Shown: in pieces, positions 1 through 52,994 of the stretch
How positions within the stretch are numbered: the stretch's first letter is position 1
Layout: every line of letters starts with the position of its first letter
DNA from: a virus
Taxonomy: Duplodnaviria; Caudoviricetes
IMG/VR virus record: IMGVR_UViG_3300034104_003611
Location: 1-52,994 of that record
DNA length: 52,994 nucleotides
Direction: 5' to 3' (one strand)
The notes under the pieces: generated by a model
Seen by the model: only the letters and a program-made list of their open reading frames with translations
Told to the model about the DNA's origin: nothing
The model's database searches: none
Position numbers and translations under genes: made by a program

Positions 1-13
1 GGTGTTTCGCAGG
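1..13 (+). repeat. 13-bp terminal direct repeat GGTGTTTCGCAGG, left copy (candidate cos end or circular overlap)
   Basis: Identical to 52982-52994; lies directly upstream of the operon carrying the GpA-type terminase. Confidence 0.85.
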
Positions 14-34
14 CACACGCAAACGCCAGCGTCT

Positions 35-127
35 CGCCTATCGGGTAGGTTTCCCGCGAATCCCCGCCTATTCGTTGGAAACCGGTGGATCGGCGCCCCT
101 ATAGTTTCCACTGAACGGTTTCCACTG
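35..127. promoter_or_regulatory. cosB-like / late promoter region with short repeats
   Basis: GTTTCCACTG at 104-113 and 118-127, GGTTTCC near 48, inverted GGAAACC at 77-83, CGCCTAT at 35 and 65, and a -10-like TATAGT at 100-105. Confidence 0.45.
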
Positions 128-138
128 GGTAATTCGGG

Positions 139-891
139 ATGAGATCTACCCTGACGCCCGCCATGGCGAAGCGCATTGAGCTATGGCCTGTCAGCAAACT
201 CGTCGCCTACGACAAGAACCCCCGCACCCACAGCCGTGCGCAGGTCTCCCAGCTGGCGGCGTCCATCGTGGAGTTCGGGTTCATCAACCCGATCCTGGTG
301 GACAGCGATGCCGGGATGATTGCGGGGCACGGCCGGTTGGCCGCGGCCAAGGAGCTGGGCCTGACGGAGGTGCCGGTGGTGGTCTTGGACCACCTCTCGC
401 AGGCGCAGAAGCGGGCCTACGTCATCGCGGACAACAAGCTGGCGGAGCTGGCCGGTTGGGACATGGACCTGCTGGCCGGCGAGATGGCCGACCTGCGCGA
501 CTTTGACTTTGACCTGGAGCTGACCGGCTTCTCGGATGCGGAGCTGGGCGGCCTGCTGGACGACCTGGACACCAACGTCCCCACGCCGGTGTTCAACGCT
601 CCGGTGCCCACCATGCCGGCCGCGGCTGGCGCCTCGCCCATCCCTTCAGCTGACACCACGGCGGCCGTTCCTCCCGCCGCTCCCGCCAGCTACGGGGATG
701 AGGATGAGGATGAGGAGGATGACACGTTCACCCTCCCGCCAGCCGCGACCCGCGTGGTGCAGCTGTTCATGAGCCTGGACCAGCACACTGAGTGGGGGCG
801 GATGGTTGACCGCCTGAACAAGCACTACGGCACCAGCAATCAGACCGACTGCGTGTTCGCGGCGCTGAAGGATGTGCTGGAGGGCCTGTGA
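139..891 (+). CDS. ParB/Srx N-terminal domain protein with acidic linker and small C-terminal domain; no methyltransferase domain
   Basis: ParBc motifs NPRTH, SIVEFGFINPILVD, IAGHGRLAAA and AYVIADNKL. Confidence 0.88.
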   Translation: MRSTLTPAMAKRIELWPVSKLVAYDKNPRTHSRAQVSQLAASIVEFGFINPILVDSDAGMIAGHGRLAAAKELGLTEVPVVVLDHLSQAQKRAYVIADNKLAELAGWDMDLLAGEMADLRDFDFDLELTGFSDAELGGLLDDLDTNVPTPVFNAPVPTMPAAAGASPIPSADTTAAVPPAAPASYGDEDEDEEDDTFTLPPAATRVVQLFMSLDQHTEWGRMVDRLNKHYGTSNQTDCVFAALKDVLEGL

Positions 892-1793
892 AGATCCTGA
901 CCGCTCCTGTTGAGCTCCCCGATGAGGAGGTGGACCACCTGGCTGGTCACTTCCTGACCCCGGAGCACTACGACCTGCTGGTGGAGGGCGAGAGCTGCCG
1001 GGTGAACAAGCCTGACGGCTCCCCCCTCCTGGTCTACGTCCGCAACGCCATCCCAACGGAGCTGGGCGCCGCGGCCTACGGGATCCTGACGGACACCATC
1101 GACTACGGCGACCAGGGGAGCCGCAACCGCGGCATCGCCGGTGGGTATGACGAGAACGGCAACCTGGCGGTCTACCGGCCCACGCTGAAGGGCACCCGGA
1201 GCAACACCCGCGTGTCAGCCAATCCGGTGCGCAGCGCGATCATCGGCTACTTCGACCGGTACACCCGGATGCCGTTCTGCCGGCTGTGCAACTACACACG
1301 GGACAACCCGGAGCAGTGGGCGGCGCTCCAGCCCTACATCCGGCACGTGGACCGGGTGTTCGCGGAGCACCTACCGGAGCAGTACGCCAGGCAGCGGGAC
1401 ATTGCGGACCGCACCAGCCAGGACTTCGTGATCAAGGACACCGCCTTCACCACCATCACGGTGAATGAGAGCTGGCGGACCGCCACGCACAAGGATGCCG
1501 GGGACTTCCGCGATGGCTTCGGCGTGATGGCGTGCCTCACGTCCGGATCATTCCAGGGCGGCCACCTGGTCATGCCGAAGTACCGGGTGGGCGTGGCGCC
1601 TACGTCCTGTGACGTGCTGCTGTTTGACGTTCACCAGTGGCACGGCAACACCGCGATGGTGGGCAACCCCAAGCGGTTCCGCCGGCTCACGCAGGTGTTC
1701 TACTACCGCGAGAAGATGATCCACTGCGGCACCGCGGTGGAGGAGCTGGACCGGGCCAAGAACCGCAAGCCTGGTGACCCGCTGTGGGATTGA
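888..1793 (+). CDS. TET/JBP-family 2-oxoglutarate/Fe(II) dioxygenase
   Basis: FTTITVN strand, HxD motif (THKDAGD), distal His (DVHQWHGNT) and 2OG-binding Arg (RLTQVFYYRE); GTGA overlap with the ParB-like gene. Confidence 0.88.
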   Translation: MKILTAPVELPDEEVDHLAGHFLTPEHYDLLVEGESCRVNKPDGSPLLVYVRNAIPTELGAAAYGILTDTIDYGDQGSRNRGIAGGYDENGNLAVYRPTLKGTRSNTRVSANPVRSAIIGYFDRYTRMPFCRLCNYTRDNPEQWAALQPYIRHVDRVFAEHLPEQYARQRDIADRTSQDFVIKDTAFTTITVNESWRTATHKDAGDFRDGFGVMACLTSGSFQGGHLVMPKYRVGVAPTSCDVLLFDVHQWHGNTAMVGNPKRFRRLTQVFYYREKMIHCGTAVEELDRAKNRKPGDPLWD

Positions 1794-2878
1794 CCGAGCA
1801 GCTATCGGCGTTGCGACCGGGCCTGGACTTCCGGCTGCCGGAGCTCCGCAGGGGAGTGTTCCACCAGTTCTACCAATTCCACCTGAAGTACCGGGCGCAC
1901 CCGGGTGCCGTCTACTACGTGCTCCCCTTCCTGGCGGAGCAGCAGGGCTGGACGGCAGAGGAGGCGCTGTGGTTCGCCTTCCTCAATGGCAACACCCAGC
2001 ACCCCGTAACCAGCTGGATCCTCCACCGAAGGTTCCCGGGCCTGGATGCGGCGGAGCCGATGCTGGAGTGGTACCGGGAGAACTACGCCCGGTTGTCCTT
2101 TGACACGGACCGCCGGCACCACAAGAAGATGCTGCCGCAAGCGGTGGAGGGCTACCGCAAGCTGCTGCGCGGCCGCTCCCAGGCGGAGCTGTGGGGCGAG
2201 GCTGCGCAACGTGGCTTCCGGGGCATCTGGGAGGTGGCGACCGCCATCCCGTCCTTTGGCCGGCTGTCAGCGTTCAGCTTCAGCGAGTACCTGCGCATCA
2301 GCGGCGTGGCGTTCGACTGCGACACGCTGTTCCTGGATGACCGCTCCGGCTCCAAGTCACACCGCAACGGCCTGTGCAAGGTGCTGGGGCGTGACGACCT
2401 GGACTGGCACTCCAGCAACCCGGGCTTTGACGGGACCTACTCCCGCGGCACGCTGAACTGGCTGGAGGTGGAGGGCGCAAGGATCCTGGAGGAGGCCCGG
2501 GAGCTGGCTGCCGGCACCGACTACGAGCGCGACGTGAGCTACTTCACGCTGGAGTCGGCGCTGTGCACCTACAAGTCCTGGCACCGGGTGAACCGGCGCT
2601 ACCCCAACGTCTACAACGACATGTTCCATGACCGGATTCGGGCCACTCAGGCCCGCTGGCCCGGGGAGGATTTGGGCGTGTTCTGGGATGCGCGGCGCCG
2701 CTACCTCCCGGATTACCTGCGGCTGGAGGACAACCCGCACGACCCCGGCTGCGTCCCGCTCAAGCAGAACCATTACCGGCTGACCGGCCAAGTAATCATG
2801 ATGGACCGCGACTACCCCGAGTTCCGCAACGACTTCAACGATGCGGTGCGTGACCGGGTCTTCCCCCGCTGGAGGTAG
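1784..2878 (+). CDS. Amino acid:DNA transferase (aGPT-Pplase2 family, HhH-glycosylase-like fold)
   Basis: Motifs FDTDRRH, FGRLSAFSFSEYL, GSKSHRNGL and FTLESALCTYKS..RRYPNVYND; context between TET and PLP/kinase genes. Confidence 0.8.
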   Translation: MGLTEQLSALRPGLDFRLPELRRGVFHQFYQFHLKYRAHPGAVYYVLPFLAEQQGWTAEEALWFAFLNGNTQHPVTSWILHRRFPGLDAAEPMLEWYRENYARLSFDTDRRHHKKMLPQAVEGYRKLLRGRSQAELWGEAAQRGFRGIWEVATAIPSFGRLSAFSFSEYLRISGVAFDCDTLFLDDRSGSKSHRNGLCKVLGRDDLDWHSSNPGFDGTYSRGTLNWLEVEGARILEEARELAAGTDYERDVSYFTLESALCTYKSWHRVNRRYPNVYNDMFHDRIRATQARWPGEDLGVFWDARRRYLPDYLRLEDNPHDPGCVPLKQNHYRLTGQVIMMDRDYPEFRNDFNDAVRDRVFPRWR

Positions 2879-2882
2879 ACCC

Positions 2883-3929
2883 ATGCGCACCATCTTCCCG
2901 GTTCAGTCCCTCGCCCGCTCCCAGGTGCGGTGGGAGGAGTACCTGAACAACCTCACGCCCATCACCCGCGTGAACGGCCGCGCATACAAGCGCGAGGATT
3001 TCTTCGCCCCGCTGGGCTACGGCGGCATCAACGGCTCCAAGCTCCGCCAGCTGGTCTACCTGGTGGACCGCTACCGGCGGCAAGGCGGCCGTGCCGGCCT
3101 GATCACTGGGGCCTCCGTGCTCAGCCCGCAGATCAGCATGGCCGCGCTGGTGGCTGCGCACTATGAGCTGCCGGCGCTGATGGTGCTGGGCGGCAGCAAG
3201 CCCGAAACGTCCATCAAGCACGAGAACGTCGCCATCGCTGCTCGAGCCGGCGCCACCTTCAGCTACGTGCCGGTGGGCTTCAACCCAACGCTCCAGCGGT
3301 CCGTGGGCAAGCTGGCCCAGGAGCCGCAGCTCAAGGACTATTTCCGCCTCCACTACGGCATCACCACCCCGGAAGCGGCCGCGGCCTGGGATGTGGCGGA
3401 GTTCCATGCGGTGGGCGCCCCACAGGCCCGGAACATCCCGGACGACATTGAGCACCTGATCATGCCGGCTGGCTCGTGCAACTCCTGCACGTCCGTCCTG
3501 CTGGGAATCGCCACGCACCGGCCCAAGGCGCTCCGCAAGGTGACGCTGCTGGGGATCGGTCCCACCCGGCTCCGGTGGATTGAGCAGCGGATGGAGAGCA
3601 TCTACCAGGCGTCCGGCGTGGACGTGATGGGCCTGTTCCGCCCCCGCTACCACCAGCACCCGGAGCTGGAGCCGGCGCACCGCGGTGATGCGCCCTACGA
3701 GCTGGAGCACTACGACCTCCACTCCACCGGCTACGTGAAGTACGCCGACAAGAAGCCGTTCAACCTGGATGGGATTGATTTCCACCCGACCTACGAGGGC
3801 AAGTGCCTCACCTACATGGCGGAGCACCGGGACACGTTCTCGGAGTGGTGGGAGGGCGACGGCAAGACCCTGTTCTGGATCGTCGGCTCCAAGCCCACCG
3901 CCGGCGCCATGACCCGCCACCTTCAGTGA
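2883..3929 (+). CDS. PLP-dependent enzyme (fold type II, ACC deaminase/D-Cys desulfhydrase-like), probable decarboxylase of an amino-acid-modified base
   Basis: YKREDFF..GGINGSKLRQ (Schiff-base Lys), PAGSCNS phosphate loop and FHPTYEGK; ATG at 2883 follows the upstream stop. Confidence 0.82.
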   Translation: MRTIFPVQSLARSQVRWEEYLNNLTPITRVNGRAYKREDFFAPLGYGGINGSKLRQLVYLVDRYRRQGGRAGLITGASVLSPQISMAALVAAHYELPALMVLGGSKPETSIKHENVAIAARAGATFSYVPVGFNPTLQRSVGKLAQEPQLKDYFRLHYGITTPEAAAAWDVAEFHAVGAPQARNIPDDIEHLIMPAGSCNSCTSVLLGIATHRPKALRKVTLLGIGPTRLRWIEQRMESIYQASGVDVMGLFRPRYHQHPELEPAHRGDAPYELEHYDLHSTGYVKYADKKPFNLDGIDFHPTYEGKCLTYMAEHRDTFSEWWEGDGKTLFWIVGSKPTAGAMTRHLQ

Positions 3930-3930
3930 G

Positions 3931-4464
3931 ATGGAGCTGCTGTACCTGATTGGCCCGCCGGGAGCGGGCAAGACCACGCTGCTGGAGAACGCATTGGCGG
4001 GCCGTGAGCGGATTGAGCGGGACAAGCCGCTGGCGCATGAGGAGCTCCCGGAGCTGAATGCCGCCATCCTTGGCCGCCGCCGGCCGCCATTCGGCGGAAC
4101 CGACACGCTCCCCATGAACATCGCCCGCACGGCCGAGAGCTGGATCCGCTCCCGTCCGTTCCAGCTGGTGATTGGTGAGGGTGACCGGCTGGCCTACCCC
4201 GCGTTCTTCACCGCTGCGGTGGAGGCCGGCTACCAGCTCCGGCTGATCTACCTGGGCCTCCCGTCCAAGACTGCTGCGGAGCGGCGTGCTGCCCGGGCGC
4301 ACCAGCACGGCACCGGGCTTCAGAATCCACAGTGGGTAACGGGCCGGGTGACCAAGGCGCAACGCATCGCGCAGGAGTGGGGAGCGGTGATGATCTACGC
4401 CTCGCAGTCGCCGGAAGCCATGACCCGTGAACTGCTGGACGCCGTACCGGCGCTGCGTGCATGA
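3931..4464 (+). CDS. P-loop kinase, probable 5-hydroxymethyl-pyrimidine DNA kinase
   Basis: Walker A GPPGAGKTT, then GGTDTLPM and IGEGDRL; context in a base-modification operon. Confidence 0.78.
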   Translation: MELLYLIGPPGAGKTTLLENALAGRERIERDKPLAHEELPELNAAILGRRRPPFGGTDTLPMNIARTAESWIRSRPFQLVIGEGDRLAYPAFFTAAVEAGYQLRLIYLGLPSKTAAERRAARAHQHGTGLQNPQWVTGRVTKAQRIAQEWGAVMIYASQSPEAMTRELLDAVPALRA

Positions 4465-5138
4465 GTGAACCCCTCAGCCTGCGCGGCTTTGCCGAATCCC
4501 TGGACCCGCCGGTGTCGCACACCGCGGTGCGCAAGGCGATTGAGGCCGGCCACATCCCGCCAGAGGCGCTGATCTACGACGACAAGGGCCACCGCAAGAT
4601 CGCGGACCCGGAGCTGGCCGCACGGTCGTGGAAAAAGAGCGTGCTGCCCTACGACCGCGGCCGCGGCAAGAAGCTGGGCCCGAAGCCGGATGAAGCGCAG
4701 CCACCGGAGCGGTTTGACTCCGCCGAGGAGCGTGCGCTGAGCCGGGAGCTCCTGGCGGAGGAGCGCGAGGAGCTGCCCGAGGAGCCCGAGGAGGTGGAGC
4801 AACGGGCGGCCGCCAGCGTCCCATCCACGCAGGATGCGGTGCCGCCCTACGCCCGCTCTCGCGCCATCCGGGAGGCATTCGCAGCTCAGATGGCCAAGCT
4901 GGAGTATCAGGAGCGTGCTGGGCAGCTGGTCTCCGCCAATGAGGTGAAGATCAAGTGGTTCGGTGAAGCCCGCCGGATCCGTGATGCACTGCTGAACGTC
5001 CCCGCACGCATCACCGACCAGCTGGCCGGATTGGTGGGCGAGGTCTCACCCGAGAAGCGGCACGCAATCCTGCTGCTGCTCCAACAGGAGCTCAATGTCG
5101 TATTGGAGGAACTGAGCGATGGTGCTGGCGAACGCTGA
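4461..5138 (+). CDS. terS: Terminase small subunit (Nu1-like)
   Basis: N-terminal HTH-like SLRGFA..VSHTAVRKAI; C-terminal AKLEYQERAGQLV..RDALLNVPAR; overlaps terL. Confidence 0.8.
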   Translation: MSEPLSLRGFAESLDPPVSHTAVRKAIEAGHIPPEALIYDDKGHRKIADPELAARSWKKSVLPYDRGRGKKLGPKPDEAQPPERFDSAEERALSRELLAEEREELPEEPEEVEQRAAASVPSTQDAVPPYARSRAIREAFAAQMAKLEYQERAGQLVSANEVKIKWFGEARRIRDALLNVPARITDQLAGLVGEVSPEKRHAILLLLQQELNVVLEELSDGAGER

Positions 5139-6990
5139 CCGTGATCTGGTCCCCAGCTTTCGCGCTGGGCTACGCCCCGACCCCATCTTGACCGTGAGCG
5201 AGTGGGCGGATGAGCACAGGATGCTCTCCCAGCGGGCATCGGCGGAGCCGGGCAAGTGGCGCACGGAGCGCACGCCGTTCCTGCGCGAGATCATGGACTG
5301 CCTCAGCACCACCTCCCCCGTTCAGCGGGTGGTGTTCATGGCGGGTGCGCAGGTCGGCAAGACGGAGTGCGGCAACAACTGGCTGGGTTACATCATTGAC
5401 GCCACGCCGGGACCGTCGTTGTGCGTGATGCCGACGGTGGACATCGCCAAGCGGTTCTCCAAGCAACGCCTCAACCCGCTGATTGAGGAGTGTCCGCGGC
5501 TCCGGGAGCGGGTGCGGCCGCCGCGTGAACGGGACAGCGGCAACAGCCTCTTCAGCAAGGAGTTCCCCGGTGGGATCTTGATGATCGGCGGGGCCAACTC
5601 CGGTGCGGGCCTCCGCTCCATGCCCATCAAGAACCTGTTCTGTGATGAGGTGGACGCCTACCCGGTGGACCTGGACGGTGAAGGTGACCCGGTGAGCCTG
5701 GCGGAACGCCGCACCACCACCTTCAGCCGGCGCAAGGTGTTCCTGTGTTCCACCCCAACCATCAAGGACTTCAGCCGGATTGAGGCGGAATACCTGGCCA
5801 GCGATCAGCGGCGGTACTTCGTCCCGTGCCCGGACTGCGGCCACATGCAGTGGCTCCAGTTCAGCAACATCCGCTGGCACGACGACGACCCCAAGACCGC
5901 GGCCTACTGCTGCGAGGAATGCGGCGTGCTCATCCCCGAGCGCCACAAGACGGAGATGCTGGCCAAGGGTGAATGGCGGGCTACCGCTCCGTCAGACGGC
6001 ACCACCGCCGGCTTCCACCTCAGCTCCCTCTACTCCCCCCTGGGCTGGAAGAGCTGGGCGGACATTGTGGCGGAGTTCATGAAGGCCAAGTCCGACGCGC
6101 CGATGCTCAAGACCTGGATCAACACCGTCTTGGGCGAGACCTTTGAGGACAACTACGCCAACAAGGTGGGCGCGTCCGCGCTGCTGGAGCGGGTGGAGCT
6201 GTACGAGCCACGGGTGGTGCCGGATGGCGGCCTGGCGCTCACTGTGGGCGTGGACGTTCAGGACAACCGCTTGGCCGTGTCCGTCTGGGCATGGGGCCGC
6301 GAGGAGGAGGGCTGGCTGGTTGATCACCAGGAGATCTACGGCGACCCCGGGCGGCCGGAGCTGTGGCGGCAGCTGGATGAGATCATCCTGGAACCATTCC
6401 CGCACGCCAGCGGCAGCACCCTGCTGCCGGATGTGGTCTGCATCGACTCCGGCGGTCACTTCACCCATGAGGTCTACCAGTACGCCCGGGAGCGGCGCAG
6501 CCAAGGCGTCATCCCCATCAAAGGCGCCAACACCCGCAACAAGCCGGTGATTGGCAAGCCCAGCAAGGTGGACGTGAATGCCCGCGGCCGGGTGTTGAAG
6601 GGTGGAGTGGAGCTCTACACCGTGGGCACGGACACCGCGAAGGTGACGCTGTTCGGCCGGCTGAAGCACAACGAGCCCGGCGCCGGCTACCTCCACTTCC
6701 ACAACGCCTGCACGGAGGAGTATTTCGCGCAGCTGACCTCTGAGAAGCAGCAGGTGCGGTTCGTGCGCGGCTTCGCCATCCGGGAGTTCGTCAAGAAGCC
6801 GAGCGAGCGGAACGAGGCACTGGACACGCTGGTCTACGCCTATGCCGGATTGAATCGCATGTACCAGCTAAGAGATCGCAGAACTATCTGGGATCAGCTG
6901 GAAAAACGCATAAAAGCGCCAGTAGAGAAGCGGCGGCCGTCATCGCTAAGATCAGGAGGAGCTCAGCGCAGCTTCGTCCGCAACTGGTGA
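5119..6990 (+). CDS. terL: Terminase large subunit, lambda GpA family
   Basis: TVSEWAD, AQVGKTE, DEVDAYP, STPT, CPDC/CEEC zinc motif, GVDVQ, IDSGG and RNEALD. Confidence 0.96.
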   Translation: MVLANADRDLVPSFRAGLRPDPILTVSEWADEHRMLSQRASAEPGKWRTERTPFLREIMDCLSTTSPVQRVVFMAGAQVGKTECGNNWLGYIIDATPGPSLCVMPTVDIAKRFSKQRLNPLIEECPRLRERVRPPRERDSGNSLFSKEFPGGILMIGGANSGAGLRSMPIKNLFCDEVDAYPVDLDGEGDPVSLAERRTTTFSRRKVFLCSTPTIKDFSRIEAEYLASDQRRYFVPCPDCGHMQWLQFSNIRWHDDDPKTAAYCCEECGVLIPERHKTEMLAKGEWRATAPSDGTTAGFHLSSLYSPLGWKSWADIVAEFMKAKSDAPMLKTWINTVLGETFEDNYANKVGASALLERVELYEPRVVPDGGLALTVGVDVQDNRLAVSVWAWGREEEGWLVDHQEIYGDPGRPELWRQLDEIILEPFPHASGSTLLPDVVCIDSGGHFTHEVYQYARERRSQGVIPIKGANTRNKPVIGKPSKVDVNARGRVLKGGVELYTVGTDTAKVTLFGRLKHNEPGAGYLHFHNACTEEYFAQLTSEKQQVRFVRGFAIREFVKKPSERNEALDTLVYAYAGLNRMYQLRDRRTIWDQLEKRIKAPVEKRRPSSLRSGGAQRSFVRNW

Positions 6991-6993
6991 GCC

Positions 6994-7578
6994 GTGAAGA
7001 TCCCATCGCAACTACGGGCCGGCGACACCATCAAGTGGCTGGACCCGCCCATGCAGGATGCGCTGGGCAATCCCATCAGCAACACCACGCACGCGCTGAC
7101 CTACTACCTCCGCTTCAACGCCGCGTCTGAAGGCGTGACGGTGGTGGCCACCACCAGCGGCAGTGATTGGCTGTCCACCATCCCCGCCAACACCTCCGCC
7201 GGGATGGATGCTGGCACCTGGTACTTCCAGGCGCAGGCCACCGCACTGATTGGCGCCGAGAAGGTCACACTGGGCGCCGGGCAGGTGACGGTGCTGCCCA
7301 GCCTGTCCTACGCCGGCTCCCCCGCGGCGTTTGATGGCCGCTCCCAGGCGCAGAAGGACCTGGAGACCGTTGAGGCTGCTATCCGCTCCCTCAGCTCCGG
7401 CGGTGGCGTTCAGGAGTACCGCATCGGCACCCGGTCCCTGAAACGCTACGACCTGGGTGAGCTCCTCGTGCTCCGCGACAGACTGAAGGCACAAGTGGTC
7501 CGGGAGCAGAAGGCGAACATGATCGCCAACGGCCTGGGCAACCCCCACTCCGTCTTCATTCGCTTCGGTAACCGCTGA
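6994..7578 (+). CDS. Head completion/joining protein (gpW-like C-terminus with an extra N-terminal beta domain)
   Basis: Lies between terL and portal; QEYRIGTRSLKRYDLGEL. Confidence 0.65.
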   Translation: MKIPSQLRAGDTIKWLDPPMQDALGNPISNTTHALTYYLRFNAASEGVTVVATTSGSDWLSTIPANTSAGMDAGTWYFQAQATALIGAEKVTLGAGQVTVLPSLSYAGSPAAFDGRSQAQKDLETVEAAIRSLSSGGGVQEYRIGTRSLKRYDLGELLVLRDRLKAQVVREQKANMIANGLGNPHSVFIRFGNR

Positions 7579-9083
7579 TGGGCCTCCGCACTCGGTTGAT
7601 GCAAGCCTTCGGCTTCGGGCCGGCGAAGGAACCGCGCAAGCCCCGCCGGCGCATGTACCAAGGCGCCCGGATCACCCGGCTGACGAGTGATTGGTTCACG
7701 GCGCAAACCTCCGCCGACGCCGAGATCCGCACCAGCATCCGCCTGCTGCGTGACCGCTCCCGCCAGCTGGTCCGGGACAACCCCTACGCACGCCAGGCCA
7801 AGCGCACCACCCAGATCAACGTGGTGGGCCACGGCATCAAGATGCAGGCGCAGGTGCCGATGCTGCGCGGCAAGAAGCTGGATCAGCGGCTCAATGGCGT
7901 GATTGAAACGTCCTGGGAGCGGTGGTGCCGCTCAGATTCCTGCGACGTGGCCGGCGTCAACAGCTTCAACTCCTTTGAAAACCTGATTGCCGGTGCTCTG
8001 CCCGAGTCCGGCGAGATCATCTTCAGGATCGTCCGGCGCAAGTTCGGCCGCAGCAAGGTCCCCATCGCCCTGGAGGTGATTGAGAGCGACCTGCTGGACG
8101 AGGAATACGCCGGCCCAACCTCCGGCAAGGGCCGTGAGTGGCGCATGGGCGTGGAGATTGATGAATGGGGCCGTCCGCTCCGCTATGCCTTCCGCACCCG
8201 TCACCCCGGTGACTACTGGTTCCAAGGCGCTGACCAGGAGAACGTCCGGCACGAGTTCCTCCCTGCCGCGGACGTGATCCACCTGTTCCTTCGTGAGCGC
8301 CCCGGGCAAAACCGCGGTGTGCCCTGGTTCGCGTCGGTGATGGATGACGCGCACCAGCTCCAGGGCTACGAGCAGGCTGCCGTGGTCCGTGCCCGGGCCG
8401 CCAGCTCCCTGATGGGCTTCATCACCACCCCTGAAGGTGAGCTCCAGGCGGATGACGTGGAGGATGGTGAGCGCATCCAGGAGTTTGAGCCTGGCGTGTT
8501 CCGCTACCTGGACCCGGGCCAGCAAATCACCATCCCTAACCTCTCGGCTCCGGACAGCCAGTACGAAATGTTCATCCGCGCCAAGGCCCGCCGGTTCGCC
8601 GCGGGCTTCGGCTGCTCCTACGAGACCCTCAGCCGCGACTTCAGCGAAACCAACTACTCCAGCTCCCGGCTGAGCCTGCTGGAGGACCGTGATCACTGGC
8701 GCGTGATCCAGGGCTACCTGATTGAGAACTTCCACCAGCGGGTGTTTGAGGCGTGGCTGGATGCTGCGGTGCTCTCCGGCGCCCTGGAGCTCCCCGACTA
8801 CGAGCTCCGTCCCGAGCGGTACGACCGTCCCCGCTGGCAGGCCCGCGGCTGGAGCTGGGTGGACCCGCTCAAGGAGGTCCAAGCCTTCCGGGAGGCGGAG
8901 GCGGCCGGCTACCTCACCAAGTCACAGATCGTCGCGCAGCTTGGCGCGGACCTGGACGACAACCTCCAGCAGCTGGCGCAAGAGCAACAGCTGGCCCTGG
9001 ACCTCGGCCTCATGCTGGATGCGGACAAGAAGCCCGCACCGCCGGCTCCCGCTCCCGCCCGCACGGCTGAACCGGAGGCCTGA
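7578..9083 (+). CDS. Portal protein, lambda family
   Basis: LRDRSRQLVRDNPYA, RPGQNRGVPWF, NYSSSRL and WVDPLKE. Confidence 0.95.
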   Translation: MGLRTRLMQAFGFGPAKEPRKPRRRMYQGARITRLTSDWFTAQTSADAEIRTSIRLLRDRSRQLVRDNPYARQAKRTTQINVVGHGIKMQAQVPMLRGKKLDQRLNGVIETSWERWCRSDSCDVAGVNSFNSFENLIAGALPESGEIIFRIVRRKFGRSKVPIALEVIESDLLDEEYAGPTSGKGREWRMGVEIDEWGRPLRYAFRTRHPGDYWFQGADQENVRHEFLPAADVIHLFLRERPGQNRGVPWFASVMDDAHQLQGYEQAAVVRARAASSLMGFITTPEGELQADDVEDGERIQEFEPGVFRYLDPGQQITIPNLSAPDSQYEMFIRAKARRFAAGFGCSYETLSRDFSETNYSSSRLSLLEDRDHWRVIQGYLIENFHQRVFEAWLDAAVLSGALELPDYELRPERYDRPRWQARGWSWVDPLKEVQAFREAEAAGYLTKSQIVAQLGADLDDNLQQLAQEQQLALDLGLMLDADKKPAPPAPAPARTAEPEA

Positions 9084-11698
9084 TGAGCACTGAAATGAAC
9101 CTGATGCCCACCGAGGGGATGCGCGAGGAGGCGCTGCGCTACCGCGCATGGAAGGCGGAAGGCCGGAGCGGTGGAACTGAGGTCGCCGCACGCCGCGCCT
9201 CGCAGATCCTGTCTGGTGACGAGCTGAGCCCAGACACGGTGATCACCATGGCGGCCTGGTTCGCCCGGCACGAGAGCGACAAGAAGGCTGAAGGCTTCCG
9301 GCCTGGAGAGAAGGGCTACCCCTCCCCCGGCCGTGTCGCATGGGCCGCATGGGGTGGAGATCCCGGTCAAACATGGGCCACTGCGAAGGCTCAAACCATC
9401 AAAGATGCCGAAGATAGACTTATGACAACGTCCGATACGCCGACCGTGGAGAACGAAAAGGCCCCGGGCCAGCAGCTGAAGACTGGCGACTACGTGAGTT
9501 GGGGCAGCTCCGGCGGCACCGCTCGCGGCCGGATTGAGAAGATCATCCGTGAAGGCACCCTCAACGTGCCCGACTCCAGCTTTGAGATTGAGGCGACGGA
9601 GGATGACCCCGCCGCACTGATCCGCGTGTTCCAAGAAGGCGCAGACGGATGGGAGCCGAGCGACCGCCTGGTGGGCCACAAGCTATCCACCCTCTCCAAG
9701 ATTGAACCGCTCCGCGCTGCCGAGGAGGCCGAGGAGCCTGGCGAGGAAGATGACGAGGACGAGGAGCTAGAGGTGGAGGTGATCATCCCCTCCGGCCGCT
9801 CCCTGCCGCTCAAGGAGCTCCAGAAGCGCGGCAAAGGTGGCAACCTCATCCAGCGCCGCGAAGCCAGCGTCCAGATCCGCGCCGGTGAAGGCGATGAGAT
9901 GGAGTTCAGCTTCAGCTCTGAGCAGCCGGTGGAGCGGTACTTCGGCACCGAGATCCTCTCCCACGAGGCTGGTTCCGCCAACCTGGAGCGGCTCAACAAC
10001 GGCGCTCCCTTCCTGTGGAACCACGACCGCGATGCCGTGATCGGCGTGGTCCAGAGCGCACGGATGGGCGGTGACCGCCGTGGCTATTCCAAGGTCAAGT
10101 GGTCCCGCAACGCCATGGCGCAAGAGAAGCGCCAAGACGTGGCAGACGGCATCCTGCGCAACGTCTCCTTTGCCTACTCAATCGACGAAGTAGAGGAGCG
10201 TGGCGAGAACATCATCGTCACCAAATGGACTCCGCTGGAAGTGAGCCTGGTCTCAATTCCTGCGGATGCCAGCGTGGGCCTGGGACGTGCTCTCCAGGAA
10301 GGCGATAGCATGAGCGAAGAGGTCCCTGCTGTTCCGGCAGAGATCGCCACCGATTCCGACGCTCCCGTTGAGGGCGTGGCGGAAGAACCAGCGGCCACAG
10401 CCGCATCACCCACCCCTCAACCTAACTCTGAGGTTCCCATGGAGAACACCCCTGACGTGGAGGTGATCCGGTCGAAGGCCGCTGAGGCCGAGCGCACCCG
10501 TATCGCCCAGATTTCCGCCCTTGGCGAGAAGTTCGGCATGGCCGATCTGGCTCGTGAACTGATCGACGGCGGCAAAGATCTCACCGAAGCCCGCACTGCG
10601 ATCCTGGAGAAAATGGAAGCCCGTTCCAGCAAGTCCGCTGCTCACCGCATTGCTGAGCCCAAGGGTTCTGAAGTCGGCCTGAACGACAAGGAGACCCGCA
10701 GCTACAGCTTCCTGCGCGCCCTGAACTACCTCGCCAACCCCGGCGACAAGCAGGCCGCTGAAGCCGCTGCCTTTGAGCGTGAGGTGTCTGACGCCGCCGC
10801 CAAGGCATACGGCAAGCCCGCCAACGGCCTGATGGTGCCCAATGAGGTGCTCCGTCGTGACCTGACCGCCGGCACCAACTCCGCCGGTGGTTTCACCGTC
10901 GCCACCGACCTGCTGGCCGGCAGCTTCATTGAGCTGCTGCGCAACAAGCTGGCCCTGGCTCAGGTGGGCGCCACCATCCTCTCCGGCCTCCAGGGCAACA
11001 TTGCTATTCCCAAGCAGTCGGCAGCCTCAACTGCCTACTGGGTTGGTGAGGGCAACGCTCCCACCGAGAGCCAGCAGACCCTGGAGCAGGTCACCATGTC
11101 GCCCAAGACCGTGGGCGCCTACGTGGACTACTCCCGCCGCCTGCTGCTCCAGAGCTCCATCGACGTGGAGCAGATGGTGCGCAACGACCTCGCCCGCGTG
11201 ATCGCGCTCGAGATCGACCGTGCCGGCCTCTACGGCTCCGGTTCCTCCAACCAGCCCAAGGGCCTGATCAACCAGACCGGCATCAACACCGTCTCCCTGA
11301 CCAACTACGGCACCTTTGCTGAGCTGATCAGCATGGAGACCGAGGTGGCCAAGGACAACGCCGACGCCGGCTCGCTGTTCTACCTGATGAACGCTGCTGC
11401 CCGCGGCGCTCTGAAGTCCACTCCTAAGTCCGCCTCCGCCGTGGCCGCTGGCTTCGTGTACGAGGACGACGAGGTGAACGGCTACCCCGTGATCGTGTCC
11501 AACCAGCTCAGCCTGGATGACATCATCTTCGGTGCCTTTGATCAGATGATCATGGGCATGTGGAGCGGCCTGGACCTCACCCTGGACCCCTACGCTGGCG
11601 CCACCTCCGGCACCGTGCGCATCGTGGCTCTCCAGGACGTGGACTTCGCCATCAAGCAGGCTGGCGCCTTCTGCTACGGCACCGGCGCTCTCTCCTGA
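9083..11698 (+). CDS. Fused head polyprotein: N-terminal accessory domains, HK97-type prohead protease and major capsid protein
   Basis: Protease motifs FSFSSE, FLWNHD, VSFAY and EVSLVSIPADASVG; capsid motifs AYWVGEG, TMSPKTVGAYVDYSRRLLLQS and VNGYPVIVSNQ. Confidence 0.92.
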   Translation: MSTEMNLMPTEGMREEALRYRAWKAEGRSGGTEVAARRASQILSGDELSPDTVITMAAWFARHESDKKAEGFRPGEKGYPSPGRVAWAAWGGDPGQTWATAKAQTIKDAEDRLMTTSDTPTVENEKAPGQQLKTGDYVSWGSSGGTARGRIEKIIREGTLNVPDSSFEIEATEDDPAALIRVFQEGADGWEPSDRLVGHKLSTLSKIEPLRAAEEAEEPGEEDDEDEELEVEVIIPSGRSLPLKELQKRGKGGNLIQRREASVQIRAGEGDEMEFSFSSEQPVERYFGTEILSHEAGSANLERLNNGAPFLWNHDRDAVIGVVQSARMGGDRRGYSKVKWSRNAMAQEKRQDVADGILRNVSFAYSIDEVEERGENIIVTKWTPLEVSLVSIPADASVGLGRALQEGDSMSEEVPAVPAEIATDSDAPVEGVAEEPAATAASPTPQPNSEVPMENTPDVEVIRSKAAEAERTRIAQISALGEKFGMADLARELIDGGKDLTEARTAILEKMEARSSKSAAHRIAEPKGSEVGLNDKETRSYSFLRALNYLANPGDKQAAEAAAFEREVSDAAAKAYGKPANGLMVPNEVLRRDLTAGTNSAGGFTVATDLLAGSFIELLRNKLALAQVGATILSGLQGNIAIPKQSAASTAYWVGEGNAPTESQQTLEQVTMSPKTVGAYVDYSRRLLLQSSIDVEQMVRNDLARVIALEIDRAGLYGSGSSNQPKGLINQTGINTVSLTNYGTFAELISMETEVAKDNADAGSLFYLMNAAARGALKSTPKSASAVAAGFVYEDDEVNGYPVIVSNQLSLDDIIFGAFDQMIMGMWSGLDLTLDPYAGATSGTVRIVALQDVDFAIKQAGAFCYGTGALS

Positions 11699-11700
11699 GC

Positions 11701-12711
11701 ATGATCGCTGGGCTGATCAAGGCCAAGCGGAACTACAACCCCTCCCTGGTTTCGGCCGGGGAGGGCTTTCTGTTGGCGTACCGCTCTGAGGCCAAGGACT
11801 TCACCGTCAGCGAGATCGTGCTGGCGGAGCTGGACCGGGACATGAACGTGCTGAGCAATCAGCGGCTCAAGGTCCCCGGAGTGGAGGCGCATCATTCCCT
11901 GGAGGATCCCCGGCTGTTCTGGCACCGGGACCGGCTTCACATCGCCTTCAGCATCGCCCACTACGGCACCAAGCACGGCTGGCGGTGCGTGCAGGCTTAC
12001 GGCCGGCTGAGCAAGCGCAAGAACTGGACCCTGCCCAAGGTTCACGTCCCGTCCTATGGCGTGAATGACTGGAGCTCCAAGGAGAAAAACTGGACGTTTT
12101 TTGAGGCCGAAGGTGCGCTCCGCTGCATCTACGACATGGGCGCCTCCGGCTGGCGCGTCCTGGAGCTGGATGAAGACCGCGTGGTGGAGGAGTGGCGCCA
12201 CAACCCGGTGGCCTGGGCTCACGGCCGCATGTCCGGCGGCTCCCCCGCGGTGCCGTGGCGAGATCACCTCCTGACGGCCTTCCACTCCTGGGAGAAGCAC
12301 CAAGCCCGCAGCCGGGTGTATCACATGGCTTTCCTGGCCCTTGACGCCACCGCTCCGCACGCTCCCCGTCTCATCTCCCCGGGACCCGTCCTGACCGCTC
12401 AGGCGGAATGGGGCCGCCCCGCTGGTGAGAAGTGGGCACCGCTGTGTGTCTTCCCCGGTGGCCTGGAGGTTCAGGATGACCGTGCGCTGGTGGCCTACGG
12501 CCAGAATGACGTGAGCCTGGCGGTGGATGAGTTCACCATCCCCGAGCTGGTCCCGGTCCGCTCCCGTCCCACGCACCGCAATGAGATCCTGGTGCGCCTC
12601 ACCGGCTCCGTCCTGGTGAAGGGTCAGCCCGCGTATCCTGGGACTGAGGTGGCGCTGCTCCGCGCAGATGCTGCTGACCTGATTGCCCGGGGCAAGGCGG
12701 TGGCGCTGTGA
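11701..12711 (+). CDS. Five-bladed beta-propeller glycosidase/glycosyltransferase-like protein (GH130/GH43-clan-like) with a C-terminal small phage structural domain
   Basis: NYNPSL, LEDPRLF, EKNWTFF, GGSP, CVFPGGL and YGQND; last ~45 aa end in AADLIARGKAV. Confidence 0.6.
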   Translation: MIAGLIKAKRNYNPSLVSAGEGFLLAYRSEAKDFTVSEIVLAELDRDMNVLSNQRLKVPGVEAHHSLEDPRLFWHRDRLHIAFSIAHYGTKHGWRCVQAYGRLSKRKNWTLPKVHVPSYGVNDWSSKEKNWTFFEAEGALRCIYDMGASGWRVLELDEDRVVEEWRHNPVAWAHGRMSGGSPAVPWRDHLLTAFHSWEKHQARSRVYHMAFLALDATAPHAPRLISPGPVLTAQAEWGRPAGEKWAPLCVFPGGLEVQDDRALVAYGQNDVSLAVDEFTIPELVPVRSRPTHRNEILVRLTGSVLVKGQPAYPGTEVALLRADAADLIARGKAVAL

Positions 12712-12980
12712 ATGAAGATCTGAGCGTGTTCCTCAACGACTTTGGCGTGACCTGCACCGCCGGAGCTGTGACCGGCTTGGGCATCTTGGACATGCCGGGG
12801 CAGGTAATCGCTGACGGCATGGTGATCACCACCGACTACAGCTTGCTGGTCCGCACGGCGGATTTCGGCGGCTTGCTCTACGGCGACAGCATCACCGTCA
12901 ACGGCACGGCCTACACCGTCCGGGAGGCCCGGAAGCTGGATGACGGAGTGTTCTCGGAATTGCTGTTGCAGGCCCCGTAA
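12708..12980 (+). CDS. Head-tail joining protein (FII-like)
   Basis: Size and position; GDSITVNGTAYTVRE..DDG. Confidence 0.7.
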   Translation: MNEDLSVFLNDFGVTCTAGAVTGLGILDMPGQVIADGMVITTDYSLLVRTADFGGLLYGDSITVNGTAYTVREARKLDDGVFSELLLQAP

Positions 12981-13031
12981 CTCACGCCTTTGCCCGCGCT
13001 CTGGCCCCTCCCCCGCCGCTAATCTGCTGCC

Positions 13032-13457
13032 ATGGCTACCCGACGCGAAACCATCCTGGCGGCAGTCCGCACGGCGCTGATTGGCACCGCTGGCGTGGGC
13101 ACGCGCATTTACCGCTCCCGGGTGGAGCCGGTGGCCCGGGCCGAGTCCCCCGCCGTGGTGGTGGAACCGCTGACGGATGAGGCGGACAACTCCGTGGTGC
13201 CCAAGCTGGATTGGCGGCTGATTGTCCGGATTGCGGTGATTGTCCGCGGCGTGGTCCCGGATCAGCAGGCGGATCCTGTTGTAGAGGACATCCACAAGAA
13301 GTTGCTGAGTGACGCCACGCTCACCGGGATGGTGACTGAAATAGTCCCTGTGCGCGTGACCTTCGATAGCATGGATGCAGACCAGCCGGCGGGCGTGGTG
13401 TTGATGGATTATTCCATCCGCTACCGCACCCAAGCGGCCGACCTCTCACTGACTTGA
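13032..13457 (+). CDS. Tail terminator protein (gpU-like)
   Basis: Upstream of the tail tube gene; TRRETILAAV..RIYRSR..YSIRYRT. Confidence 0.7.
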   Translation: MATRRETILAAVRTALIGTAGVGTRIYRSRVEPVARAESPAVVVEPLTDEADNSVVPKLDWRLIVRIAVIVRGVVPDQQADPVVEDIHKKLLSDATLTGMVTEIVPVRVTFDSMDADQPAGVVLMDYSIRYRTQAADLSLT

Positions 13458-13465
13458 GGCGTAGC

Positions 13466-13666
13466 ATGGTGGACGAACATCACGGCAAGGGCGGCACCTA
13501 TACGGTCAACCCCAAGTCTGGCAAGCGCGAGCTGGTGGAAGGATCCCGCACGGAACCCGCCCCCGCTCAAGCAGTGCTGGAGGAGGAGGCCGCACCGGCC
13601 GCTGCCCCCAAGGCCGCCCAACCCAAGGCTCCAGAGCCTGCCCCCAACACCTCCACCGAGTCTTGA
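13466..13666 (+). CDS. Small hypothetical tail-region protein
   Basis: Fills the gap between terminator and tube genes; Pro/Ala-rich tail. Confidence 0.55.
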   Translation: MVDEHHGKGGTYTVNPKSGKRELVEGSRTEPAPAQAVLEEEAAPAAAPKAAQPKAPEPAPNTSTES

Positions 13667-13677
13667 GGTAACCGGCG

Positions 13678-14625
13678 ATGCCCCTCCTCTATAACAAGCG
13701 AGCTCTACTCGCCAAAACCGAGACCGTCTACGGTACGGACCCCACCCCCACCGGCGCGTCCAACGCGATCCTGGTGCGCAACCTGGAGATCCAGCCGATT
13801 GACGCTGAGCAGGTCAGCCGTGACCTGGTGCGTCCCTACCTGGGTGCCAGCGACATTCTGATCTCCAACGTCCGCAGCCGTGTCACCTTCGAGGTGGAGA
13901 TGGCTGGGTCGGGGACTGCCGGAACCGCTCCCAAGTACGGCCCCATCCTGAAGGCTTGCGGAATGGCGGAGACCATCACCGCCAGCACCAAGGTCACCTA
14001 CACCCCGGTGTCGGAGTCCTTCAGCTCCTGCACCATCTACGTCAACGTGGATGGCGTGAACCACAAGATCACCGGTTGCCGCGGCACGGTGAGCCTGAGC
14101 ATGGCCGTGGGTCAGATCCCCGTCTATCAGTTCGAGCTGATGGGCGTGTACAACGGCCCCACCGACGTGAGCTTCTCGACCGTCTCCGCCAGCTACAGCG
14201 GCTTCCAGAACCCCCTGGTGTTCAACAATACCAACAGCTCCGCTTTCCAGTTCCACAGCTACGCAGCGGAGCTGCAAAGCCTGGAGCTGCAGGTGGGCAT
14301 GGACATGGTGTACCGGGAGCTGGTCGGCAACACCAAGGAGGTGCTGCTCACCGACCGCGCCACCACTGGCACCGTCCAGTTTGATGCGGTGCTGATGGCC
14401 ACCAAGAACTACTTCACGGCCGCCACCACCTCCGCCACCGGCAACTGCACCGTCACGCACGGCCTCGCCGCCGGCAACACGGTGAAGCTCACCGTACCGC
14501 GGGCTAACATCACGACCGTCAACTACGTCGAGCAGAACCGGGTGACCCAATACACCATCCCGTTCACTGCGCTCCCGTCCAACAACGGAACGGGTGACGA
14601 CGAGTTCAGCATTGAGGTCTTCTAA
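13678..14625 (+). CDS. Major tail tube protein
   Basis: LLAKTETVYGTDPTP N-terminus and HKITGCRG; Thr/Ser-rich; GAGG ribosome-binding site; precedes the chaperone/TMP block. Confidence 0.82.
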   Translation: MPLLYNKRALLAKTETVYGTDPTPTGASNAILVRNLEIQPIDAEQVSRDLVRPYLGASDILISNVRSRVTFEVEMAGSGTAGTAPKYGPILKACGMAETITASTKVTYTPVSESFSSCTIYVNVDGVNHKITGCRGTVSLSMAVGQIPVYQFELMGVYNGPTDVSFSTVSASYSGFQNPLVFNNTNSSAFQFHSYAAELQSLELQVGMDMVYRELVGNTKEVLLTDRATTGTVQFDAVLMATKNYFTAATTSATGNCTVTHGLAAGNTVKLTVPRANITTVNYVEQNRVTQYTIPFTALPSNNGTGDDEFSIEVF

Positions 14626-14969
14626 TGCCCTTCGTTCTGTCCCAGAGCGACTCCTACACCTGGCCGGTCGCCGTTGAGTTCCCCATCGACGGCGGCCGGT
14701 TTGAAAAGCAAACCTTTGACGCTCAGTTCAAGAGGATTTCCCAGCCCCGCATCCGCGAGATCTGGGACCTCATCCAGACCGGCGAGCTGGGCGATGACGA
14801 CCTGTGCCATGAGGTGCTGGTCGGCTGGAGCGGCATCCAGGACGGCAAGGGCGGTGAAGTCCCCTACAGCGAGAAGGCCAAGACCGACTTGCTGGGCGTC
14901 CCGCTCGTTGCCAGTGCCCTGGTCACGGCCTGGTTGGACAGTCTGAACAAGGGCAAGCGAAAAAACTAA
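14625..14969 (+). CDS. Tail assembly chaperone (gpG-like)
   Basis: Position; LVGWSGIQD..EVPYS; ends in the slippery heptamer A AAA AAC then TAA. Confidence 0.85.
   Translation: MPFVLSQSDSYTWPVAVEFPIDGGRFEKQTFDAQFKRISQPRIREIWDLIQTGELGDDDLCHEVLVGWSGIQDGKGGEVPYSEKAKTDLLGVPLVASALVTAWLDSLNKGKRKN
14960..14966 (+). other. Programmed -1 frameshift site AAAAAAC
   Basis: In-frame X XXY YYZ heptamer; the -1 frame is open (LTEAAEHWVGGRVEDQ...) and joins ORF 15032-15283. Confidence 0.88.
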
Positions 14970-15283
14970 CCGAGGCCGCTGAACACTGGGTCGGCGGCAG
15001 GGTAGAGGATCAGACGGCGGAAGACCTGGCGGTGTTCGGCATCCAGGTTGACCTCCCGGGCTCAGATGAGTTTGAGGTCTGGCCGGAAAACTGGGATGCG
15101 GTGGTCATGTGGAGCCGCATCCAAACCCAGTGGAGAGTGGGCGCCGCGGGAGCGATTGGCCTGGATTACTCCGTGCTGGCGTGGCTCTTTAGGATGTACG
15201 AAGTAGAGGACCCGCGCTCACTGCTGGAAGACCTTCAGGTCATGGAAGGCGCGGCGCTGGTGGCCATGAACAAGGACGACTGA
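14966..15283 (+). CDS. gpT-like frameshift extension of the tail chaperone (DUF1799-like)
   Basis: EVWPENWDAV..TQWR..GLDY..LQVMEGAAL. Confidence 0.82.
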   Translation, partial: LTEAAEHWVGGRVEDQTAEDLAVFGIQVDLPGSDEFEVWPENWDAVVMWSRIQTQWRVGAAGAIGLDYSVLAWLFRMYEVEDPRSLLEDLQVMEGAALVAMNKDD

Positions 15284-15288
15284 GACCC

Positions 15289-18200
15289 ATGGCTCTGAAC
15301 TTCCCCGCGGCACTCAGGATCAACGCTGAGGTTCAAGGCAGCCAGAACCTCAGCGCCCTGGCGCGGTCCCTTCAGAGCCTCTCCGCTACGTCCAAGGTCG
15401 CCGAACGGGACCTGGACAAGATCTACAACGAGACCCGGAAGCTGAGCCAGGCGGCCGGCAACTCCATCTCCAGCATCAACAATCAGATCAAGGCGCTTCA
15501 GGCGCTCCGGAATGAGGCTGTCATCGGCAGCCGGCAGTTCAACTTCTACACCCAGCAGCTAAAGGGCCTGGATGCCCAGCTGGCCAAGGTCAACGCCCCC
15601 ACCGGCGGAGGTGGCGGCGGTGGCGGCTTCATGGCCCTGGCGGGCGGCCTCAAGGGCCTGGCGGGCCTGGCGCTGGCCGGCGGCACGTTGCAGATCGTCC
15701 GCGGGATTTCAGATGCCGGCATGGAGGCGGAGTCGGCGCAGGTCCGGCTGAAGGCGCTGACGGACACCTACGGCGAGTACAACGCCGCAATGCAGACGGC
15801 GGAGCGCGTCCAACGGACCCTGCGGCTGGGCACGACTGAGGCCACTGACGGATTCGCCAAGCTCTACGCCGGCCTCCGCCCCACCGGCGTGAGCCTCAAG
15901 GAGATTGAGACCATCATGGTCGGCTTCGGCGCTGCGGCCCGCTCCAGCGGCGCCACGGCGCAAGAGACCGCCTCGGCCATGATCCAGCTGAAGCAGTCGC
16001 TGGTGTCCGGCCGGGCACAGGGCGACGAGCTCCGCTCCCTGTTGGAAAACGCCCCTGCCCTGGGTCAGGCGGTGGCGGAGCAGATGACCAAGATGGGCAC
16101 CTTCGGCAAGGTGACCCGGATGCAGCTCAAGGAGCTGGGCTCGGAGGGCAAGATCAGCACCGACGTGCTGATTGAGGCGCTGAAGCAGCTGGGCGAAACG
16201 GAGCTGCCCAAGCTCAACAAGTCCTTTGATACCGGCCAGCAGGCCGTCACGGACTTTCAGAACGCCACCAAGGATCTCTACATCGAGATCAGCAAGCTGT
16301 TTGGCCCCACGGTGATCGCGGGCCTGAAGGGTCTGACGGCATTGCTCAAGGGCGGGGCCGATGCGTTGAAGGGATTCAACAAGCAAAACGACAGCATCAA
16401 CCGCGCCAAGGAACAGGCTGCCAAGGAGACCCGCGAGAAGTTCCCCGGCCTGGAAGGGCAATTCCCTGTGACGCCCCGTGCGTCTGACTTCTATTGGACG
16501 CGCTCGCACCAGATCTTTGAAGAGAACAAGAGGGCGGAGGCGGACAAGCCGAACGCCGACCAGCTGAAGGCGCAGCGGGATGCGGAGGCAGAGCGCGAGG
16601 CAGCCCGGGCGGCAGCCCGCAAGCAGGCCATGGCGGATGAGGTCAAGATCCGCCAGGACGCCGAGGAGCGGCTCGCTGATGCTGCGGAGAACCATGCCCG
16701 GGAGCTGGCGGAGTTCCGCAAGCAGACCGCCAAGCAGGCCGCTGACATGGAGCGCGACCTGGGTGATCAGCGGCTCCAGATGGAGCGGAGCATTGGGGAG
16801 GCCCGTCGCCGGATCGCCGCCACCGAGAAGGACATGGCGCTGGAGAGCGAGAAGCAGCGCCGCGCAGCTCTGGGCCTGAGCACCGAGGCCATTGACTTCC
16901 AAAAGCAGCTCAACGATCAGACCCGCCGGTTCACGGAGGAGAACATCAAGATTGAGCAGCAGGCCAGTGACCGGAGCCGGGACCTGGCCCGCAAGCTGGA
17001 GGAGTTCAAGCTCCAGGTGTCGGACGGCATCGGACGGATACAGGAGGGCTACGCCCGCAAGGTCTCGGACATTCTCCAGGACGCCGGCAAGAAGCTGGCC
17101 GCCAGCATGGAGAAAGGCGCCAGCAACGCCGCGGCCACTCTCTCCTCCGCCGGCCCCGGCACCGCCACCCAGGGATCCGTCCCGGCCGGAACCCTCGGCA
17201 CCGAGAAGCTGGTCCAGCTGGCCCGCTCCGCCGGCTTCAATTCCAATGACGCCGCGATCATGGCCGCCATCGCTATGGCGGAATCGGGCGGACGCTCCAG
17301 CGCCCACAACAACAACGCCGCCACTGGCGACAACAGCTACGGCCTGTGGCAGATCAACATGCTGGGCGGCATGGGTCCGGAGCGGCGTCGGCAGTTTGGA
17401 ATCAACAGCGACCTTGAGCTGTTTGACCCCGCCACCAACGCCAACGCCGCCAAGGCCGTCTTCGGCTCTCAGGGCTTTGGTGCCTGGTCCGTCTACAAGT
17501 CTGGCGCCTACAAGCAGTACCTGCCTGCCGCGCAGGCGGCTGCGGCCGCCGGTGCCGCCTCCGGCACCCCATACCGCGTGGGCGACACCATCCCCGAATC
17601 CGCCACCCGCGCTCCTGCCCCGGGCAGCTTTAGCGGTGAGGCGGCCGGGATCATCGGCAGGCTCACCGGAGCGGTGGACAAGACGAAGGAGCTCAGTGAG
17701 ACCGACAAGCGGGCGCAGCAAGAAGCCAACATCAACCAGCTCATCGCTGACCGGCAATCGGCGCTCACCCAGGTCACGTCCCAACTGGACGGCCAAACCA
17801 AGAGCATTGGCGACCAGCTCCGCGACCAGACCCGGCTTGGCGAGCTGATCCGCTCCGGTATCAACCCGGAGGTAGCCAAGGCACGCGTGGATGCGGAGAG
17901 CACGGCACGCACGGAGCTGGGCAAGCTGAACGTGCTCCGGGATCAGCTGACCCTGGATCTTCAGGGCAACACCCTGACGGAGGAGCAGCGCATCAAGATT
18001 GAGAAGATCCTGGCCGACACCATCCAGCGCCAGCAGGCGCAGAAGGGCATCGTGGATGGCGTGGCGCAGGAGACCCAGAAGCTGCAGCAGCTCACCGAGG
18101 CCCAGCAGCGGGCCAAGGCGCTGGCAGACGGCATCGCGGGAGCCATCGGTAACGGCCTCGGCTCCGCCATGGACGTGCTGATCAACGGCACGGAGAACTG

Positions 18201-18663
18201 GGGCAAGAGCCTCCGGGAGATCGGCGCCACCGTCCTGAAGGACATTGCCCGCCAGGTCTTGCAGATCATGGTCATCCAGCCCATCGTGAAGGGCATCTCG
18301 GCTGGCCTGGGCGGCCTCTTCAAGTTTGAGGACGGCGGCATCATGACCGCCGGTGGCCCGGTTCCGCTGCGCAAGTACGCATCCGGCGGCATTGCCAACA
18401 GCCCCCAGCTGGCGCTCTACGGCGAGGGCAGCCAGCCGGAGGCTTATGTCCCCCTCCCGGATGGTCGCCGGATCCCCGTAGCCATGAGCGGCAAGGGCGC
18501 CGGCGGCAGCAGCACCAACGTCACGGTGAACGTGGACGCCTCCGGCAACTCCCAGGTGAGTGGGAATGCCGGACAGGCGGACGCGCTGGGCCGTGCCGTC
18601 TCCCAGGCCGTGCAGAATGAGATCCTCCGCCAGAAGCGTCCTGGCGGCTTGCTGGCAGCCTGA
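15289..18663 (+). CDS. Tape measure protein with an internal lytic transglycosylase-like domain
   Basis: Tape-measure motif QLKQSLVSGRAQGDELRSLLE; long helical regions; AIAMAESGG..SYGLWQIN; C-terminal GEGSQPEAYVPL. Confidence 0.93.
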   Translation: MALNFPAALRINAEVQGSQNLSALARSLQSLSATSKVAERDLDKIYNETRKLSQAAGNSISSINNQIKALQALRNEAVIGSRQFNFYTQQLKGLDAQLAKVNAPTGGGGGGGGFMALAGGLKGLAGLALAGGTLQIVRGISDAGMEAESAQVRLKALTDTYGEYNAAMQTAERVQRTLRLGTTEATDGFAKLYAGLRPTGVSLKEIETIMVGFGAAARSSGATAQETASAMIQLKQSLVSGRAQGDELRSLLENAPALGQAVAEQMTKMGTFGKVTRMQLKELGSEGKISTDVLIEALKQLGETELPKLNKSFDTGQQAVTDFQNATKDLYIEISKLFGPTVIAGLKGLTALLKGGADALKGFNKQNDSINRAKEQAAKETREKFPGLEGQFPVTPRASDFYWTRSHQIFEENKRAEADKPNADQLKAQRDAEAEREAARAAARKQAMADEVKIRQDAEERLADAAENHARELAEFRKQTAKQAADMERDLGDQRLQMERSIGEARRRIAATEKDMALESEKQRRAALGLSTEAIDFQKQLNDQTRRFTEENIKIEQQASDRSRDLARKLEEFKLQVSDGIGRIQEGYARKVSDILQDAGKKLAASMEKGASNAAATLSSAGPGTATQGSVPAGTLGTEKLVQLARSAGFNSNDAAIMAAIAMAESGGRSSAHNNNAATGDNSYGLWQINMLGGMGPERRRQFGINSDLELFDPATNANAAKAVFGSQGFGAWSVYKSGAYKQYLPAAQAAAAAGAASGTPYRVGDTIPESATRAPAPGSFSGEAAGIIGRLTGAVDKTKELSETDKRAQQEANINQLIADRQSALTQVTSQLDGQTKSIGDQLRDQTRLGELIRSGINPEVAKARVDAESTARTELGKLNVLRDQLTLDLQGNTLTEEQRIKIEKILADTIQRQQAQKGIVDGVAQETQKLQQLTEAQQRAKALADGIAGAIGNGLGSAMDVLINGTENWGKSLREIGATVLKDIARQVLQIMVIQPIVKGISAGLGGLFKFEDGGIMTAGGPVPLRKYASGGIANSPQLALYGEGSQPEAYVPLPDGRRIPVAMSGKGAGGSSTNVTVNVDASGNSQVSGNAGQADALGRAVSQAVQNEILRQKRPGGLLAA

Positions 18664-18665
18664 TC

Positions 18666-19010
18666 ATGGCCACCTTCACCTACGTCCCCGAGTATCCGCC
18701 CACGGAGGTCAGCAAGCCCCGGGTGCGCAAAGTGCAGTTCGGTGACGGCTACGAGCAGCGGATCCGCTTTGGCCTGAACACTGACCTGAAGACCTGGCAG
18801 CTGACCTTCAAGGCCCGGGATGACGCCGAAACCACCGGCATCCGCAACTTCCTCCAGGCCCGGGCCGGCGTGGAGTCATTCACCTGGACCCCGCCGCTGT
18901 GGAGTGCGGTGGCGGGCCAGTACGTCTGTGATGAATGGCAGATCACGGCTGACGCCTACAACCTCAACACCATCACCGCCACCTTCCGGCAAGTGGCTGA
19001 GGCGGGCTGA
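18666..19010 (+). CDS. Minor tail protein M (distal tail)
   Basis: VQFGDGYEQR..GLN and FLQARAGVESFTWTPP. Confidence 0.9.
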   Translation: MATFTYVPEYPPTEVSKPRVRKVQFGDGYEQRIRFGLNTDLKTWQLTFKARDDAETTGIRNFLQARAGVESFTWTPPLWSAVAGQYVCDEWQITADAYNLNTITATFRQVAEAG

Positions 19011-20533
19011 TGGCTGACCAGAAGATTGTCCAGGAGCTCCAGGGCCTCGCCCCCAGCGCCATCATCGAGCTGTTTGAGCTCCGCCTGGTGGCGGCGCTGC
19101 ACGGCTCCAGTGACGTGTACCGGTTCCATGCCGGCGTGAACGGCAAGAGTGACGGCGGCAACATCATTTGGGCCGGTCAGACCTACTCCGCCTTCCCCGT
19201 GGAGGCGACGGGCTTTGAGTGGTCCGGCTCCGGTCAGCTCCCCAAGCCCAAGCTGGTGGTGGCGAACGTCATGGGCACGCTCACCGCCATTTTGCTGGCC
19301 GTGAACGCCATCACCCCGGGCAATGACCTCCTGGGCGCCAAGGTGATCCGCCGCCGGACGCTGGCCAAGTACCTGGATGCCGCCAATTTCACTGGCGGCA
19401 ATGCTTCAGCGGACAGCACCGCCGAGTTCCCCGAGGAGATCTACTACATCAGCCGCAAGATCAGCGAGACCCGCGACGTGGTGGAGTTTGAGCTGGCGGC
19501 CACCTTTGACCTCCAGGGCGTCCGTGCGCCCAAGCGCAGGTGCATCAGCAACGTCTGCCAGTGGAACTACCGGGACGCCACCACCTGCGGCTACAACCGG
19601 GCCTCCTACTTCACCGCGGAAGACAAGACCATCCACACCGGCAGTGGCGCCCCGGACGGAGACCTGGGCGCCAACGGTGACTTTTACTACGACCTCGCCA
19701 ACGACCTCTACTACGGCCCCAAGGCAGGCCCGTGGGGCAGCGGGGTGCCCAAGAGCAGTGTGCTGGACGTGGACGTGTGCGGCAAGACGCTGGACAGCTG
19801 TGACCTCCGCTTCGGGCCGGCACGGGTGACTGGGACCGTCACTCAAGGCAGCACCACCTTGGGCAGCCTCAGCACCACAGAGCTCAGCCGGATTGCGGTG
19901 GGCGACCCCATCCGCGGTCACGGCCTCCCCTCCAACGCCACAGTGGCCGGCAAGAGCAGCAGCTCGCTCACGCTCTCGGTGGCAGCCACCTCCGGCACCA
20001 CCGTCACCAAGACCGGCACCGTTCTGGTGGCCGTGTCCGGCGTGGAAGACGGCACCACCATGACCGTCTCCAGCACCACAGGGCTGGTCCCGGGCATGGT
20101 CGTCAGCGGCGCCAACATCCCCTCCGGCACTCGCATCTCATCCATTGACGGCACCACGCTCACGCTCAGCATCTCTGAGAACACCGCACTGCGCGGAGCA
20201 TCTGTCACCCGCACCGGTACGTTTGAGCGGAGCTACTTCGGCTACCGGATCAACCTGAGCGACACCAGCGGGATCGGAGTCGGGTCCATCGTCACCGGCG
20301 AGAAGATCCGGAAGGGAACCAAGGTTGAATCACTCAATGCCGGTAGCTACGTCATGATCAACAAGGAGCCGCAGGCGGATGACGGCGACCAGCTGACGGC
20401 CACGTTCTACACGGGCCTGGTCCCAACCTCCTCCACCTACACCTTCACCGGCTCCACCGCCTACACCGTCCGCCCCCGTGATCTGGCGTCGTATCCCTAC
20501 GGTTCCTTCCCCGGCGTGGGAGGCTACGTGTGA
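19010..20533 (+). CDS. Minor tail protein L with inserted beta-rich repeats
   Basis: [44 protein letters not shown] and YGSFPG. Confidence 0.88.
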
Positions 20534-21246
20534 TCAGTGCTGCGGTGCAGGCTGCGGCGCTGGCTCACGCCAAGGCGGAGGACCCGCGTGAGGCGTGCGG
20601 CCTGGTTGCGGTGATCAAAGGCCGGGAGCGGTATGTCCCCTGCTCCAACCTGGCCGAGGGTGACGAGTTCTTCATCCTGGACCCGGACGACTGGGCCAGA
20701 ACGGAGGATCGCGGTGAGATCCTGGCGGTGGTTCATAGCCACCCGCACACCCCGCCGGAACCCAGCACGGCAGACCGCGTGGCGTGTGAAGCGTCTGGGC
20801 TCCCGTGGTGGATCGTCAACCCGCGCACCGGTGAGTGGGGCGGCTGCCGTCCGGAGGGATACCAGGCTCCGCTCACGGGACGCTGCTGGGTGTGGGGCGT
20901 GACGGACTGCTGGACGCTGGCCCGCGACTGGTACGCCCGGGAGTTGGAGCTGGAGCTGCCCGACTTTGAGCGGCCGGCCAAGGCGGCTGACTTCCTGGCG
21001 GACCCCCTCTTTGACCAGTGCTGGCCGCAGGCGGGCTTCCGGGAGCTGACGGCAGCGGAGCAGCTCCGCCACGGTGACTTCCTGCTCATCTCCCTGGGAT
21101 CCCCGGGCCTCAATCACTGCGCGGTCTACCTGGGTCAGCAGGAGATCCTCCACCACGTTGAGGGCCGGCTCAGCAGCCGCGATCAGCTGGGTGGCTGGCT
21201 CTTAGAATCGGTCGGGAGGAGGCTGCGCCATGCTTCGCAGGATTAA
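20530..21246 (+). CDS. Tail tip protein K (JAB/MPN plus NlpC/P60)
   Basis: EACGLV, VHSHP..PSTAD, DCWTL and NHCAVYLG. Confidence 0.92.
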
Positions 21247-21838
21247 GCTCTACGGCCCACTGGCGAAGTTCATCGGAAAGCGGGAGCTCCAGGCCGATGT
21301 AGCTACCCCCGCCGAGGCAGTGCGCTTCCTGGTGGCCAACTGGCCGGAGCTGGAGAAGCACATGGCCGACCAGTTCTACAAGGTGGCTCTGGGCAAGGAG
21401 GAGCTGGAGATTGGAGACCACCCGGAGCAGCTCCACTACCCAGCTGGACAAAGTGACATTCGGATCATCCCCGTGGCCGCCGGCGCCGGCAAGATTGGGC
21501 GGATCCTGGCCGGCGTGGCGCTGATTGCGCTGACCATCGTGACGGGTGGCTTTGGCGGTGCGGCCATCGGCCTGTTTGGCGCCGGCACCATGACGGTCGC
21601 CAGCCTGGCGGTGGGAATTGGTGCCAGCCTGATCCTGGGAGGTGTGGCGGAGCTGCTGATGCCGGTGCCCAAGCCGCCAACCGTGGGGCGAGACTCGGAA
21701 GACGACCCCCGCAAGTCCTACAGCTTCAGCGGCATCCAGAACACCGCACGCAACGGCGTGCCGGTGCCCATCGTCTACGGGCAGACCTTGGTTGGTTCGG
21801 TTACGGTCAGCCAAGCTGTTGATGTGGCGGACATCTGA
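21230..21838 (+). CDS. Tail assembly protein I
   Basis: [12 protein letters not shown], Gly-rich hydrophobic segment and GVPVPIVYG. Confidence 0.9.
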
Positions 21839-24800
21839 TGCCTGAAACCGACAGAGACAATCTCAACAACACGTCCTACGCCGAGATCATTGACTTGATC
21901 TCGGAGGGTGAGATTGAGGGTTTTGCTACTCCCTCCGCCGCAGGGATGACCCGCGACACGGCTGAATACAACCTGGCGCTGCTGAAGGACATTTATCTCA
22001 ACAACACGCAGATCCTCACGCAAACTGAAACGGTCCGGACCGGCACCTACACCCAATCTGGCGGCAACATTGTCGTCACCTTCGCCAACCACCGCTTCGC
22101 GGTAGGGCAAAAGATCAGCCTGTGGATCAACTCCGGCGCAGCGGCAGGTGCCGGGGAGCTCCGCACTGTCACGTCCGTCACCAGCAACACCTTCACCCTT
22201 GCAGCCAGCGGAGCCAGCACCGCCAGCGGCAGTTGCGCGTTTGTGCGCGGGAGCGCCTACAACTTCGTCGGCGCGACAGTCCGCACCCGCTACGGCACCC
22301 GCACTCAGCGGGTGATGGTGCTGCCCACCGGCAGCGGCTACGTCAGCAACGAGGTCCCGGTCAATGAGGTGATTGAGAGGGACTACCCCATCGTCCGGAT
22401 GATCACGGACGAGAGCGTGGACACGGTGCGCGTCACCATCGCCGTCCCCCAGCTTCAGCAGTTTGACTCGGACGGGGACATTCGCGGGCAGAGCTTCCAG
22501 TTCGCCATTGATGTTCAGTACGACGGCGGGCCGTGGTCTTCAGTCCGCAACTCCCCTTTTACCGTCAAAGGCCGCACCGCGGACCTGTACCAGCGCGACT
22601 ACATGATCACGCTGGATGAAGACGCCAACTATCCCGTTGGGATCCGCGTGCGCCGGCTCTCCGCAGATTCAACCAACCCCAAGTACATCAACGCCTTCAC
22701 CTGGTCTTCCTACACCGAGATCACATCCCGGCGCCTCCGCTATCCGCACAGCGCACTGGTGGGGATGCGGGTGAATGCGGAGCAGTTCAACTCCATCCCG
22801 ACCCGCGCCTACCTGATCCGCGGGCGGAAGATCAAGCTGCCGTCCAACGCTGAGGTCAACCTGTCCAGCGGCCGCGTGACCTATACGGGCGTGTGGGATG
22901 GGACCTTTGCCGCAGCCGAGCAGTGGTGCAGTGATCCGGCGTGGATCCTCTACGACCTCCTGCTGTCCAAGCGGTACGGGTTTGGGGATCACGTCACCGC
23001 CGCCAGCTTGGACAAGTGGGCGTTCTACTCCGCCAGCCAATACTGCAACGAGCTGGTCCCAACCGGCTTCGGCGGCACCGAGCCGCGCTTCAGCTGCAAC
23101 GTCAACATCCAGACCTCGGAGGAGGCTTTCAAGCTCATCAACGACCTGTGCTCCGTCTTCCGGGCCATGCCGTACTGGAGCACCGGCGCCCTGACGCTGG
23201 GCCAGGACCGGCCAGCCAGCCCCGCCTACCTGTTCACGCTGGCGAACGTGGACGAGGCCGGTTTCACCTACACCGGCAGCGACACCCGCGTGCGCCCCAC
23301 CGTGGCGTTGGTTTCCTACCTGGACCTGGACACCCGGGAGATTTCCTACGAGCAGGTGGAAGACCGCGCCGCGATTGCCAAGTACGGCGTCCAGACCACC
23401 CAGATTTCGGCGTTCGCCTGCACCTCCCGCGGCCAAGCAAACCGCATTGGTGAGTGGCTGCTGTACTCCGCGCAGTACGAGACCGAGGTGGTGAAGTTCA
23501 CCGCCAGCATTGATGCCGGCACGGTGGTGCGTCCGGGGCAGATCATTGAGATAGCGGACCCGGTGCGGGCCGGCGTGCGCCGCGGCGGGCGTATTGCCGC
23601 GGCCACTACCACCACCATCACGGTGGACAGTGCCACGGACCTCCCCGGGAGCGGCGGGACCGTCTCCGTGATCATGAAGGACGGCACGGTGCAAAGCCGC
23701 ACCATGACCGGCCGCAGTGGCACCGTCATCACCCTCAGCAGCGCACTGACCGCAGCACCAGGCGTCAACTCCGTCTGGGTCTACAGCGGCGGTGGTGCGC
23801 AGACCTCGCAGTGGCGGGTGATTGCGGTTGAGGAGGAGGACGGCCTGCGCTACGGCGTCACCGCACTCTCCTACAACGGCAGCAAGTACGCCTATGTGGA
23901 GCGGGACCGGCCGTTGGCGTTCCGCGATGTCACTCAGCTGGACCAGGTGCCGGCTGCTCCCACTGGCCTGAAGCTGTCTGAAACGCTCTACACCTACCAA
24001 GCAGAGGTGCGGGCGAAGGTGATTGCTAACTGGCAGCCGCGCTCCGGCGTGAACTACTACCGGGTGCGGTGGCGCAAGGGCAACGGCAACTGGAACACCG
24101 TCACCGTCCAAGGGCCTGACTACGAGATCCTGAACATCAGCCCAGGCGAGTTTGACCTGGAGATCTACAGCCTCAGCGCCACCGGCAAGGCGTCGTCCTC
24201 AGCCCTGACGGGGACCATCAATGCGCTGGGCAAGACCGCTCCACCCAGCAACGTCACCGGGCTGACGGCGGTGATCGACAAGGACCTGGGCGTGACGCTC
24301 AGCTGGACCCCGGTGACGGACCTGGACCTGAAGGACTACGAGATCAGGTCCGGCGGCAACAACTGGGAGGATTCCAGCTTCCTGGCCTACGTCAAGACCA
24401 GCCGCTATGTGCTGGGCCTGCTGGACCCGAGCACCACTGTCTACCGGGTCAAGGCACGGGACACCAGCAACGTGGTGAGCCAGACGGCCGCCAGCCGCAC
24501 CGTGACCATCACTCCGCCTGGTGCTCCATCTGTCTCGTTCAGCATTGAGGATCCGGTCGCGGCCATCACCTGGACCACGCCCACCGGCAGCTACACCCCT
24601 GACTACTACGAGCTCCGCTACGGCGGGACCTTTGGCGCCGGCACGTCCGTGGCGCGGGTCTACGGCAACAGCTTCAACGTTCCAATCACCTGGACCGGTT
24701 CCCGGACGTTCTGGGTAGCAGGCGTGGACCCCGCTGGGAACACGGGCACTGCCGGATCAGTAGTGGTCGCCACCACGGCGGCCGCAGCCCCTTCTGTTTC

Positions 24801-26316
24801 TGCCGCGTTCTACGGCCGGACCTGCGCCCTGACCTGGAACCCGGTCAGCGGCAGCCTCCGGACGGTGTTCTACGAGATCCGGCAGGGAAGCACGTGGGCT
24901 GCCGCCACCAAGGTGGCCAAGATCAGCTCAGACGGCACCGGCTACTCCCTGGACGCCAGCTGGTCTGGCGCCCGGACGTTCTGGGTGGCGGCGGTGGATG
25001 CGGTGGGGAACTACGGCACCCCCGGCAGCGTGGTAGCGACCGTGGTGCCGGCTCCGGCGCCATCGCTGAGCACAGCCTTCAACGGCGGTGAGGTCCAGAT
25101 CAGCTGGCAACCGGTGCGGGGCACGCTGGAGGTGGCCTACTACGAGGTACGCCGCGGCAGCACCTTCGCCACCGCCACGCTCCAGGGTCGGGTGAACGCC
25201 ACCTACTTCGCCAAGATTGTGGACTGGGGCCAATCCGAGCGGTTCTGGGTGGTAGCCGTGGACATCAACGGCCTCTACAGCGGATCCTCCGGCTACGGCA
25301 CGGAAGTGTCCGTCGACATTGTGGTTCCGGCTCCCAGTCAGCCGACGATCACGCAGCAGGTGGTGGACAACAACGTCCTACTGCGCTGGACCGACTGCAC
25401 CACCGTGTTGCCGGTGAACACCTTTGAGCTCCGCCGGGGAGCAACCTGGGAGACTGCCGCGGTCATCGGCACCAAGTCCGGATTGTTCACGACCGTCTTT
25501 GAGACGGTGGCGGGCTCGTTCAAGTACTGGCTGGCGGCGATTGACACCGCAGGCAATTACGGCACTCCCGGAAGCGTCGTAGCCAGCGTCAACCATCCGC
25601 CCGACTACGTCCTGAAACTGGACCAGAACTCAACCTTCAGCGGCACCAAGGTCAACGCCAAGCTGGATGCGGGCATACTGACGCTGGGCCTGGATCTGAC
25701 TGAGACGTATCAGGATCATTTCACCAGCCGGAGCTGGACCACTCCTCAGCAGCAGATCAACGCTGGGTTTCCTCGCTGGGTGATGCCGTCCACCACTTCT
25801 GCCTCCTACGAGGAGATCGTGGACTACGGCGCGGTGGTGCCATCCAGCAAGGTTGCTCAGGTCCTGACCAGCACCGTGGTGGCCGGGGCGTTCTCCGTGA
25901 CGCCCAAGATCAGCGTGCGCAAGCTGACCACCGATGCGTGGACTGACTACGCCGGAGTGGATCAGGTCTACACCACTGATTTCCGCTACATCAAGTTCCG
26001 GTACGACTTCAGCAGTTCCGGCGGCGATGACTTGATGGAGCTGACCAGCCTGAACTACCGGCTGGACTCCAAGCTGCGGAACGACTTTGGAACGGCCACC
26101 GCGAACGCCGGTGATACAGGTGGAACCACGGTGAACTTCACCATCAACTTCGTTGACGTGGAAGCCATCAGCGTGACACCGTCCGGGACCGTCCCCAGGA
26201 TCGCCATCTATGATTTCGTGGACGCCCCTAACCCGACGAGCTTCAAGGTGCTGCTCTTTGACACCAGCGGCAACCGCGTGAGCGGGGCGTTCAGCTGGAG
26301 CGCCCGAGGAGTCTAA
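21838..26316 (+). CDS. Tail tip / central fibre protein J with FN3-like repeats
   Basis: DLISEGEIEG, YPHSALVG, WCSDPAWILYDLL and EPRFSCN; repeated YEIR.G..FWVAAVD units. Confidence 0.93.
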   Translation: MPETDRDNLNNTSYAEIIDLISEGEIEGFATPSAAGMTRDTAEYNLALLKDIYLNNTQILTQTETVRTGTYTQSGGNIVVTFANHRFAVGQKISLWINSGAAAGAGELRTVTSVTSNTFTLAASGASTASGSCAFVRGSAYNFVGATVRTRYGTRTQRVMVLPTGSGYVSNEVPVNEVIERDYPIVRMITDESVDTVRVTIAVPQLQQFDSDGDIRGQSFQFAIDVQYDGGPWSSVRNSPFTVKGRTADLYQRDYMITLDEDANYPVGIRVRRLSADSTNPKYINAFTWSSYTEITSRRLRYPHSALVGMRVNAEQFNSIPTRAYLIRGRKIKLPSNAEVNLSSGRVTYTGVWDGTFAAAEQWCSDPAWILYDLLLSKRYGFGDHVTAASLDKWAFYSASQYCNELVPTGFGGTEPRFSCNVNIQTSEEAFKLINDLCSVFRAMPYWSTGALTLGQDRPASPAYLFTLANVDEAGFTYTGSDTRVRPTVALVSYLDLDTREISYEQVEDRAAIAKYGVQTTQISAFACTSRGQANRIGEWLLYSAQYETEVVKFTASIDAGTVVRPGQIIEIADPVRAGVRRGGRIAAATTTTITVDSATDLPGSGGTVSVIMKDGTVQSRTMTGRSGTVITLSSALTAAPGVNSVWVYSGGGAQTSQWRVIAVEEEDGLRYGVTALSYNGSKYAYVERDRPLAFRDVTQLDQVPAAPTGLKLSETLYTYQAEVRAKVIANWQPRSGVNYYRVRWRKGNGNWNTVTVQGPDYEILNISPGEFDLEIYSLSATGKASSSALTGTINALGKTAPPSNVTGLTAVIDKDLGVTLSWTPVTDLDLKDYEIRSGGNNWEDSSFLAYVKTSRYVLGLLDPSTTVYRVKARDTSNVVSQTAASRTVTITPPGAPSVSFSIEDPVAAITWTTPTGSYTPDYYELRYGGTFGAGTSVARVYGNSFNVPITWTGSRTFWVAGVDPAGNTGTAGSVVVATTAAAAPSVSAAFYGRTCALTWNPVSGSLRTVFYEIRQGSTWAAATKVAKISSDGTGYSLDASWSGARTFWVAAVDAVGNYGTPGSVVATVVPAPAPSLSTAFNGGEVQISWQPVRGTLEVAYYEVRRGSTFATATLQGRVNATYFAKIVDWGQSERFWVVAVDINGLYSGSSGYGTEVSVDIVVPAPSQPTITQQVVDNNVLLRWTDCTTVLPVNTFELRRGATWETAAVIGTKSGLFTTVFETVAGSFKYWLAAIDTAGNYGTPGSVVASVNHPPDYVLKLDQNSTFSGTKVNAKLDAGILTLGLDLTETYQDHFTSRSWTTPQQQINAGFPRWVMPSTTSASYEEIVDYGAVVPSSKVAQVLTSTVVAGAFSVTPKISVRKLTTDAWTDYAGVDQVYTTDFRYIKFRYDFSSSGGDDLMELTSLNYRLDSKLRNDFGTATANAGDTGGTTVNFTINFVDVEAISVTPSGTVPRIAIYDFVDAPNPTSFKVLLFDTSGNRVSGAFSWSARGV

Positions 26317-28097
26317 TGGCCAACTGGAGCAACCCCACCCTCACGTCGCTCTACACCGACTTCCTGACGGAACTGAAGGCGCGGGACGAGGACCTGGCTA
26401 AGCAGTTTGACGGCCAGACCGTCAGCAACTTGGCGACCGGGACGATCCGCTGGTCCAGTTCCGCGAACCGCTGGCAGAAGTGGACCGGCTCCGCCTGGGG
26501 TGAGCTCACCACCACCTATGCGCTGACCGGGCTCAGCACCACCGGCAACGCCAGTATTGGCGGCACGTTGACGGTGACCGGAGCGGCGGCACTGAACGGC
26601 GGCGGCACCAGCACCACCCCGGCCACGGCGGACAACACAACGGCCATCGCCACCACGGCCTACGTCAAGGCGCAGGGCTACGCCGCGCTGGCCTCCCCGA
26701 CGTTCACGGGGACCCCGGCGGCGCCGACTGCGGCCGTAGGCACCAACACGACGCAGCTGGCGACATGCGCCTACGTCAACGCTGAGATCAGCAACGATGC
26801 CGTCCTGAAGACCGGCAGCACCATGACCGGTGCGCTCCAGGTTCCCTCCGGGACGGTGAGCGCCAACGGTATCCAGGTGGGCGCGGCCGGCACGGGCCTT
26901 TACAGCCCGGGCACGGGGATCCTGGCGCTGGCGGCAGATGGCACTGAGGTGCTGCGGGTCACGGCCGCTAACGGCCTGGCACTGGGCTCCACCGGCACCA
27001 ACGTCAACGTTGGCTTCCGGCACACCAAGAACATCACCGGCGGCACCACGGCCTGGGCGCAACTGCTAGACGGCCTGGTCCAGACCGACGTGACCTCAGT
27101 TGCGGCCGGACTGGGCACCAGCATCGGCACGGCGGCCAGCACGGTCCTGACATCCCTGGTCCATTTCCAAGCCGCCACCGGGACCCTGGGCGCCAGCACT
27201 GTCATCACGAACCAGATTGGCTTCAGCGCCAGCAGCACGCTGGCCGGTGCGACGAACGACTACGGGTTCTACGGCGCCATCGGCGCCGGCACCGGCAACT
27301 GGAACTGCTACATGGTGGGCACCGCGCCCAACTACTTCGCCGGGCAGGTGCAGTTGGGCGCGGGCTCCGTCACGGCTCCGTCCCTGAGCACAAACGGTGA
27401 CACCGACACCGGCATCTACTTTCCCGCGGCGGGCCTGCTGGGCTTCACCGTTGACGGTGCGATTGCGGGTGCGTTTGACTCCTTCGGCAACCTGCGGCTC
27501 TACAACGCAGTCGGCACGTTCTACACCAACATCACCAACGCCCCGACCGCCAACCGCACGCTGGCGCTACCGGACGGCAACGTGACGCTGGTAGCCGGCA
27601 CGATGGTGCCCACCACCGGCACGGGCGCTACAGGCACCTGGGGGATCAGCATCTCGCAGAATGCGGCCACCGCGACCACGGCGACGAACTGCTCCAGGAG
27701 CGTAGTGGCCGGTAACGGTATGACAGGTGGTGGTGCTCTGACGGCTGACCGCACGGTCGCGTTGGGCACACCCGGCTCGATCACTGATGCATCCACCAAC
27801 TCAGTTTCAGCCGACAGCCACACTCACGCGCTGGCGGAGAGCTCTGTTCGGCTCCTACTTGCTGATGGCACGACCAACGGCGTCGGAACCTACGCTTGGT
27901 GCGCCACGACAGCGGCGTCGGGTGCAAAAGCTCCAAACTCGACGATTGCCGGTTCAGCCATGCGCTACGCCGACGCCGAGGATGGAACTTTCCAAACCGC
28001 CGCCCCGAGCGGCACCTGGCGCTGCATGGGCGCCACTCGCGGCCCCGCTTCCAACTACGGCACCTTTGGCACCACCCTCTGGCTGCGCATCTCCTAA
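26316..28097 (+). CDS. Side tail fibre protein
   Basis: Gly/Thr/Ala-rich; ASPTFTGTPAAPTA..TTQLAT repeats, DTDTGIYFP, and C-terminal GTWRCMG..LWLRIS. Confidence 0.85.
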   Translation: MANWSNPTLTSLYTDFLTELKARDEDLAKQFDGQTVSNLATGTIRWSSSANRWQKWTGSAWGELTTTYALTGLSTTGNASIGGTLTVTGAAALNGGGTSTTPATADNTTAIATTAYVKAQGYAALASPTFTGTPAAPTAAVGTNTTQLATCAYVNAEISNDAVLKTGSTMTGALQVPSGTVSANGIQVGAAGTGLYSPGTGILALAADGTEVLRVTAANGLALGSTGTNVNVGFRHTKNITGGTTAWAQLLDGLVQTDVTSVAAGLGTSIGTAASTVLTSLVHFQAATGTLGASTVITNQIGFSASSTLAGATNDYGFYGAIGAGTGNWNCYMVGTAPNYFAGQVQLGAGSVTAPSLSTNGDTDTGIYFPAAGLLGFTVDGAIAGAFDSFGNLRLYNAVGTFYTNITNAPTANRTLALPDGNVTLVAGTMVPTTGTGATGTWGISISQNAATATTATNCSRSVVAGNGMTGGGALTADRTVALGTPGSITDASTNSVSADSHTHALAESSVRLLLADGTTNGVGTYAWCATTAASGAKAPNSTIAGSAMRYADAEDGTFQTAAPSGTWRCMGATRGPASNYGTFGTTLWLRIS

Positions 28098-28109
28098 CAG
28101 GATCACTCG

Positions 28110-28499
28110 ATGACTTTCGACTATCGCAACCCGATCTACAACAGATTCGGAACTGTTGACTGTGAAATAAATCATCCGATCTATGGATGGATTCCATTCA
28201 CTGCATCGCCCGAAGACTCAGAACAGCACGGCCGCGATCTTTATCAGAAGATCATCGCAGAGGCGGAGATTGCTCCTGCGATTGAGCCTTCTGATGCTGA
28301 GCTCGCAGCTGAGATTCGGGCTGGGCGTGATCGGCTTCTGGCGCAGTCAGATTGGACGCAGCTGCCAGATGTTCCGGTCGCCACAGCCAAAGCGTGGGCG
28401 ACCTACCGGCAGCAGCTGCGGGACATCACCGCGCAGCCGACCTTCCCTCATAATGTGACCTTGCCTCAGCCGCCGCAACCCGAGATCACCAATGCCTGA
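28110..28499 (+). CDS. Tail fibre assembly chaperone
   Basis: GWIPFTASPED and RDRLLAQSDWTQLPD..WATYRQQLRDIT. Confidence 0.85.
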   Translation: MTFDYRNPIYNRFGTVDCEINHPIYGWIPFTASPEDSEQHGRDLYQKIIAEAEIAPAIEPSDAELAAEIRAGRDRLLAQSDWTQLPDVPVATAKAWATYRQQLRDITAQPTFPHNVTLPQPPQPEITNA

Positions 28500-28671
28500 T
28501 CCCAAGCAGAAGCTCACCGAGTTGATTGAGGCGTATGCGGTAGCACGCGCCACCGGGAATGCCTTGCTGGTCCAGTCCGCCGGAGCGGGCCTGATTGGCT
28601 TCCTGGAGACCATCACCATCACCACCGACGTAGAGGTGGAACCGGCGGAGGCGGATGGCGGTCAAGGCTAA
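28492..28671 (+). CDS. Hypothetical protein (59 aa, not in the ORF track)
   Basis: MPDPKQKLTELIEAYAVARATGN...; overlaps the upstream stop codon. Confidence 0.55.
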   Translation: MPDPKQKLTELIEAYAVARATGNALLVQSAGAGLIGFLETITITTDVEVEPAEADGGQG

Positions 28672-28807
28672 AACCGGCTCCTTGGGGCGGGTCCTGCACG
28701 TGGCGGGCCGCCCCAAGCGGACCCGCCAAGGTCGGTCCATCAACACACACCTCGGTGCAACATCCCGTAACCGGGCTAAGAAGAGGTACAGAGGCCAAGG
28801 CCGGTAG
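28655..28807 (+). CDS. Small, very basic protein (50 aa, not in the ORF track)
   Basis: MAVKAKTGSLGRVLHVAGRPKRTRQG...KKRYRGQGR. Confidence 0.6.
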   Translation: MAVKAKTGSLGRVLHVAGRPKRTRQGRSINTHLGATSRNRAKKRYRGQGR

Positions 28808-28947
28808 TGGACCACGAAAACCGCGAGAACTGGCGCAAGATCAAGGAGGCGCTGGAAGCCGCGGGCAAAACCGATAACTGGTACTACCGGCGTGCCGTTG
28901 CCATCCTCAACGGCCTGCCGGATCCTCTGGCTCACCCCTCGGTATGA
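28807..28947 (+). CDS. Small hypothetical protein (46 aa, not in the ORF track)
   Basis: GTG overlaps the upstream TAG; RENWRKIKEALEAAGKTDNWYYRRA. Confidence 0.55.
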   Translation: MDHENRENWRKIKEALEAAGKTDNWYYRRAVAILNGLPDPLAHPSV

Positions 28948-28970
28948 TCCAGGGATCGGGCAGCGGCCAC

Positions 28971-29243
28971 ATGGAGCGCGAAGTATCTCACGCTGAGATC
29001 TACCGGGAGCTGGGAGTGCTCCAGGGCAAGATGGACAGCCTGCTGCTCCATCGCACCAAGGACGAGCAGGACAAGACAGACGTGTTTCGCCGTCTGGGCA
29101 TCCTGGAGAACCGCATGGCGCAGGTGCTGCTGATTGCGGTGCTGGCCAGCTTGATCCTCCCCTCCATCATTTCCTTCATCACAGAGCGGACCCGCCTGGA
29201 GCTGCATCAGGCCCCGGCTCCCGCTTTGACGCCATCTCGATAA
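28971..29243 (+). CDS. Membrane-anchored coiled-coil protein (lysis module)
   Basis: Coiled coil followed by one hydrophobic helix. Confidence 0.55.
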   Translation: MEREVSHAEIYRELGVLQGKMDSLLLHRTKDEQDKTDVFRRLGILENRMAQVLLIAVLASLILPSIISFITERTRLELHQAPAPALTPSR

Positions 29244-29267
29244 CCTGGGGGCACCCGAGCCAGCCCG

Positions 29268-29453
29268 ATGGACCGCTTTGCTGACTACATCGCTTTGATC
29301 GTTGCCATTCACGGTGTGGCCGTGGTGATCGTCAACATGACGCCCACCCCCAAGGACAACGAGGCGCTGACCACCTACACCAGGCTGGGCGTGAAGCTGT
29401 ACCGGGCGCTGGAGATCCTGGCCGGCATCATCACCCCCCTGGCTAAGCGATGA
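29268..29453 (+). CDS. Putative holin
   Basis: 61 aa, hydrophobic, TPTPKDN; ATGA overlap with the endolysin. Confidence 0.65.
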   Translation: MDRFADYIALIVAIHGVAVVIVNMTPTPKDNEALTTYTRLGVKLYRALEILAGIITPLAKR

Positions 29454-30511
29454 GCGCCCGCCTCACCGAGTACGTCAAGCACACCAACCTGGCCCTGGCG
29501 CATCACCTGGCGTTCTGGAACCGGGTGGAGCAGCTCCTGCCGCCGGACGCGCTGAAGGATGGCGGTGAGCTCCGCTCCATGTGGCTGGCGGCCGCTCCCC
29601 CCAAGACCCCGCTGAGCCTGGAACCGGGGCTGAAGCTGATCCGGGAGTTTGAGGGCTGCGAGCTGGAGGCTTACGACGACGGCGTGGGCGTCTGGACCAT
29701 CGGCTGGGGCAACACCCGCCACATTGACGGCACCCCGGTCAAGAAGGGCGACAAGATCAGCCGGGAGCTGGCGGACGAGATGCTGTCCGCCACGGTGGAG
29801 CATCAGGTCATCCCGGCGCTGTCCAAGAGCATCCCCTACTGGGCGGAGATGAGCGCCAACCAGCGCGGTGCCCTGACCTCCTTTGCCTACAACCTGGGCT
29901 GGCATTTCTACGGGCGGGAGGACTTCAAGACCATCTCTGCCGCGCTGCGTGAGAGGCGGTGGAAGGATGTGCCGGCGGCCATGATGCTCTACCGCAACCC
30001 CGGCTCCAACGTGGAGGCTGGCCTGAAGCGGCGGAGGGCGGCGGAGGGCAACCTGTGGGCGTCCGGCATCCAGCAGCAGCAGGGCGGCGTCCGATTCACC
30101 CCCTCCTCCCCGTTCAGCACCCGGGTCACCCCGCACATCACCTACGGCGAGTTTGCGCTGGGCCAGGAGGCGCGGCGCTTCACCGCTCAGCATCAGTGCG
30201 ACACCGCGGTGGAGCTGGCGGAGTTCATGGAGCGTGCGCGGCGCGAGTTCGGCGGCAAGGCCGTGCAGATCACCTCCGGCTACCGTCCCGCAGCCATCAA
30301 CCGCTCCGTGGGTGGCGCCAGTGGCTCCGAGCACCTCTACGACGCTCCCGGAGTGGGAGCGGTGGACTTCCTGATTGACGGCGTGGACATCTACACGCTT
30401 CAGGCATGGTGCGATAAGTTCTGGCCGTACAGCCTGGGATACGGCGCCCCCAAGGGCTTCGTCCACCTGGGCATCCGCAATGGTCGCCCCAGGGTGCGCT
30501 GGGACTACTGA
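29450..30511 (+). CDS. Endolysin: GH24 lysozyme plus peptidase M15 domain
   Basis: FEGCELEAYDDGVGVWTIGWG and ALTSFAYNLG; ITSGYR..N..VGGASGSEHL, AVDF and FVHLG. Confidence 0.9.
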   Translation: MSARLTEYVKHTNLALAHHLAFWNRVEQLLPPDALKDGGELRSMWLAAAPPKTPLSLEPGLKLIREFEGCELEAYDDGVGVWTIGWGNTRHIDGTPVKKGDKISRELADEMLSATVEHQVIPALSKSIPYWAEMSANQRGALTSFAYNLGWHFYGREDFKTISAALRERRWKDVPAAMMLYRNPGSNVEAGLKRRRAAEGNLWASGIQQQQGGVRFTPSSPFSTRVTPHITYGEFALGQEARRFTAQHQCDTAVELAEFMERARREFGGKAVQITSGYRPAAINRSVGGASGSEHLYDAPGVGAVDFLIDGVDIYTLQAWCDKFWPYSLGYGAPKGFVHLGIRNGRPRVRWDY

Positions 30512-30668
30512 TGAACATGCGTGCGGTAGCCCGGGAGATCGCCCCGGGCCTGACCCAGCTGATCCGGCTGGACAGCGGAGTGACGGTGTGGATGGCCACG
30601 CGCACTCCAGAGGTACTCTTCACCTACGACGAGCAGCACGCCCGACGCTGGCTGGCGGCTCCCCCCTC

Positions 30669-32375
30669 TCACCCCAAGGCATGATCCTTCCTGACCACGA
30701 GATCCGCCGCCTGTGCCTTCAACACAGCCTGGTGAAGCCGTTCCGCGAGGAGCTCCTGAACCCGGCCTCGCTGGATCTGACCCTCGGGGAGCGTCTGCTG
30801 GTGGAGCAGGAGGAGCACGAGTGTCTCCAGATCCACAGCATTGCTGACCGGACTGCTGACGACCCGTTCCTGCTGATGCCCGGGCAATTCGTCCTGGCGG
30901 AGACTGCTGAGACCTTCAACCTGCCCAACCACGTGGCGGGGCAGTTCGTGCTCAAATCCAGCCGTGCGCGGGAGGGCCTGGAGCACCTCCTGGCTGGGTA
31001 CTGCGACCCCGGGTGGAACGGCAGCCGGCTCACCCTGGAGCTCCAGAACGCCAGGCGCTACCACCCCGTCCGGCTGTGGCCGGGGATGAAGATTGGCCAG
31101 ATGGTGTTCCACCTGATCTCCGGCGAGGTTGAGCGGAGCTACGCCGTCACCGGCCGGTACAACGGGGATGGAGCCGTCACCGCCAGCAAGGGCTGAGGTG
31201 ATCAACCGAGTGGTCTTAGCGGCGTGCGCGGCCGCGGCCTCGGTGATGAGGTGTGCGTAGCGGTTGGTGGTGGCGGCGCTGGTGTGACCCAGCAGCTGCC
31301 CCACGGCCGGCAGGTTGAGTCCGCCGTAGCTGATGGCGTAGGAGGCGAAGCTATGGCGCAGGTCATGGACACGCAGGTTCTTGATCTGCGCGACCTCGAG
31401 GACCTGAAGCCAGAGCCGGCGGTAGCCGTTGAAGGGCTTGGTGGGATCCTGACCGGGAATGATCCAGGGGCTGTCCGAGAACTGACGCAGCTGGATCAGC
31501 AGGTCAATGGCCTCCGGCGGCAGGTGGATGGTGCGGTGCTCCCCCGTGCGGCCTCCCGTCTTGTGGTGCTCCGGCGGGATGGCAATGACCCCGGCGTCCA
31601 TCTCCACCCATTCCCACCGGCATTCCATGATCTCGCGGAGCCTGGCGCCGGTGAAAAGCAGAAGGCGCACGAGGCACGCGAAAAGCCACCGCTGAGGCGT
31701 GTTGACCCACTGGTCCAGGGCTTGGCCTAGGCGAACGATTTCAGCGGGCCGGAGGTAGCGCCGACGCGCCTTGTCCTGCTTCACCTTCACCAGCCGGCAG
31801 GGATTGGTGTGTTGCGGCCGCAGGCCCCAGAGCTCCGCCTGGTTGAAGGCGGCGCTGAGCATCATGCGGATCTTGGTGATGTTGAACTCGGTGCCTCCCG
31901 TCTCGCGCTTGTGCGCCAGCAGGTCCGCAATGTGCGCCGGCGTGACCTCCGGCACCCGCAGCGCCCCCATGAAGGGCAGGACGTGGAGGCGCCAGATGAC
32001 CTCGTAGTTGGCCTGGGTGCCCTTGGCGAGCGTGGGGTAGTGCCGCCGCTCCAGGAGCTCCTGAAACTCGCGCAGCGTGGGGCTGTTGCGCAGCTGCTGG
32101 CGGGCGGTGGTGAGATCCTCCCCCTTGGCCGCGGCACCCAGGATGACGTGCGCCTGCTCCCGGGCCAGCTCCGGCGCAATCACGTCTGCCCGTCCGATCT
32201 TGTGCTGCCGCTCCTTGCCGCTGGGCAGGTCATAGCGCAGGTACCAGGTCTTCACTCCGGAGGGCAGGACCAGCACGCCGAGTCCGGGCACCTTGCCGTC
32301 CCGCAGCCAGTATTTCTTGGAGCTGGGCCTGGCATTGGCGATGGTTGGTTTGGTCAGTGAAGGCTTCTGCTGCAT
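30669..32375 (-). CDS. int: Tyrosine integrase with arm-binding domain; catalytic domain ends near 31200 but the frame stays open to 30669
   Basis: LRDGKVPGLGV..GVKTW, TGARLRE, HDLRHSFAS and LLGH..TTNRYAH. Confidence 0.93.
   Translation of the reverse strand: MQQKPSLTKPTIANARPSSKKYWLRDGKVPGLGVLVLPSGVKTWYLRYDLPSGKERQHKIGRADVIAPELAREQAHVILGAAAKGEDLTTARQQLRNSPTLREFQELLERRHYPTLAKGTQANYEVIWRLHVLPFMGALRVPEVTPAHIADLLAHKRETGGTEFNITKIRMMLSAAFNQAELWGLRPQHTNPCRLVKVKQDKARRRYLRPAEIVRLGQALDQWVNTPQRWLFACLVRLLLFTGARLREIMECRWEWVEMDAGVIAIPPEHHKTGGRTGEHRTIHLPPEAIDLLIQLRQFSDSPWIIPGQDPTKPFNGYRRLWLQVLEVAQIKNLRVHDLRHSFASYAISYGGLNLPAVGQLLGHTSAATTNRYAHLITEAAAAHAAKTTRLITSALAGGDGSIPVVPAGDGVAPLNLAGDQVEHHLANLHPRPQPDGVVAPGVLELQGEPAAVPPGVAVPSQEVLQALPRTAGFEHELPRHVVGQVEGLSSLRQDELPGHQQERVVSSPVSNAVDLETLVLLLLHQQTLPEGQIQRGRVQELLAERLHQAVLKAQAADLVVRKDHALG
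30681..31196 (+). CDS. dcd: dCTP deaminase
   Basis: NPASLDLTLG, LKSSRAREG, AGYCDPGWNG.LTLEL and GMKIGQMVF; the likely start is ATG 30681. Confidence 0.9.
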   Translation: MILPDHEIRRLCLQHSLVKPFREELLNPASLDLTLGERLLVEQEEHECLQIHSIADRTADDPFLLMPGQFVLAETAETFNLPNHVAGQFVLKSSRAREGLEHLLAGYCDPGWNGSRLTLELQNARRYHPVRLWPGMKIGQMVFHLISGEVERSYAVTGRYNGDGAVTASKG

Positions 32376-32386
32376 GGTGGTTTCCG

Positions 32387-32646
32387 TTCCCGCTGCATTC
32401 CCGCTGATTTCCCGAAGGAGCCGGGACTATCGCTGAAGATGCGTGAAAAGGAAACCAGGCGAAGCCACTGAGATTCAACAGAACCGGGAACCGGCGTGAA
32501 CATCCGGGATCCCCCGGGATACTGCTGAATACCGGGGAACAAGGTGAAGGTGGACGGCCATGCGGAGGAGGTTTTGGCCGCAGTTTCAATGGCTTAGCTC
32601 CTCCACCATTCCCCCGAATCAGCTCATTCCCGCTGTATTCCCGCTG
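32387..32646. other. Putative attP with arm-type repeats TTCCCGCTG
   Basis: Copies at 32387, 32398, 32627 and 32638 plus a degenerate one at 32409, each pair 11 bp apart, flanking about 210 bp of apparently non-coding DNA upstream of int. Confidence 0.65.
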
Positions 32647-32809
32647 CCTTGCCGCCGGCCTCTGCCGGATCCCACAGCTGCTCCATCTCCCATTCATCCA
32701 GCGCATGGGTCTCTGCCCAGTGCTGCGCGGCGATGTGCGTTGGGAAGGGTCCCACGTGCCAGGAGCCGCGGCTGTCGGCTGGGCGGTGGACGGTGAGGTA
32801 GTAGGTCAT
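32624..32809 (-). CDS. Small hypothetical protein
   Basis: ATG start; VGPFPTHIAAQHWAE. Confidence 0.5.
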   Translation of the reverse strand: MTYYLTVHRPADSRGSWHVGPFPTHIAAQHWAETHALDEWEMEQLWDPAEAGGKAAGIQRE

Positions 32810-32857
32810 GGCGGAATGGTGACGGTGGCTACGATGTGAGGGCCAGGCCGGGGAGGC

Positions 32858-33076
32858 ATGGACCAGTCAGAACCGGCTCCCCTGGATCTCAGGCGCAACA
32901 CCTACCTCATTGAGATTGAGGCGAAGGTGCTGGTGCGGAGCTCCCGGGACCCTGAGCAGCTTTGCGCGGACATCTGTTCGCGCATCAGCGAACACGTCGG
33001 ACGGGATGAGGACATCCTGGATCTGGGCGTGGAAGCGTACACATTGCATGACGGTTCTTGTGGATCATCAGATTGA
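32858..33076 (+). CDS. Hypothetical protein
   Basis: GGAGG ribosome-binding site; overlaps the HNH gene. Confidence 0.55.
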   Translation: MDQSEPAPLDLRRNTYLIEIEAKVLVRSSRDPEQLCADICSRISEHVGRDEDILDLGVEAYTLHDGSCGSSD

Positions 33077-33374
33077 CGGTTCGGAGCTGATCCACAAGCG
33101 GACAACCAAGACCCGGTTCCGCAAGGGCATCTTTGAGGCGTGGGGTGGAGAGTGCTGCTACTGCGGCAAGCCGGCCGACACGCTGGATCATGTGAACCCC
33201 AAGCTGAAGGGTGGACTGACGGTGCGGGAGAACCTGGTGCCGGCGTGCGCTCCGTGCAACCGGGCCAAGGGGCACCTGGAGGTGTTCGGCTGGTGGCGGA
33301 ACTCGGGCCACTGGGACCCCATGCAGCAGCAGCGGCTGATTAACTGGCTGTTGAAGGACGGCAAGCAGCACTAA
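33048..33374 (+). CDS. HNH endonuclease
   Basis: CCYCG..TLDHVNP..GG..NLVPACAPCNRAKG. Confidence 0.88.
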   Translation: MTVLVDHQIDGSELIHKRTTKTRFRKGIFEAWGGECCYCGKPADTLDHVNPKLKGGLTVRENLVPACAPCNRAKGHLEVFGWWRNSGHWDPMQQQRLINWLLKDGKQH

Positions 33375-33565
33375 GGCGCTACGCTGACGGTCCAGTTGTT
33401 TCTTAACCGCTGGGCGTCCGTAGCTGGCCGGCTGCGGTGAGGCTGACACCGCGTGAGGACCAGCCACCGGCCAACCCATTCACGGCAGGATCCGGCTGAA
33501 CACCCACAGCGCGATCAGGCACGTCGCCCAATACTCCAGCACCAACGCCAGCACGTCACGCAGCA

Positions 33566-33739
33566 TTACTGGGCTAGCAGGTGATCCAGGTAGAGCTCCG
33601 CTTGCCACAGGTCGCTGGAGTAGCGGCACATGCCCTGGGCGCAGGAGCGGTAGTAGAGCTCCCCTCCGTCAGCCGGCTCCAGCGTCTCAATGAAGCCGCC
33701 GTCCCGGTCCGTGCGGGAGATGACCACCGGCTCCGTCAT
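33566..33739 (-). CDS. Small hypothetical protein (57 aa, not in the ORF track)
   Basis: MTEPVVISRTDRDGGFIETLEP..YYRSCAQGMCRYSSDLWQA. Confidence 0.55.
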   Translation of the reverse strand: MTEPVVISRTDRDGGFIETLEPADGGELYYRSCAQGMCRYSSDLWQAELYLDHLLAQ

Positions 33740-33894
33740 GGCCACAGCAGGATCCAGGTGAGTTTGAGCGCGACCCGCAGCCGGGTGGCGAAGGACAGCT
33801 GGCCGCGGCCAATGTCCAGCAGGCCCCAGAAGTGCGCAGGCGCCAAGCGAATCCGCTGGCGGAGCGGCAGTTCAAACATGCTCATGCCCGCAGA

Positions 33895-34173
33895 TTAGCG
33901 AGCCGTCCCGTTCAATCGGTCCGCTACCAGCTGGGCGTACCCGGCGATGTCATGCCAGGAATCGGCGTAGTCCGGGTCACCGTTGATGATCCGGCCGATC
34001 TTGTGGCAGATCATCTCCAGGGCCTCCTGCTGGTCGTCCGCCAGGGTGCGGTTGCGGATCTCCAGCTGGTCACGGATCACCCCTTTCAGCTCCTGCGTCA
34101 CCAGAGCGTGGCCGATGAAGGTGCCGTAGCGGCTCCCCCGCTCCTCCAGCGTGGCGGTGAGGTCAGTCGTCAT
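33895..34173 (-). CDS. Conserved phage protein (DUF6378-like)
   Basis: TLEERGSRYG..EALEMICHKIGRIINGD..DSWHDIAGYAQL. Confidence 0.75.
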   Translation of the reverse strand: MTTDLTATLEERGSRYGTFIGHALVTQELKGVIRDQLEIRNRTLADDQQEALEMICHKIGRIINGDPDYADSWHDIAGYAQLVADRLNGTAR

Positions 34174-34798
34174 GGAAGGCTGCCTCAGCGATGACGGGGA
34201 ACAACTCGGTGAAGATCTCGCGGCAGGCCTGGGCGACCTGACGGTGCTCCAGTTGGGTGCCCGGGTCCGTCCGCACATTGATGTAGTGAATCCAGGAGCG
34301 CAGGGTGCCGTGCATGTAGAGAGTGGTGGGCGTACACAGCGGCAGGATCCGGCGTGCGGTCTCCCGGGCCACTCCCTGGCGCAGGAGCTCCCAGTAGAGC
34401 TCATAGGCACCGTTGATCACCCGGTCCGCGGCGCTGTGCATGACCCGCTGCACCTCCAGGTCCAGGTCGTCATGGCTGGCCTGGCGGTTGGCCTCATCCT
34501 GCCTCCGGAAGGCCGGCACCTGTGCCCGGGAGCTCCGGGCATAGCGGGTGCTGAACTCCTGGAAGCTGAACGAGCGGTGGCGGAGGATCTGGGCCGCGAT
34601 GTCCCGCTCCGTTGAGATCTCCACGCACATGGAGGCCATCTCAAACGGGCTCCAGTGCTCATGGCGGATGAGGTAGCGGAGCAGCTTGGGAGCGGTCTCC
34701 TGGTTGTCCTGGTTGGTTGGGTTGGACACCCGGGCCATCTTGACGATCAACCGCTCAGCGTCTGGCGTGGCGTGGATCAACGTGACGCTCACGCCCAC
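34163..34798 (-). CDS. thyX: FAD-dependent thymidylate synthase
   Basis: HWSPFE, QILRHRSFSFQEFSTRY and GTQLEHR. Confidence 0.95.
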   Translation of the reverse strand: MGVSVTLIHATPDAERLIVKMARVSNPTNQDNQETAPKLLRYLIRHEHWSPFEMASMCVEISTERDIAAQILRHRSFSFQEFSTRYARSSRAQVPAFRRQDEANRQASHDDLDLEVQRVMHSAADRVINGAYELYWELLRQGVARETARRILPLCTPTTLYMHGTLRSWIHYINVRTDPGTQLEHRQVAQACREIFTELFPVIAEAAFHDD

Positions 34799-36002
34799 CT
34801 CCCCAGGAGGTACTTGCGACAGACGGCGATGGCGGCTTTGGCCTGAGGCTCGGTCATCACGGATTGCGTCTCATCTATCCCGGTCATCACGTCCGCCAGC
34901 AGCTGCTGGTAGTCGGTGTCGCGGAAGTTGGCTGCCAGCTCCCGGGCGAACTCCTCCCACAAGCCGGTGTAGGTGCAGCGGAGCGGGTGACCGTAAGGCA
35001 GCTGGTCCCGACCGGAGTGCTGGTAGAGCGACTCCAGCATGTCAGCGCGTTGCTGATCCAGTTGGAATGACTTCATTGGCGTGAATACGGGCGAACTCAA
35101 GGGCCTCAGAACGGGTGCCCAGTGCCGGACCCCACCAGACGGTAGAACCATCAAACACCCAGGGTCTGTGCCAGGTGTCGGGTCCCCAGATGAGCTGGTG
35201 GGAGCCGTAACAGGGATGGCGTTGACCGGCGTAGATGCCGGCCTCAGCGCGAATCATGGAGCTGGGAGATGGCGTGGAGGATGGCGACGCACTCACGGTG
35301 CTCCGCCGAACGCACGTCAAGGTCCTGCTGGCGCAGTTTGATGATGGCGCGGATGCGCTCCCGCTCGTGCTGTGCTCCGGCAGAGAACTGACCGGAGTCG
35401 GAGATCAGTGCTTCAAGGCGTCGGCGGGTGGCGTCCATCATTGATGTGCGGTGGTGGGTTCCTCAGGGTTGATCCACTCAATCTCGTCCCAGAAGGGCAG
35501 CCAGGAGTGGAAGGTCTCAAGGCGGGCTTCTGCGAGGGTCCGTGCCCACACGCACTCAATGACGTTGGCGGAGCGGATCTGGAAGTAGAAGCGGCGTGGT
35601 GTCACCGGCGAACCTCCTGCTGAGTGCCGGAGTGAGTGACGGTGGGCTGGTTGCCAGCTTCGACGCCAATCATGGCGAAGACGGAAGCAGCGATCAGCAG
35701 GCAGATGGCGTTGTTGATGCGGTCAATCACTTGGATACCTCAGGGCAGAGAGACACGACCAAGCGGCCAGCAGCTATCGCGTCTGTGCTGACCTGCTTGC
35801 CGTTGTAGTCAACCTTGATGGACTCGCGGGTGCTGGACCAGGCTTCGTCCATGGCGACCCGGCGGGCCTGGGACGTGTCAACACCCATGTTGCGGAGCTC
35901 GCAGTACCTGGTGGCGTAGATGCTGGGGTAGAAGGATTGTGCGGAGGCGGGGATGGCGGTCGCCAGCGTCAGAGCCGCAGCGGTCAGGAGTTTGGTCATT
36001 CG
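34789..36002 (-). other. Run of small co-oriented hypothetical genes, including 35244-35441 and 35727-35999 (signal-peptide-like N-terminus)
   Basis: Tightly packed minus-strand ORFs, several with start/stop overlaps. Confidence 0.55.
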
Positions 36003-36058
36003 GGTTGAGGTGAGCGGAGTGACCGGGATTGGGCGCGGCTCCCGGTGGCCGCGGCCGC

Positions 36059-36373
36059 TCAGGCCAGGAGATCCAGGCCGTTGGCGTTGAGCCAGGAGGG
36101 CACCTGGGACTGGAGGCTCAGGCCGTCACGCAGCATGGCGGCGACGAGCTGAGCGGCCTGCCAGGGAGTGGCGCGGCGGAGCGCCATGGAGAGGGTGCCG
36201 CCGATCCGGCCGGTGGTGTCGGCGTAGCGCACACCCTGGGCAAGCAGCTGGACGGTGAAGTCGCTGCTGAAGTCCCCGAGGATGACGAGCTGGGAGTTAG
36301 CCTGCTCGGCCTGCTTGCGGGGCAGCCGGTCGGCTGCGGAGAGGGTGCTGAGGACCGCGGTGGCGGTTTGCAT
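36059..36373 (-). CDS. Hypothetical protein downstream of promoter repeat A
   Basis: ATG about 50 bp after the repeat's -10 box. Confidence 0.6.
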   Translation of the reverse strand: MQTATAVLSTLSAADRLPRKQAEQANSQLVILGDFSSDFTVQLLAQGVRYADTTGRIGGTLSMALRRATPWQAAQLVAAMLRDGLSLQSQVPSWLNANGLDLLA

Positions 36374-36410
36374 TTGAGTGGCGGGCTCTGGCCCGCTGAG
36401 TGGAGCTCTC

Positions 36411-36474
36411 CGCCCCGGTGAACCTACTTTAACCCCAGCGGAAGGAACCGGCGCCGCTTTCAGGGCCGGTTCGT
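36411..36474 (-). promoter_or_regulatory. Repeated three-box promoter, copy A
   Basis: Plus strand: ACTTTAACCCC..GGCGCC(36450)..CCGGTT(36466). Confidence 0.72.
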
Positions 36475-36762
36475 CAACCGGCTGAGCGGAGTGGGATCAA
36501 AGTGCAGGTCCCGCTCCACCTTCAGCCCGAAGGGTCCGGTGAGGTTCTCCAGCTCCGGGAGATGGAAGTAGCCGAGCTCCTCCTCCAGTCCCTGGACCAG
36601 CCCGAAGCATTCCCCCGTGGCCGGGTCCATCTCCGTGACGTACCAGGTCCAGTTGCTCCAGGGTGTAAACAACTTGAGGTGAGCGATGGCCTCCATGCCC
36701 TTGCCGTCTTGGCCGTAGAGCGGAGGCAGCTTGGCGGCGATGGCCTTGGTGATCAGCTTCAT
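36460..36762 (-). CDS. DUF2958-like protein
   Basis: KLFTPWSNWTWYVTE, FGLVQGLEEELGYF and VERDLHF. Confidence 0.8.
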   Translation of the reverse strand: MKLITKAIAAKLPPLYGQDGKGMEAIAHLKLFTPWSNWTWYVTEMDPATGECFGLVQGLEEELGYFHLPELENLTGPFGLKVERDLHFDPTPLSRLTNRP

Positions 36763-36925
36763 GGGAATGGGTTGCTCCAGGTGAAGGCTTGGCGGTCGGT
36801 GATCTGTTTGCTGCGGTGAAGGCTGTCCACGAAGTCACACCAGGCGCACCGTTTGGCGGTGGGATCGTTCCGGATGCCCGTGGCGCTCCATTCCTCCAGG
36901 AACACCGCGACAGCTTGGCGCTTAG

Positions 36926-37904
36926 TCATCGGCAGGGCTCCAGGTTCATGGCGTTGACGGCGGAGCTGGACCCGTCATCCCAGGCCACGCGGACCAGCAG
37001 GATGCTGCCGAGCGGTTCTTGGCCGGTGACGGTGCCCCGGGCGAAGGGTCCGTAGGACGTGGGCGCCACCGGGCCGGTGTATTGGCAGGTGGATTGGAGG
37101 AATGCCTTGTTGAACCGGCAGCGGACGCCGGGGAGGAGTTTGGTGGCGGTGGTGGTGGTCATTTGGGATCCGGGATCAGGAAGTCGTAGGTGAGGCAGTC
37201 GCACGCCAGCACCCCGTATGGGCGGGCGTCGTGGTGGGTGATGAACTCCGGCTCATCGGAGCAGCTGACTGGGCCTGGGAGGTTCTCGCCGGTCATCACC
37301 GCCATCAGCTGGCGTTCGTCTTCATCCTCCAGGCCGGTGAAGTCGCCATTGATCAGCGCCGAAGCCCAGTGGGCCGGCAGGGTGTATTGGATCAGGTTCA
37401 TGGGTATGGATTCCTAAGTGGCGGCGGACCATAGCCCGGTCCTGCCGCCTGGGGAATGGATCAGACCAGCTGGACCCAGTAGCAGGGGCCGTAGCCAGGA
37501 GCGGTGTCTGTGTCCTCGTGGCTGATCACGAGTCCCTTGGCGATCAGGGCGCCAAGCACGCCGGCGGCGACGTGGCTGTTGTTGAAGGGCTCAAGCTCGT
37601 GGAGCCAGCCGCAGCCGGGCTCGTCCATGCCTTCAGCGATGGAGGCCAGCAGCGCGGCTTCCTTGTCGGTGAGCTGGGTGGTGGTCATGGGTCTTTGGGG
37701 TGGGGTGAGCGGTGCCGGGATGGGCTCCCGGCGGGCCGTGGATCAGAGGTCTTTGGAGGTGATCAGGGCGTTGATCATTTGATCCCAGGCGGCGATGGCC
37801 TCAGCGTTCTCAGGGAACCGACCGGCCATCAGGCTGACGGCATCGCGCAGGGTCAGCAGCTCTGCGTTCTCTTGGATGGTGTGGAGCAGTTCAAGGCGGG
37901 TCAT
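36926..37904 (-). other. Cluster of small hypothetical genes (36926-37161, 37159-37401, 37461-37688, 37743-37904)
   Basis: Co-oriented; three of the four starts are ACCC-ATG. Confidence 0.6.
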
Positions 37905-37931
37905 GGGTCTTTGGGGTGGGTGGAGGTCTCT

Positions 37932-37995
37932 CGCCCCCGGTGAACCTACTTTAACCCCCGGGGAGAGAACCGGCGCCGCTTTCGGGTCCGGTTTG
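37932..37995 (-). promoter_or_regulatory. Repeated three-box promoter, copy B
   Basis: CCCCGGTGAACCTACTTTAACCCC is identical to copy A; GGCGCC at 37972, CCGGTT at 37988. Confidence 0.75.
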
Positions 37996-38240
37996 CGGAT
38001 CGGCCCCCACTCCCAGGAGCTCCGCCAGACGGGTGGAGGGCACCCGCTCACCGTCGACCCAGAACCGCACCTGGCCCTGGACGAACCGGGCCAGCAGCTC
38101 CCGCTCATTCACGGTCCACCGGAGTGAGGTGTGGTGAGGCAGTCCCAGCAGCCAGAGCGCATCCGAGCGGCTCCGGCAGTGGTTGCCCATCCGGCGCACC
38201 ACCTTGCGCAGGTGGCCGCGGCTGGTGACGGTGAGCTTCA

Positions 38241-38594
38241 TCAGATGTGGTAGGTGAACAATCCGGCGAACCAGTCCAGGGCGTCCTGCTGCTCCTCCGT
38301 CAGGCTCGGGACCCGGAGGTCATTCACCAGCAGGTCCACGGCCTCCGGCTCAAACATTCCATCCAGCTCCCCGACTACCTCCACGGTGGGGCCGTTGCCG
38401 CCCACCAGGAGCCGGAACTCATCCGGCATCATCGGTGCCCCGGGGCCGGTCCACCCGGAGCGGACGGCGATGGAGTAGCAAAGTGCCCGGGTGGCCTCTT
38501 CAATGTCATCCCGGCTCACGTCGTAGTCGCAGCCCAGCAGGGCATCCCGGTGAGCCTGGACCAGGGTGTGTAGCCAGGCTTGCGCGTCATCCAT
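38241..38594 (-). CDS. Hypothetical protein
   Basis: VRSGW..EFRLLVGGNGPTVEVVGEL; abuts its neighbours. Confidence 0.6.
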   Translation of the reverse strand: MDDAQAWLHTLVQAHRDALLGCDYDVSRDDIEEATRALCYSIAVRSGWTGPGAPMMPDEFRLLVGGNGPTVEVVGELDGMFEPEAVDLLVNDLRVPSLTEEQQDALDWFAGLFTYHI

Positions 38595-38597
38595 GGA

Positions 38598-38789
38598 TCA
38601 GCGGGCAGAGAAGATGGGCCAGTGCTTGGAAGCTGCCATGCGGCGCATCCCAGCGGCGCTGGTGGCGGGCACCTCCTCGCACACCAGGATCTTGCCATTG
38701 CGGAGCTTCACGAAGTCATAGGTGTCATCACCTGAGACGGTGTAGCGGTACTCGGTGTTGTTGGGAGCGGAGATGGTGAAGTCGGTCAT
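38598..38789 (-). CDS. Small hypothetical protein
   Basis: Start GCAACGGACCC-ATG directly after promoter copy C. Confidence 0.65.
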   Translation of the reverse strand: MTDFTISAPNNTEYRYTVSGDDTYDFVKLRNGKILVCEEVPATSAAGMRRMAASKHWPIFSAR

Positions 38790-38809
38790 GGGTCCGTTGC
38801 GGATGAACA

Positions 38810-38859
38810 GATCTTAACCCGGGGAGAGATCAGCGGCGCCTCTCCCGGGTCCGGTTCGT
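38810..38859 (-). promoter_or_regulatory. Repeated three-box promoter, copy C
   Basis: ATCTTAACCC, GGCGCC at 38835, CCGGTT at 38851. Confidence 0.72.
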
Positions 38860-39119
38860 CAGCCGGCCGCGTCAGCGGCGTGGGTTGCCCAGTCCATCAG
38901 GTACGCATGAAGCTCGCGCAGCTTGGTGAATGCCTCCTCCCGCTCGGCCCGGGCAGAGCTCCAGGCCGCATCGCCCTGTGGGTAGAAGTCACGGGCGTTG
39001 CAGGTGGCCTGGGCCAGGGCCTCCGTGGCAGCGGTGATGGCCTTGGCGGCTGCCCAATACTCATCCATCAGGGTGCTGGCGCCGGTGCCGTTGAGGTGGA
39101 TGGTGGGAAGGGTGGTCAT
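38859..39119 (-). CDS. Hypothetical phage protein
   Basis: MTTLPTIHLNGTG..NARDFYPQGDAAW; GACCC-ATG start. Confidence 0.65.
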   Translation of the reverse strand: MTTLPTIHLNGTGASTLMDEYWAAAKAITAATEALAQATCNARDFYPQGDAAWSSARAEREEAFTKLRELHAYLMDWATHAADAAG

Positions 39120-39150
39120 GGGTCCGGTGGGGTGAGGTGAGCGGAGCGGA

Positions 39151-39318
39151 TCAGGCGGCGAGCAGCTGGCGCTCAAGGTCGGCGGCCTCGGTCACCAGGG
39201 CGAGGTACTGCTGGAGCATCACCTCGCGGGTCTCGGGCTCGTTGCTGAACTGAGCGATCAGGCCAGCCAGGTTGCTTTGAGCTTGGCGGTTGAAGCGGAG
39301 GCGGGCTTGAAGGGTCAT
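39151..39318 (-). CDS. Small hypothetical protein (55 aa, not in the ORF track)
   Basis: GCAACGGACCC-ATG start after promoter copy D; MTLQARLRFNRQAQ. Confidence 0.6.
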   Translation of the reverse strand: MTLQARLRFNRQAQSNLAGLIAQFSNEPETREVMLQQYLALVTEAADLERQLLAA

Positions 39319-39338
39319 GGGTCCGTTGCGCGTGAAAC

Positions 39339-39388
39339 TATCTTAACCCCCGCGGAGATCAGCGGCGCCGGTTCCGGGTCCGGTTTGT
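39339..39388 (-). promoter_or_regulatory. Repeated three-box promoter, copy D
   Basis: ATCTTAACCCC, GGCGCC at 39364, CCGGTT at 39380. Confidence 0.72.
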
Positions 39389-39542
39389 GAATCGGCCCCT
39401 CAGTGCGGTCCCGCTTCCCACTCCGCCAACCTGGCCTTCACGTTCTCCAGCTCCCACTCCGCCTCCGCCAGCCGGCGGTTCAGCTCATGGATCGCAGCCG
39501 TGGCCTGGTTGCACCAGTCCTGTAGGTCCTGTTCGTATTCAG

Positions 39543-39863
39543 TCATGGCCCTGGATCAAAGGTGGAACATTCAGACGCAAAGGTGCCCCCGGCTTCAGGT
39601 ATCTCCAACCCGCAGCCGTCCGGACCCCAGTGCTTGCACTCCGTGCAGTAGGAGCTGGTCCCGGCTCCCACCAGGCCCCGAATCCGCTCACGGGTCGCCC
39701 GGAGCTCCTTGAGCTCATCCAGCAGCTCACGCTTCACCTCGTAGACCGTGGTGATGTGGCCGCAGTTGGAGCACCTCCGGCGGATCCTCCGGGCATCACC
39801 TCCCATGGTGGGGTGGCTCTCAGTGGAGTTGAACCTGGGGTAGCGGCACACCGGGCAGCTCAC
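39543..39863 (-). CDS. Zinc-ribbon protein (NrdR N-terminus-like)
   Basis: CPVC..IRRRCSNCGHITTVYE and a second CTECKHW..C cluster. Confidence 0.65.
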   Translation of the reverse strand: MSCPVCRYPRFNSTESHPTMGGDARRIRRRCSNCGHITTVYEVKRELLDELKELRATRERIRGLVGAGTSSYCTECKHWGPDGCGLEIPEAGGTFASECSTFDPGP

Positions 39864-42797
39864 TCCACCTCCTCAAGCTGCTGGGCCAGCTCCAGCAGCG
39901 CGTCAGCGGAGATGAAGGCACCGGCCTCCCCTTGGTACTTGGTGGCGTTGGCGACGGCAGCCCGCAGCGTGGCCGCGGCTCCCCGGGCGGCACGGTTGGA
40001 TGAGATCCGGCCGATGCCCATCATGGCGGCGGCCGTCACCTCACGGATGGCGGTGTTCATGTGTTCAGGGTGCGGTAGATCAAGGCCAGCAGGATGACGC
40101 TGAGCAGCGCAGCGCAGCTCAGGTAGAGGGCTTCAGGGAATGTCATGGGCCAGGACAGCACGGGCAAAGCGCAGCAGCGCAGCGTTGGCCGGGGCGGTGG
40201 ACTCCTCCAGCGGCACGCGGTCCGGGTGGCAGGCGGCAGCCAGGCGGATCCCAGACAGCAGTCCGGTAACGTGAGCGATCTCCAGCAGCCGCTCGTCGGT
40301 GAGGTCAGGCATCGCCACCCTCCATGTGGGCTGCCGCCTGCTCAGCCCACCTCAGTAGGTCACCGACCCGAACGAGCTGCTCGCCGGTGTCTGTCACGCG
40401 CCAGTGGACGGAGGCGGTATCGCGCAGGGCCTGGTTGATCACCTCGCGGATCAGGTCGGCTCTGGCTTTGTTGAAAAGCTGGCGTTTAAGCTGATCCTCG
40501 ACAGAGGCCGGCTCCCTGTCGTCGGACACAGCCGGTTCATCTGAACTATCTGGAGATCCTGGATAGTTGCCCCAGCGGGCAAGAACGGCGCGGGCGAATT
40601 GAAAAGCGCCTTGCTCTTCACTTGTATCCCAACTGTCGTGCCACAGTTCGCGCAGATCTTCATCCATGGGCGGCACCAGCTGGGTCCGGCAGGCGGCTAG
40701 GTGTTCCGCGACGGCGGCTGCCATGGCGGCCTGCTGCTCGTGTGTGAACTCAAGCATTGGCACCCTCCAGCTCGGCAGCGATGGCTAGGAGCTTGGCGCG
40801 GATGTCTCCATTGCGCAGGATCTTTCCGTCAGCCATGCCCTCGGCATAGCGGTCTCCGTCCTTTCGAGGCGGGTCGTAGAACTCTGAGGTCACCTGATCC
40901 GCAGCAGTGCGAAGGGCAGCGGCGATGGCAATCAGATCGTCATCGACATGGCTATGCCCCATTGGAGCCTTGAGAAAGGCATCCAGAACAGCCCGTGCAG
41001 CGGGGCTCAGTGGGGTGGGGTTAGTCATAGGTTGCGGGGTGGTAGGCCGATCCACACGGTGTGCAATTCGTCGCAGGCACGTTTTAGTCTTTGCGTATCA
41101 AACCAATAGTCAAAAAATGTCTCATAAGTGTTGGCGTTAATCTCTCTGATGATGATTGTTTTTTGGTGTTTGTGATAAGTGGCCATGGTGAATAGTGGTT
41201 AATTAGGAAGCTGCTCCAGGGCGCGGCGGATGGTGTTGTAGGTGTTCTGTTTATCCTTGGGGTCAGGGTTGCCGTAGATGTAAGTATCAAGTGCGTTGTA
41301 AGCCTGCTCCTTCAGGCTCGGCGGCTGGGGGCGGCGGGCGGCATGGAGACGTTGAGGCATAGGCCAGCCGTCTTCTCCCTCCAGCCACTCACAGCACGCC
41401 TCCAGCTCCTGATCAGCGCCCCAGCGGGCGGCCTCAGTTGCCAGCATCTGCAACCGATTGGTGGTGACCGTCACGACCGCCATCTTTGTAATCGGGGTGA
41501 CGACCTCAGGGGTTTTGAGCCACTGATCGAGCAGCTCGGGCGGCGGGGTGATCGGGTGTTGTTCAGTCATGGTTCTTGGTGGATGACTTCTCGCTTGATT
41601 GGATTGGCGTCTGCCTGGCGCAGCTCATGGATCTGCCCCTTGGCGGCCTTGAGGCTGAGGAAGCAGCCAGCGTCCTCCCACCACCACAGCACTCGCCTCT
41701 CGACCTGATAGATGGGCATCGCTGGGTTCACGCAGCTGGGTCGCCGGATGATGCGGTAGCGAGTGCTCACGGCTTCACCATCCCGCAGAACATGAAGCGG
41801 CTTGGGTTCTCTGGGTCCTGGAGGTAGTTGCCGTAGGTCAGTCCCTCCGGGCCGAAGATCGGCATCTGGAGCCGCGGGGAGCTCCCGTAGTGCCAGCGCA
41901 CCTCGCGGCCGTCAGCCGGGCCGCCAATCAGGTAAATCACGCTCATCCCCGCACCCTCCACACCGGCTGCCGGCGGGCGTGGCTGCGTGGGTCCCGGGAC
42001 TTGCTCAGCCGGCCGGTGTCGGTGATCACTCCGGCGCTCACAAGGCTGTGCGTCAGCCCACCCCAGGCGTTGGGGTGGTGCGGCGTGATGCCGTGCTCCT
42101 CGCACAGCAGCCGCCAATCCTCCGCCAGCACCTCCTGCCCTGCCAGGCACTCCTGGATCAGGCCGGTGGCGGCGTCTTGCCACCGGCCACCAGCGGCCTC
42201 CAGTACCTGCGCGATGCCTTGATCACGCAGGGCCTCCCCTTGCTCAAATAACGGTCCAAGGCTCATGCGGCCTCCACCGTGGCGCTGGGCCAGCGGTTCT
42301 GTGCATAGCGGAGCGCCTCCCGTTGGCTGGGAGCCGGCAGGGTGATCAGCATGGGTCGTTCGTTGGGTCGGCGCACTCTCAGCCGGTACGGGCGGGTGCG
42401 TTGGTCGCGGTGTGGACGGCTGATGCCGTCGCCCAGGTTCGGCTGTTCGATGTTGAACCAAGTCAGGACGACGGCGAAGTCGGTCTTGCGTTCGTTGGAG
42501 GGCATTGTTCAAGGATCAGGCGGGCGTACTCCAGGACAGGATCGGTGCCGCGGGTGGTGGCGCGGAACAACGCCACGTCCCACAGCTCATGCAGTTGCTC
42601 ATCGGTGGGGTCCATCAGCGCGATGCGCGGTACGACCGTTCTAAGGATTTCCGGGTGTCTTGGCTCACCGTCTTGCGGATAACCCACGCCACCGGCTCCT
42701 CGGCAGCGCGAACCAGGATCCCCTCCACCCGTGGCGAGCGGATCAACAGCTGGACCAGCAGGGCCTCATACCAGCGGAGGAACTGCCGTGGCTTCAC
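39860..42797 (-). other. Variable block of small hypothetical genes, including 40305-40763, 40750-41028, 41025-41186, 41199-41570, 41567-41770, 41943-42266 and 42263-42505
   Basis: Chain of ORFs with ATGA-type overlaps; visibly lower GC around 40450-41600. Confidence 0.6.
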
Positions 42798-43477
42798 AGC
42801 ACCACCTCCCGCCGCTCCGTCGGCGTGGTCCAGAAGTATTCATCCTCCCCACCCAGCCGTCCCCACTTGGGAGCGTGCTCCACGTTGAAGTAACGGGTGC
42901 TGACCTTGAAATCGGGCGTCAGGAGCTCCTCCGGCGTGAGTGAGCTGTCCACCATCCGGCAGCGGTTGTTGGGGTACGCACCGATCTGCCCGTTGGCCAG
43001 CACCACCACGTTGTGGGACTTGTGCTCATCCGGGACCTCAGCGAACTCCGCGTCGATCTCGTTGATGTGCGGGTGGTAGTTGTCGAGCGTGAACAGGTAG
43101 CTCCCGGGCATCACGCCATGGGAGCGGGTCCGGACCTCAAACGCCATGTTGGCGATCAAGGTCTTGTGGATCACGGTGATGCCGGTGTCGAAGCTGTTCC
43201 AGAACTGGAGGTCAGCCAGCGGCAGGTCCGGTGACGGTGGCGGCGGGCCGTCTGGGTAGTCGCTGTCCCATGCCAGGAAGGCACTGATGGGCAGCTTGTC
43301 GTAGAGGGCGCCGTACTGGGTGAGGTAGGTCTCAAAGTAGAGCGCACGGCCGGGGAGTGATTTGGCCGCCACCCAGTAGCCCGGTGTGTACTCACCGTGG
43401 CCGCGGCGGAGGTCATAGAGGTACTCCTTGCGCACCCAGACCTTCACGGGTGGGACATTGATCAGCAGCGTGCTCAT
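42794..43477 (-). CDS. Conserved hypothetical protein recalled from cyanophages
   Basis: VWVRKEYLYD..GHGE, YGALYDKLPISAF and EHKSHN..NGQIGAYPNNRCR; recognition from memory, not searched. Confidence 0.65.
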   Translation of the reverse strand: MSTLLINVPPVKVWVRKEYLYDLRRGHGEYTPGYWVAAKSLPGRALYFETYLTQYGALYDKLPISAFLAWDSDYPDGPPPPSPDLPLADLQFWNSFDTGITVIHKTLIANMAFEVRTRSHGVMPGSYLFTLDNYHPHINEIDAEFAEVPDEHKSHNVVVLANGQIGAYPNNRCRMVDSSLTPEELLTPDFKVSTRYFNVEHAPKWGRLGGEDEYFWTTPTERREVVL

Positions 43478-43977
43478 GCGTTGCGCTCCCAGAGCGGGCG
43501 AGAGGAGAGGATGATCTGTGAGATGCGGTAGAGGTGCCCTTCACCGTTCATGACGGTGTAGTGAGGCCAGGCCAGGCCGGCCACGCGGTCCACAATCAGG
43601 CCGGTGCCAATCCAGTCCCTGACGTAGACCGAATCCCCGGGCTGGTACTTCCAGACGGGCTGGCGGACGCCGTGGGGCCTGTAGGTGGAGCGGTGATTGG
43701 AGGTGGATACCACGGGCACCACGGTGTCGTTGGTGAGGATGATTTGGTTCATGGGTCAGGAGTTAGCGGCGAGGCACTCAAGCTGATAGCGGGCGTCTTC
43801 GCGGGTCATGATCACGTCCGCCAGCGTCACGCACTCCATCAGGTCCGACTCCAGGCACTTGGCCTCCCAACGCCAGGCGGCATCGTCCAGCTTGGCGATG
43901 GCATCCCAGATGAAGTCCGTGGCCTGGTCCCACAGTGTGAGCTCAGGGGTGGTCAGTGCGTGGCGGGTGGTGGTCAT
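43474..43977 (-). other. Two small genes (43474-43752 and 43756-43977)
   Basis: Both start GACCC-ATG; downstream of promoter copy E. Confidence 0.6.
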
Positions 43978-43997
43978 GGGTCCGTTGCTGACCCCCA

Positions 43998-44047
43998 GAC
44001 TTTAACCCCGGCGCCCGGGTCCGGCGCCTCTCTCAGGGTCCGGTTTG
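43998..44047 (-). promoter_or_regulatory. Repeated three-box promoter, copy E
   Basis: ACTTTAACCCC, GGCGCC at 44023, CCGGTT at 44040. Confidence 0.7.
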
Positions 44048-44139
44048 AGAATCGTCCTCCCACTTCCATGGCAGGCTCGCCCACCACGCTCCCATCAGGA
44101 ATCCCACTGAGCCCATGATCCAAGTCACCAGCCACCAGG

Positions 44140-44475
44140 TCATACGTGCGCCCACAACTTCCGCCGGACAATCCGGCTCACCGTGTCCTTGCTGATCCCG
44201 TACCGCTGGGCCAGCTCCTCGCGTCCCGTCCCCCGTCCCGCCTGCTCACGCAGTTCTTTCACCTGCTCCTCCGTCAGCCTGGCCGATACGTTCCGGCTCC
44301 CAGCCGGACCCCGCGGCGCCACCGGCTCCGGTGTCATCACCTGATCCAGGTGCTCCACCGTGTAGAACTTCCCACCACACGTCAGACACACCCGGCGCCG
44401 GCGTGTAGTGGCTGGGCCAGTCTGTCGGGTCCAAACTTGAGCAAGTTCCTTTGATTGGCAGTGGGGGCAATTCAT
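44140..44475 (-). CDS. Zinc-ribbon plus HTH protein, candidate transcription regulator
   Basis: MNCPHC..RRRRVCLTCGGKFYTVE; LTEEQV..ELAQRYGISKDTVSRIVR. Confidence 0.72.
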   Translation of the reverse strand: MNCPHCQSKELAQVWTRQTGPATTRRRRVCLTCGGKFYTVEHLDQVMTPEPVAPRGPAGSRNVSARLTEEQVKELREQAGRGTGREELAQRYGISKDTVSRIVRRKLWAHV

Positions 44476-44716
44476 GGATTTCGGTCAGTGGTTGATCCCC
44501 AGGGTTCCCCTTGAAGAGGAGCTGCGGATCGAAAAGGAATGCCGGGAGGCAGCCGCCGATGGTGGTCCAAGGTTGGCTGCTCTCCTCAGGCTTTGCTACT
44601 CACAGCAGGATGCTCTTCAGCGGGCCACGAACGAGATCATGCGCCTGGAGCTCCTGCTGATGGATGCTCAGAACGGGGGGAGCTCCTCCCCGCCGAATGC
44701 ATCCGCCAGTGATTGA
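44474..44716 (+). CDS. Hypothetical protein
   Basis: Lone plus-strand ORF with a plausible helical product. Confidence 0.45.
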   Translation: MDFGQWLIPRVPLEEELRIEKECREAAADGGPRLAALLRLCYSQQDALQRATNEIMRLELLLMDAQNGGSSSPPNASASD

Positions 44717-45099
44717 GCGCCACGCTGGACGGTCTGAGCGGCCTGGGTGGCCTGCGCAGGCTGATCACCCTTGCTGGCCCATCCCTCCACTGAGGCGTTC
44801 TTCATCACCACTCCCCGGCGCACTTCGCCGGTGTTCTTGTCCGTCCACTCCTCCTGGGCCACGACCCCCGTGCAGCACACCGGGGCACCCTTCTTGAGGA
44901 AGTCCGCGCAGTATTCCGCCTGCTTGCCCCACACCTCCACCTTCACCCAGAAGGCTGGGGCGTCGGTGTAGGAGCCGTCCTGTGCTTTGCGCTTGGGTTG
45001 GCGCACCGCCACACTCAGGCTGCAAGTCATCTGCCCGCTCTCAAATGAGCGGAGCTCCGGGTCACGGCCAAGGTTGCCGGTCAGGGTTGCGTTGAACAT
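44668..45099 (-). CDS. ssb: Single-stranded DNA-binding protein
   Basis: GNLGRDPELR, VEVWGKQAE..LKKG and acidic tail EELPPF. Confidence 0.93.
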   Translation of the reverse strand: MFNATLTGNLGRDPELRSFESGQMTCSLSVAVRQPKRKAQDGSYTDAPAFWVKVEVWGKQAEYCADFLKKGAPVCCTGVVAQEEWTDKNTGEVRRGVVMKNASVEGWASKGDQPAQATQAAQTVQRGAQSLADAFGGEELPPF

Positions 45100-45341
45100 C
45101 AGTTGCGTTGCGATGGGGTGTTGTTTGGGAAGCCGCGCATGTTGCGCTGCTCGTAGTTGATGACCTCGGCCAGTGGGTAGAGCACCCGGCCGCCGGCCTT
45201 GAAGTAACGGGGACCTCGCCCCTGGGATCGCCAGTTGTCGAGCGTGCTCAAGCTGACGATGTTGCGCCAGCGTTCCACCAGCTCCTTGGCGGTGAGGTAG
45301 TTAGAACATGTCTTCAGCGGCGACTGGGGCAGGGTGCTCAT
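45099..45341 (-). CDS. Excisionase-like HTH protein
   Basis: YLTAKELVERW..TLDNWRSQGRGPRYFK.GGRVLY. Confidence 0.8.
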   Translation of the reverse strand: MSTLPQSPLKTCSNYLTAKELVERWRNIVSLSTLDNWRSQGRGPRYFKAGGRVLYPLAEVINYEQRNMRGFPNNTPSQRN

Positions 45342-46257
45342 CTGGAGCTGCTTCCTTGATTTGCCGGTTCAGTTCCTCAACGGGTGCCGGCTTCGGTGGC
45401 GTCAGTGCCTCCAGGCGGGCCTGGAGCATTCCACTTAGCTGCTGGTGGTCTTCCGCACTCACGTGCCCAGCCTTCAGCCGCTCATCCAGCAACCCGCGCA
45501 CCTTCTCCAGTTGCTCTGGCTTGGTGGCGCCGGTGATGGCTTGGCGTGCCTTCTTGACCAGTTCACTCTCAGCCTTGGGCGTGTCCCCATCGCTGAGCCA
45601 GGTGGCGAGCTCCTTGCCGAACTCCTCCCCCGGGAACTGAATGAGACGATCTTGGAACTTGCCGGAGCGGTCCTTGATCACGTTCACGATGTGATCCGTG
45701 CTGAGCTCAAACAGCACGTCAAACTCGTACTCAATGCCCTTGCCCTGCTCCGGGCTCATCCCCACCCGCACGGGCCGGCTCTTGCCGCCGTTGCCGGTTT
45801 CGGTCTGCCATTCCGTCTTGGCCCGCATCGTCGCAATGACGTGGCCCGGGAAGTCCAGGATGGCGTCCACCAGCAGCCGCTGCTTGGGCGTCCCCTCACT
45901 CCACGCTGACCAGGTGTTGCCGCGGTACTTGGCGTTGGCCAGCCGGTCGATCTCCGTCAGCAGCTCACTCCACGCATGGCTGAGGCTGTCGATGATCACC
46001 ACGTCATAGTGGCCGGCCGCTTCCTTGAGCGTGTTGACGTAGCTGGCGATGCTCTTGTCGTGGAGCTCCGCCACATCGAACGTGAACCGGTCGGCGTACT
46101 TGCTGGCGCTGCCGCGCTCAGAATCAATCACCGCGATGGACCCGCCCATGCCCGCAGCAATGCGCAGGCTGGTGAAGGTCTTGCCGGCCCCGGATGGGCC
46201 GAAGATCGCGGCACGGAGCTTCGCTTGGCTCTTGGTGGCCTTCTTGAATGCTCCCAT
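45301..46257 (-). CDS. AAA ATPase (Sak4-like single-strand annealing protein)
   Basis: GPSGAGKT, IDSERGS, IIDSLSHAW and EYEFD; lies between the exonuclease and ssb. Confidence 0.82.
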   Translation of the reverse strand: MGAFKKATKSQAKLRAAIFGPSGAGKTFTSLRIAAGMGGSIAVIDSERGSASKYADRFTFDVAELHDKSIASYVNTLKEAAGHYDVVIIDSLSHAWSELLTEIDRLANAKYRGNTWSAWSEGTPKQRLLVDAILDFPGHVIATMRAKTEWQTETGNGGKSRPVRVGMSPEQGKGIEYEFDVLFELSTDHIVNVIKDRSGKFQDRLIQFPGEEFGKELATWLSDGDTPKAESELVKKARQAITGATKPEQLEKVRGLLDERLKAGHVSAEDHQQLSGMLQARLEALTPPKPAPVEELNRQIKEAAPDEHPAPVAAEDMF

Positions 46258-47159
46258 CAGAAGTCAATCTCCAGAACGTGTGAATCGGTGTGTTGCTGAG
46301 CCCATCGCGGGAGGTCGATGAGCTCAATGGTGTCGCTGTACCCGGGCCACTGATCAGCGGACCGGCATTCAGCAATCAGCCGCATGTTGGCCGCGGCTTC
46401 TGCCCGTCCCTGCTCCACCATTGCGGAGGAGGCTGCGTAGACCGCCGCGAGGTATGGCCTCCGCTTCTCAACCGCGATGAACAGGAACTGCTCGGCACCC
46501 AGGGCATCGCCGTAGAACGCTGCCTGGACGTGGTACCTGAAGTTGGCCACAGACTTGGCGAACCCCCTGGGGCTCGCATCCTCCGTGGTCTTCACGTCCG
46601 CGATGATCCGCCGGTCGGCGCTGTGCCAATCCGGTCGGCACTTGCACTCCAGCCCGGTGGCCGGATCCGTCCACAGGTAGGACTGCTCACGCACTCCACC
46701 CTGTCCCAGCAGGAATGCCGCCGCGGGATGCTGACGGACCGCATGGGCCATCAGCTGGACCCGCTCCGCATCCTCCCGGCTCAGCACGATCTTGCTGGCC
46801 GCGGCAGCGTCAAACGCATCCCAGAACTCGATGGCCTCAAGTGTGGCCGCCGATGGCTTGGCTGCGTTGCGCTGGGTGATGCTGGGTCGCCGGGGAGCAT
46901 CCACCGGTGGCAGGATGATCTGCTCATCCCACAACTCCGGCTCCAACACCGCCGTGTGGAGTGCCGTGCCGAGCTGCATGGCATCCGTGGGCGGCTCCGG
47001 CTCCCGGGCCGGATCCACGTACCGGCTCCAGTAATGGGCCGGGCTGCGGTTCACCTCATCAAGGTGCGATTTGGAGATCACGGTGGTCAACCCGTGGTAC
47101 TCCGCGTTGGTGAGCGCAGGTGTCCTCAGCATGGAACCCGCACCCTCTGCAAGTGGCAT
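46257..47159 (-). CDS. RecE/exonuclease VIII-like PD-(D/E)XK nuclease (DUF3799-like)
   Basis: ISKSHLD, GTALHTAVLEP, CKCRPD, DVKTT and YHVQAAFY. Confidence 0.88.
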   Translation of the reverse strand: MPLAEGAGSMLRTPALTNAEYHGLTTVISKSHLDEVNRSPAHYWSRYVDPAREPEPPTDAMQLGTALHTAVLEPELWDEQIILPPVDAPRRPSITQRNAAKPSAATLEAIEFWDAFDAAAASKIVLSREDAERVQLMAHAVRQHPAAAFLLGQGGVREQSYLWTDPATGLECKCRPDWHSADRRIIADVKTTEDASPRGFAKSVANFRYHVQAAFYGDALGAEQFLFIAVEKRRPYLAAVYAASSAMVEQGRAEAAANMRLIAECRSADQWPGYSDTIELIDLPRWAQQHTDSHVLEIDF

Positions 47160-47320
47160 AGAGGCGCCTTAGTCTTTGGGCTCCGGAACTTTAACCCCTC
47201 GTCACGCCGTTTCACCGTTTCCCCCATCTCTTCGCTGAAGTTCCCGGCTTTTACCGGGTTTCACTTTGGCGATGGCCGTCCAGTCCCTGCTAATACTTCC
47301 CACGACCGGAGGCAACAGAT
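47160..47320. promoter_or_regulatory. Divergent promoter region between recombination and replication operons
   Basis: Leftward GGGGTTAAAGT box (47188-47198); rightward TGCTAATACT (47288-47297); inverted CCCGG..CCGGG near 47243-47258. Confidence 0.5.
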
Positions 47321-48709
47321 TTGTCGATTCCCACGCTCCGTCCCTACCAATCCCGAGCGGTGGCGGATCTCCGTGATGCCTACCGGCAGGGCTCCCGTGC
47401 TCCTCTCCTGGTCCTGCCCACCGGTGGCGGGAAGACGGTCGTGTTCAGCCACGTGGCGCACGGGGCATCATCCCGCGGCCACCATGTCCTGGTGCTGGTT
47501 CATCGGCGTGAATTGATCCGGCAGGCCAGCAGCAAGCTGGGCCAGCTCGGGGTACAGCATGGAGTCATCGCTGCTGGATTCCCAGCCAACGACGGCTCAG
47601 TGCAAGTCGCTTCGGTCCAGACCCTGGCCCGTCGCCTCGGGCGCACCGACTGGGCACCCGATCTCATTGTCATTGACGAGGCCCACCACGCCGTGGCCGG
47701 CACCTGGTCCAAGGTGCTGGATCACTGGCCCGCTGCGCTCCGCCTGGGCGTCACAGCCACCCCCGTCCGGCAGGACGGCCGTGGGCTGAGCACCATGTTT
47801 GACCGTCTCGTCCAAGGCCCCACGGTCCGGGACCTCACTGCACAAGGATTCCTCTCACCGGCGCGAATTTACGCACCACCCGTTAAAGCGGATTTGCGCA
47901 ATCTCACGAAAAGGGCCGGTGATTATCAATCAGATGAGGCAAGTCGTCGCATGGACCGGCCAACAGTTACCGGTGATGCGATTAGCCATTACCAACGGCT
48001 ATGTCAGGGTGCGCCTGCCATCGCCTTCTGCTGCACCGCCTCCCACGCCGAGCACGTTGCAGAGCAGTTCCGCTCCGCCGGCATCCGGGCCGCCACCATC
48101 CTCGGCACCACGCCGGTGGAGGAGCGTGAGCAGCTGATCCGTGACCTCGCCACCGGTGCCCTTCAGGTCATGGTGTCCGTGGACGTGATCTCGGAAGGCA
48201 CAGACATCCCCGCCGTCACGGCCGCCATCCTCCTCCGCCCCACCATGTCCGAGGGCCTCTACCTCCAGCAGGTGGGCCGCGTGCTCCGCCCCGCACCCGG
48301 CAAGGCTGAGGCTCTGATCCTGGATCACGTCGGCAACGTCATCACCCATGGTTTCCCGGATGATGACCGTGATTGGAGCCTGGATGGCCGTGAAGACGGT
48401 GGTGGCCGTGTTGACGCTGAGAAGGCCCCCATCGTCCGGCAGTGCGGCGTGTGCTTTGCCGCCTTCCCACCGCAACCCGTCTGCCCCGTCTGCGGCACTC
48501 CCTCCCAGCTCTCGGTGCGTGAGATCCAGCAGCGTGAAGGTGAGCTGGAGGAGCTCCGCCGGGAGCAGCTCCGCCGTGAACAACGGCGCCAAGTAGGCTC
48601 CGCACGCACCCTGGATGAGCTGCTCGCTGTGGCCCGCCAGCGTGGCTACCACCCCAACTGGGCCAGAAGGCTCTACGCCGCACGAGGAGGCACCAATGCC
48701 GCTGGGTGA
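47321..48709 (+). CDS. Superfamily 2 (DEAH) helicase with C-terminal zinc finger
   Basis: LRPYQ, PTGGGKT, DEAHH, TATP, QQVGRVLR and CGVC..CPVC. Confidence 0.93.
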   Translation: MSIPTLRPYQSRAVADLRDAYRQGSRAPLLVLPTGGGKTVVFSHVAHGASSRGHHVLVLVHRRELIRQASSKLGQLGVQHGVIAAGFPANDGSVQVASVQTLARRLGRTDWAPDLIVIDEAHHAVAGTWSKVLDHWPAALRLGVTATPVRQDGRGLSTMFDRLVQGPTVRDLTAQGFLSPARIYAPPVKADLRNLTKRAGDYQSDEASRRMDRPTVTGDAISHYQRLCQGAPAIAFCCTASHAEHVAEQFRSAGIRAATILGTTPVEEREQLIRDLATGALQVMVSVDVISEGTDIPAVTAAILLRPTMSEGLYLQQVGRVLRPAPGKAEALILDHVGNVITHGFPDDDRDWSLDGREDGGGRVDAEKAPIVRQCGVCFAAFPPQPVCPVCGTPSQLSVREIQQREGELEELRREQLRREQRRQVGSARTLDELLAVARQRGYHPNWARRLYAARGGTNAAG

Positions 48710-48953
48710 TCCCACCTTGACCCGTGAGGAGCTCCCGGGTGGAGCCGAACCCGCCTTCACCCACCCCGGGCAGGCTCACTTCGCCAACCGCACTTCGGGA
48801 CTGACCTGCGCTGACTGCTGCCACCATGTCGCAAGGTCCGACCGTTCCCGCGGTCTGTTCTGCCTCAAGGCCAAGGAGTTCGCTGGCCGGTGGCTCCCCG
48901 CCGTCCCGCCATCGGCCTCTGCCTGCAAGTACCTCCAGCGCCGCACCCCGTGA
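48696..48953 (+). CDS. Small Cys-rich protein
   Basis: CADCCH..FCLK..ACKY; overlaps both neighbours. Confidence 0.55.
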   Translation: MPLGDPTLTREELPGGAEPAFTHPGQAHFANRTSGLTCADCCHHVARSDRSRGLFCLKAKEFAGRWLPAVPPSASACKYLQRRTP

Positions 48954-49339
48954 GCAACACCGAGACCGTCATCCAGCAGCGCATCCGCCTGGCCCTGGGT
49001 CAGGTGCCGGGGCTCCGCCTGTTCCGCAACAACACCGGCTCCCTCCCGGATCCGCGCACCGGCCGCCTGGTCACCTTCGGCCTGGCCAAGGGCTCCGCTG
49101 ACCTGGTGGGCTGGCGCACCGTCACCGTCACCCCGGACATGGTGGGCCAGCGCATCGCACTGTTCGTGTCCATGGAGATCAAGACCTCCACCGGGCGCCT
49201 CTCCGCACCGCAACGCCACTGGCTCCAAGCAGTCCAGGCCGATGGCGGAATCGCCGGCGTGGTCCGCTCTGAAGCAGAAGCGCAGGCCCTGGTTTCCGAT
49301 TTTGCCTCCGTCAGCCAGAATCTCCGCGGACCCCAATGA
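48950..49339 (+). CDS. VRR-NUC domain nuclease
   Basis: LFRNNTG, GSADLVG, EIKT..GRLS..Q..W and GGIAGVVRS. Confidence 0.88.
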   Translation: MSNTETVIQQRIRLALGQVPGLRLFRNNTGSLPDPRTGRLVTFGLAKGSADLVGWRTVTVTPDMVGQRIALFVSMEIKTSTGRLSAPQRHWLQAVQADGGIAGVVRSEAEAQALVSDFASVSQNLRGPQ

Positions 49340-49372
49340 CCCAAGTGACCAATCTCACCGTGGAGGCAGCTT

Positions 49373-51523
49373 GTGGCTGACCTCCTGGAGCAACTCGCTG
49401 CGCTCCCCGATTCCTGGGGCTTGGTAGCGGTCGGAGCTGACAAGCGCCCCTACCAGCCTGAATGGCAAAAGCACCCCCTCACCAAGGAGCTGGTGGCGGC
49501 CGAGATCATCGCCGGCCGCGCCAAGGCCGTGGGCGTGATTGCTGGTCCAGCCTCCGGTGGCCTGCTGTTCGTTGACCATGACGGCCTCGGGGCCTCCACC
49601 GTCCTCGAGCAGTGCGGAGCGCCCCGCCGCGAGCTCCCAAAGTCTTGGGCTGTCACATCCGGCCGGGATGCCCGCTTCCAGATCATCTACCGCGTGCCGG
49701 AGGCGTTCTGGCCCCAGATCAAAACCAAACGCATCAAGTCCCCCGTCGACGGTGAGCAGCTGGAGCTCCGGTGGACCGGGTGCCAGTCCGTCGTGCTCGG
49801 CGCTCACCCCTCCACCGCCGGCTACCGCTGGATGAAGGGCCGCTCACCCGCCGATCTCCCCCTGGCGGATGCTCCGTCCGTCCTGCTCCAGCAGATGATG
49901 CGGCAGCCGGAGCAACCGCCCCTCCCTCTCACGCCCGTCACCGTTGTGGCTGGTGGTGGCACGGTCCCACTGTTGGAGTTCATCGCCAAGGACTCCCGCC
50001 AGCTGATTGAATCCGGCGGCACACCAGGCTTCTGGAATGATGACCAGCTCCGCCTGGCCCTGGACCTGATCGGCACCGAGGAGTGGATCCGCCGGCAAGG
50101 CGCCACCCCAGACCTCACCGCCAAGGATGCCTACGCGCAGCACATCACTGCCGCACGGCTCCTGGCACCAGACTTCAGCGAACGCAAAGCATGGCATCGC
50201 TTTGAGGGTGCCCCGGAGCACAACCCCACTCCGTCCACCCCGGAAGACAAGCTGCTGGACCGGCTCCGCTTCCACAGCCGCCGCAGCCTCATCCCGCCCA
50301 ACCCACGCCGGATGCAGCAGGCCGCTCCACAGCCAGCACCCGCCGCTTCGCAGACTGCGGCTGCGGCGACTGTTGGCCGCGGCGATGGACGCCTCCAGAA
50401 GCTGGACCCGGACGACCTCATCAACCTGCTGCGCGTCGGGCAGTTCGGGGAGCTCCGCTGGAACGTCTTCACGCAGCAGATTGAGCTGGACCGCAAGCCC
50501 ATAGAGCAGATTGAGCTCTACTACCTGAAACTCGCGCAGCTCGGCTTCAAGGTCTCCAAGGAGCTGGCTGTGGATGCCATCGTCCACGTGGCACACGAGA
50601 CCACCTACGACCCAGTGCGTGAGTACCTGGATGGTGTGGCCGCCACCGTCCCACCCACCTCCATTGATCACCTCGCCACGGCCTACCTCCGCCGCGGTGA
50701 TGAGCCCGGCACCATCTACGACGAGATGATCAAGCGGACCCTCATCGCCGCCGTCCGCCGCATCTACGAACCCGGTTCCAAGCACGACTCCGCCTGCGTG
50801 CTGCTGGGTGATCAGGGCTGCGGTAAGTCCACGTTCTGGCGCAACCTGGGTGGGACCTGGTTCTCCGACGCGCTCCGGGACATCAGCTCCAAGGATGACC
50901 TGATGGTGCTGCACCGCTCCTGGATCATGGAGTGGGCGGAGCTGGACTACGTGACCTCCCGCAAGCACGCCGGTCAGGTCAAGGCGTTCCTCTCCCAGTC
51001 AGTTGATTTCTTCCGCCTGCCCTACGCACGCAACACCGAGGAGTTTCGCCGCCGCACCGTCATCGTTGGTTCCACCAACCGTGACACCGGCTTCTTGGTG
51101 GACGACACCGGCAACCGCCGCTTCTGGGTCATCCCCGTCACCGCTACCCAGTCCGACATGATTGACGTGGATGGCTTGCTGATGGAGCGGGATGCCATCT
51201 GGTCCGCTGCGGTCCATGCCTACCGCAACCGCGAACGCAACCACCTCACCGCCAAGCAGCAGATCCAAGTGGAACGGGAGAACGCCAACTACATGGTCAA
51301 CAACCCCTGGCAGACCGTGGTGCAGTCGTACCTGGAGCGGCGTGCCTCCATTGAGCCGCTGACCGTGGAGGAGCTTCTGACCCAGGCCATCATGAAGCCG
51401 GTGGAGCGCCAAACCCGCGCCGATCAGATCCAGGTTGGTCAGCTGCTCAAGGACCTCGGCTACGAGCGCCGCAGGGAGGCCACTGGCCGCCGTCGGTGGA
51501 TCTACGCACCCCGGTTGGACTGA
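49373..51523 (+). CDS. Prim-pol primase fused to a VapE-family helicase
   Basis: LLFVDHDG and QSVVLGAHPST..YRW; GDQGCGKST, EWAELD, GSTN and DDTGNRRFW. Confidence 0.9.
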   Translation: MADLLEQLAALPDSWGLVAVGADKRPYQPEWQKHPLTKELVAAEIIAGRAKAVGVIAGPASGGLLFVDHDGLGASTVLEQCGAPRRELPKSWAVTSGRDARFQIIYRVPEAFWPQIKTKRIKSPVDGEQLELRWTGCQSVVLGAHPSTAGYRWMKGRSPADLPLADAPSVLLQQMMRQPEQPPLPLTPVTVVAGGGTVPLLEFIAKDSRQLIESGGTPGFWNDDQLRLALDLIGTEEWIRRQGATPDLTAKDAYAQHITAARLLAPDFSERKAWHRFEGAPEHNPTPSTPEDKLLDRLRFHSRRSLIPPNPRRMQQAAPQPAPAASQTAAAATVGRGDGRLQKLDPDDLINLLRVGQFGELRWNVFTQQIELDRKPIEQIELYYLKLAQLGFKVSKELAVDAIVHVAHETTYDPVREYLDGVAATVPPTSIDHLATAYLRRGDEPGTIYDEMIKRTLIAAVRRIYEPGSKHDSACVLLGDQGCGKSTFWRNLGGTWFSDALRDISSKDDLMVLHRSWIMEWAELDYVTSRKHAGQVKAFLSQSVDFFRLPYARNTEEFRRRTVIVGSTNRDTGFLVDDTGNRRFWVIPVTATQSDMIDVDGLLMERDAIWSAAVHAYRNRERNHLTAKQQIQVERENANYMVNNPWQTVVQSYLERRASIEPLTVEELLTQAIMKPVERQTRADQIQVGQLLKDLGYERRREATGRRRWIYAPRLD

Positions 51524-51529
51524 CCCAGC

Positions 51530-51890
51530 CGTCCTATCTCCCTCCGCCCCGGTGCCACGCCGGGGCTTTTTTTTGCCCGCCGCCGTCCCAACGTCCCAAC
51601 GTCCTATCTGTTTCGCAGACTTTCCCCGTCCTATCTCCACGGCCGCTTGGGGTAGATAGGACGGCCAAAAAGCATTGCAGTGACTGAGGTTTGCGGCATC
51701 CGTCCTATCTCCGTCCGTCCTATCTGCTGCCTCAGACTCTCCGGGTATTTCTCCCCCTCCTCCCCCTCTCCCCTTTATTACTACTTCTATAGAAATAGAT
51801 AGGACGATAGGACGGACAGCTGAGAGCCCTTCTGCCGCAGTGGCCCTCGCCGTCCCAACCCCCCTCACCAGATAGGACGGAGATAGGACG
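51530..51890. repeat. Iteron array CGTCCTATCT, probable replication origin
   Basis: Forward copies at 51530, 51600, 51627, 51701 and 51716; inverted copies at 51654, 51797, 51870 and 51881 plus a variant at 51805; AT-rich core at about 51774-51800. Confidence 0.82.
51546..51574 (+). terminator. Rho-independent terminator
   Basis: GCCCCGG-7 nt-CCGGGGC followed by T8. Confidence 0.88.
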
Positions 51891-51907
51891 GCCCTACCAT
51901 CACCCCC

Positions 51908-52063
51908 ATGGACTTCCGCCGCGGCCAACCAGTCCGGGTGTTCATGGGTGCTGGCTGGGCCAAGGGCACCTACATCCGCCACAACGGCTCCGCCTTCCTG
52001 GTTGAGCTGCCCAACCGCGGCACCATCGCCGTCTACGACCCCCGGAACATCCGCCCCGGTTGA
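51908..52063 (+). CDS. Small SH3/Tudor-like beta protein (51 aa, not in the ORF track)
   Basis: MDFRRGQPVRVFMGAGWAKGTY..VYDPRNIR. Confidence 0.5.
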   Translation: MDFRRGQPVRVFMGAGWAKGTYIRHNGSAFLVELPNRGTIAVYDPRNIRPG

Positions 52064-52134
52064 CCGGCTACGCTGGCAGTGGTCTTTTGGGTCCACCCCA
52101 CCTCTGGTCCGGTGGGGCTTCACTCTTCGGCGCC

Positions 52135-52845
52135 ATGGCCACTCGCTCCGTCACCTCGGACATTGACCGGATGAGCGAGCGGCTCCGCGTCCTCACCGAC
52201 ACCCAGGTGCGCTACGCCGTCGCCCGGGCCATGACCCAGGCCGTCATCGCCACCCGTGACCAGCTCAAGGCTGAGCTGCCCAGCTACATCGACCGCCCCA
52301 CCCGCTGGACCATCAACGCCGCCTACGCACGCTTCGCCCGCCCCACTGAGCTCGTCGCAGAGGTGGGCCTGCGCACTGATGGCGCCAACTCCGCCGGCCG
52401 CTACCTCCAGCCCCTCATCCGTGGCCTCCGCCCACAGGTGAAGCCCGTAGACCGCTCCGCTGCCGCAGCAGCCAAGGTCGCCCCCAACGCCTCCCTCATC
52501 CCCACCAAAGGCGCTGGCCTGATCAACCAGTACGGCAACGTCAGCCTGTCCAACTACGCCAAGATCATCGGCGGTGCCCGTGACAAGCAGGGCGGCTACT
52601 TCATCGCCCCCGTCAAGCGTGGCTCGTCCACCATGGCCGTCTTCCAGCGCACCACCGGCTTCATCAGCCGCACCTCCACCCTGGAGTCCTCCGTGCGCCG
52701 CCTGTTCACCATTGACCCCACCCCCGCGCTCCGCCAGAAGCGCCTCCCCCTGGAGCAGCTCCTGGACAAGGGCTTCAGCCGCCACTGGCCTGGCGCACTC
52801 CGCTCCAGCCTCACCGCTGAGCTCCAGCGGGCCGGCTTCAGGTAG
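52135..52845 (+). CDS. Basic tail-completion/neck-like protein (lambda Z-like)
   Basis: QVRYAVARAMT..IDRPTRWT, RYLQP and NQYGN; sits just before cos. Confidence 0.55.
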   Translation: MATRSVTSDIDRMSERLRVLTDTQVRYAVARAMTQAVIATRDQLKAELPSYIDRPTRWTINAAYARFARPTELVAEVGLRTDGANSAGRYLQPLIRGLRPQVKPVDRSAAAAAKVAPNASLIPTKGAGLINQYGNVSLSNYAKIIGGARDKQGGYFIAPVKRGSSTMAVFQRTTGFISRTSTLESSVRRLFTIDPTPALRQKRLPLEQLLDKGFSRHWPGALRSSLTAELQRAGFR

Positions 52846-52851
52846 CCAGCC

Positions 52852-52966
52852 CTAGTCCCTCTAGGCGCCCCCAGCCCCGCTAGAGCTCCGCCACTAGGCC
52901 CTCGCCCCTAGTCCCCCTAGGGCTCTCCGCCCCCTCTAGGCCCCCTAGGGCTGCGGGTCCCTCTAG
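52852..52966. repeat. CTAG array (9 copies in 115 bp)
   Basis: CTAG at 52852, 52861, 52880, 52894, 52908, 52917, 52936, 52945 and 52963. Confidence 0.85.
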
Positions 52967-52981
52967 GGGCCTCGGCCTGCA

Positions 52982-52994
52982 GGTGTTTCGCAGG
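52982..52994 (+). repeat. 13-bp terminal direct repeat, right copy
   Basis: Identical to 1-13. Confidence 0.85.

What the first reader, a model, noticed from the sequence alone, without database searches (positions are those of the whole stretch)
139..4464. Candidate fully post-replicative thymine hypermodification pathway started by a TET/JBP dioxygenase in a temperate phage
Seen: five overlapping or abutting genes (ParB-like, TET/JBP, aGPT-Pplase2 amino-acid:DNA transferase, PLP enzyme, P-loop kinase). I recognised no dUMP hydroxymethylase, DNA polymerase, C5 cytosine methyltransferase or radical-SAM enzyme elsewhere in the genome. Established: in lytic phages such as Pseudomonas M6 and Salmonella ViI, 5hmU enters DNA from the nucleotide pool; it is then phosphorylated by a DNA kinase, substituted with Gly or Ser by the transferase, and decarboxylated by a PLP enzyme. 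Characterised phage TETs oxidise 5mC made by a linked methyltransferase, while kinetoplastid JBP oxidises T in DNA. Inference: here TET oxidises T to 5hmU in finished DNA, and the other three enzymes give an amine-bearing base. Without a radical-SAM isomerase this would be a ViI-like aminoethoxymethyl-U or a decarboxylated-glycine product. Such gene neighbourhoods have been predicted computationally, but I know of no biochemical demonstration of this exact route.
Basis: partly seen in the sequence, partly recalled or inferred. Interest (0 to 1): 0.9.

Follow-up and report, generated by a model that had tools for sequence, protein, structure and literature searches.

The report
Phage thymine hypermodification cassette, TET-started
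A probably temperate phage carries a five-gene operon that most likely oxidises thymine in finished DNA and then builds an amine-bearing base on it, a pathway type already proposed in print and whose first step has been shown for related phage enzymes.

Summary
The five genes are real, intact and tightly packed at 139-4464, directly upstream of the terminase genes. They encode a ParB-like protein, a TET/JBP dioxygenase, an amino-acid:DNA transferase, a PLP enzyme and a P-loop kinase. All five are under purifying selection against a close relative (dN/dS 0.13-0.21).

Six-frame HMM searches of the whole 52,994-bp genome found no C5-methyltransferase, ThyA-type enzyme, radical-SAM enzyme, PolA or PolB. 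It looks like an ordinary dTMP synthase.

The central idea is not new. Lee et al. (PMC8989533) proposed TET_JBP-started thymidine hypermodification. O'Toole et al. 2026 (PMC13229309) showed that phage TET-like enzymes with a neighbouring ParB make 5hmU in DNA and need that ParB as activator.

New details here:
- The PLP enzyme is a full-length homologue of Salmonella phage ViI gp226, the O-seryl-thymidine decarboxylase (38% identity). With no radical-SAM isomerase, this points to a ViI-like 5-(2-aminoethoxy)methyl-U product.
- The kinase belongs to PF18751, not to the families of the two characterised 5-hmdU DNA kinases I tested.

Verdict: a new member of a known kind, of moderate interest.

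The parts
1..13 (.). 13-nt sequence identical to the last 13 nt of the record (52982-52994); probable cohesive (cos) end
   Evidence: exactly 2 matches in the window, at 1-13 and 52982-52994; 0 of 100 shuffles reach 2; the relative L001 carries the 13-mer once, at the position that joins our two ends. The terminase is lambda gpA-type.
139..891 (+). ParB-like protein, probable activator of the dioxygenase: N-terminal ParB/CTPase-fold domain, short helical segment, disordered acidic/Pro-Ala linker, small helical C-terminal domain, no HTH DNA-binding domain recognised
   Evidence: PF02195 at residues 14-89; phrog_620 and phrog_498; invariant N27, R29, G63, H64, R66 and a conserved C-terminal block; pLDDT about 85 for residues 10-101, below 50 for 146-200, and 75-89 for the helices 213-249; best PDB folds are Noc and the ParB proteins of M. 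xanthus and C. crescentus.
888..1793 (+). TET/JBP-family 2OG/Fe(II) 5-methylpyrimidine dioxygenase, predicted ParB-dependent thymine dioxygenase
   Evidence: PF12851, E 3.4e-22; invariant H201, D203, H249, H252, R266 and C280, with 21 residues beyond C280; pTM 0.85, with a low-confidence insert at 76-112; best folds are NgTET1, CcTet and human TET2.
1784..2878 (+). Amino-acid:DNA transferase (AADT, clade-2 aGPT-Pplase)
   Evidence: PF18724, E 1.3e-16. E257 and C261 are invariant and align with the Glu/Cys pair of M6 gp51 and ViI gp247; 27% identity to ViI gp247, E 6e-27; 49% identity to Mycobacterium phage Bane2.
2883..3929 (+). Fold-type-II PLP enzyme, homologue of ViI gp226 (O-seryl-thymidine decarboxylase). 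The longest ORF starts at 2841; the likely start is 2883.
   Evidence: 38% identity over almost the full length to ViI gp226, E 6e-81, with K67 aligned to ViI K92 in the shared GINGSKLRQ motif; no significant match to M6 gp52 (E 0.05); the only PDB hit is 1J0A; 348 phage records match, mostly Ackermannviridae-type hosts.
3931..4464 (+). P-loop kinase of family PF18751, predicted 5-hmdU DNA kinase (function inferred from context only)
   Evidence: PF18751, E 7e-31. Walker A motif GPPGAGKT. M6 gp54 is PF18748 and ViI gp243 is PF18747, while Bane2 gp4 is PF18751; 403 phage records match, all actinobacteriophages. M6 gp54 and ViI gp243 do not hit this gene.
4461..6990 (+). Terminase small (4461-5138) and large (5119-6990) subunits, translationally coupled to the cassette
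   Evidence: phrog_57. GpA_ATPase and GpA_nuclease, E about 1e-97 to 1e-99. ATGA overlap of the kinase and TerS genes.
34163..34798 (-). ThyX flavin-dependent thymidylate synthase; not part of the cassette, but it bears on the source of 5hmU
   Evidence: PF02511, E 4.5e-48. E 5e-59 to chains 2CFA/4FZB, deposited as 'thymidylate synthase', with the RHRSFSFQEFSTRY motif matched.
30669..32375 (-). Tyrosine integrase with arm-binding domain; the only evidence for a temperate lifestyle
   Evidence: PF00589, PF13356 and PF14659; 86%-identical copy in the relative G002; no S24 repressor domain found.

Best explanation
This is a late-operon cassette for fully post-replicative thymine hypermodification.

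**Step 1 (shown for the enzyme class, inferred for this copy).** The TET/JBP-type dioxygenase, switched on by the ParB-like protein encoded just upstream, oxidises thymine in double-stranded DNA to 5-hydroxymethyluracil.

**Step 2 (inferred from context only).** The PF18751 P-loop kinase phosphorylates the hydroxymethyl group.

**Step 3 (chemistry shown for the family, donor inferred).** The amino-acid:DNA transferase uses its Cys261/Glu257 pair to displace the phosphate and attach an amino acid.

**Step 4 (inferred from 38% identity to ViI gp226).** The PLP enzyme decarboxylates the attached amino acid. PLP chemistry needs a free alpha-amine and no radical-SAM isomerase is present, so the amino acid is most likely attached through its side chain. 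By analogy with phage ViI this means serine through oxygen, which would give 5-(2-aminoethoxy)methyl-deoxyuridine. I put about 0.45 on that exact product, given that the pathway is right.

**Setting.** The genes are co-transcribed with the terminase genes next to the probable cos end. Modification would therefore occur late, on DNA copied by the host replisome from ordinary dTTP, which the phage ThyX helps to supply. The likely benefit, protection from restriction, is inferred from work on ViI and M6.
For: **Gene order and families**

**Dioxygenase (TET)**
- H201, D203, H249, H252 and R266 are invariant in 18 sequences.
- The fold model has pTM 0.85, and its best matches are NgTET1, CcTet and TET2.
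- C280 is invariant and is followed by a 21-residue tail. PMC13229309 section 11 reports an extended C-terminus beyond C280 as exclusive to ParB-dependent enzymes.

**ParB-like protein**
- Its layout of NBD, short helical part, roughly 55-residue disordered linker and C-terminal domain matches the description of ParB176.
- Of 17 related loci examined (my non-redundant choice from the 31 found), 15 have an ORF ending at the TET start. Fourteen of these align with ours.
- The complex prediction gave weak support only. The score was 0.46 against a best control of 0.00. The partner pLDDT was at least 70 and the runs agreed in at least 48% of contacts. The pass mark was reached by 58 of 80 solved complexes and 2 of 110 mismatched pairs. 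At a score of 0.60 or under it was reached by only 7 of those 80, and by both mismatches.

**Absence of other 5hmU or 5mC sources**
- No C5-methyltransferase, ThyA-type enzyme, radical-SAM enzyme, PolA or PolB in six frames.

**Downstream enzymes**
- AADT: E257 and C261 are invariant. PMC8989533 section 17 reports that the conserved Cys and its neighbouring Glu are essential in M6 gp51 and ViI gp247.
- PLP enzyme: 38% identity to ViI gp226, E 6e-81, with the Lys conserved.

**Selection**
- Purifying selection acts on all five genes against L001, with dN/dS 0.13-0.21, compared with 0.09-0.12 for the terminase genes.

**Literature**
- PMC13229309: ParB-dependent enzymes gave 0.5-1% 5hmU alone and up to about 25-35% with the cognate ParB in E. 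coli DNA. The subclass is 'consistently linked' with P-loop kinases and AADTs.
- PMC8989533: proposes TET_JBP as the 5hmU source in contigs that lack a dUMP hydroxymethylase.
Against: - No activity, nucleoside or virion data exist for this phage, which is known only as a metagenome-derived record.
- The kinase is not in the families of the two characterised 5-hmdU DNA kinases I tested (M6 gp54 is PF18748, ViI gp243 is PF18747). Neither of them detects it by tblastn, so step 2 rests on context alone.
- The AADT is only 27% identical to the ViI serine transferase. It is closer (43-49%) to AADTs in cassettes that have no PLP gene, so the donor is uncertain.
- PF18724 members can also transfer diamines directly (PMC13458397, abstract and section 33).
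- The PLP enzyme's Pfam score is below the curated cut-off. So is that of ViI gp226 itself.
- Several ParB-dependent enzymes tested in PMC13229309 gave under 5% 5hmU.
- Those authors could not trap a ParB-enzyme complex, and my complex prediction is only weak support.
- I could not place this enzyme in the paper's clade C1 with their sequences, because the supplements are closed.
Confidence: 0.75

Rival explanations
1. The pathway starts the same way (T to 5hmU to phospho-5hmU), but the end product differs. Either the transferase attaches something other than serine (another side-chain-linked amino acid, or a diamine), or the fold-type-II PLP enzyme does chemistry other than decarboxylation. 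The final base would then not be 5-(2-aminoethoxy)methyl-U.
For: - The AADT is only 27% identical to ViI gp247.
- Its nearest relatives (Bane2 gp3 at 49%, L027 at 43-45%) sit in cassettes without this PLP gene.
- The family includes glycine, serine, putrescine and 1,3-diaminopropane transferases (PMC13458397).
- Related ParB-TET cassettes carry quite different tailoring genes: an Asp/Asn-hydroxylase-like protein, GATase with GNAT, and rSAM-SPASM with a TET-associated glycosyltransferase.
- The PLP gene occurs in only 2 of the 31 related TET loci, both near-identical relatives.
Against: - The PLP enzyme aligns over nearly its whole length with the characterised decarboxylase ViI gp226, and the PLP lysine is conserved.
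- Of the two characterised DNA-acting PLP decarboxylases, it matches the one that works without a radical-SAM partner.
Confidence: 0.35
2. The dioxygenase acts on 5-methylcytosine laid down by a host methyltransferase, and the cassette builds a cytosine modification instead.
For: - Characterised clade A/B phage TETs oxidise 5mC (PMC13229309 section 5).
- Both in vitro-characterised T-dioxygenases in that paper also support some 5mC oxidation (abstract).
- The fold search cannot tell T enzymes from 5mC enzymes.
Against: - No C5-methyltransferase is found anywhere in the genome.
- The enzyme has the ParB partner and C-terminal tail of the T-oxidising, ParB-dependent subclass.
- The downstream AADT and PLP enzymes belong to families so far characterised only on 5hmU-derived bases.
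- Host Dcm-type sites would be sparse.
Confidence: 0.05
3. 5hmU enters DNA before replication. The ThyX homologue has become a dUMP hydroxymethylase that feeds 5hmdUTP to the host polymerase, and the TET is accessory.
For:
- ThyX and the integrase are both found in the relative G002.
Against: - The protein matches the PDB chains 2CFA/4FZB, deposited as 'thymidylate synthase', at E 5e-59, and the RHRSFSFQEFSTRY motif is retained. That these chains are the Chlorella virus ThyX is my recollection.
- I know of no ThyX-type hydroxymethylase (recalled, not searched).
- The gene lies 30 kb from the cassette, on the other strand.
- ThyX is absent from 3 of 4 related records searched. One of these, G001, also lacks the integrase and may simply be missing that region.
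- A TET with a dedicated activator would be redundant.
Confidence: 0.03
4. Only the ParB-TET pair matters biologically. Sequence-specific 5hmU is itself the functional mark, with an epigenetic-like regulatory role. The three downstream genes would be inactive or act on another substrate.
For: - PMC13229309 discusses partial, sequence-selective oxidation as more consistent with epigenetic-like regulation (discussion).
- The kinase family is uncharacterised.
Against: - All three downstream genes are intact and keep their catalytic residues.
- They are under purifying selection as strong as on the TET.
- They are translationally coupled within the operon.
Confidence: 0.07

Closest known systems
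ParB-dependent phage T-dioxygenases (5mYOX clade C1, for example 5mYOX176 with ParB176; O'Toole et al., PNAS 2026, PMC13229309)
   Same: - A ParB-like gene lies immediately upstream of a roughly 300-aa TET/JBP enzyme.
- The enzyme has the HxD...H and Arg residues, a poorly conserved insert at about 76-112, and a conserved Cys280 followed by a C-terminal tail.
- The ParB has an NBD, a disordered linker and a CTD, and no DNA-binding domain.
- A P-loop kinase and an AADT are linked, and there is no neighbouring C5-methyltransferase.
   Different: - Activity is untested here.
- I could not compare with the paper's sequences or trees, because the supplements are closed. This record or a close relative may even be among their IMG/VR-derived candidates.
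- The paper reconstitutes only the oxidation step.
- It does not use the words 'temperate' or 'prophage' (0 occurrences each).
Salmonella phage ViI 5-NeOmdU pathway (Lee et al. 2018 recalled; Lee et al. NAR 2021/22, PMC8989533)
   Same: - The chemical logic is the same: 5hmU in DNA, then kinase, then clade-2 AADT, then PLP decarboxylase, with no radical-SAM isomerase.
- The PLP enzyme is 38% identical to gp226, with the lysine conserved.
- The AADT keeps the Glu/Cys pair.
   Different: - ViI gets 5hmU from the nucleotide pool through a dUMP hydroxymethylase, according to PMC8989533; that ViI is a large lytic myovirus is recalled. A DNA polymerase gene is annotated in the ViI stretch I fetched.
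- Here the source is a TET acting on finished DNA.
- The kinase family differs (PF18751 against PF18747 for gp243).
- The AADT is only 27% identical.
- The phage is a 53-kb, integrase-bearing, lambda-type cos phage without a polymerase.
Pseudomonas phage M6 5-NedU pathway (PMC8989533)
   Same: The gene order AADT, PLP enzyme, kinase in one cluster is the same.
   Different: - M6 attaches glycine through nitrogen and needs the radical-SAM isomerase gp53 before decarboxylation. No such gene exists here.
- M6 gp51 and gp52 show no significant similarity to the proteins here.
- M6 has a ThyA-type gene and a PolA.
Left-end cassettes of actinobacteriophages (Mycobacterium phage Bane2 gp1-gp4; Rhodococcus phage Tonitrus, PMC11955845)
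   Same: - The order is (ParB-like), TET, AADT, PF18751 kinase, directly upstream of the terminase at the genome's left end.
- These are the closest AADT (49%) and kinase (about 35%) relatives among cultured phages.
   Different: - They have no ViI-type PLP gene.
- The hosts are Actinobacteria.
- Bane2 gp1 gave no Pfam hit.
- I found no report of their DNA chemistry in my searches.
Kinetoplastid JBP1/2 and base J
   Same: A TET/JBP-family enzyme oxidises T in DNA to 5hmU as the first step towards a bulkier base.
   Different: - The next step there is glucosylation, not phosphorylation and amino-acid transfer.
- There is no ParB partner.
- The relationship is distant (PMC13229309 section 5).

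Membership tests
ParB-dependent phage T-dioxygenase (5mYOX clade C1) | TET/JBP 2OG-Fe(II) dioxygenase domain and fold | tested here: met
   PF12851 at E 3.4e-22, 78.9 bits against a cut-off of 34.9. AlphaFold model pTM 0.85. Best Foldseek hits are NgTET1, CcTet and TET2, E about 1e-12.
ParB-dependent phage T-dioxygenase (5mYOX clade C1) | Iron-binding HxD...H residues and the 2OG-binding Arg | tested here: met
   H201, D203, H249, H252 and R266 are invariant in 18 sequences and were read from the translation. Assigning these residues to metal and 2OG binding is by analogy, not by a structure-based alignment to TET2.
ParB-dependent phage T-dioxygenase (5mYOX clade C1) | Extended C-terminus beyond the last Cys conserved across subclasses (C280 in 5mYOX176) | tested here: met
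   C280 is invariant, and 21 further residues form a helix at 283-292. The defining feature is taken from PMC13229309 section 11. That the two Cys are the same position is inferred from the shared number and context, not from an alignment with 5mYOX176.
ParB-dependent phage T-dioxygenase (5mYOX clade C1) | Variable insertion (vi) domain at about residues 73-118 | tested here: inconclusive
   A poorly conserved, gap-rich, low-pLDDT stretch lies at 76-112. I could not compare it with the paper's vi sequences.
ParB-dependent phage T-dioxygenase (5mYOX clade C1) | Adjacent cognate ParB homologue with NBD and CTD but no DNA-binding domain | tested here: met
   The ParB-like gene overlaps the TET start. 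The model shows an NBD at 10-101, a disordered stretch at 146-200 and a CTD at 213-249. The NBD matches ParB and Noc structures. Of 17 related loci, 15 have an upstream ORF ending at the TET start, and 14 of these align with ours.
ParB-dependent phage T-dioxygenase (5mYOX clade C1) | No neighbouring C5-cytosine methyltransferase | tested here: met
   PF00145 gave 0 matches at E<=1 in six frames of the whole genome.
ParB-dependent phage T-dioxygenase (5mYOX clade C1) | T to 5hmU activity that depends on ParB; placement inside clade C1 with the published sequences | not testable with these tools
   This needs an assay, and the clade sequences are in closed supplements. The complex prediction gave weak support only: 0.46 against a best control of 0.00, with the calibration counts given in the For line.
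Clade-2 aGPT-Pplase / amino-acid:DNA transferase (PF18724) | Family HMM match | tested here: met
   E 1.3e-16, 61.5 bits against a cut-off of 26.2. phrog_3271 at E 2.9e-81.
Clade-2 aGPT-Pplase / amino-acid:DNA transferase (PF18724) | Essential Cys and neighbouring Glu | tested here: met
   E257 and C261 are invariant in an 8-sequence alignment that includes M6 gp51 and ViI gp247. Their essentiality is reported in PMC8989533 section 17.
Clade-2 aGPT-Pplase / amino-acid:DNA transferase (PF18724) | Donor specificity (Ser, Gly or diamine) | not testable with these tools
   Identity is 27% to the Ser enzyme, and there is no significant match to the Gly enzyme.
ViI gp226-type DNA-acting PLP decarboxylase | Full-length homology to a characterised member | tested here: met
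   38% identity, E 6e-81, query residues 11-357. Against M6 gp52 the E-value is 0.05.
ViI gp226-type DNA-acting PLP decarboxylase | PLP-binding lysine (ViI K92) | tested here: met
   K67 lies in GINGSKLRQ, the same motif as in ViI. K92 is named in PMC8989533 section 19.
ViI gp226-type DNA-acting PLP decarboxylase | Decarboxylation of O-seryl-thymidine in DNA | not testable with these tools
   This needs an assay.
Characterised 5-hmdU DNA kinases (PF18748 HMUDK_HMUD1; PF18747 HMUD2) | Membership of either family HMM | tested here: not met
   Our kinase matches PF18751 (E 7e-31), and neither PF18748 nor PF18747 is listed for it. M6 gp54 is PF18748 and ViI gp243 is PF18747. Neither detects our gene by tblastn. 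It may work like a 5-HMUDK but is not a member. ViI gp67 and the SP10, PhiW-14 and PaMx11 kinases were not checked.
Characterised 5-hmdU DNA kinases (PF18748 HMUDK_HMUD1; PF18747 HMUD2) | P-loop (Walker A) motif | tested here: met
   GPPGAGKT lies at residues 8-15.
ThyA-type dUMP hydroxymethylase (pre-replicative 5hmU source) | Thymidylat_synt domain anywhere in the genome | tested here: not met
   PF00303 gave 0 matches. M6 gp58 gave no tblastn hit.
Temperate phage | Integrase; repressor; observed integrated copy | tested here: inconclusive
   An integrase with an arm-binding domain is present. No S24 repressor domain was found, nor a tRNA-derived att site. No integrated close relative was found. 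Distant TET homologues occur on MAG contigs over 140 kb in 5 of 15 loci, but I did not inspect their context.

The most novel reading that the evidence does not exclude
This phage makes a ViI-type aminoethoxymethyl-uracil entirely after replication, from ordinary thymine in DNA copied by the host replisome. It uses a third, uncharacterised family of DNA nucleobase kinase (PF18751).

The ParB-like activator would load at the unique CTAG-repeat array beside cos. Oxidation and hypermodification would then be confined to phage DNA that is about to be packaged. That would solve the self-versus-host targeting problem which a post-replicative system poses for a temperate phage.
Probability: 0.07. Interest if true: 0.75.

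Novelty: new member of a known kind. Interest (0 to 1): 0.35.

Why it matters
If confirmed, this would be a compact five-gene operon that converts plain thymine in any double-stranded DNA into an amine-bearing base, without touching the nucleotide pool or the polymerase.

- It would link the recently shown ParB-activated T-dioxygenases to the kinase, transferase and decarboxylase chemistry that is so far known only from lytic phages feeding 5hmU in through dUMP hydroxymethylase.
- It would assign a function to the PF18751 kinase family. That family is common at the left end of mycobacteriophage genomes, where it is usually annotated as adenylate kinase or small terminase.
- It would give a portable toolkit for enzymatic DNA functionalisation.

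The concept is already in print, however, so the gain is confirmation and detail rather than a new principle.

Tried and rejected
**Searches for close relatives**
- Megablast of the first 8 kb against cultured phages gave only a 61-bp match, in the PLP gene of Pseudomonas phage Cygsa01. There is no close cultured relative.
- A single-sequence scan of bacterial genomes with the TET found no relative.
- A profile scan found 15 distant MAG loci at 34-49% identity. I did not analyse them further, so the host remains unknown.
- The nearest TerL among cultured phages is from Ralstonia prophage fragments, Wolbachia WO and Acidithiobacillus AcaML1, at 48-52% identity. This suggests only a proteobacterial host.
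- A scan of viral contigs with the PLP protein returned only the two near-identical relatives, because single-sequence scans reach close relatives only. I did not repeat it with a profile.

**ThyX as a possible hydroxymethylase**
- I judged this unlikely.
- ThyX's absence from G001 is weak evidence, because G001 also lacks the integrase and may be missing that region.

**CTAG-repeat array as a parS-like site for the ParB-like protein**
- The array is kept in the close relative L001: 6 of the 8 CTAG in that locus lie in the 400 nt upstream of its ParB gene.
- It is not a feature of the 12 more distant ParB-TET loci, which have 0-2 CTAG upstream.
- The published ParBs lack a DNA-binding domain and activate oxidation of E. 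coli DNA.
- A cos or terminase-binding role is at least as likely.

**Other attempts**
- No tRNA or tmRNA genes were found.
- PHROG and Pfam scans of 30 further ORFs added no nucleotide-metabolism or methyltransferase genes. About 25 small ORFs were not scanned individually; they were covered only by the six-frame family searches named above.
- The complex prediction for TET with the ParB-like protein gave weak support only.
- The supplements of PMC13229309 (datasets S1-S10, SI figures S3, S10, S14) and of PMC8989533 could not be seen. They may list this very contig, or show clade membership and gene neighbourhoods that bear on the novelty claim.
- Iyer et al. 2013 (NAR 41:7635) is not held. 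What I say of it comes from Lee et al.'s description and from recall.

Full report
**What is there.** The window is a complete 52,994-bp virus record.

| Coordinates | Protein | Evidence |
|---|---|---|
| 139-891 | ParB-like | PF02195, E 3.4e-8; phrog_620, E 1e-55 |
| 888-1793 | TET/JBP dioxygenase | PF12851, E 3.4e-22 |
| 1784-2878 | Amino-acid:DNA transferase | PF18724, E 1.3e-16 |
| 2841-3929 | PLP enzyme | PALP E 3.3e-5, below Pfam's cut-off; phrog_3650, E 1e-95 |
| 3931-4464 | P-loop kinase | PF18751, E 7e-31 |

The genes overlap or abut and run straight into the small and large terminase genes at 4461-6990. The PLP gene probably starts at 2883, because the close relative aligns only from residue 15. 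Against that relative (L001), all five genes have dN/dS of 0.13-0.21, similar to 0.09-0.12 for the terminase genes. They are therefore maintained as working genes.

**Genome setting.**
- The first and last 13 nt of the record are identical; 0 of 100 shuffles give two copies.
- The relative L001 has this 13-mer once, exactly where our two ends would join.
- Together with the lambda gpA-type terminase, this indicates cohesive ends. The cassette is then the first operon after cos, preceded across the junction by a PrimPol/VapE replication gene and a 261-aa gene.
- The phage has a tyrosine integrase with an arm-binding domain.
- I found no S24-type repressor, no tRNA-derived att site, and no integrated close relative. 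'Temperate' is therefore probable, not shown.

- Six-frame HMM searches of the whole genome gave 0 matches at E<=1 for each of five families. These were C5-methyltransferase (PF00145), ThyA-type thymidylate synthase/hydroxymethylase (PF00303), radical SAM (PF04055), PolA (PF00476) and PolB (PF00136).
- The M6 radical-SAM isomerase, ThyA-like protein and polymerase gave no tblastn hit better than E 0.2.
- That ThyX matches the PDB chains 2CFA/4FZB, deposited as 'thymidylate synthase', at E 5e-59, and keeps the RHRxxSxxxxSxR motif. That these chains are the Chlorella virus ThyX is my recollection.
- I read it as an ordinary dTMP synthase. That fits a phage which puts normal T into its DNA and modifies it afterwards.

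**The dioxygenase and its ParB.**
- In an alignment of 18 TET sequences (ours plus 17 from IMG/VR loci), H201, D203, H249, H252, R266 and C280 are invariant.
- The AlphaFold model (pTM 0.85) has a low-confidence insert at 76-112 and a C-terminal helix after C280.
- Its best PDB matches are NgTET1, CcTet and human TET2.
- The ParB-like protein models as a ParB/CTPase-fold domain (10-101), a helical segment, a disordered linker (146-200) and a two-helix C-terminal domain. It matches Noc and the M. xanthus and C. crescentus ParB structures.
- This is the architecture O'Toole et al. describe for ParB176. The C-terminal tail beyond C280 is what they report as exclusive to ParB-dependent enzymes (PMC13229309 sections 9 and 11).
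- Of 17 related loci examined, 15 have an ORF ending at the TET start. Fourteen of these align with ours, including the conserved C-terminal block.
- A complex prediction gave weak support only. The score was 0.46 against a best control of 0.00, the partner pLDDT was at least 70, and the runs agreed in at least 48% of contacts. The mark was reached by 58 of 80 solved complexes and 2 of 110 mismatches. At 0.60 or under it was reached by only 7 of the 80, and by both mismatches.

**The downstream enzymes.**
- *AADT.* It keeps the Glu/Cys pair (E257, C261), invariant in an alignment with M6 gp51 and ViI gp247. Lee et al. found that pair essential.
  - It is 27% identical to the ViI serine transferase.
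  - It is not significantly similar to the M6 glycine transferase.
  - It is 49% identical to Mycobacterium phage Bane2 gp3.
- *PLP enzyme.* It is 38% identical over nearly its full length to ViI gp226 (E 6e-81). K67 aligns to the PLP lysine K92 of ViI gp226. It is not similar to M6 gp52.
- *Kinase.* It has a Walker A motif but belongs to PF18751. The characterised M6 gp54 and ViI gp243 belong to PF18748 and PF18747 and do not detect it. Its 403 phage homologues are all in actinobacteriophages. There the gene sits next to the terminase and is annotated as adenylate kinase or small terminase.

**Relatives.**
- A viral-contig scan gave 31 loci encoding TET relatives.
- tblastn with our proteins found the following:

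| Protein | Loci with a match, of 31 |
|---|---|
| ParB-like | 19 |
| AADT | 19 |
| Kinase | 7 |
| PLP enzyme | 2 (both about 95%-identical relatives) |

- Many of these loci are cut by contig ends, so the counts are lower bounds.
- Other cassettes carry different tailoring genes between the TET and the kinase. These include an Asp/Asn-hydroxylase-like protein, GATase with GNAT, and rSAM-SPASM with a TET-associated glycosyltransferase.
- This is the combinatorial pattern already described in the literature.

**Literature.**
- Lee et al. (PMC8989533; passages and section 17 read) state that some metavirome contigs lack a dUMP hydroxymethylase. They encode a TET_JBP protein next to the thymidine hypermodification genes instead. 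The authors infer that it converts T to 5hmU in DNA.
- O'Toole et al. (PMC13229309; sections 5, 6, 8, 9, 11, 12, 13 read) show in E. coli and in vitro that phage clade C1/C2 enzymes are T-dioxygenases. The ParB-associated subclass needs its ParB on dsDNA, and it is 'consistently linked' with P-loop kinases and AADTs.
- My searches found no paper that reconstitutes a TET-started pathway through to the final base. That absence holds only for the held library.

**Mechanism.**
1. ParB-activated oxidation of T to 5hmU in finished dsDNA. This is shown for the class and inferred for this copy.
2. Phosphorylation by the PF18751 kinase. This is inferred from context only.
3. Cys/Glu-mediated transfer of an amino acid by the AADT. 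The chemistry is shown for the family; the donor is inferred.
4. Decarboxylation by the gp226-like PLP enzyme. This is inferred.

PLP enzymes need a free primary amine, and M6 needs a radical-SAM isomerase to expose one on N-linked glycine. The absence of such an isomerase here therefore favours a side-chain-linked amino acid, as in ViI. The predicted product is 5-(2-aminoethoxy)methyl-dU. I give the pathway 0.75, and that exact product about 0.45 given the pathway.

**Rivals.**

| Rival | Confidence | Main point |
|---|---|---|
| Different donor or different PLP chemistry | 0.35 | Affects the product only, not the pathway |
| Action on host-made 5mC | 0.05 | No methyltransferase; downstream families characterised only on 5hmU-derived bases |
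| ThyX-derived hydroxymethylase | 0.03 | The ThyX looks canonical |
| Only the ParB-TET pair is functional | 0.07 | Contradicted by selection on the downstream genes |

**Verdict.** The concept is already published, and its first step is demonstrated for the enzyme class. This locus is a new member of a known kind. Its particular points of interest are the ViI-type decarboxylase in a TET-started cassette, an uncharacterised kinase family, and the setting in an integrase-bearing cos phage that relies on the host replisome. Interest 0.35.

Noticed in passing
window 52850-52967: All 9 matches to CYCTAGK in the whole genome lie in this 118-bp stretch just before the right end. Nine of the genome's 15 CTAG lie in the last 155 nt. 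The array is partly kept in the relative L001 but is not seen upstream of ParB in the 12 more distant loci. It could be a terminase or cos-binding site, or a regulatory array.
   Followed up: partly
window 43-127: Three GGTTTCC motifs, including two direct GTTTCCACTG copies and an inverted pair, lie immediately upstream of the ParB-like gene. They are possibly an operator or promoter element, or a cosB-type site.
   Followed up: no
window 1-13 and 52982-52994: A 13-nt terminal direct repeat suggests 13-nt cohesive ends. The record is classed as 'linear' without end repeats.
   Followed up: yes
Mycobacterium phage records H17-H34, for example NC_024145 69922-70476: TET/JBP homologues in many mycobacteriophages are annotated 'queuine tRNA-ribosyltransferase' or 'DpdA-like', and phrog_6059 carries that label. 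Bane2 gp2 in the same position gives a weak Tet_JBP hit. These look like misannotations.
   Followed up: partly
Phage records; M6 gp54 (L033:16686-17249): P-loop kinases next to terminase genes are widely annotated 'terminase small subunit' or 'adenylate kinase'. phrog_800 ('terminase small subunit') matches our kinase. This is probably annotation carried over from neighbouring genes.
   Followed up: no
window 42794-43477 (-): A 227-aa protein has no Pfam hit but matches phrog_3704, labelled 'ferredoxin', at E 6.5e-94. Its function is unclear.
   Followed up: no
window 44140-44475 (-) and 39543-39863 (-): Two small proteins have an NrdR-like zinc ribbon, and one also has an HTH. They are candidate regulators in the early region. 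No S24 repressor was found.
   Followed up: no
window 29450-30511 (+): The endolysin has two catalytic domains, a phage lysozyme and an M15 peptidase.
   Followed up: no
PP179332.1 48261-48321 (Pseudomonas phage Cygsa01): The only megablast hit of the first 8 kb is a 61-bp, 88.5% match inside a 'putative threonine ammonia lyase' of this 166-kb phage. It is a conserved core of the gp226-type PLP gene.
   Followed up: no
L022:7895-10511: A distant ParB-TET locus carries a radical-SAM/SPASM protein and a TET-associated glycosyltransferase downstream of the TET. This suggests a different, sugar-based elaboration of 5hmU.
   Followed up: no

Follow-up and report, generated by a model that had tools for sequence, protein, structure and literature searches.

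The locus described here raises the question of why genes for DNA-modifying enzymes stand between the end of a phage chromosome and its terminase genes, and whether modification is thereby tied to packaging. The window, that is, the whole stretch of DNA that was analyzed, is the complete 52,994-bp genome of a temperate, lambda-like phage from lake water. An initial annotation had placed modification genes between cos and terS/terL, and this placement was confirmed by the gene families, the gene order and the 13-nt genome ends. The relevant features are as follows.

1..13, no strand: left terminal repeat, 13 nt, GGTGTTTCGCAGG, identical to 52982-52994
14..138, + strand: non-coding stretch from the candidate cos to the first gene, with repeats and a promoter-like site
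76..105, + strand: promoter-like site TGGAAA-18-TATAGT (consensus match only)
139..891, + strand: ParB-like protein (PF02195, 33.9 bits, residues 14-89 of 250; phrog_620, phrog_15396)
888..1793, + strand: TET/JBP-family Fe(II)/2-oxoglutarate dioxygenase (PF12851, 78.9 bits, cut-off 34.9)
1784..2878, + strand: amino-acid:DNA transferase (ADDT/AADT, formerly aGPT-Pplase2; PF18724, 61.5 bits, cut-off 26.2; phrog_3271)
2883..3929, alternative start 2841, + strand: fold-type-II PLP-dependent enzyme (phrog_3650; by fold)
3931..4464, + strand: P-loop nucleotide kinase 3, 5-hydroxymethyl-dU DNA kinase type (Ploopntkinase3; PF18751, 107.6 bits, cut-off 27)
4461..5138, + strand: terminase small subunit, terS (phrog_57, E 1e-16; no Pfam match), start overlapping the kinase stop
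5119..6990, + strand: terminase large subunit, terL, lambda gpA type (PF05876, 330.7 bits; PF20454, 323.9 bits)
6994..7578, + strand: head-tail joining protein
7578..9083, + strand: lambda-type portal
9083..11698, + strand: protease/major capsid fusion
11740..11765, + strand: first strong terminator-like hairpin, 3' of the capsid gene (11 pairs, 8 G-C)
51546..51566, + strand: strong, T8-tailed terminator-like hairpin past the primase/helicase gene (9 pairs, 8 G-C)
52060..52845, + strand: last gene before the candidate cos, 261 aa (phrog_1924 'minor tail protein', E 4e-28)
52846..52981, no strand: non-coding repeat array rich in CTAG (CYCTAG-N5-CTAGGG pairs), immediately to the left of the candidate cos
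52982..52994, no strand: right terminal repeat, 13 nt, second copy of GGTGTTTCGCAGG

The 13-mer is a candidate, and likely, cohesive-end (cos) sequence. The earlier assignment of a cos to the genome end was supported by its presence at both ends and by a single contiguous copy in L006, a relative with 80-95% protein identity to the phage, in which the 13-mer is read through once (9111-9123) and is flanked by homologues of the right and left ends of the phage genome. The GpA_ATPase and GpA_nuclease domains of terL and the repeat at both ends would fit lambda-like cos packaging. To the left of cos, nine of the 15 CTAG tetranucleotides in the genome fall within 52852-52963, in an array comprising repeat families D1, D2, D4 and I5, and L006 carries a similar array; this could be a putative binding site for terS, a regulator or ParB. 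To the right, inverted GGTTTCC/GGAAACC copies lie at 48-83 and two copies of GTTTCCACTG at 104-113 and 118-127. The product of the last gene before cos gave no Pfam match, and PF06763 is present in 11-19% of the members of matching Atlas clusters; a role as a gpZ-like virion protein in tail completion is possible, but no more than a lead. An integrase gene at 30669-32375 indicates that the phage is temperate, in agreement with its earlier treatment as a prophage-forming phage.

Predicted activities of the cassette proteins

In the ParB-like protein, an acidic linker joins a ParB/Srx domain at the N terminus to a small domain at the C terminus; no helix-turn-helix was detected, as judged from a missing Pfam match only. 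Its gene is adjacent to that of the TET/JBP protein and overlaps it by 4 nt. By analogy to the ParB-dioxygenase pairs described in parts of PMC13229309, it is likely to be the activator of the dioxygenase.

Residues H201, D203, H252 and R266 of the TET/JBP protein were invariant in an 11-row alignment; we take the first three to be the iron-binding HxD...H triad and R266 to be the 2-oxoglutarate arginine. As judged from its relatives, the protein is likely to be a thymine dioxygenase, which would convert T to 5-hydroxymethyluracil (5hmU) in DNA. Searches of the whole genome returned no PF00145 match, as expected of a C5-methyltransferase (5mC writer), and no PF00303 match, as expected of a ThyA-type dUMP hydroxymethylase; ThyX is the sole thymidylate synthase. 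This leaves the action of TET on thymine as the one evident origin of 5hmU.

Inspection of the kinase sequence revealed a Walker A motif, GPPGAGKT. The PLP enzyme scored 23.8 bits against PF00291 (PALP), below the cut-off of 35, and was assigned by fold. Its AlphaFold model (pLDDT 93.8) gave 4d8t_A as best Foldseek match (E 9e-12, TM 0.62-0.65, probability 1.0), the top matches being D-cysteine desulfhydrase and ACC deaminase, and the modeled fold is of this type. Residue K53 was invariant in 20 rows and is presumably the Schiff-base lysine.

With substrate and products taken from characterized relatives, the following minimal pathway can be proposed. The dioxygenase, activated by the adjacent ParB-like protein, would turn thymine in double-stranded DNA into 5hmU; the P-loop kinase would phosphorylate the hydroxyl of this base; the transferase would swap the phosphate for an amino acid; and the PLP enzyme would, probably, tailor the appended amino acid.

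Known systems with a similar gene order

The cassette is of a known kind, in which ParB-dependent thymine oxidation is followed by thymidine hypermodification, and the idea of a tie between modification and packaging is already in print; the phage adds another example. As related in parts of PMC4738411 and PMC8256090, the “ParB-terminase large subunit locus” is an idea of Iyer, Zhang and Aravind (2013), who predicted that modifying genes between the ParB gene and terL act as part of packaging. In the phage, too, the ParB gene, the modification genes and terL lie together and point the same way; the examples cited in those parts are methyltransferases and TET/JBP genes, and the position at cos makes the phage a specific case. 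Replacement of the hydroxymethylase by TET beside thymidine-hypermodification genes has also been noted (in part of PMC8989533).

The same gene order with 4-bp overlaps is described for Gordonia phage CaiB in part of PMC9302106. CaiB, AnarQue (Gordonia DR cluster) and the cluster B mycobacteriophages (e.g. Zemanar) share with the phage the order ParB-like protein, TET/JBP, transferase, P-loop kinase and terminase, with the modification-to-terminase string likewise at the start of the genome map. The phage transferase shares 49% identity with the gp3 proteins of cluster B mycobacteriophages such as Zemanar, and the phage kinase is 36% identical to that of Zemanar. By contrast with the phage, these viruses have actinobacterial hosts, a terL of the Terminase_6N rather than the gpA type and a cassette lacking the PLP gene; cluster B1 genomes are described in part of PMC9584339 as circularly permuted, not cos, whereas the phage has candidate cos ends. 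No family-A polymerase was found in the phage genome, nor did the ORFs of 300 aa or more include any other polymerase, consistent with the premise of the initial annotation that the phage relies on the host enzyme. The premise is not general, however, as Zemanar and AnarQue, which share the gene order, do encode PolA.

In some of these actinobacteriophage records the kinase is labeled 'terminase small subunit'.

ParB-dependent thymine dioxygenases have been linked to P-loop kinases and AADTs (O'Toole et al. 2026, in part of PMC13229309). Their 5mYOX176/ParB176 class shares with the phage an adjacent ParB-like gene, a TET/JBP dioxygenase, a P-loop kinase and an AADT, and its ParB likewise carries the ParB domain at the N terminus, with no helix-turn-helix detected; that pair is characterized, whereas the phage pair is known here from its genes. 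Terminases occur in 19.2% of all 5mYOX contigs, a figure given in that part of the paper without an analysis of position.

Kinases and transferases of these two families, together with a PLP enzyme, also make up the cassettes of phages ViI and M6 and their relatives (Lee et al. 2018, 2021), and the transferase-PLP-kinase order of the phage matches that of Glutamicibacter phage Montesquieu. In the ViI/M6 type, 5hmdU is made before replication by a dUMP hydroxymethylase, the phages have their own polymerase and the cassette lies with replication genes; the phage, by contrast, is a TET-fed variant with its cassette ahead of the terminase.

Predicted expression of the cassette

From base 139 to 11698, the ParB-like, TET/JBP, transferase, PLP, kinase, terS, terL, portal and capsid genes form an uninterrupted string with gaps of at most 3 nt, or at most +4 nt should ATG 2883 be the PLP start. 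The junctions are −4 (GTGA) for ParB-like/TET, −10 for TET/transferase, −38 with start 2841 or +4 with ATG 2883 (which is preceded by GGAGG) for transferase/PLP, +1 for PLP/kinase, −4 (ATGA, 4461-4464) for kinase/terS, −20 for terS/terL and +3, −1 and −1 for the three after terL. The overlaps initially reported on either side of terS are thus real. Tight spacing is nonetheless common in this genome: 33 of 50 same-strand adjacent pairs, drawn from our own GC3-filtered ORF list, are separated by no more than 5 nt, and nine are exact 4-nt overlaps. Overlap or abutment is therefore the rule, and the ATGA at kinase/terS is not special in itself. The terS start is preceded by no Shine-Dalgarno-like sequence, which fits translational coupling to the kinase.

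A scan of positions 1-12000 found six terminator-like sites versus 6.0 ± 2.4 in shuffles. The only strong one is the hairpin at 11740-11765, past the capsid gene, and no strong one lies within 139-11698. Upstream of cos, the hairpin at 51546-51566 is the likely end of the early rightward operon. The hexamers and spacing of the promoter-like site recur in L006 at 9186-9215 as the sole promoter-like match in 2.7 kb (0.3 expected); promoter and terminator calls alike are consensus matches only.

Because the cassette occupies the stretch from cos to terS/terL and leads the string of packaging and head genes, it is most likely transcribed with the terminase genes, a reading consistent with the gap-free arrangement of 139-11698, the lack of a strong terminator inside it and the strong terminator upstream. 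Transcription would proceed from the promoter-like site at 76-105, by read-through across cos, or both. We consider it probable that bases 139-4464 constitute a post-replicative thymidine-hypermodification cassette that is co-expressed with the packaging genes and acts on concatemers before packaging. The enzymes would be made only in lytic growth, alongside the packaging machinery, and would act on finished concatemers shortly before these are packaged. Co-transcription, late timing and the selective reason are what we infer, and we read the tie to packaging as reflecting timing and co-expression rather than complex formation.

The kinase and transferase of hydroxymethylase-type phages likewise work on replicated DNA, although their genes lie among early ones, so that post-replicative chemistry alone needs no late position. 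Moreover, as reported in part of PMC13229309, ParB-dioxygenase pairs provided with neither a phage site nor a terminase oxidize 25-35% of E. coli chromosomal thymines, and lambda DNA in vitro; there is thus no built-in limit to DNA that is being packaged.

Terminase linkage among relatives

Synteny was surveyed at 106 distinct IMG/VR loci sampled by TET (one duplicate contig dropped, other near-duplicates kept), 79 of which were judgeable and 27 not, and at 80 loci sampled by the transferase. The loci are not independent of one another, and “none seen” refers to a tblastn panel and to PHROG checks restricted to ORFs of 280 aa or more (TET sample) or 330 aa or more (transferase sample). The survey, which the initial annotation had named as a check, revealed strong linkage of TET cassettes to terminase genes, with a minority kept apart. 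In 67 of the 79 judgeable TET loci, terL followed TET on the same strand at a distance of 0.56-5.3 kb (median 2.7 kb). In four it was divergent, 2.3-2.5 kb upstream of TET, and these loci therefore show adjacency without co-transcription; in the remaining eight, adjacency was absent despite room. Isolates Zemanar, Kharcho and AnarQue have the same cassette order ahead of the terminase. Among transferase-sampled loci, the TET type gave 25 linked, 15 with no terL seen and 16 not judgeable, compared with 0 linked, six with none seen, one with terL 6 kb away and two not judgeable for the hydroxymethylase type (0/7 judgeable). The proposed tie of modification to packaging is partly supported, in that the cassette shares a string with terS, terL and the head genes and this synteny is conserved; the ordinary ATGA, the limited reach of the host-polymerase argument, the oxidation of E. 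coli chromosomal DNA by ParB-dioxygenase pairs and the unlinked minority weaken the claim.

The linked terL genes span four Pfam families (GpA, Terminase_6N, Terminase_3 and TerL_ATPase), and the family switches at least six times on a 70-row TET tree. This bears on a proposal that we judge decidedly improbable, in which the ParB-like protein would bring the enzymes to cos or the terminase and modification would take place within the packaging reaction. Such coupling is the prediction in print (PMC4738411, PMC8256090, each in part) and would suit a ParB gene that comes first after cos, two repeat arrays that flank cos and conserved terminase synteny. Nevertheless, members of one TET/ParB clade have terL partners from four unrelated families and small subunits of at least three kinds (phrog_57, Terminase_4 and DUF5681), and partners so varied disfavor a conserved protein interface. 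The oxidation of E. coli and lambda DNA described above, by pairs whose ParBs have no evident DNA-binding domain (part of PMC13229309), also argues against it, as does, weakly, the failure to find the kinase fused to a longer protein.

A long shot is a version in which the ParB-like activator loads at the arrays flanking cos (nine CTAG on the left, GTTTCC repeats on the right) and spreads clamp-like along the concatemer, confining oxidation in cis to packaging-bound phage DNA. If true, loading at cos would account for the position of the cassette and also for the way in which a temperate phage that lacks a polymerase of its own distinguishes its DNA from that of the host.

Other locations of the cassette were next to a DNA polymerase gene (L040), following tail genes (L084), alongside DnaB and a methyltransferase in the ParB-less relatives L107, L113 and L114, amid the SbcCD and endonuclease V genes of large phages (the L159 group) and, in Arthrobacter phage Altadena, at a distance from the terminase. 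Such unlinked relatives, and the hydroxymethylase-type phages, make comparable bases without terminase linkage, which renders it very unlikely that the modification serves packaging rather than defense by changing DNA charge, stiffness or cos recognition, its genes belonging to the packaging module by function. Effects on packaging were raised as a possibility by the authors of PMC8256090 and PMC13229309 (each in part), and the CTAG-rich array by cos holds thymines in NTA context, the second choice, after NTG, in the tentative preference of one tested ParB-dependent enzyme (part of PMC13229309).

Finally, the boundary before terS may be an insertion hot spot that tolerates accessory cassettes and into which a ParB-led unit moves with no functional tie; we regard this as unlikely. 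The position is fixed while the downstream chemistry varies (transferase and kinase, glycosyltransferases, amidotransferase and acetyltransferase, or amidoligase), methyltransferases fill the same ParB-terminase locus in other phages (part of PMC4738411), terL is divergent in four loci and a sizeable minority is unlinked. Repeated insertion would also yield the terL family switches on the TET tree. On the other hand, 67 of 79 same-strand positions directly upstream far exceed the number expected from chance placement in a genome of 30-70 kb, by estimate rather than a computed null, and the closely related transferase, PLP and kinase cassettes with a dUMP hydroxymethylase are not found there (0/7). 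In the hydroxymethylase-type Montesquieu and GG32 the transferase instead adjoins the DNA polymerase. The position of the cassette thus follows the TET/ParB step and not any DNA-modification cargo.

The phage genome and its modification cassette

The window corresponds to a complete virus record in IMG/VR (52,994 bp, completeness rating 100%, "linear", 65% G+C) and is the genome of a temperate lambda-like siphovirus, with a gpA-type terL, a lambda-family portal, a protease/capsid fusion, a tape-measure protein, a J-like tail protein, an endolysin and a tyrosine integrase (30669-32375). Its replication genes comprise a Prim-Pol/VapE primase-helicase, an SSB, a Sak4-like protein and an exonuclease. 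A genome-wide search revealed no family-A DNA polymerase, and every ORF of at least 300 aa outside the operon carried some assignment other than polymerase. Given that the closest terL genes in cultured-phage records (48-52% identity) belong to Ralstonia, Wolbachia and Acidithiobacillus elements, the host is probably a proteobacterium. Phage DNA was present in lake-water metagenomes, no RNA run was found among the 20 runs listed with phage DNA, and the best result of a search for near-identical phages was a 61-nt match.

Family searches recovered, between positions 139 and 6990, all of the genes that the initial annotation had named.

Genes of the cassette and the adjoining terminase genes
139-891, ParB-like gene
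888-1793, TET/JBP dioxygenase
1784-2878, amino-acid:DNA transferase (Pfam score above cut-off)
2883-3929, PLP-type enzyme (alternative start at 2841)
3931-4464, P-loop kinase 3 (Pfam score above cut-off)
4461-5138, terS
5119-6990, terL

The dioxygenase retains the HxD...H and arginine positions in an alignment. Neither a C5-methyltransferase nor a ThyA-type hydroxymethylase was found in the window genome, so thymine is the likely substrate and the TET enzyme the only evident source of 5hmU; a role on 5mC was rejected because the genome lacks a C5-methyltransferase. Phage TET/JBP enzymes encoded beside a ParB homologue have been shown to be thymine dioxygenases whose activity on dsDNA requires that ParB (O'Toole et al. 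2026, PMC13229309), and replacement of the hydroxymethylase by TET in some contigs was noted by Lee et al. 2021 (PMC8989533). The phage also carries a ThyX thymidylate synthase (34163-34798, minus strand; PF02511, 164 bits) even though hypermodification begins from thymine in DNA; the dTTP supply may be secured in this way.

The PLP protein scored 23.8 bits in Pfam, below the cut-off of 35. Its structural model (pLDDT 93.8) is similar to those of D-cysteine desulfhydrase and ACC deaminase; the alignment contains an invariant lysine. The order transferase-PLP-kinase is identical to that in the Glutamicibacter phage Montesquieu. PDB sequence searches gave no match with the transferase or the PLP protein and only a designed P-loop protein (E 0.0085) with the kinase; NCBIfam gave no match above its cut-offs. 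Longer, fused forms of the kinase were not found in a search whose negative result counts as weak evidence.

The kinase has homologues in 403 phage records, with Mycobacterium phages accounting for 376; among the matches listed, most are located right at the beginning of the genome map. In records of cluster B mycobacteriophages, the homologue is labeled "terminase small subunit" in some cases and "adenylate kinase" in others. Zemanar gp4 (L002, the Zemanar locus, 2875-3465) is such a P-loop DNA kinase homologue and lies immediately upstream of terL, being 36% identical to the kinase of the window and unrelated to its terS. The kinase of the window itself also matches phrog_800, "terminase small subunit". 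The point is relevant to annotation, since some public phage records give the P-loop kinase the name "terminase small subunit".

Junctions between the cassette and the terminase genes

From the ParB gene onward, the junctions measure -4, -10, -38 (or +4 with the later PLP start), +1, -4 and -20, and those following terL measure +3, -1 and -1, up to the end of the capsid gene at 11698. The ATGA that joins the kinase stop to the terS start was found at 4461-4464, and the overlap of terS with terL was confirmed as the -20 junction. Terminator-like matches within the string were weak and occurred at the frequency seen in shuffled sequence (6 versus 6.0 ± 2.4); the unit is, as first described, free of gaps, and it contains no strong terminator. 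The first strong hairpin in the terminator scan lies at 11740-11765. Shine-Dalgarno-like sequences precede the TET gene, the PLP gene when read from 2883, and also terL; none precedes the terS start. Across the genome, 33 of 50 same-strand neighboring ORF pairs lie no more than 5 nt apart and 9 of the 50 overlap by exactly 4 nt; the kinase/terS overlap is thus ordinary in this genome.

Linkage to terminase in relatives and its possible basis

Similar arrangements are already in print. The same gene order before terminase, with 4-bp overlaps, is described for the Gordonia phage CaiB (PMC9302106), a five-gene version has been noted for the Rhodococcus phage Tonitrus, and the prediction that modification accompanies packaging is repeated by Burke et al. 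(PMC8256090). Literature searches, the scope of which did not include Iyer et al. 2013, returned no experiment that addressed when TET cassettes are expressed or whether they are coupled to terminase. The additions made here are an example from a lambda-like phage with probable cos ends and a PLP step, synteny counts and the contrast with hydroxymethylase-type cassettes, in which 5hmdU is made by a dUMP hydroxymethylase.

One co-directional block of ParB, TET, kinase and terminase is present in the cluster B mycobacteriophage Zemanar, the Gordonia phage AnarQue and the Arthrobacter phage Kharcho; Zemanar (a transferase homologue) and AnarQue (an unannotated gene) have an additional gene between TET and kinase. 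The TET gene of Pelagibacter phage HTVC112P lies 2.4 kb upstream of terL, and the cassette of Altadena is not adjacent to terminase. A wider survey was based on 106 distinct IMG/VR loci sampled by TET and drawn in part from the top 80 among at least 534 relatives. In these, terL was detected with a tblastn panel, and for 15 doubtful loci 32 ORFs were also compared with PHROGs. A same-strand terL followed TET by 0.56-5.3 kb at 67 of these loci; terL was divergent and 2.3-2.5 kb upstream at 4, and not adjacent despite sufficient room at 8. The remaining 27 were not judgeable, although for two of them (L107 and L113), in which DnaB helicase and methyltransferase genes come immediately downstream, we lean towards an unlinked state. 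The homologous operons are therefore mostly terminase-linked, an outcome in favor of the initial annotation.

A second set of 80 loci was sampled by the transferase and assessed with the tblastn panel. Of 93 large ORFs at these loci, 81 were also compared with PHROGs, the other 12 being from near-duplicate loci. Among its TET-type cassettes, 25 were linked, 15 had no terL in view within at least 4 kb downstream and 16 were not judgeable. None of the hydroxymethylase-type cassettes was linked (six with none seen, one with terL 6 kb away and two not judgeable). Where neither marker was in view, four were linked, eight had none seen, two had terL more than 3 kb away and one was not judgeable. Because near-duplicate loci were kept in the tallies, these counts do not represent independent events. 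Unlinked TET cassettes belong mostly to large phages that themselves encode functions in DNA metabolism, and in Montesquieu and GG32, both of the hydroxymethylase type, the transferase lies beside the phage's own polymerase.

Outside virus records, a single-protein search of representative bacterial and archaeal genomes for the TET clade gave no match, and a small-alignment search gave only five loci (L116-L120), all on MAG contigs, versus at least 534 in IMG/VR; terL lay downstream in three of the five. Two further arrangements were observed. At one IMG/VR locus (L125, 2602-13041), terL lies inside the cassette, in the order TET, kinase, unknown ORF, terL, transferase, PLP enzyme and portal. 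On a 306-kb jumbo-phage contig (L171, 7202-16833), TET, transferase and kinase directly precede a terL-like gene, which is followed by tail-sheath and portal genes.

The old qualitative prediction of a ParB-terminase large subunit locus thus now has numbers: TET-fed cassettes lie directly before terminase in most relatives, whereas hydroxymethylase-fed versions sit instead with replication genes. That difference is the main difficulty for a neutral insertion hot spot before terminase, at which the hydroxymethylase-fed versions are not found, and we regard such a hot spot as unlikely. The linked terL genes span four Pfam families, and the family changes at least 6 times on the TET tree (70 rows, quick method) versus 20.1 times in shuffles. 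One TET/ParB clade is paired with varied terminase families, which makes a conserved ParB-terS interface unlikely and a physical link between the modification enzymes and terminase distinctly improbable.

The reading that we favor, with some reserve, is that the tie is one of timing, the cassette being produced with terminase in the late lytic phase. Because the cassette heads the string of packaging and head genes, its products would most likely be made together with terminase. ParB-dependent dioxygenases are reported to oxidize any dsDNA, including the E. coli chromosome in vivo and lambda DNA in vitro (PMC13229309), and such an enzyme by itself would be unable to distinguish phage from host DNA. 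Confinement to the late lytic phase would leave lysogens and replicating templates unmodified and would allow host repair less time to attack oxidized thymines. The earlier proposal that modification is tied to packaging stands in part: the gene string shared with terminase and the conserved synteny speak for it, whereas the overlap is ordinary here and the argument from reliance on a host polymerase is not general, since Zemanar and AnarQue, which have the ParB-TET-kinase-terminase block, encode PolA. O'Toole et al. 2026 (PMC13229309) call it "a mystery" why phages modify thymine after replication. One concrete, testable answer is suggested by where the cassette lies, namely that a non-discriminating DNA oxidase would thereby be restricted to the packaging phase, and the window, from a lambda-like, temperate phage with probable cos ends and without a polymerase, provides a clean example.

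Genome ends and the surroundings of cos

The two ends of the record carry an identical 13 bases, GGTGTTTCGCAGG. In L006, an IMG/VR relative whose proteins are 77-95% identical to those of the window, the 13-mer occurs as a single copy between homologues of the right and left ends of the window and is perfectly conserved, whereas its flanks are only 77-80% identical. This pattern fits copied cohesive ends and, together with the gpA terminase, supports the cos site named in the initial annotation. None of the Logan contigs listed spans the 13-mer in L006 coordinates. One X1 and one X3 contig start within a few bases of the 13-mer, but these carry no weight here, since contigs cannot show the ends of molecules and the record may itself stem from sample X1. 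RNA folding of the L006 junction gave no structure signal (z -0.47).

Features flanking cos
51546-51566, strong terminator-like hairpin after the primase gene
52060-52845, last gene before cos (261 aa)
52066-52084, weak terminator-like site (6 pairs, 3 G-C)
52846-52981, non-coding CTAG array left of cos, in CYCTAG-N5-CTAGGG pairs (L006: 8960-9110)
76-105, promoter-like site TGGAAA-18-TATAGT between cos and the ParB gene (consensus match)

CTAG occurs 15 times in the genome versus ∼171 expected from base composition, and 9 of the 15 sites fall within the 130 non-coding bases directly left of the cos 13-mer; L006 carries an array of the same kind. To the right of cos, GTTTCCACTG is present twice together with inverted copies. 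The putative promoter overlaps GTTTCC/GGAAAC repeats (48-127), and its hexamers are kept in L006 while the spacer has diverged. Between the hairpin at 51546-51566 and the ParB gene, neither the window nor L006 showed a terminator-like site other than the weak one at 52066-52084. For the last gene before cos, the matches were phrog_1924, "minor tail protein", and clusters in the Atlas with Minor_tail_Z in a minority of members, so that it may, as a lead only, encode a tail-completion protein. Should this gene encode a virion component, cos would have late genes on both sides.
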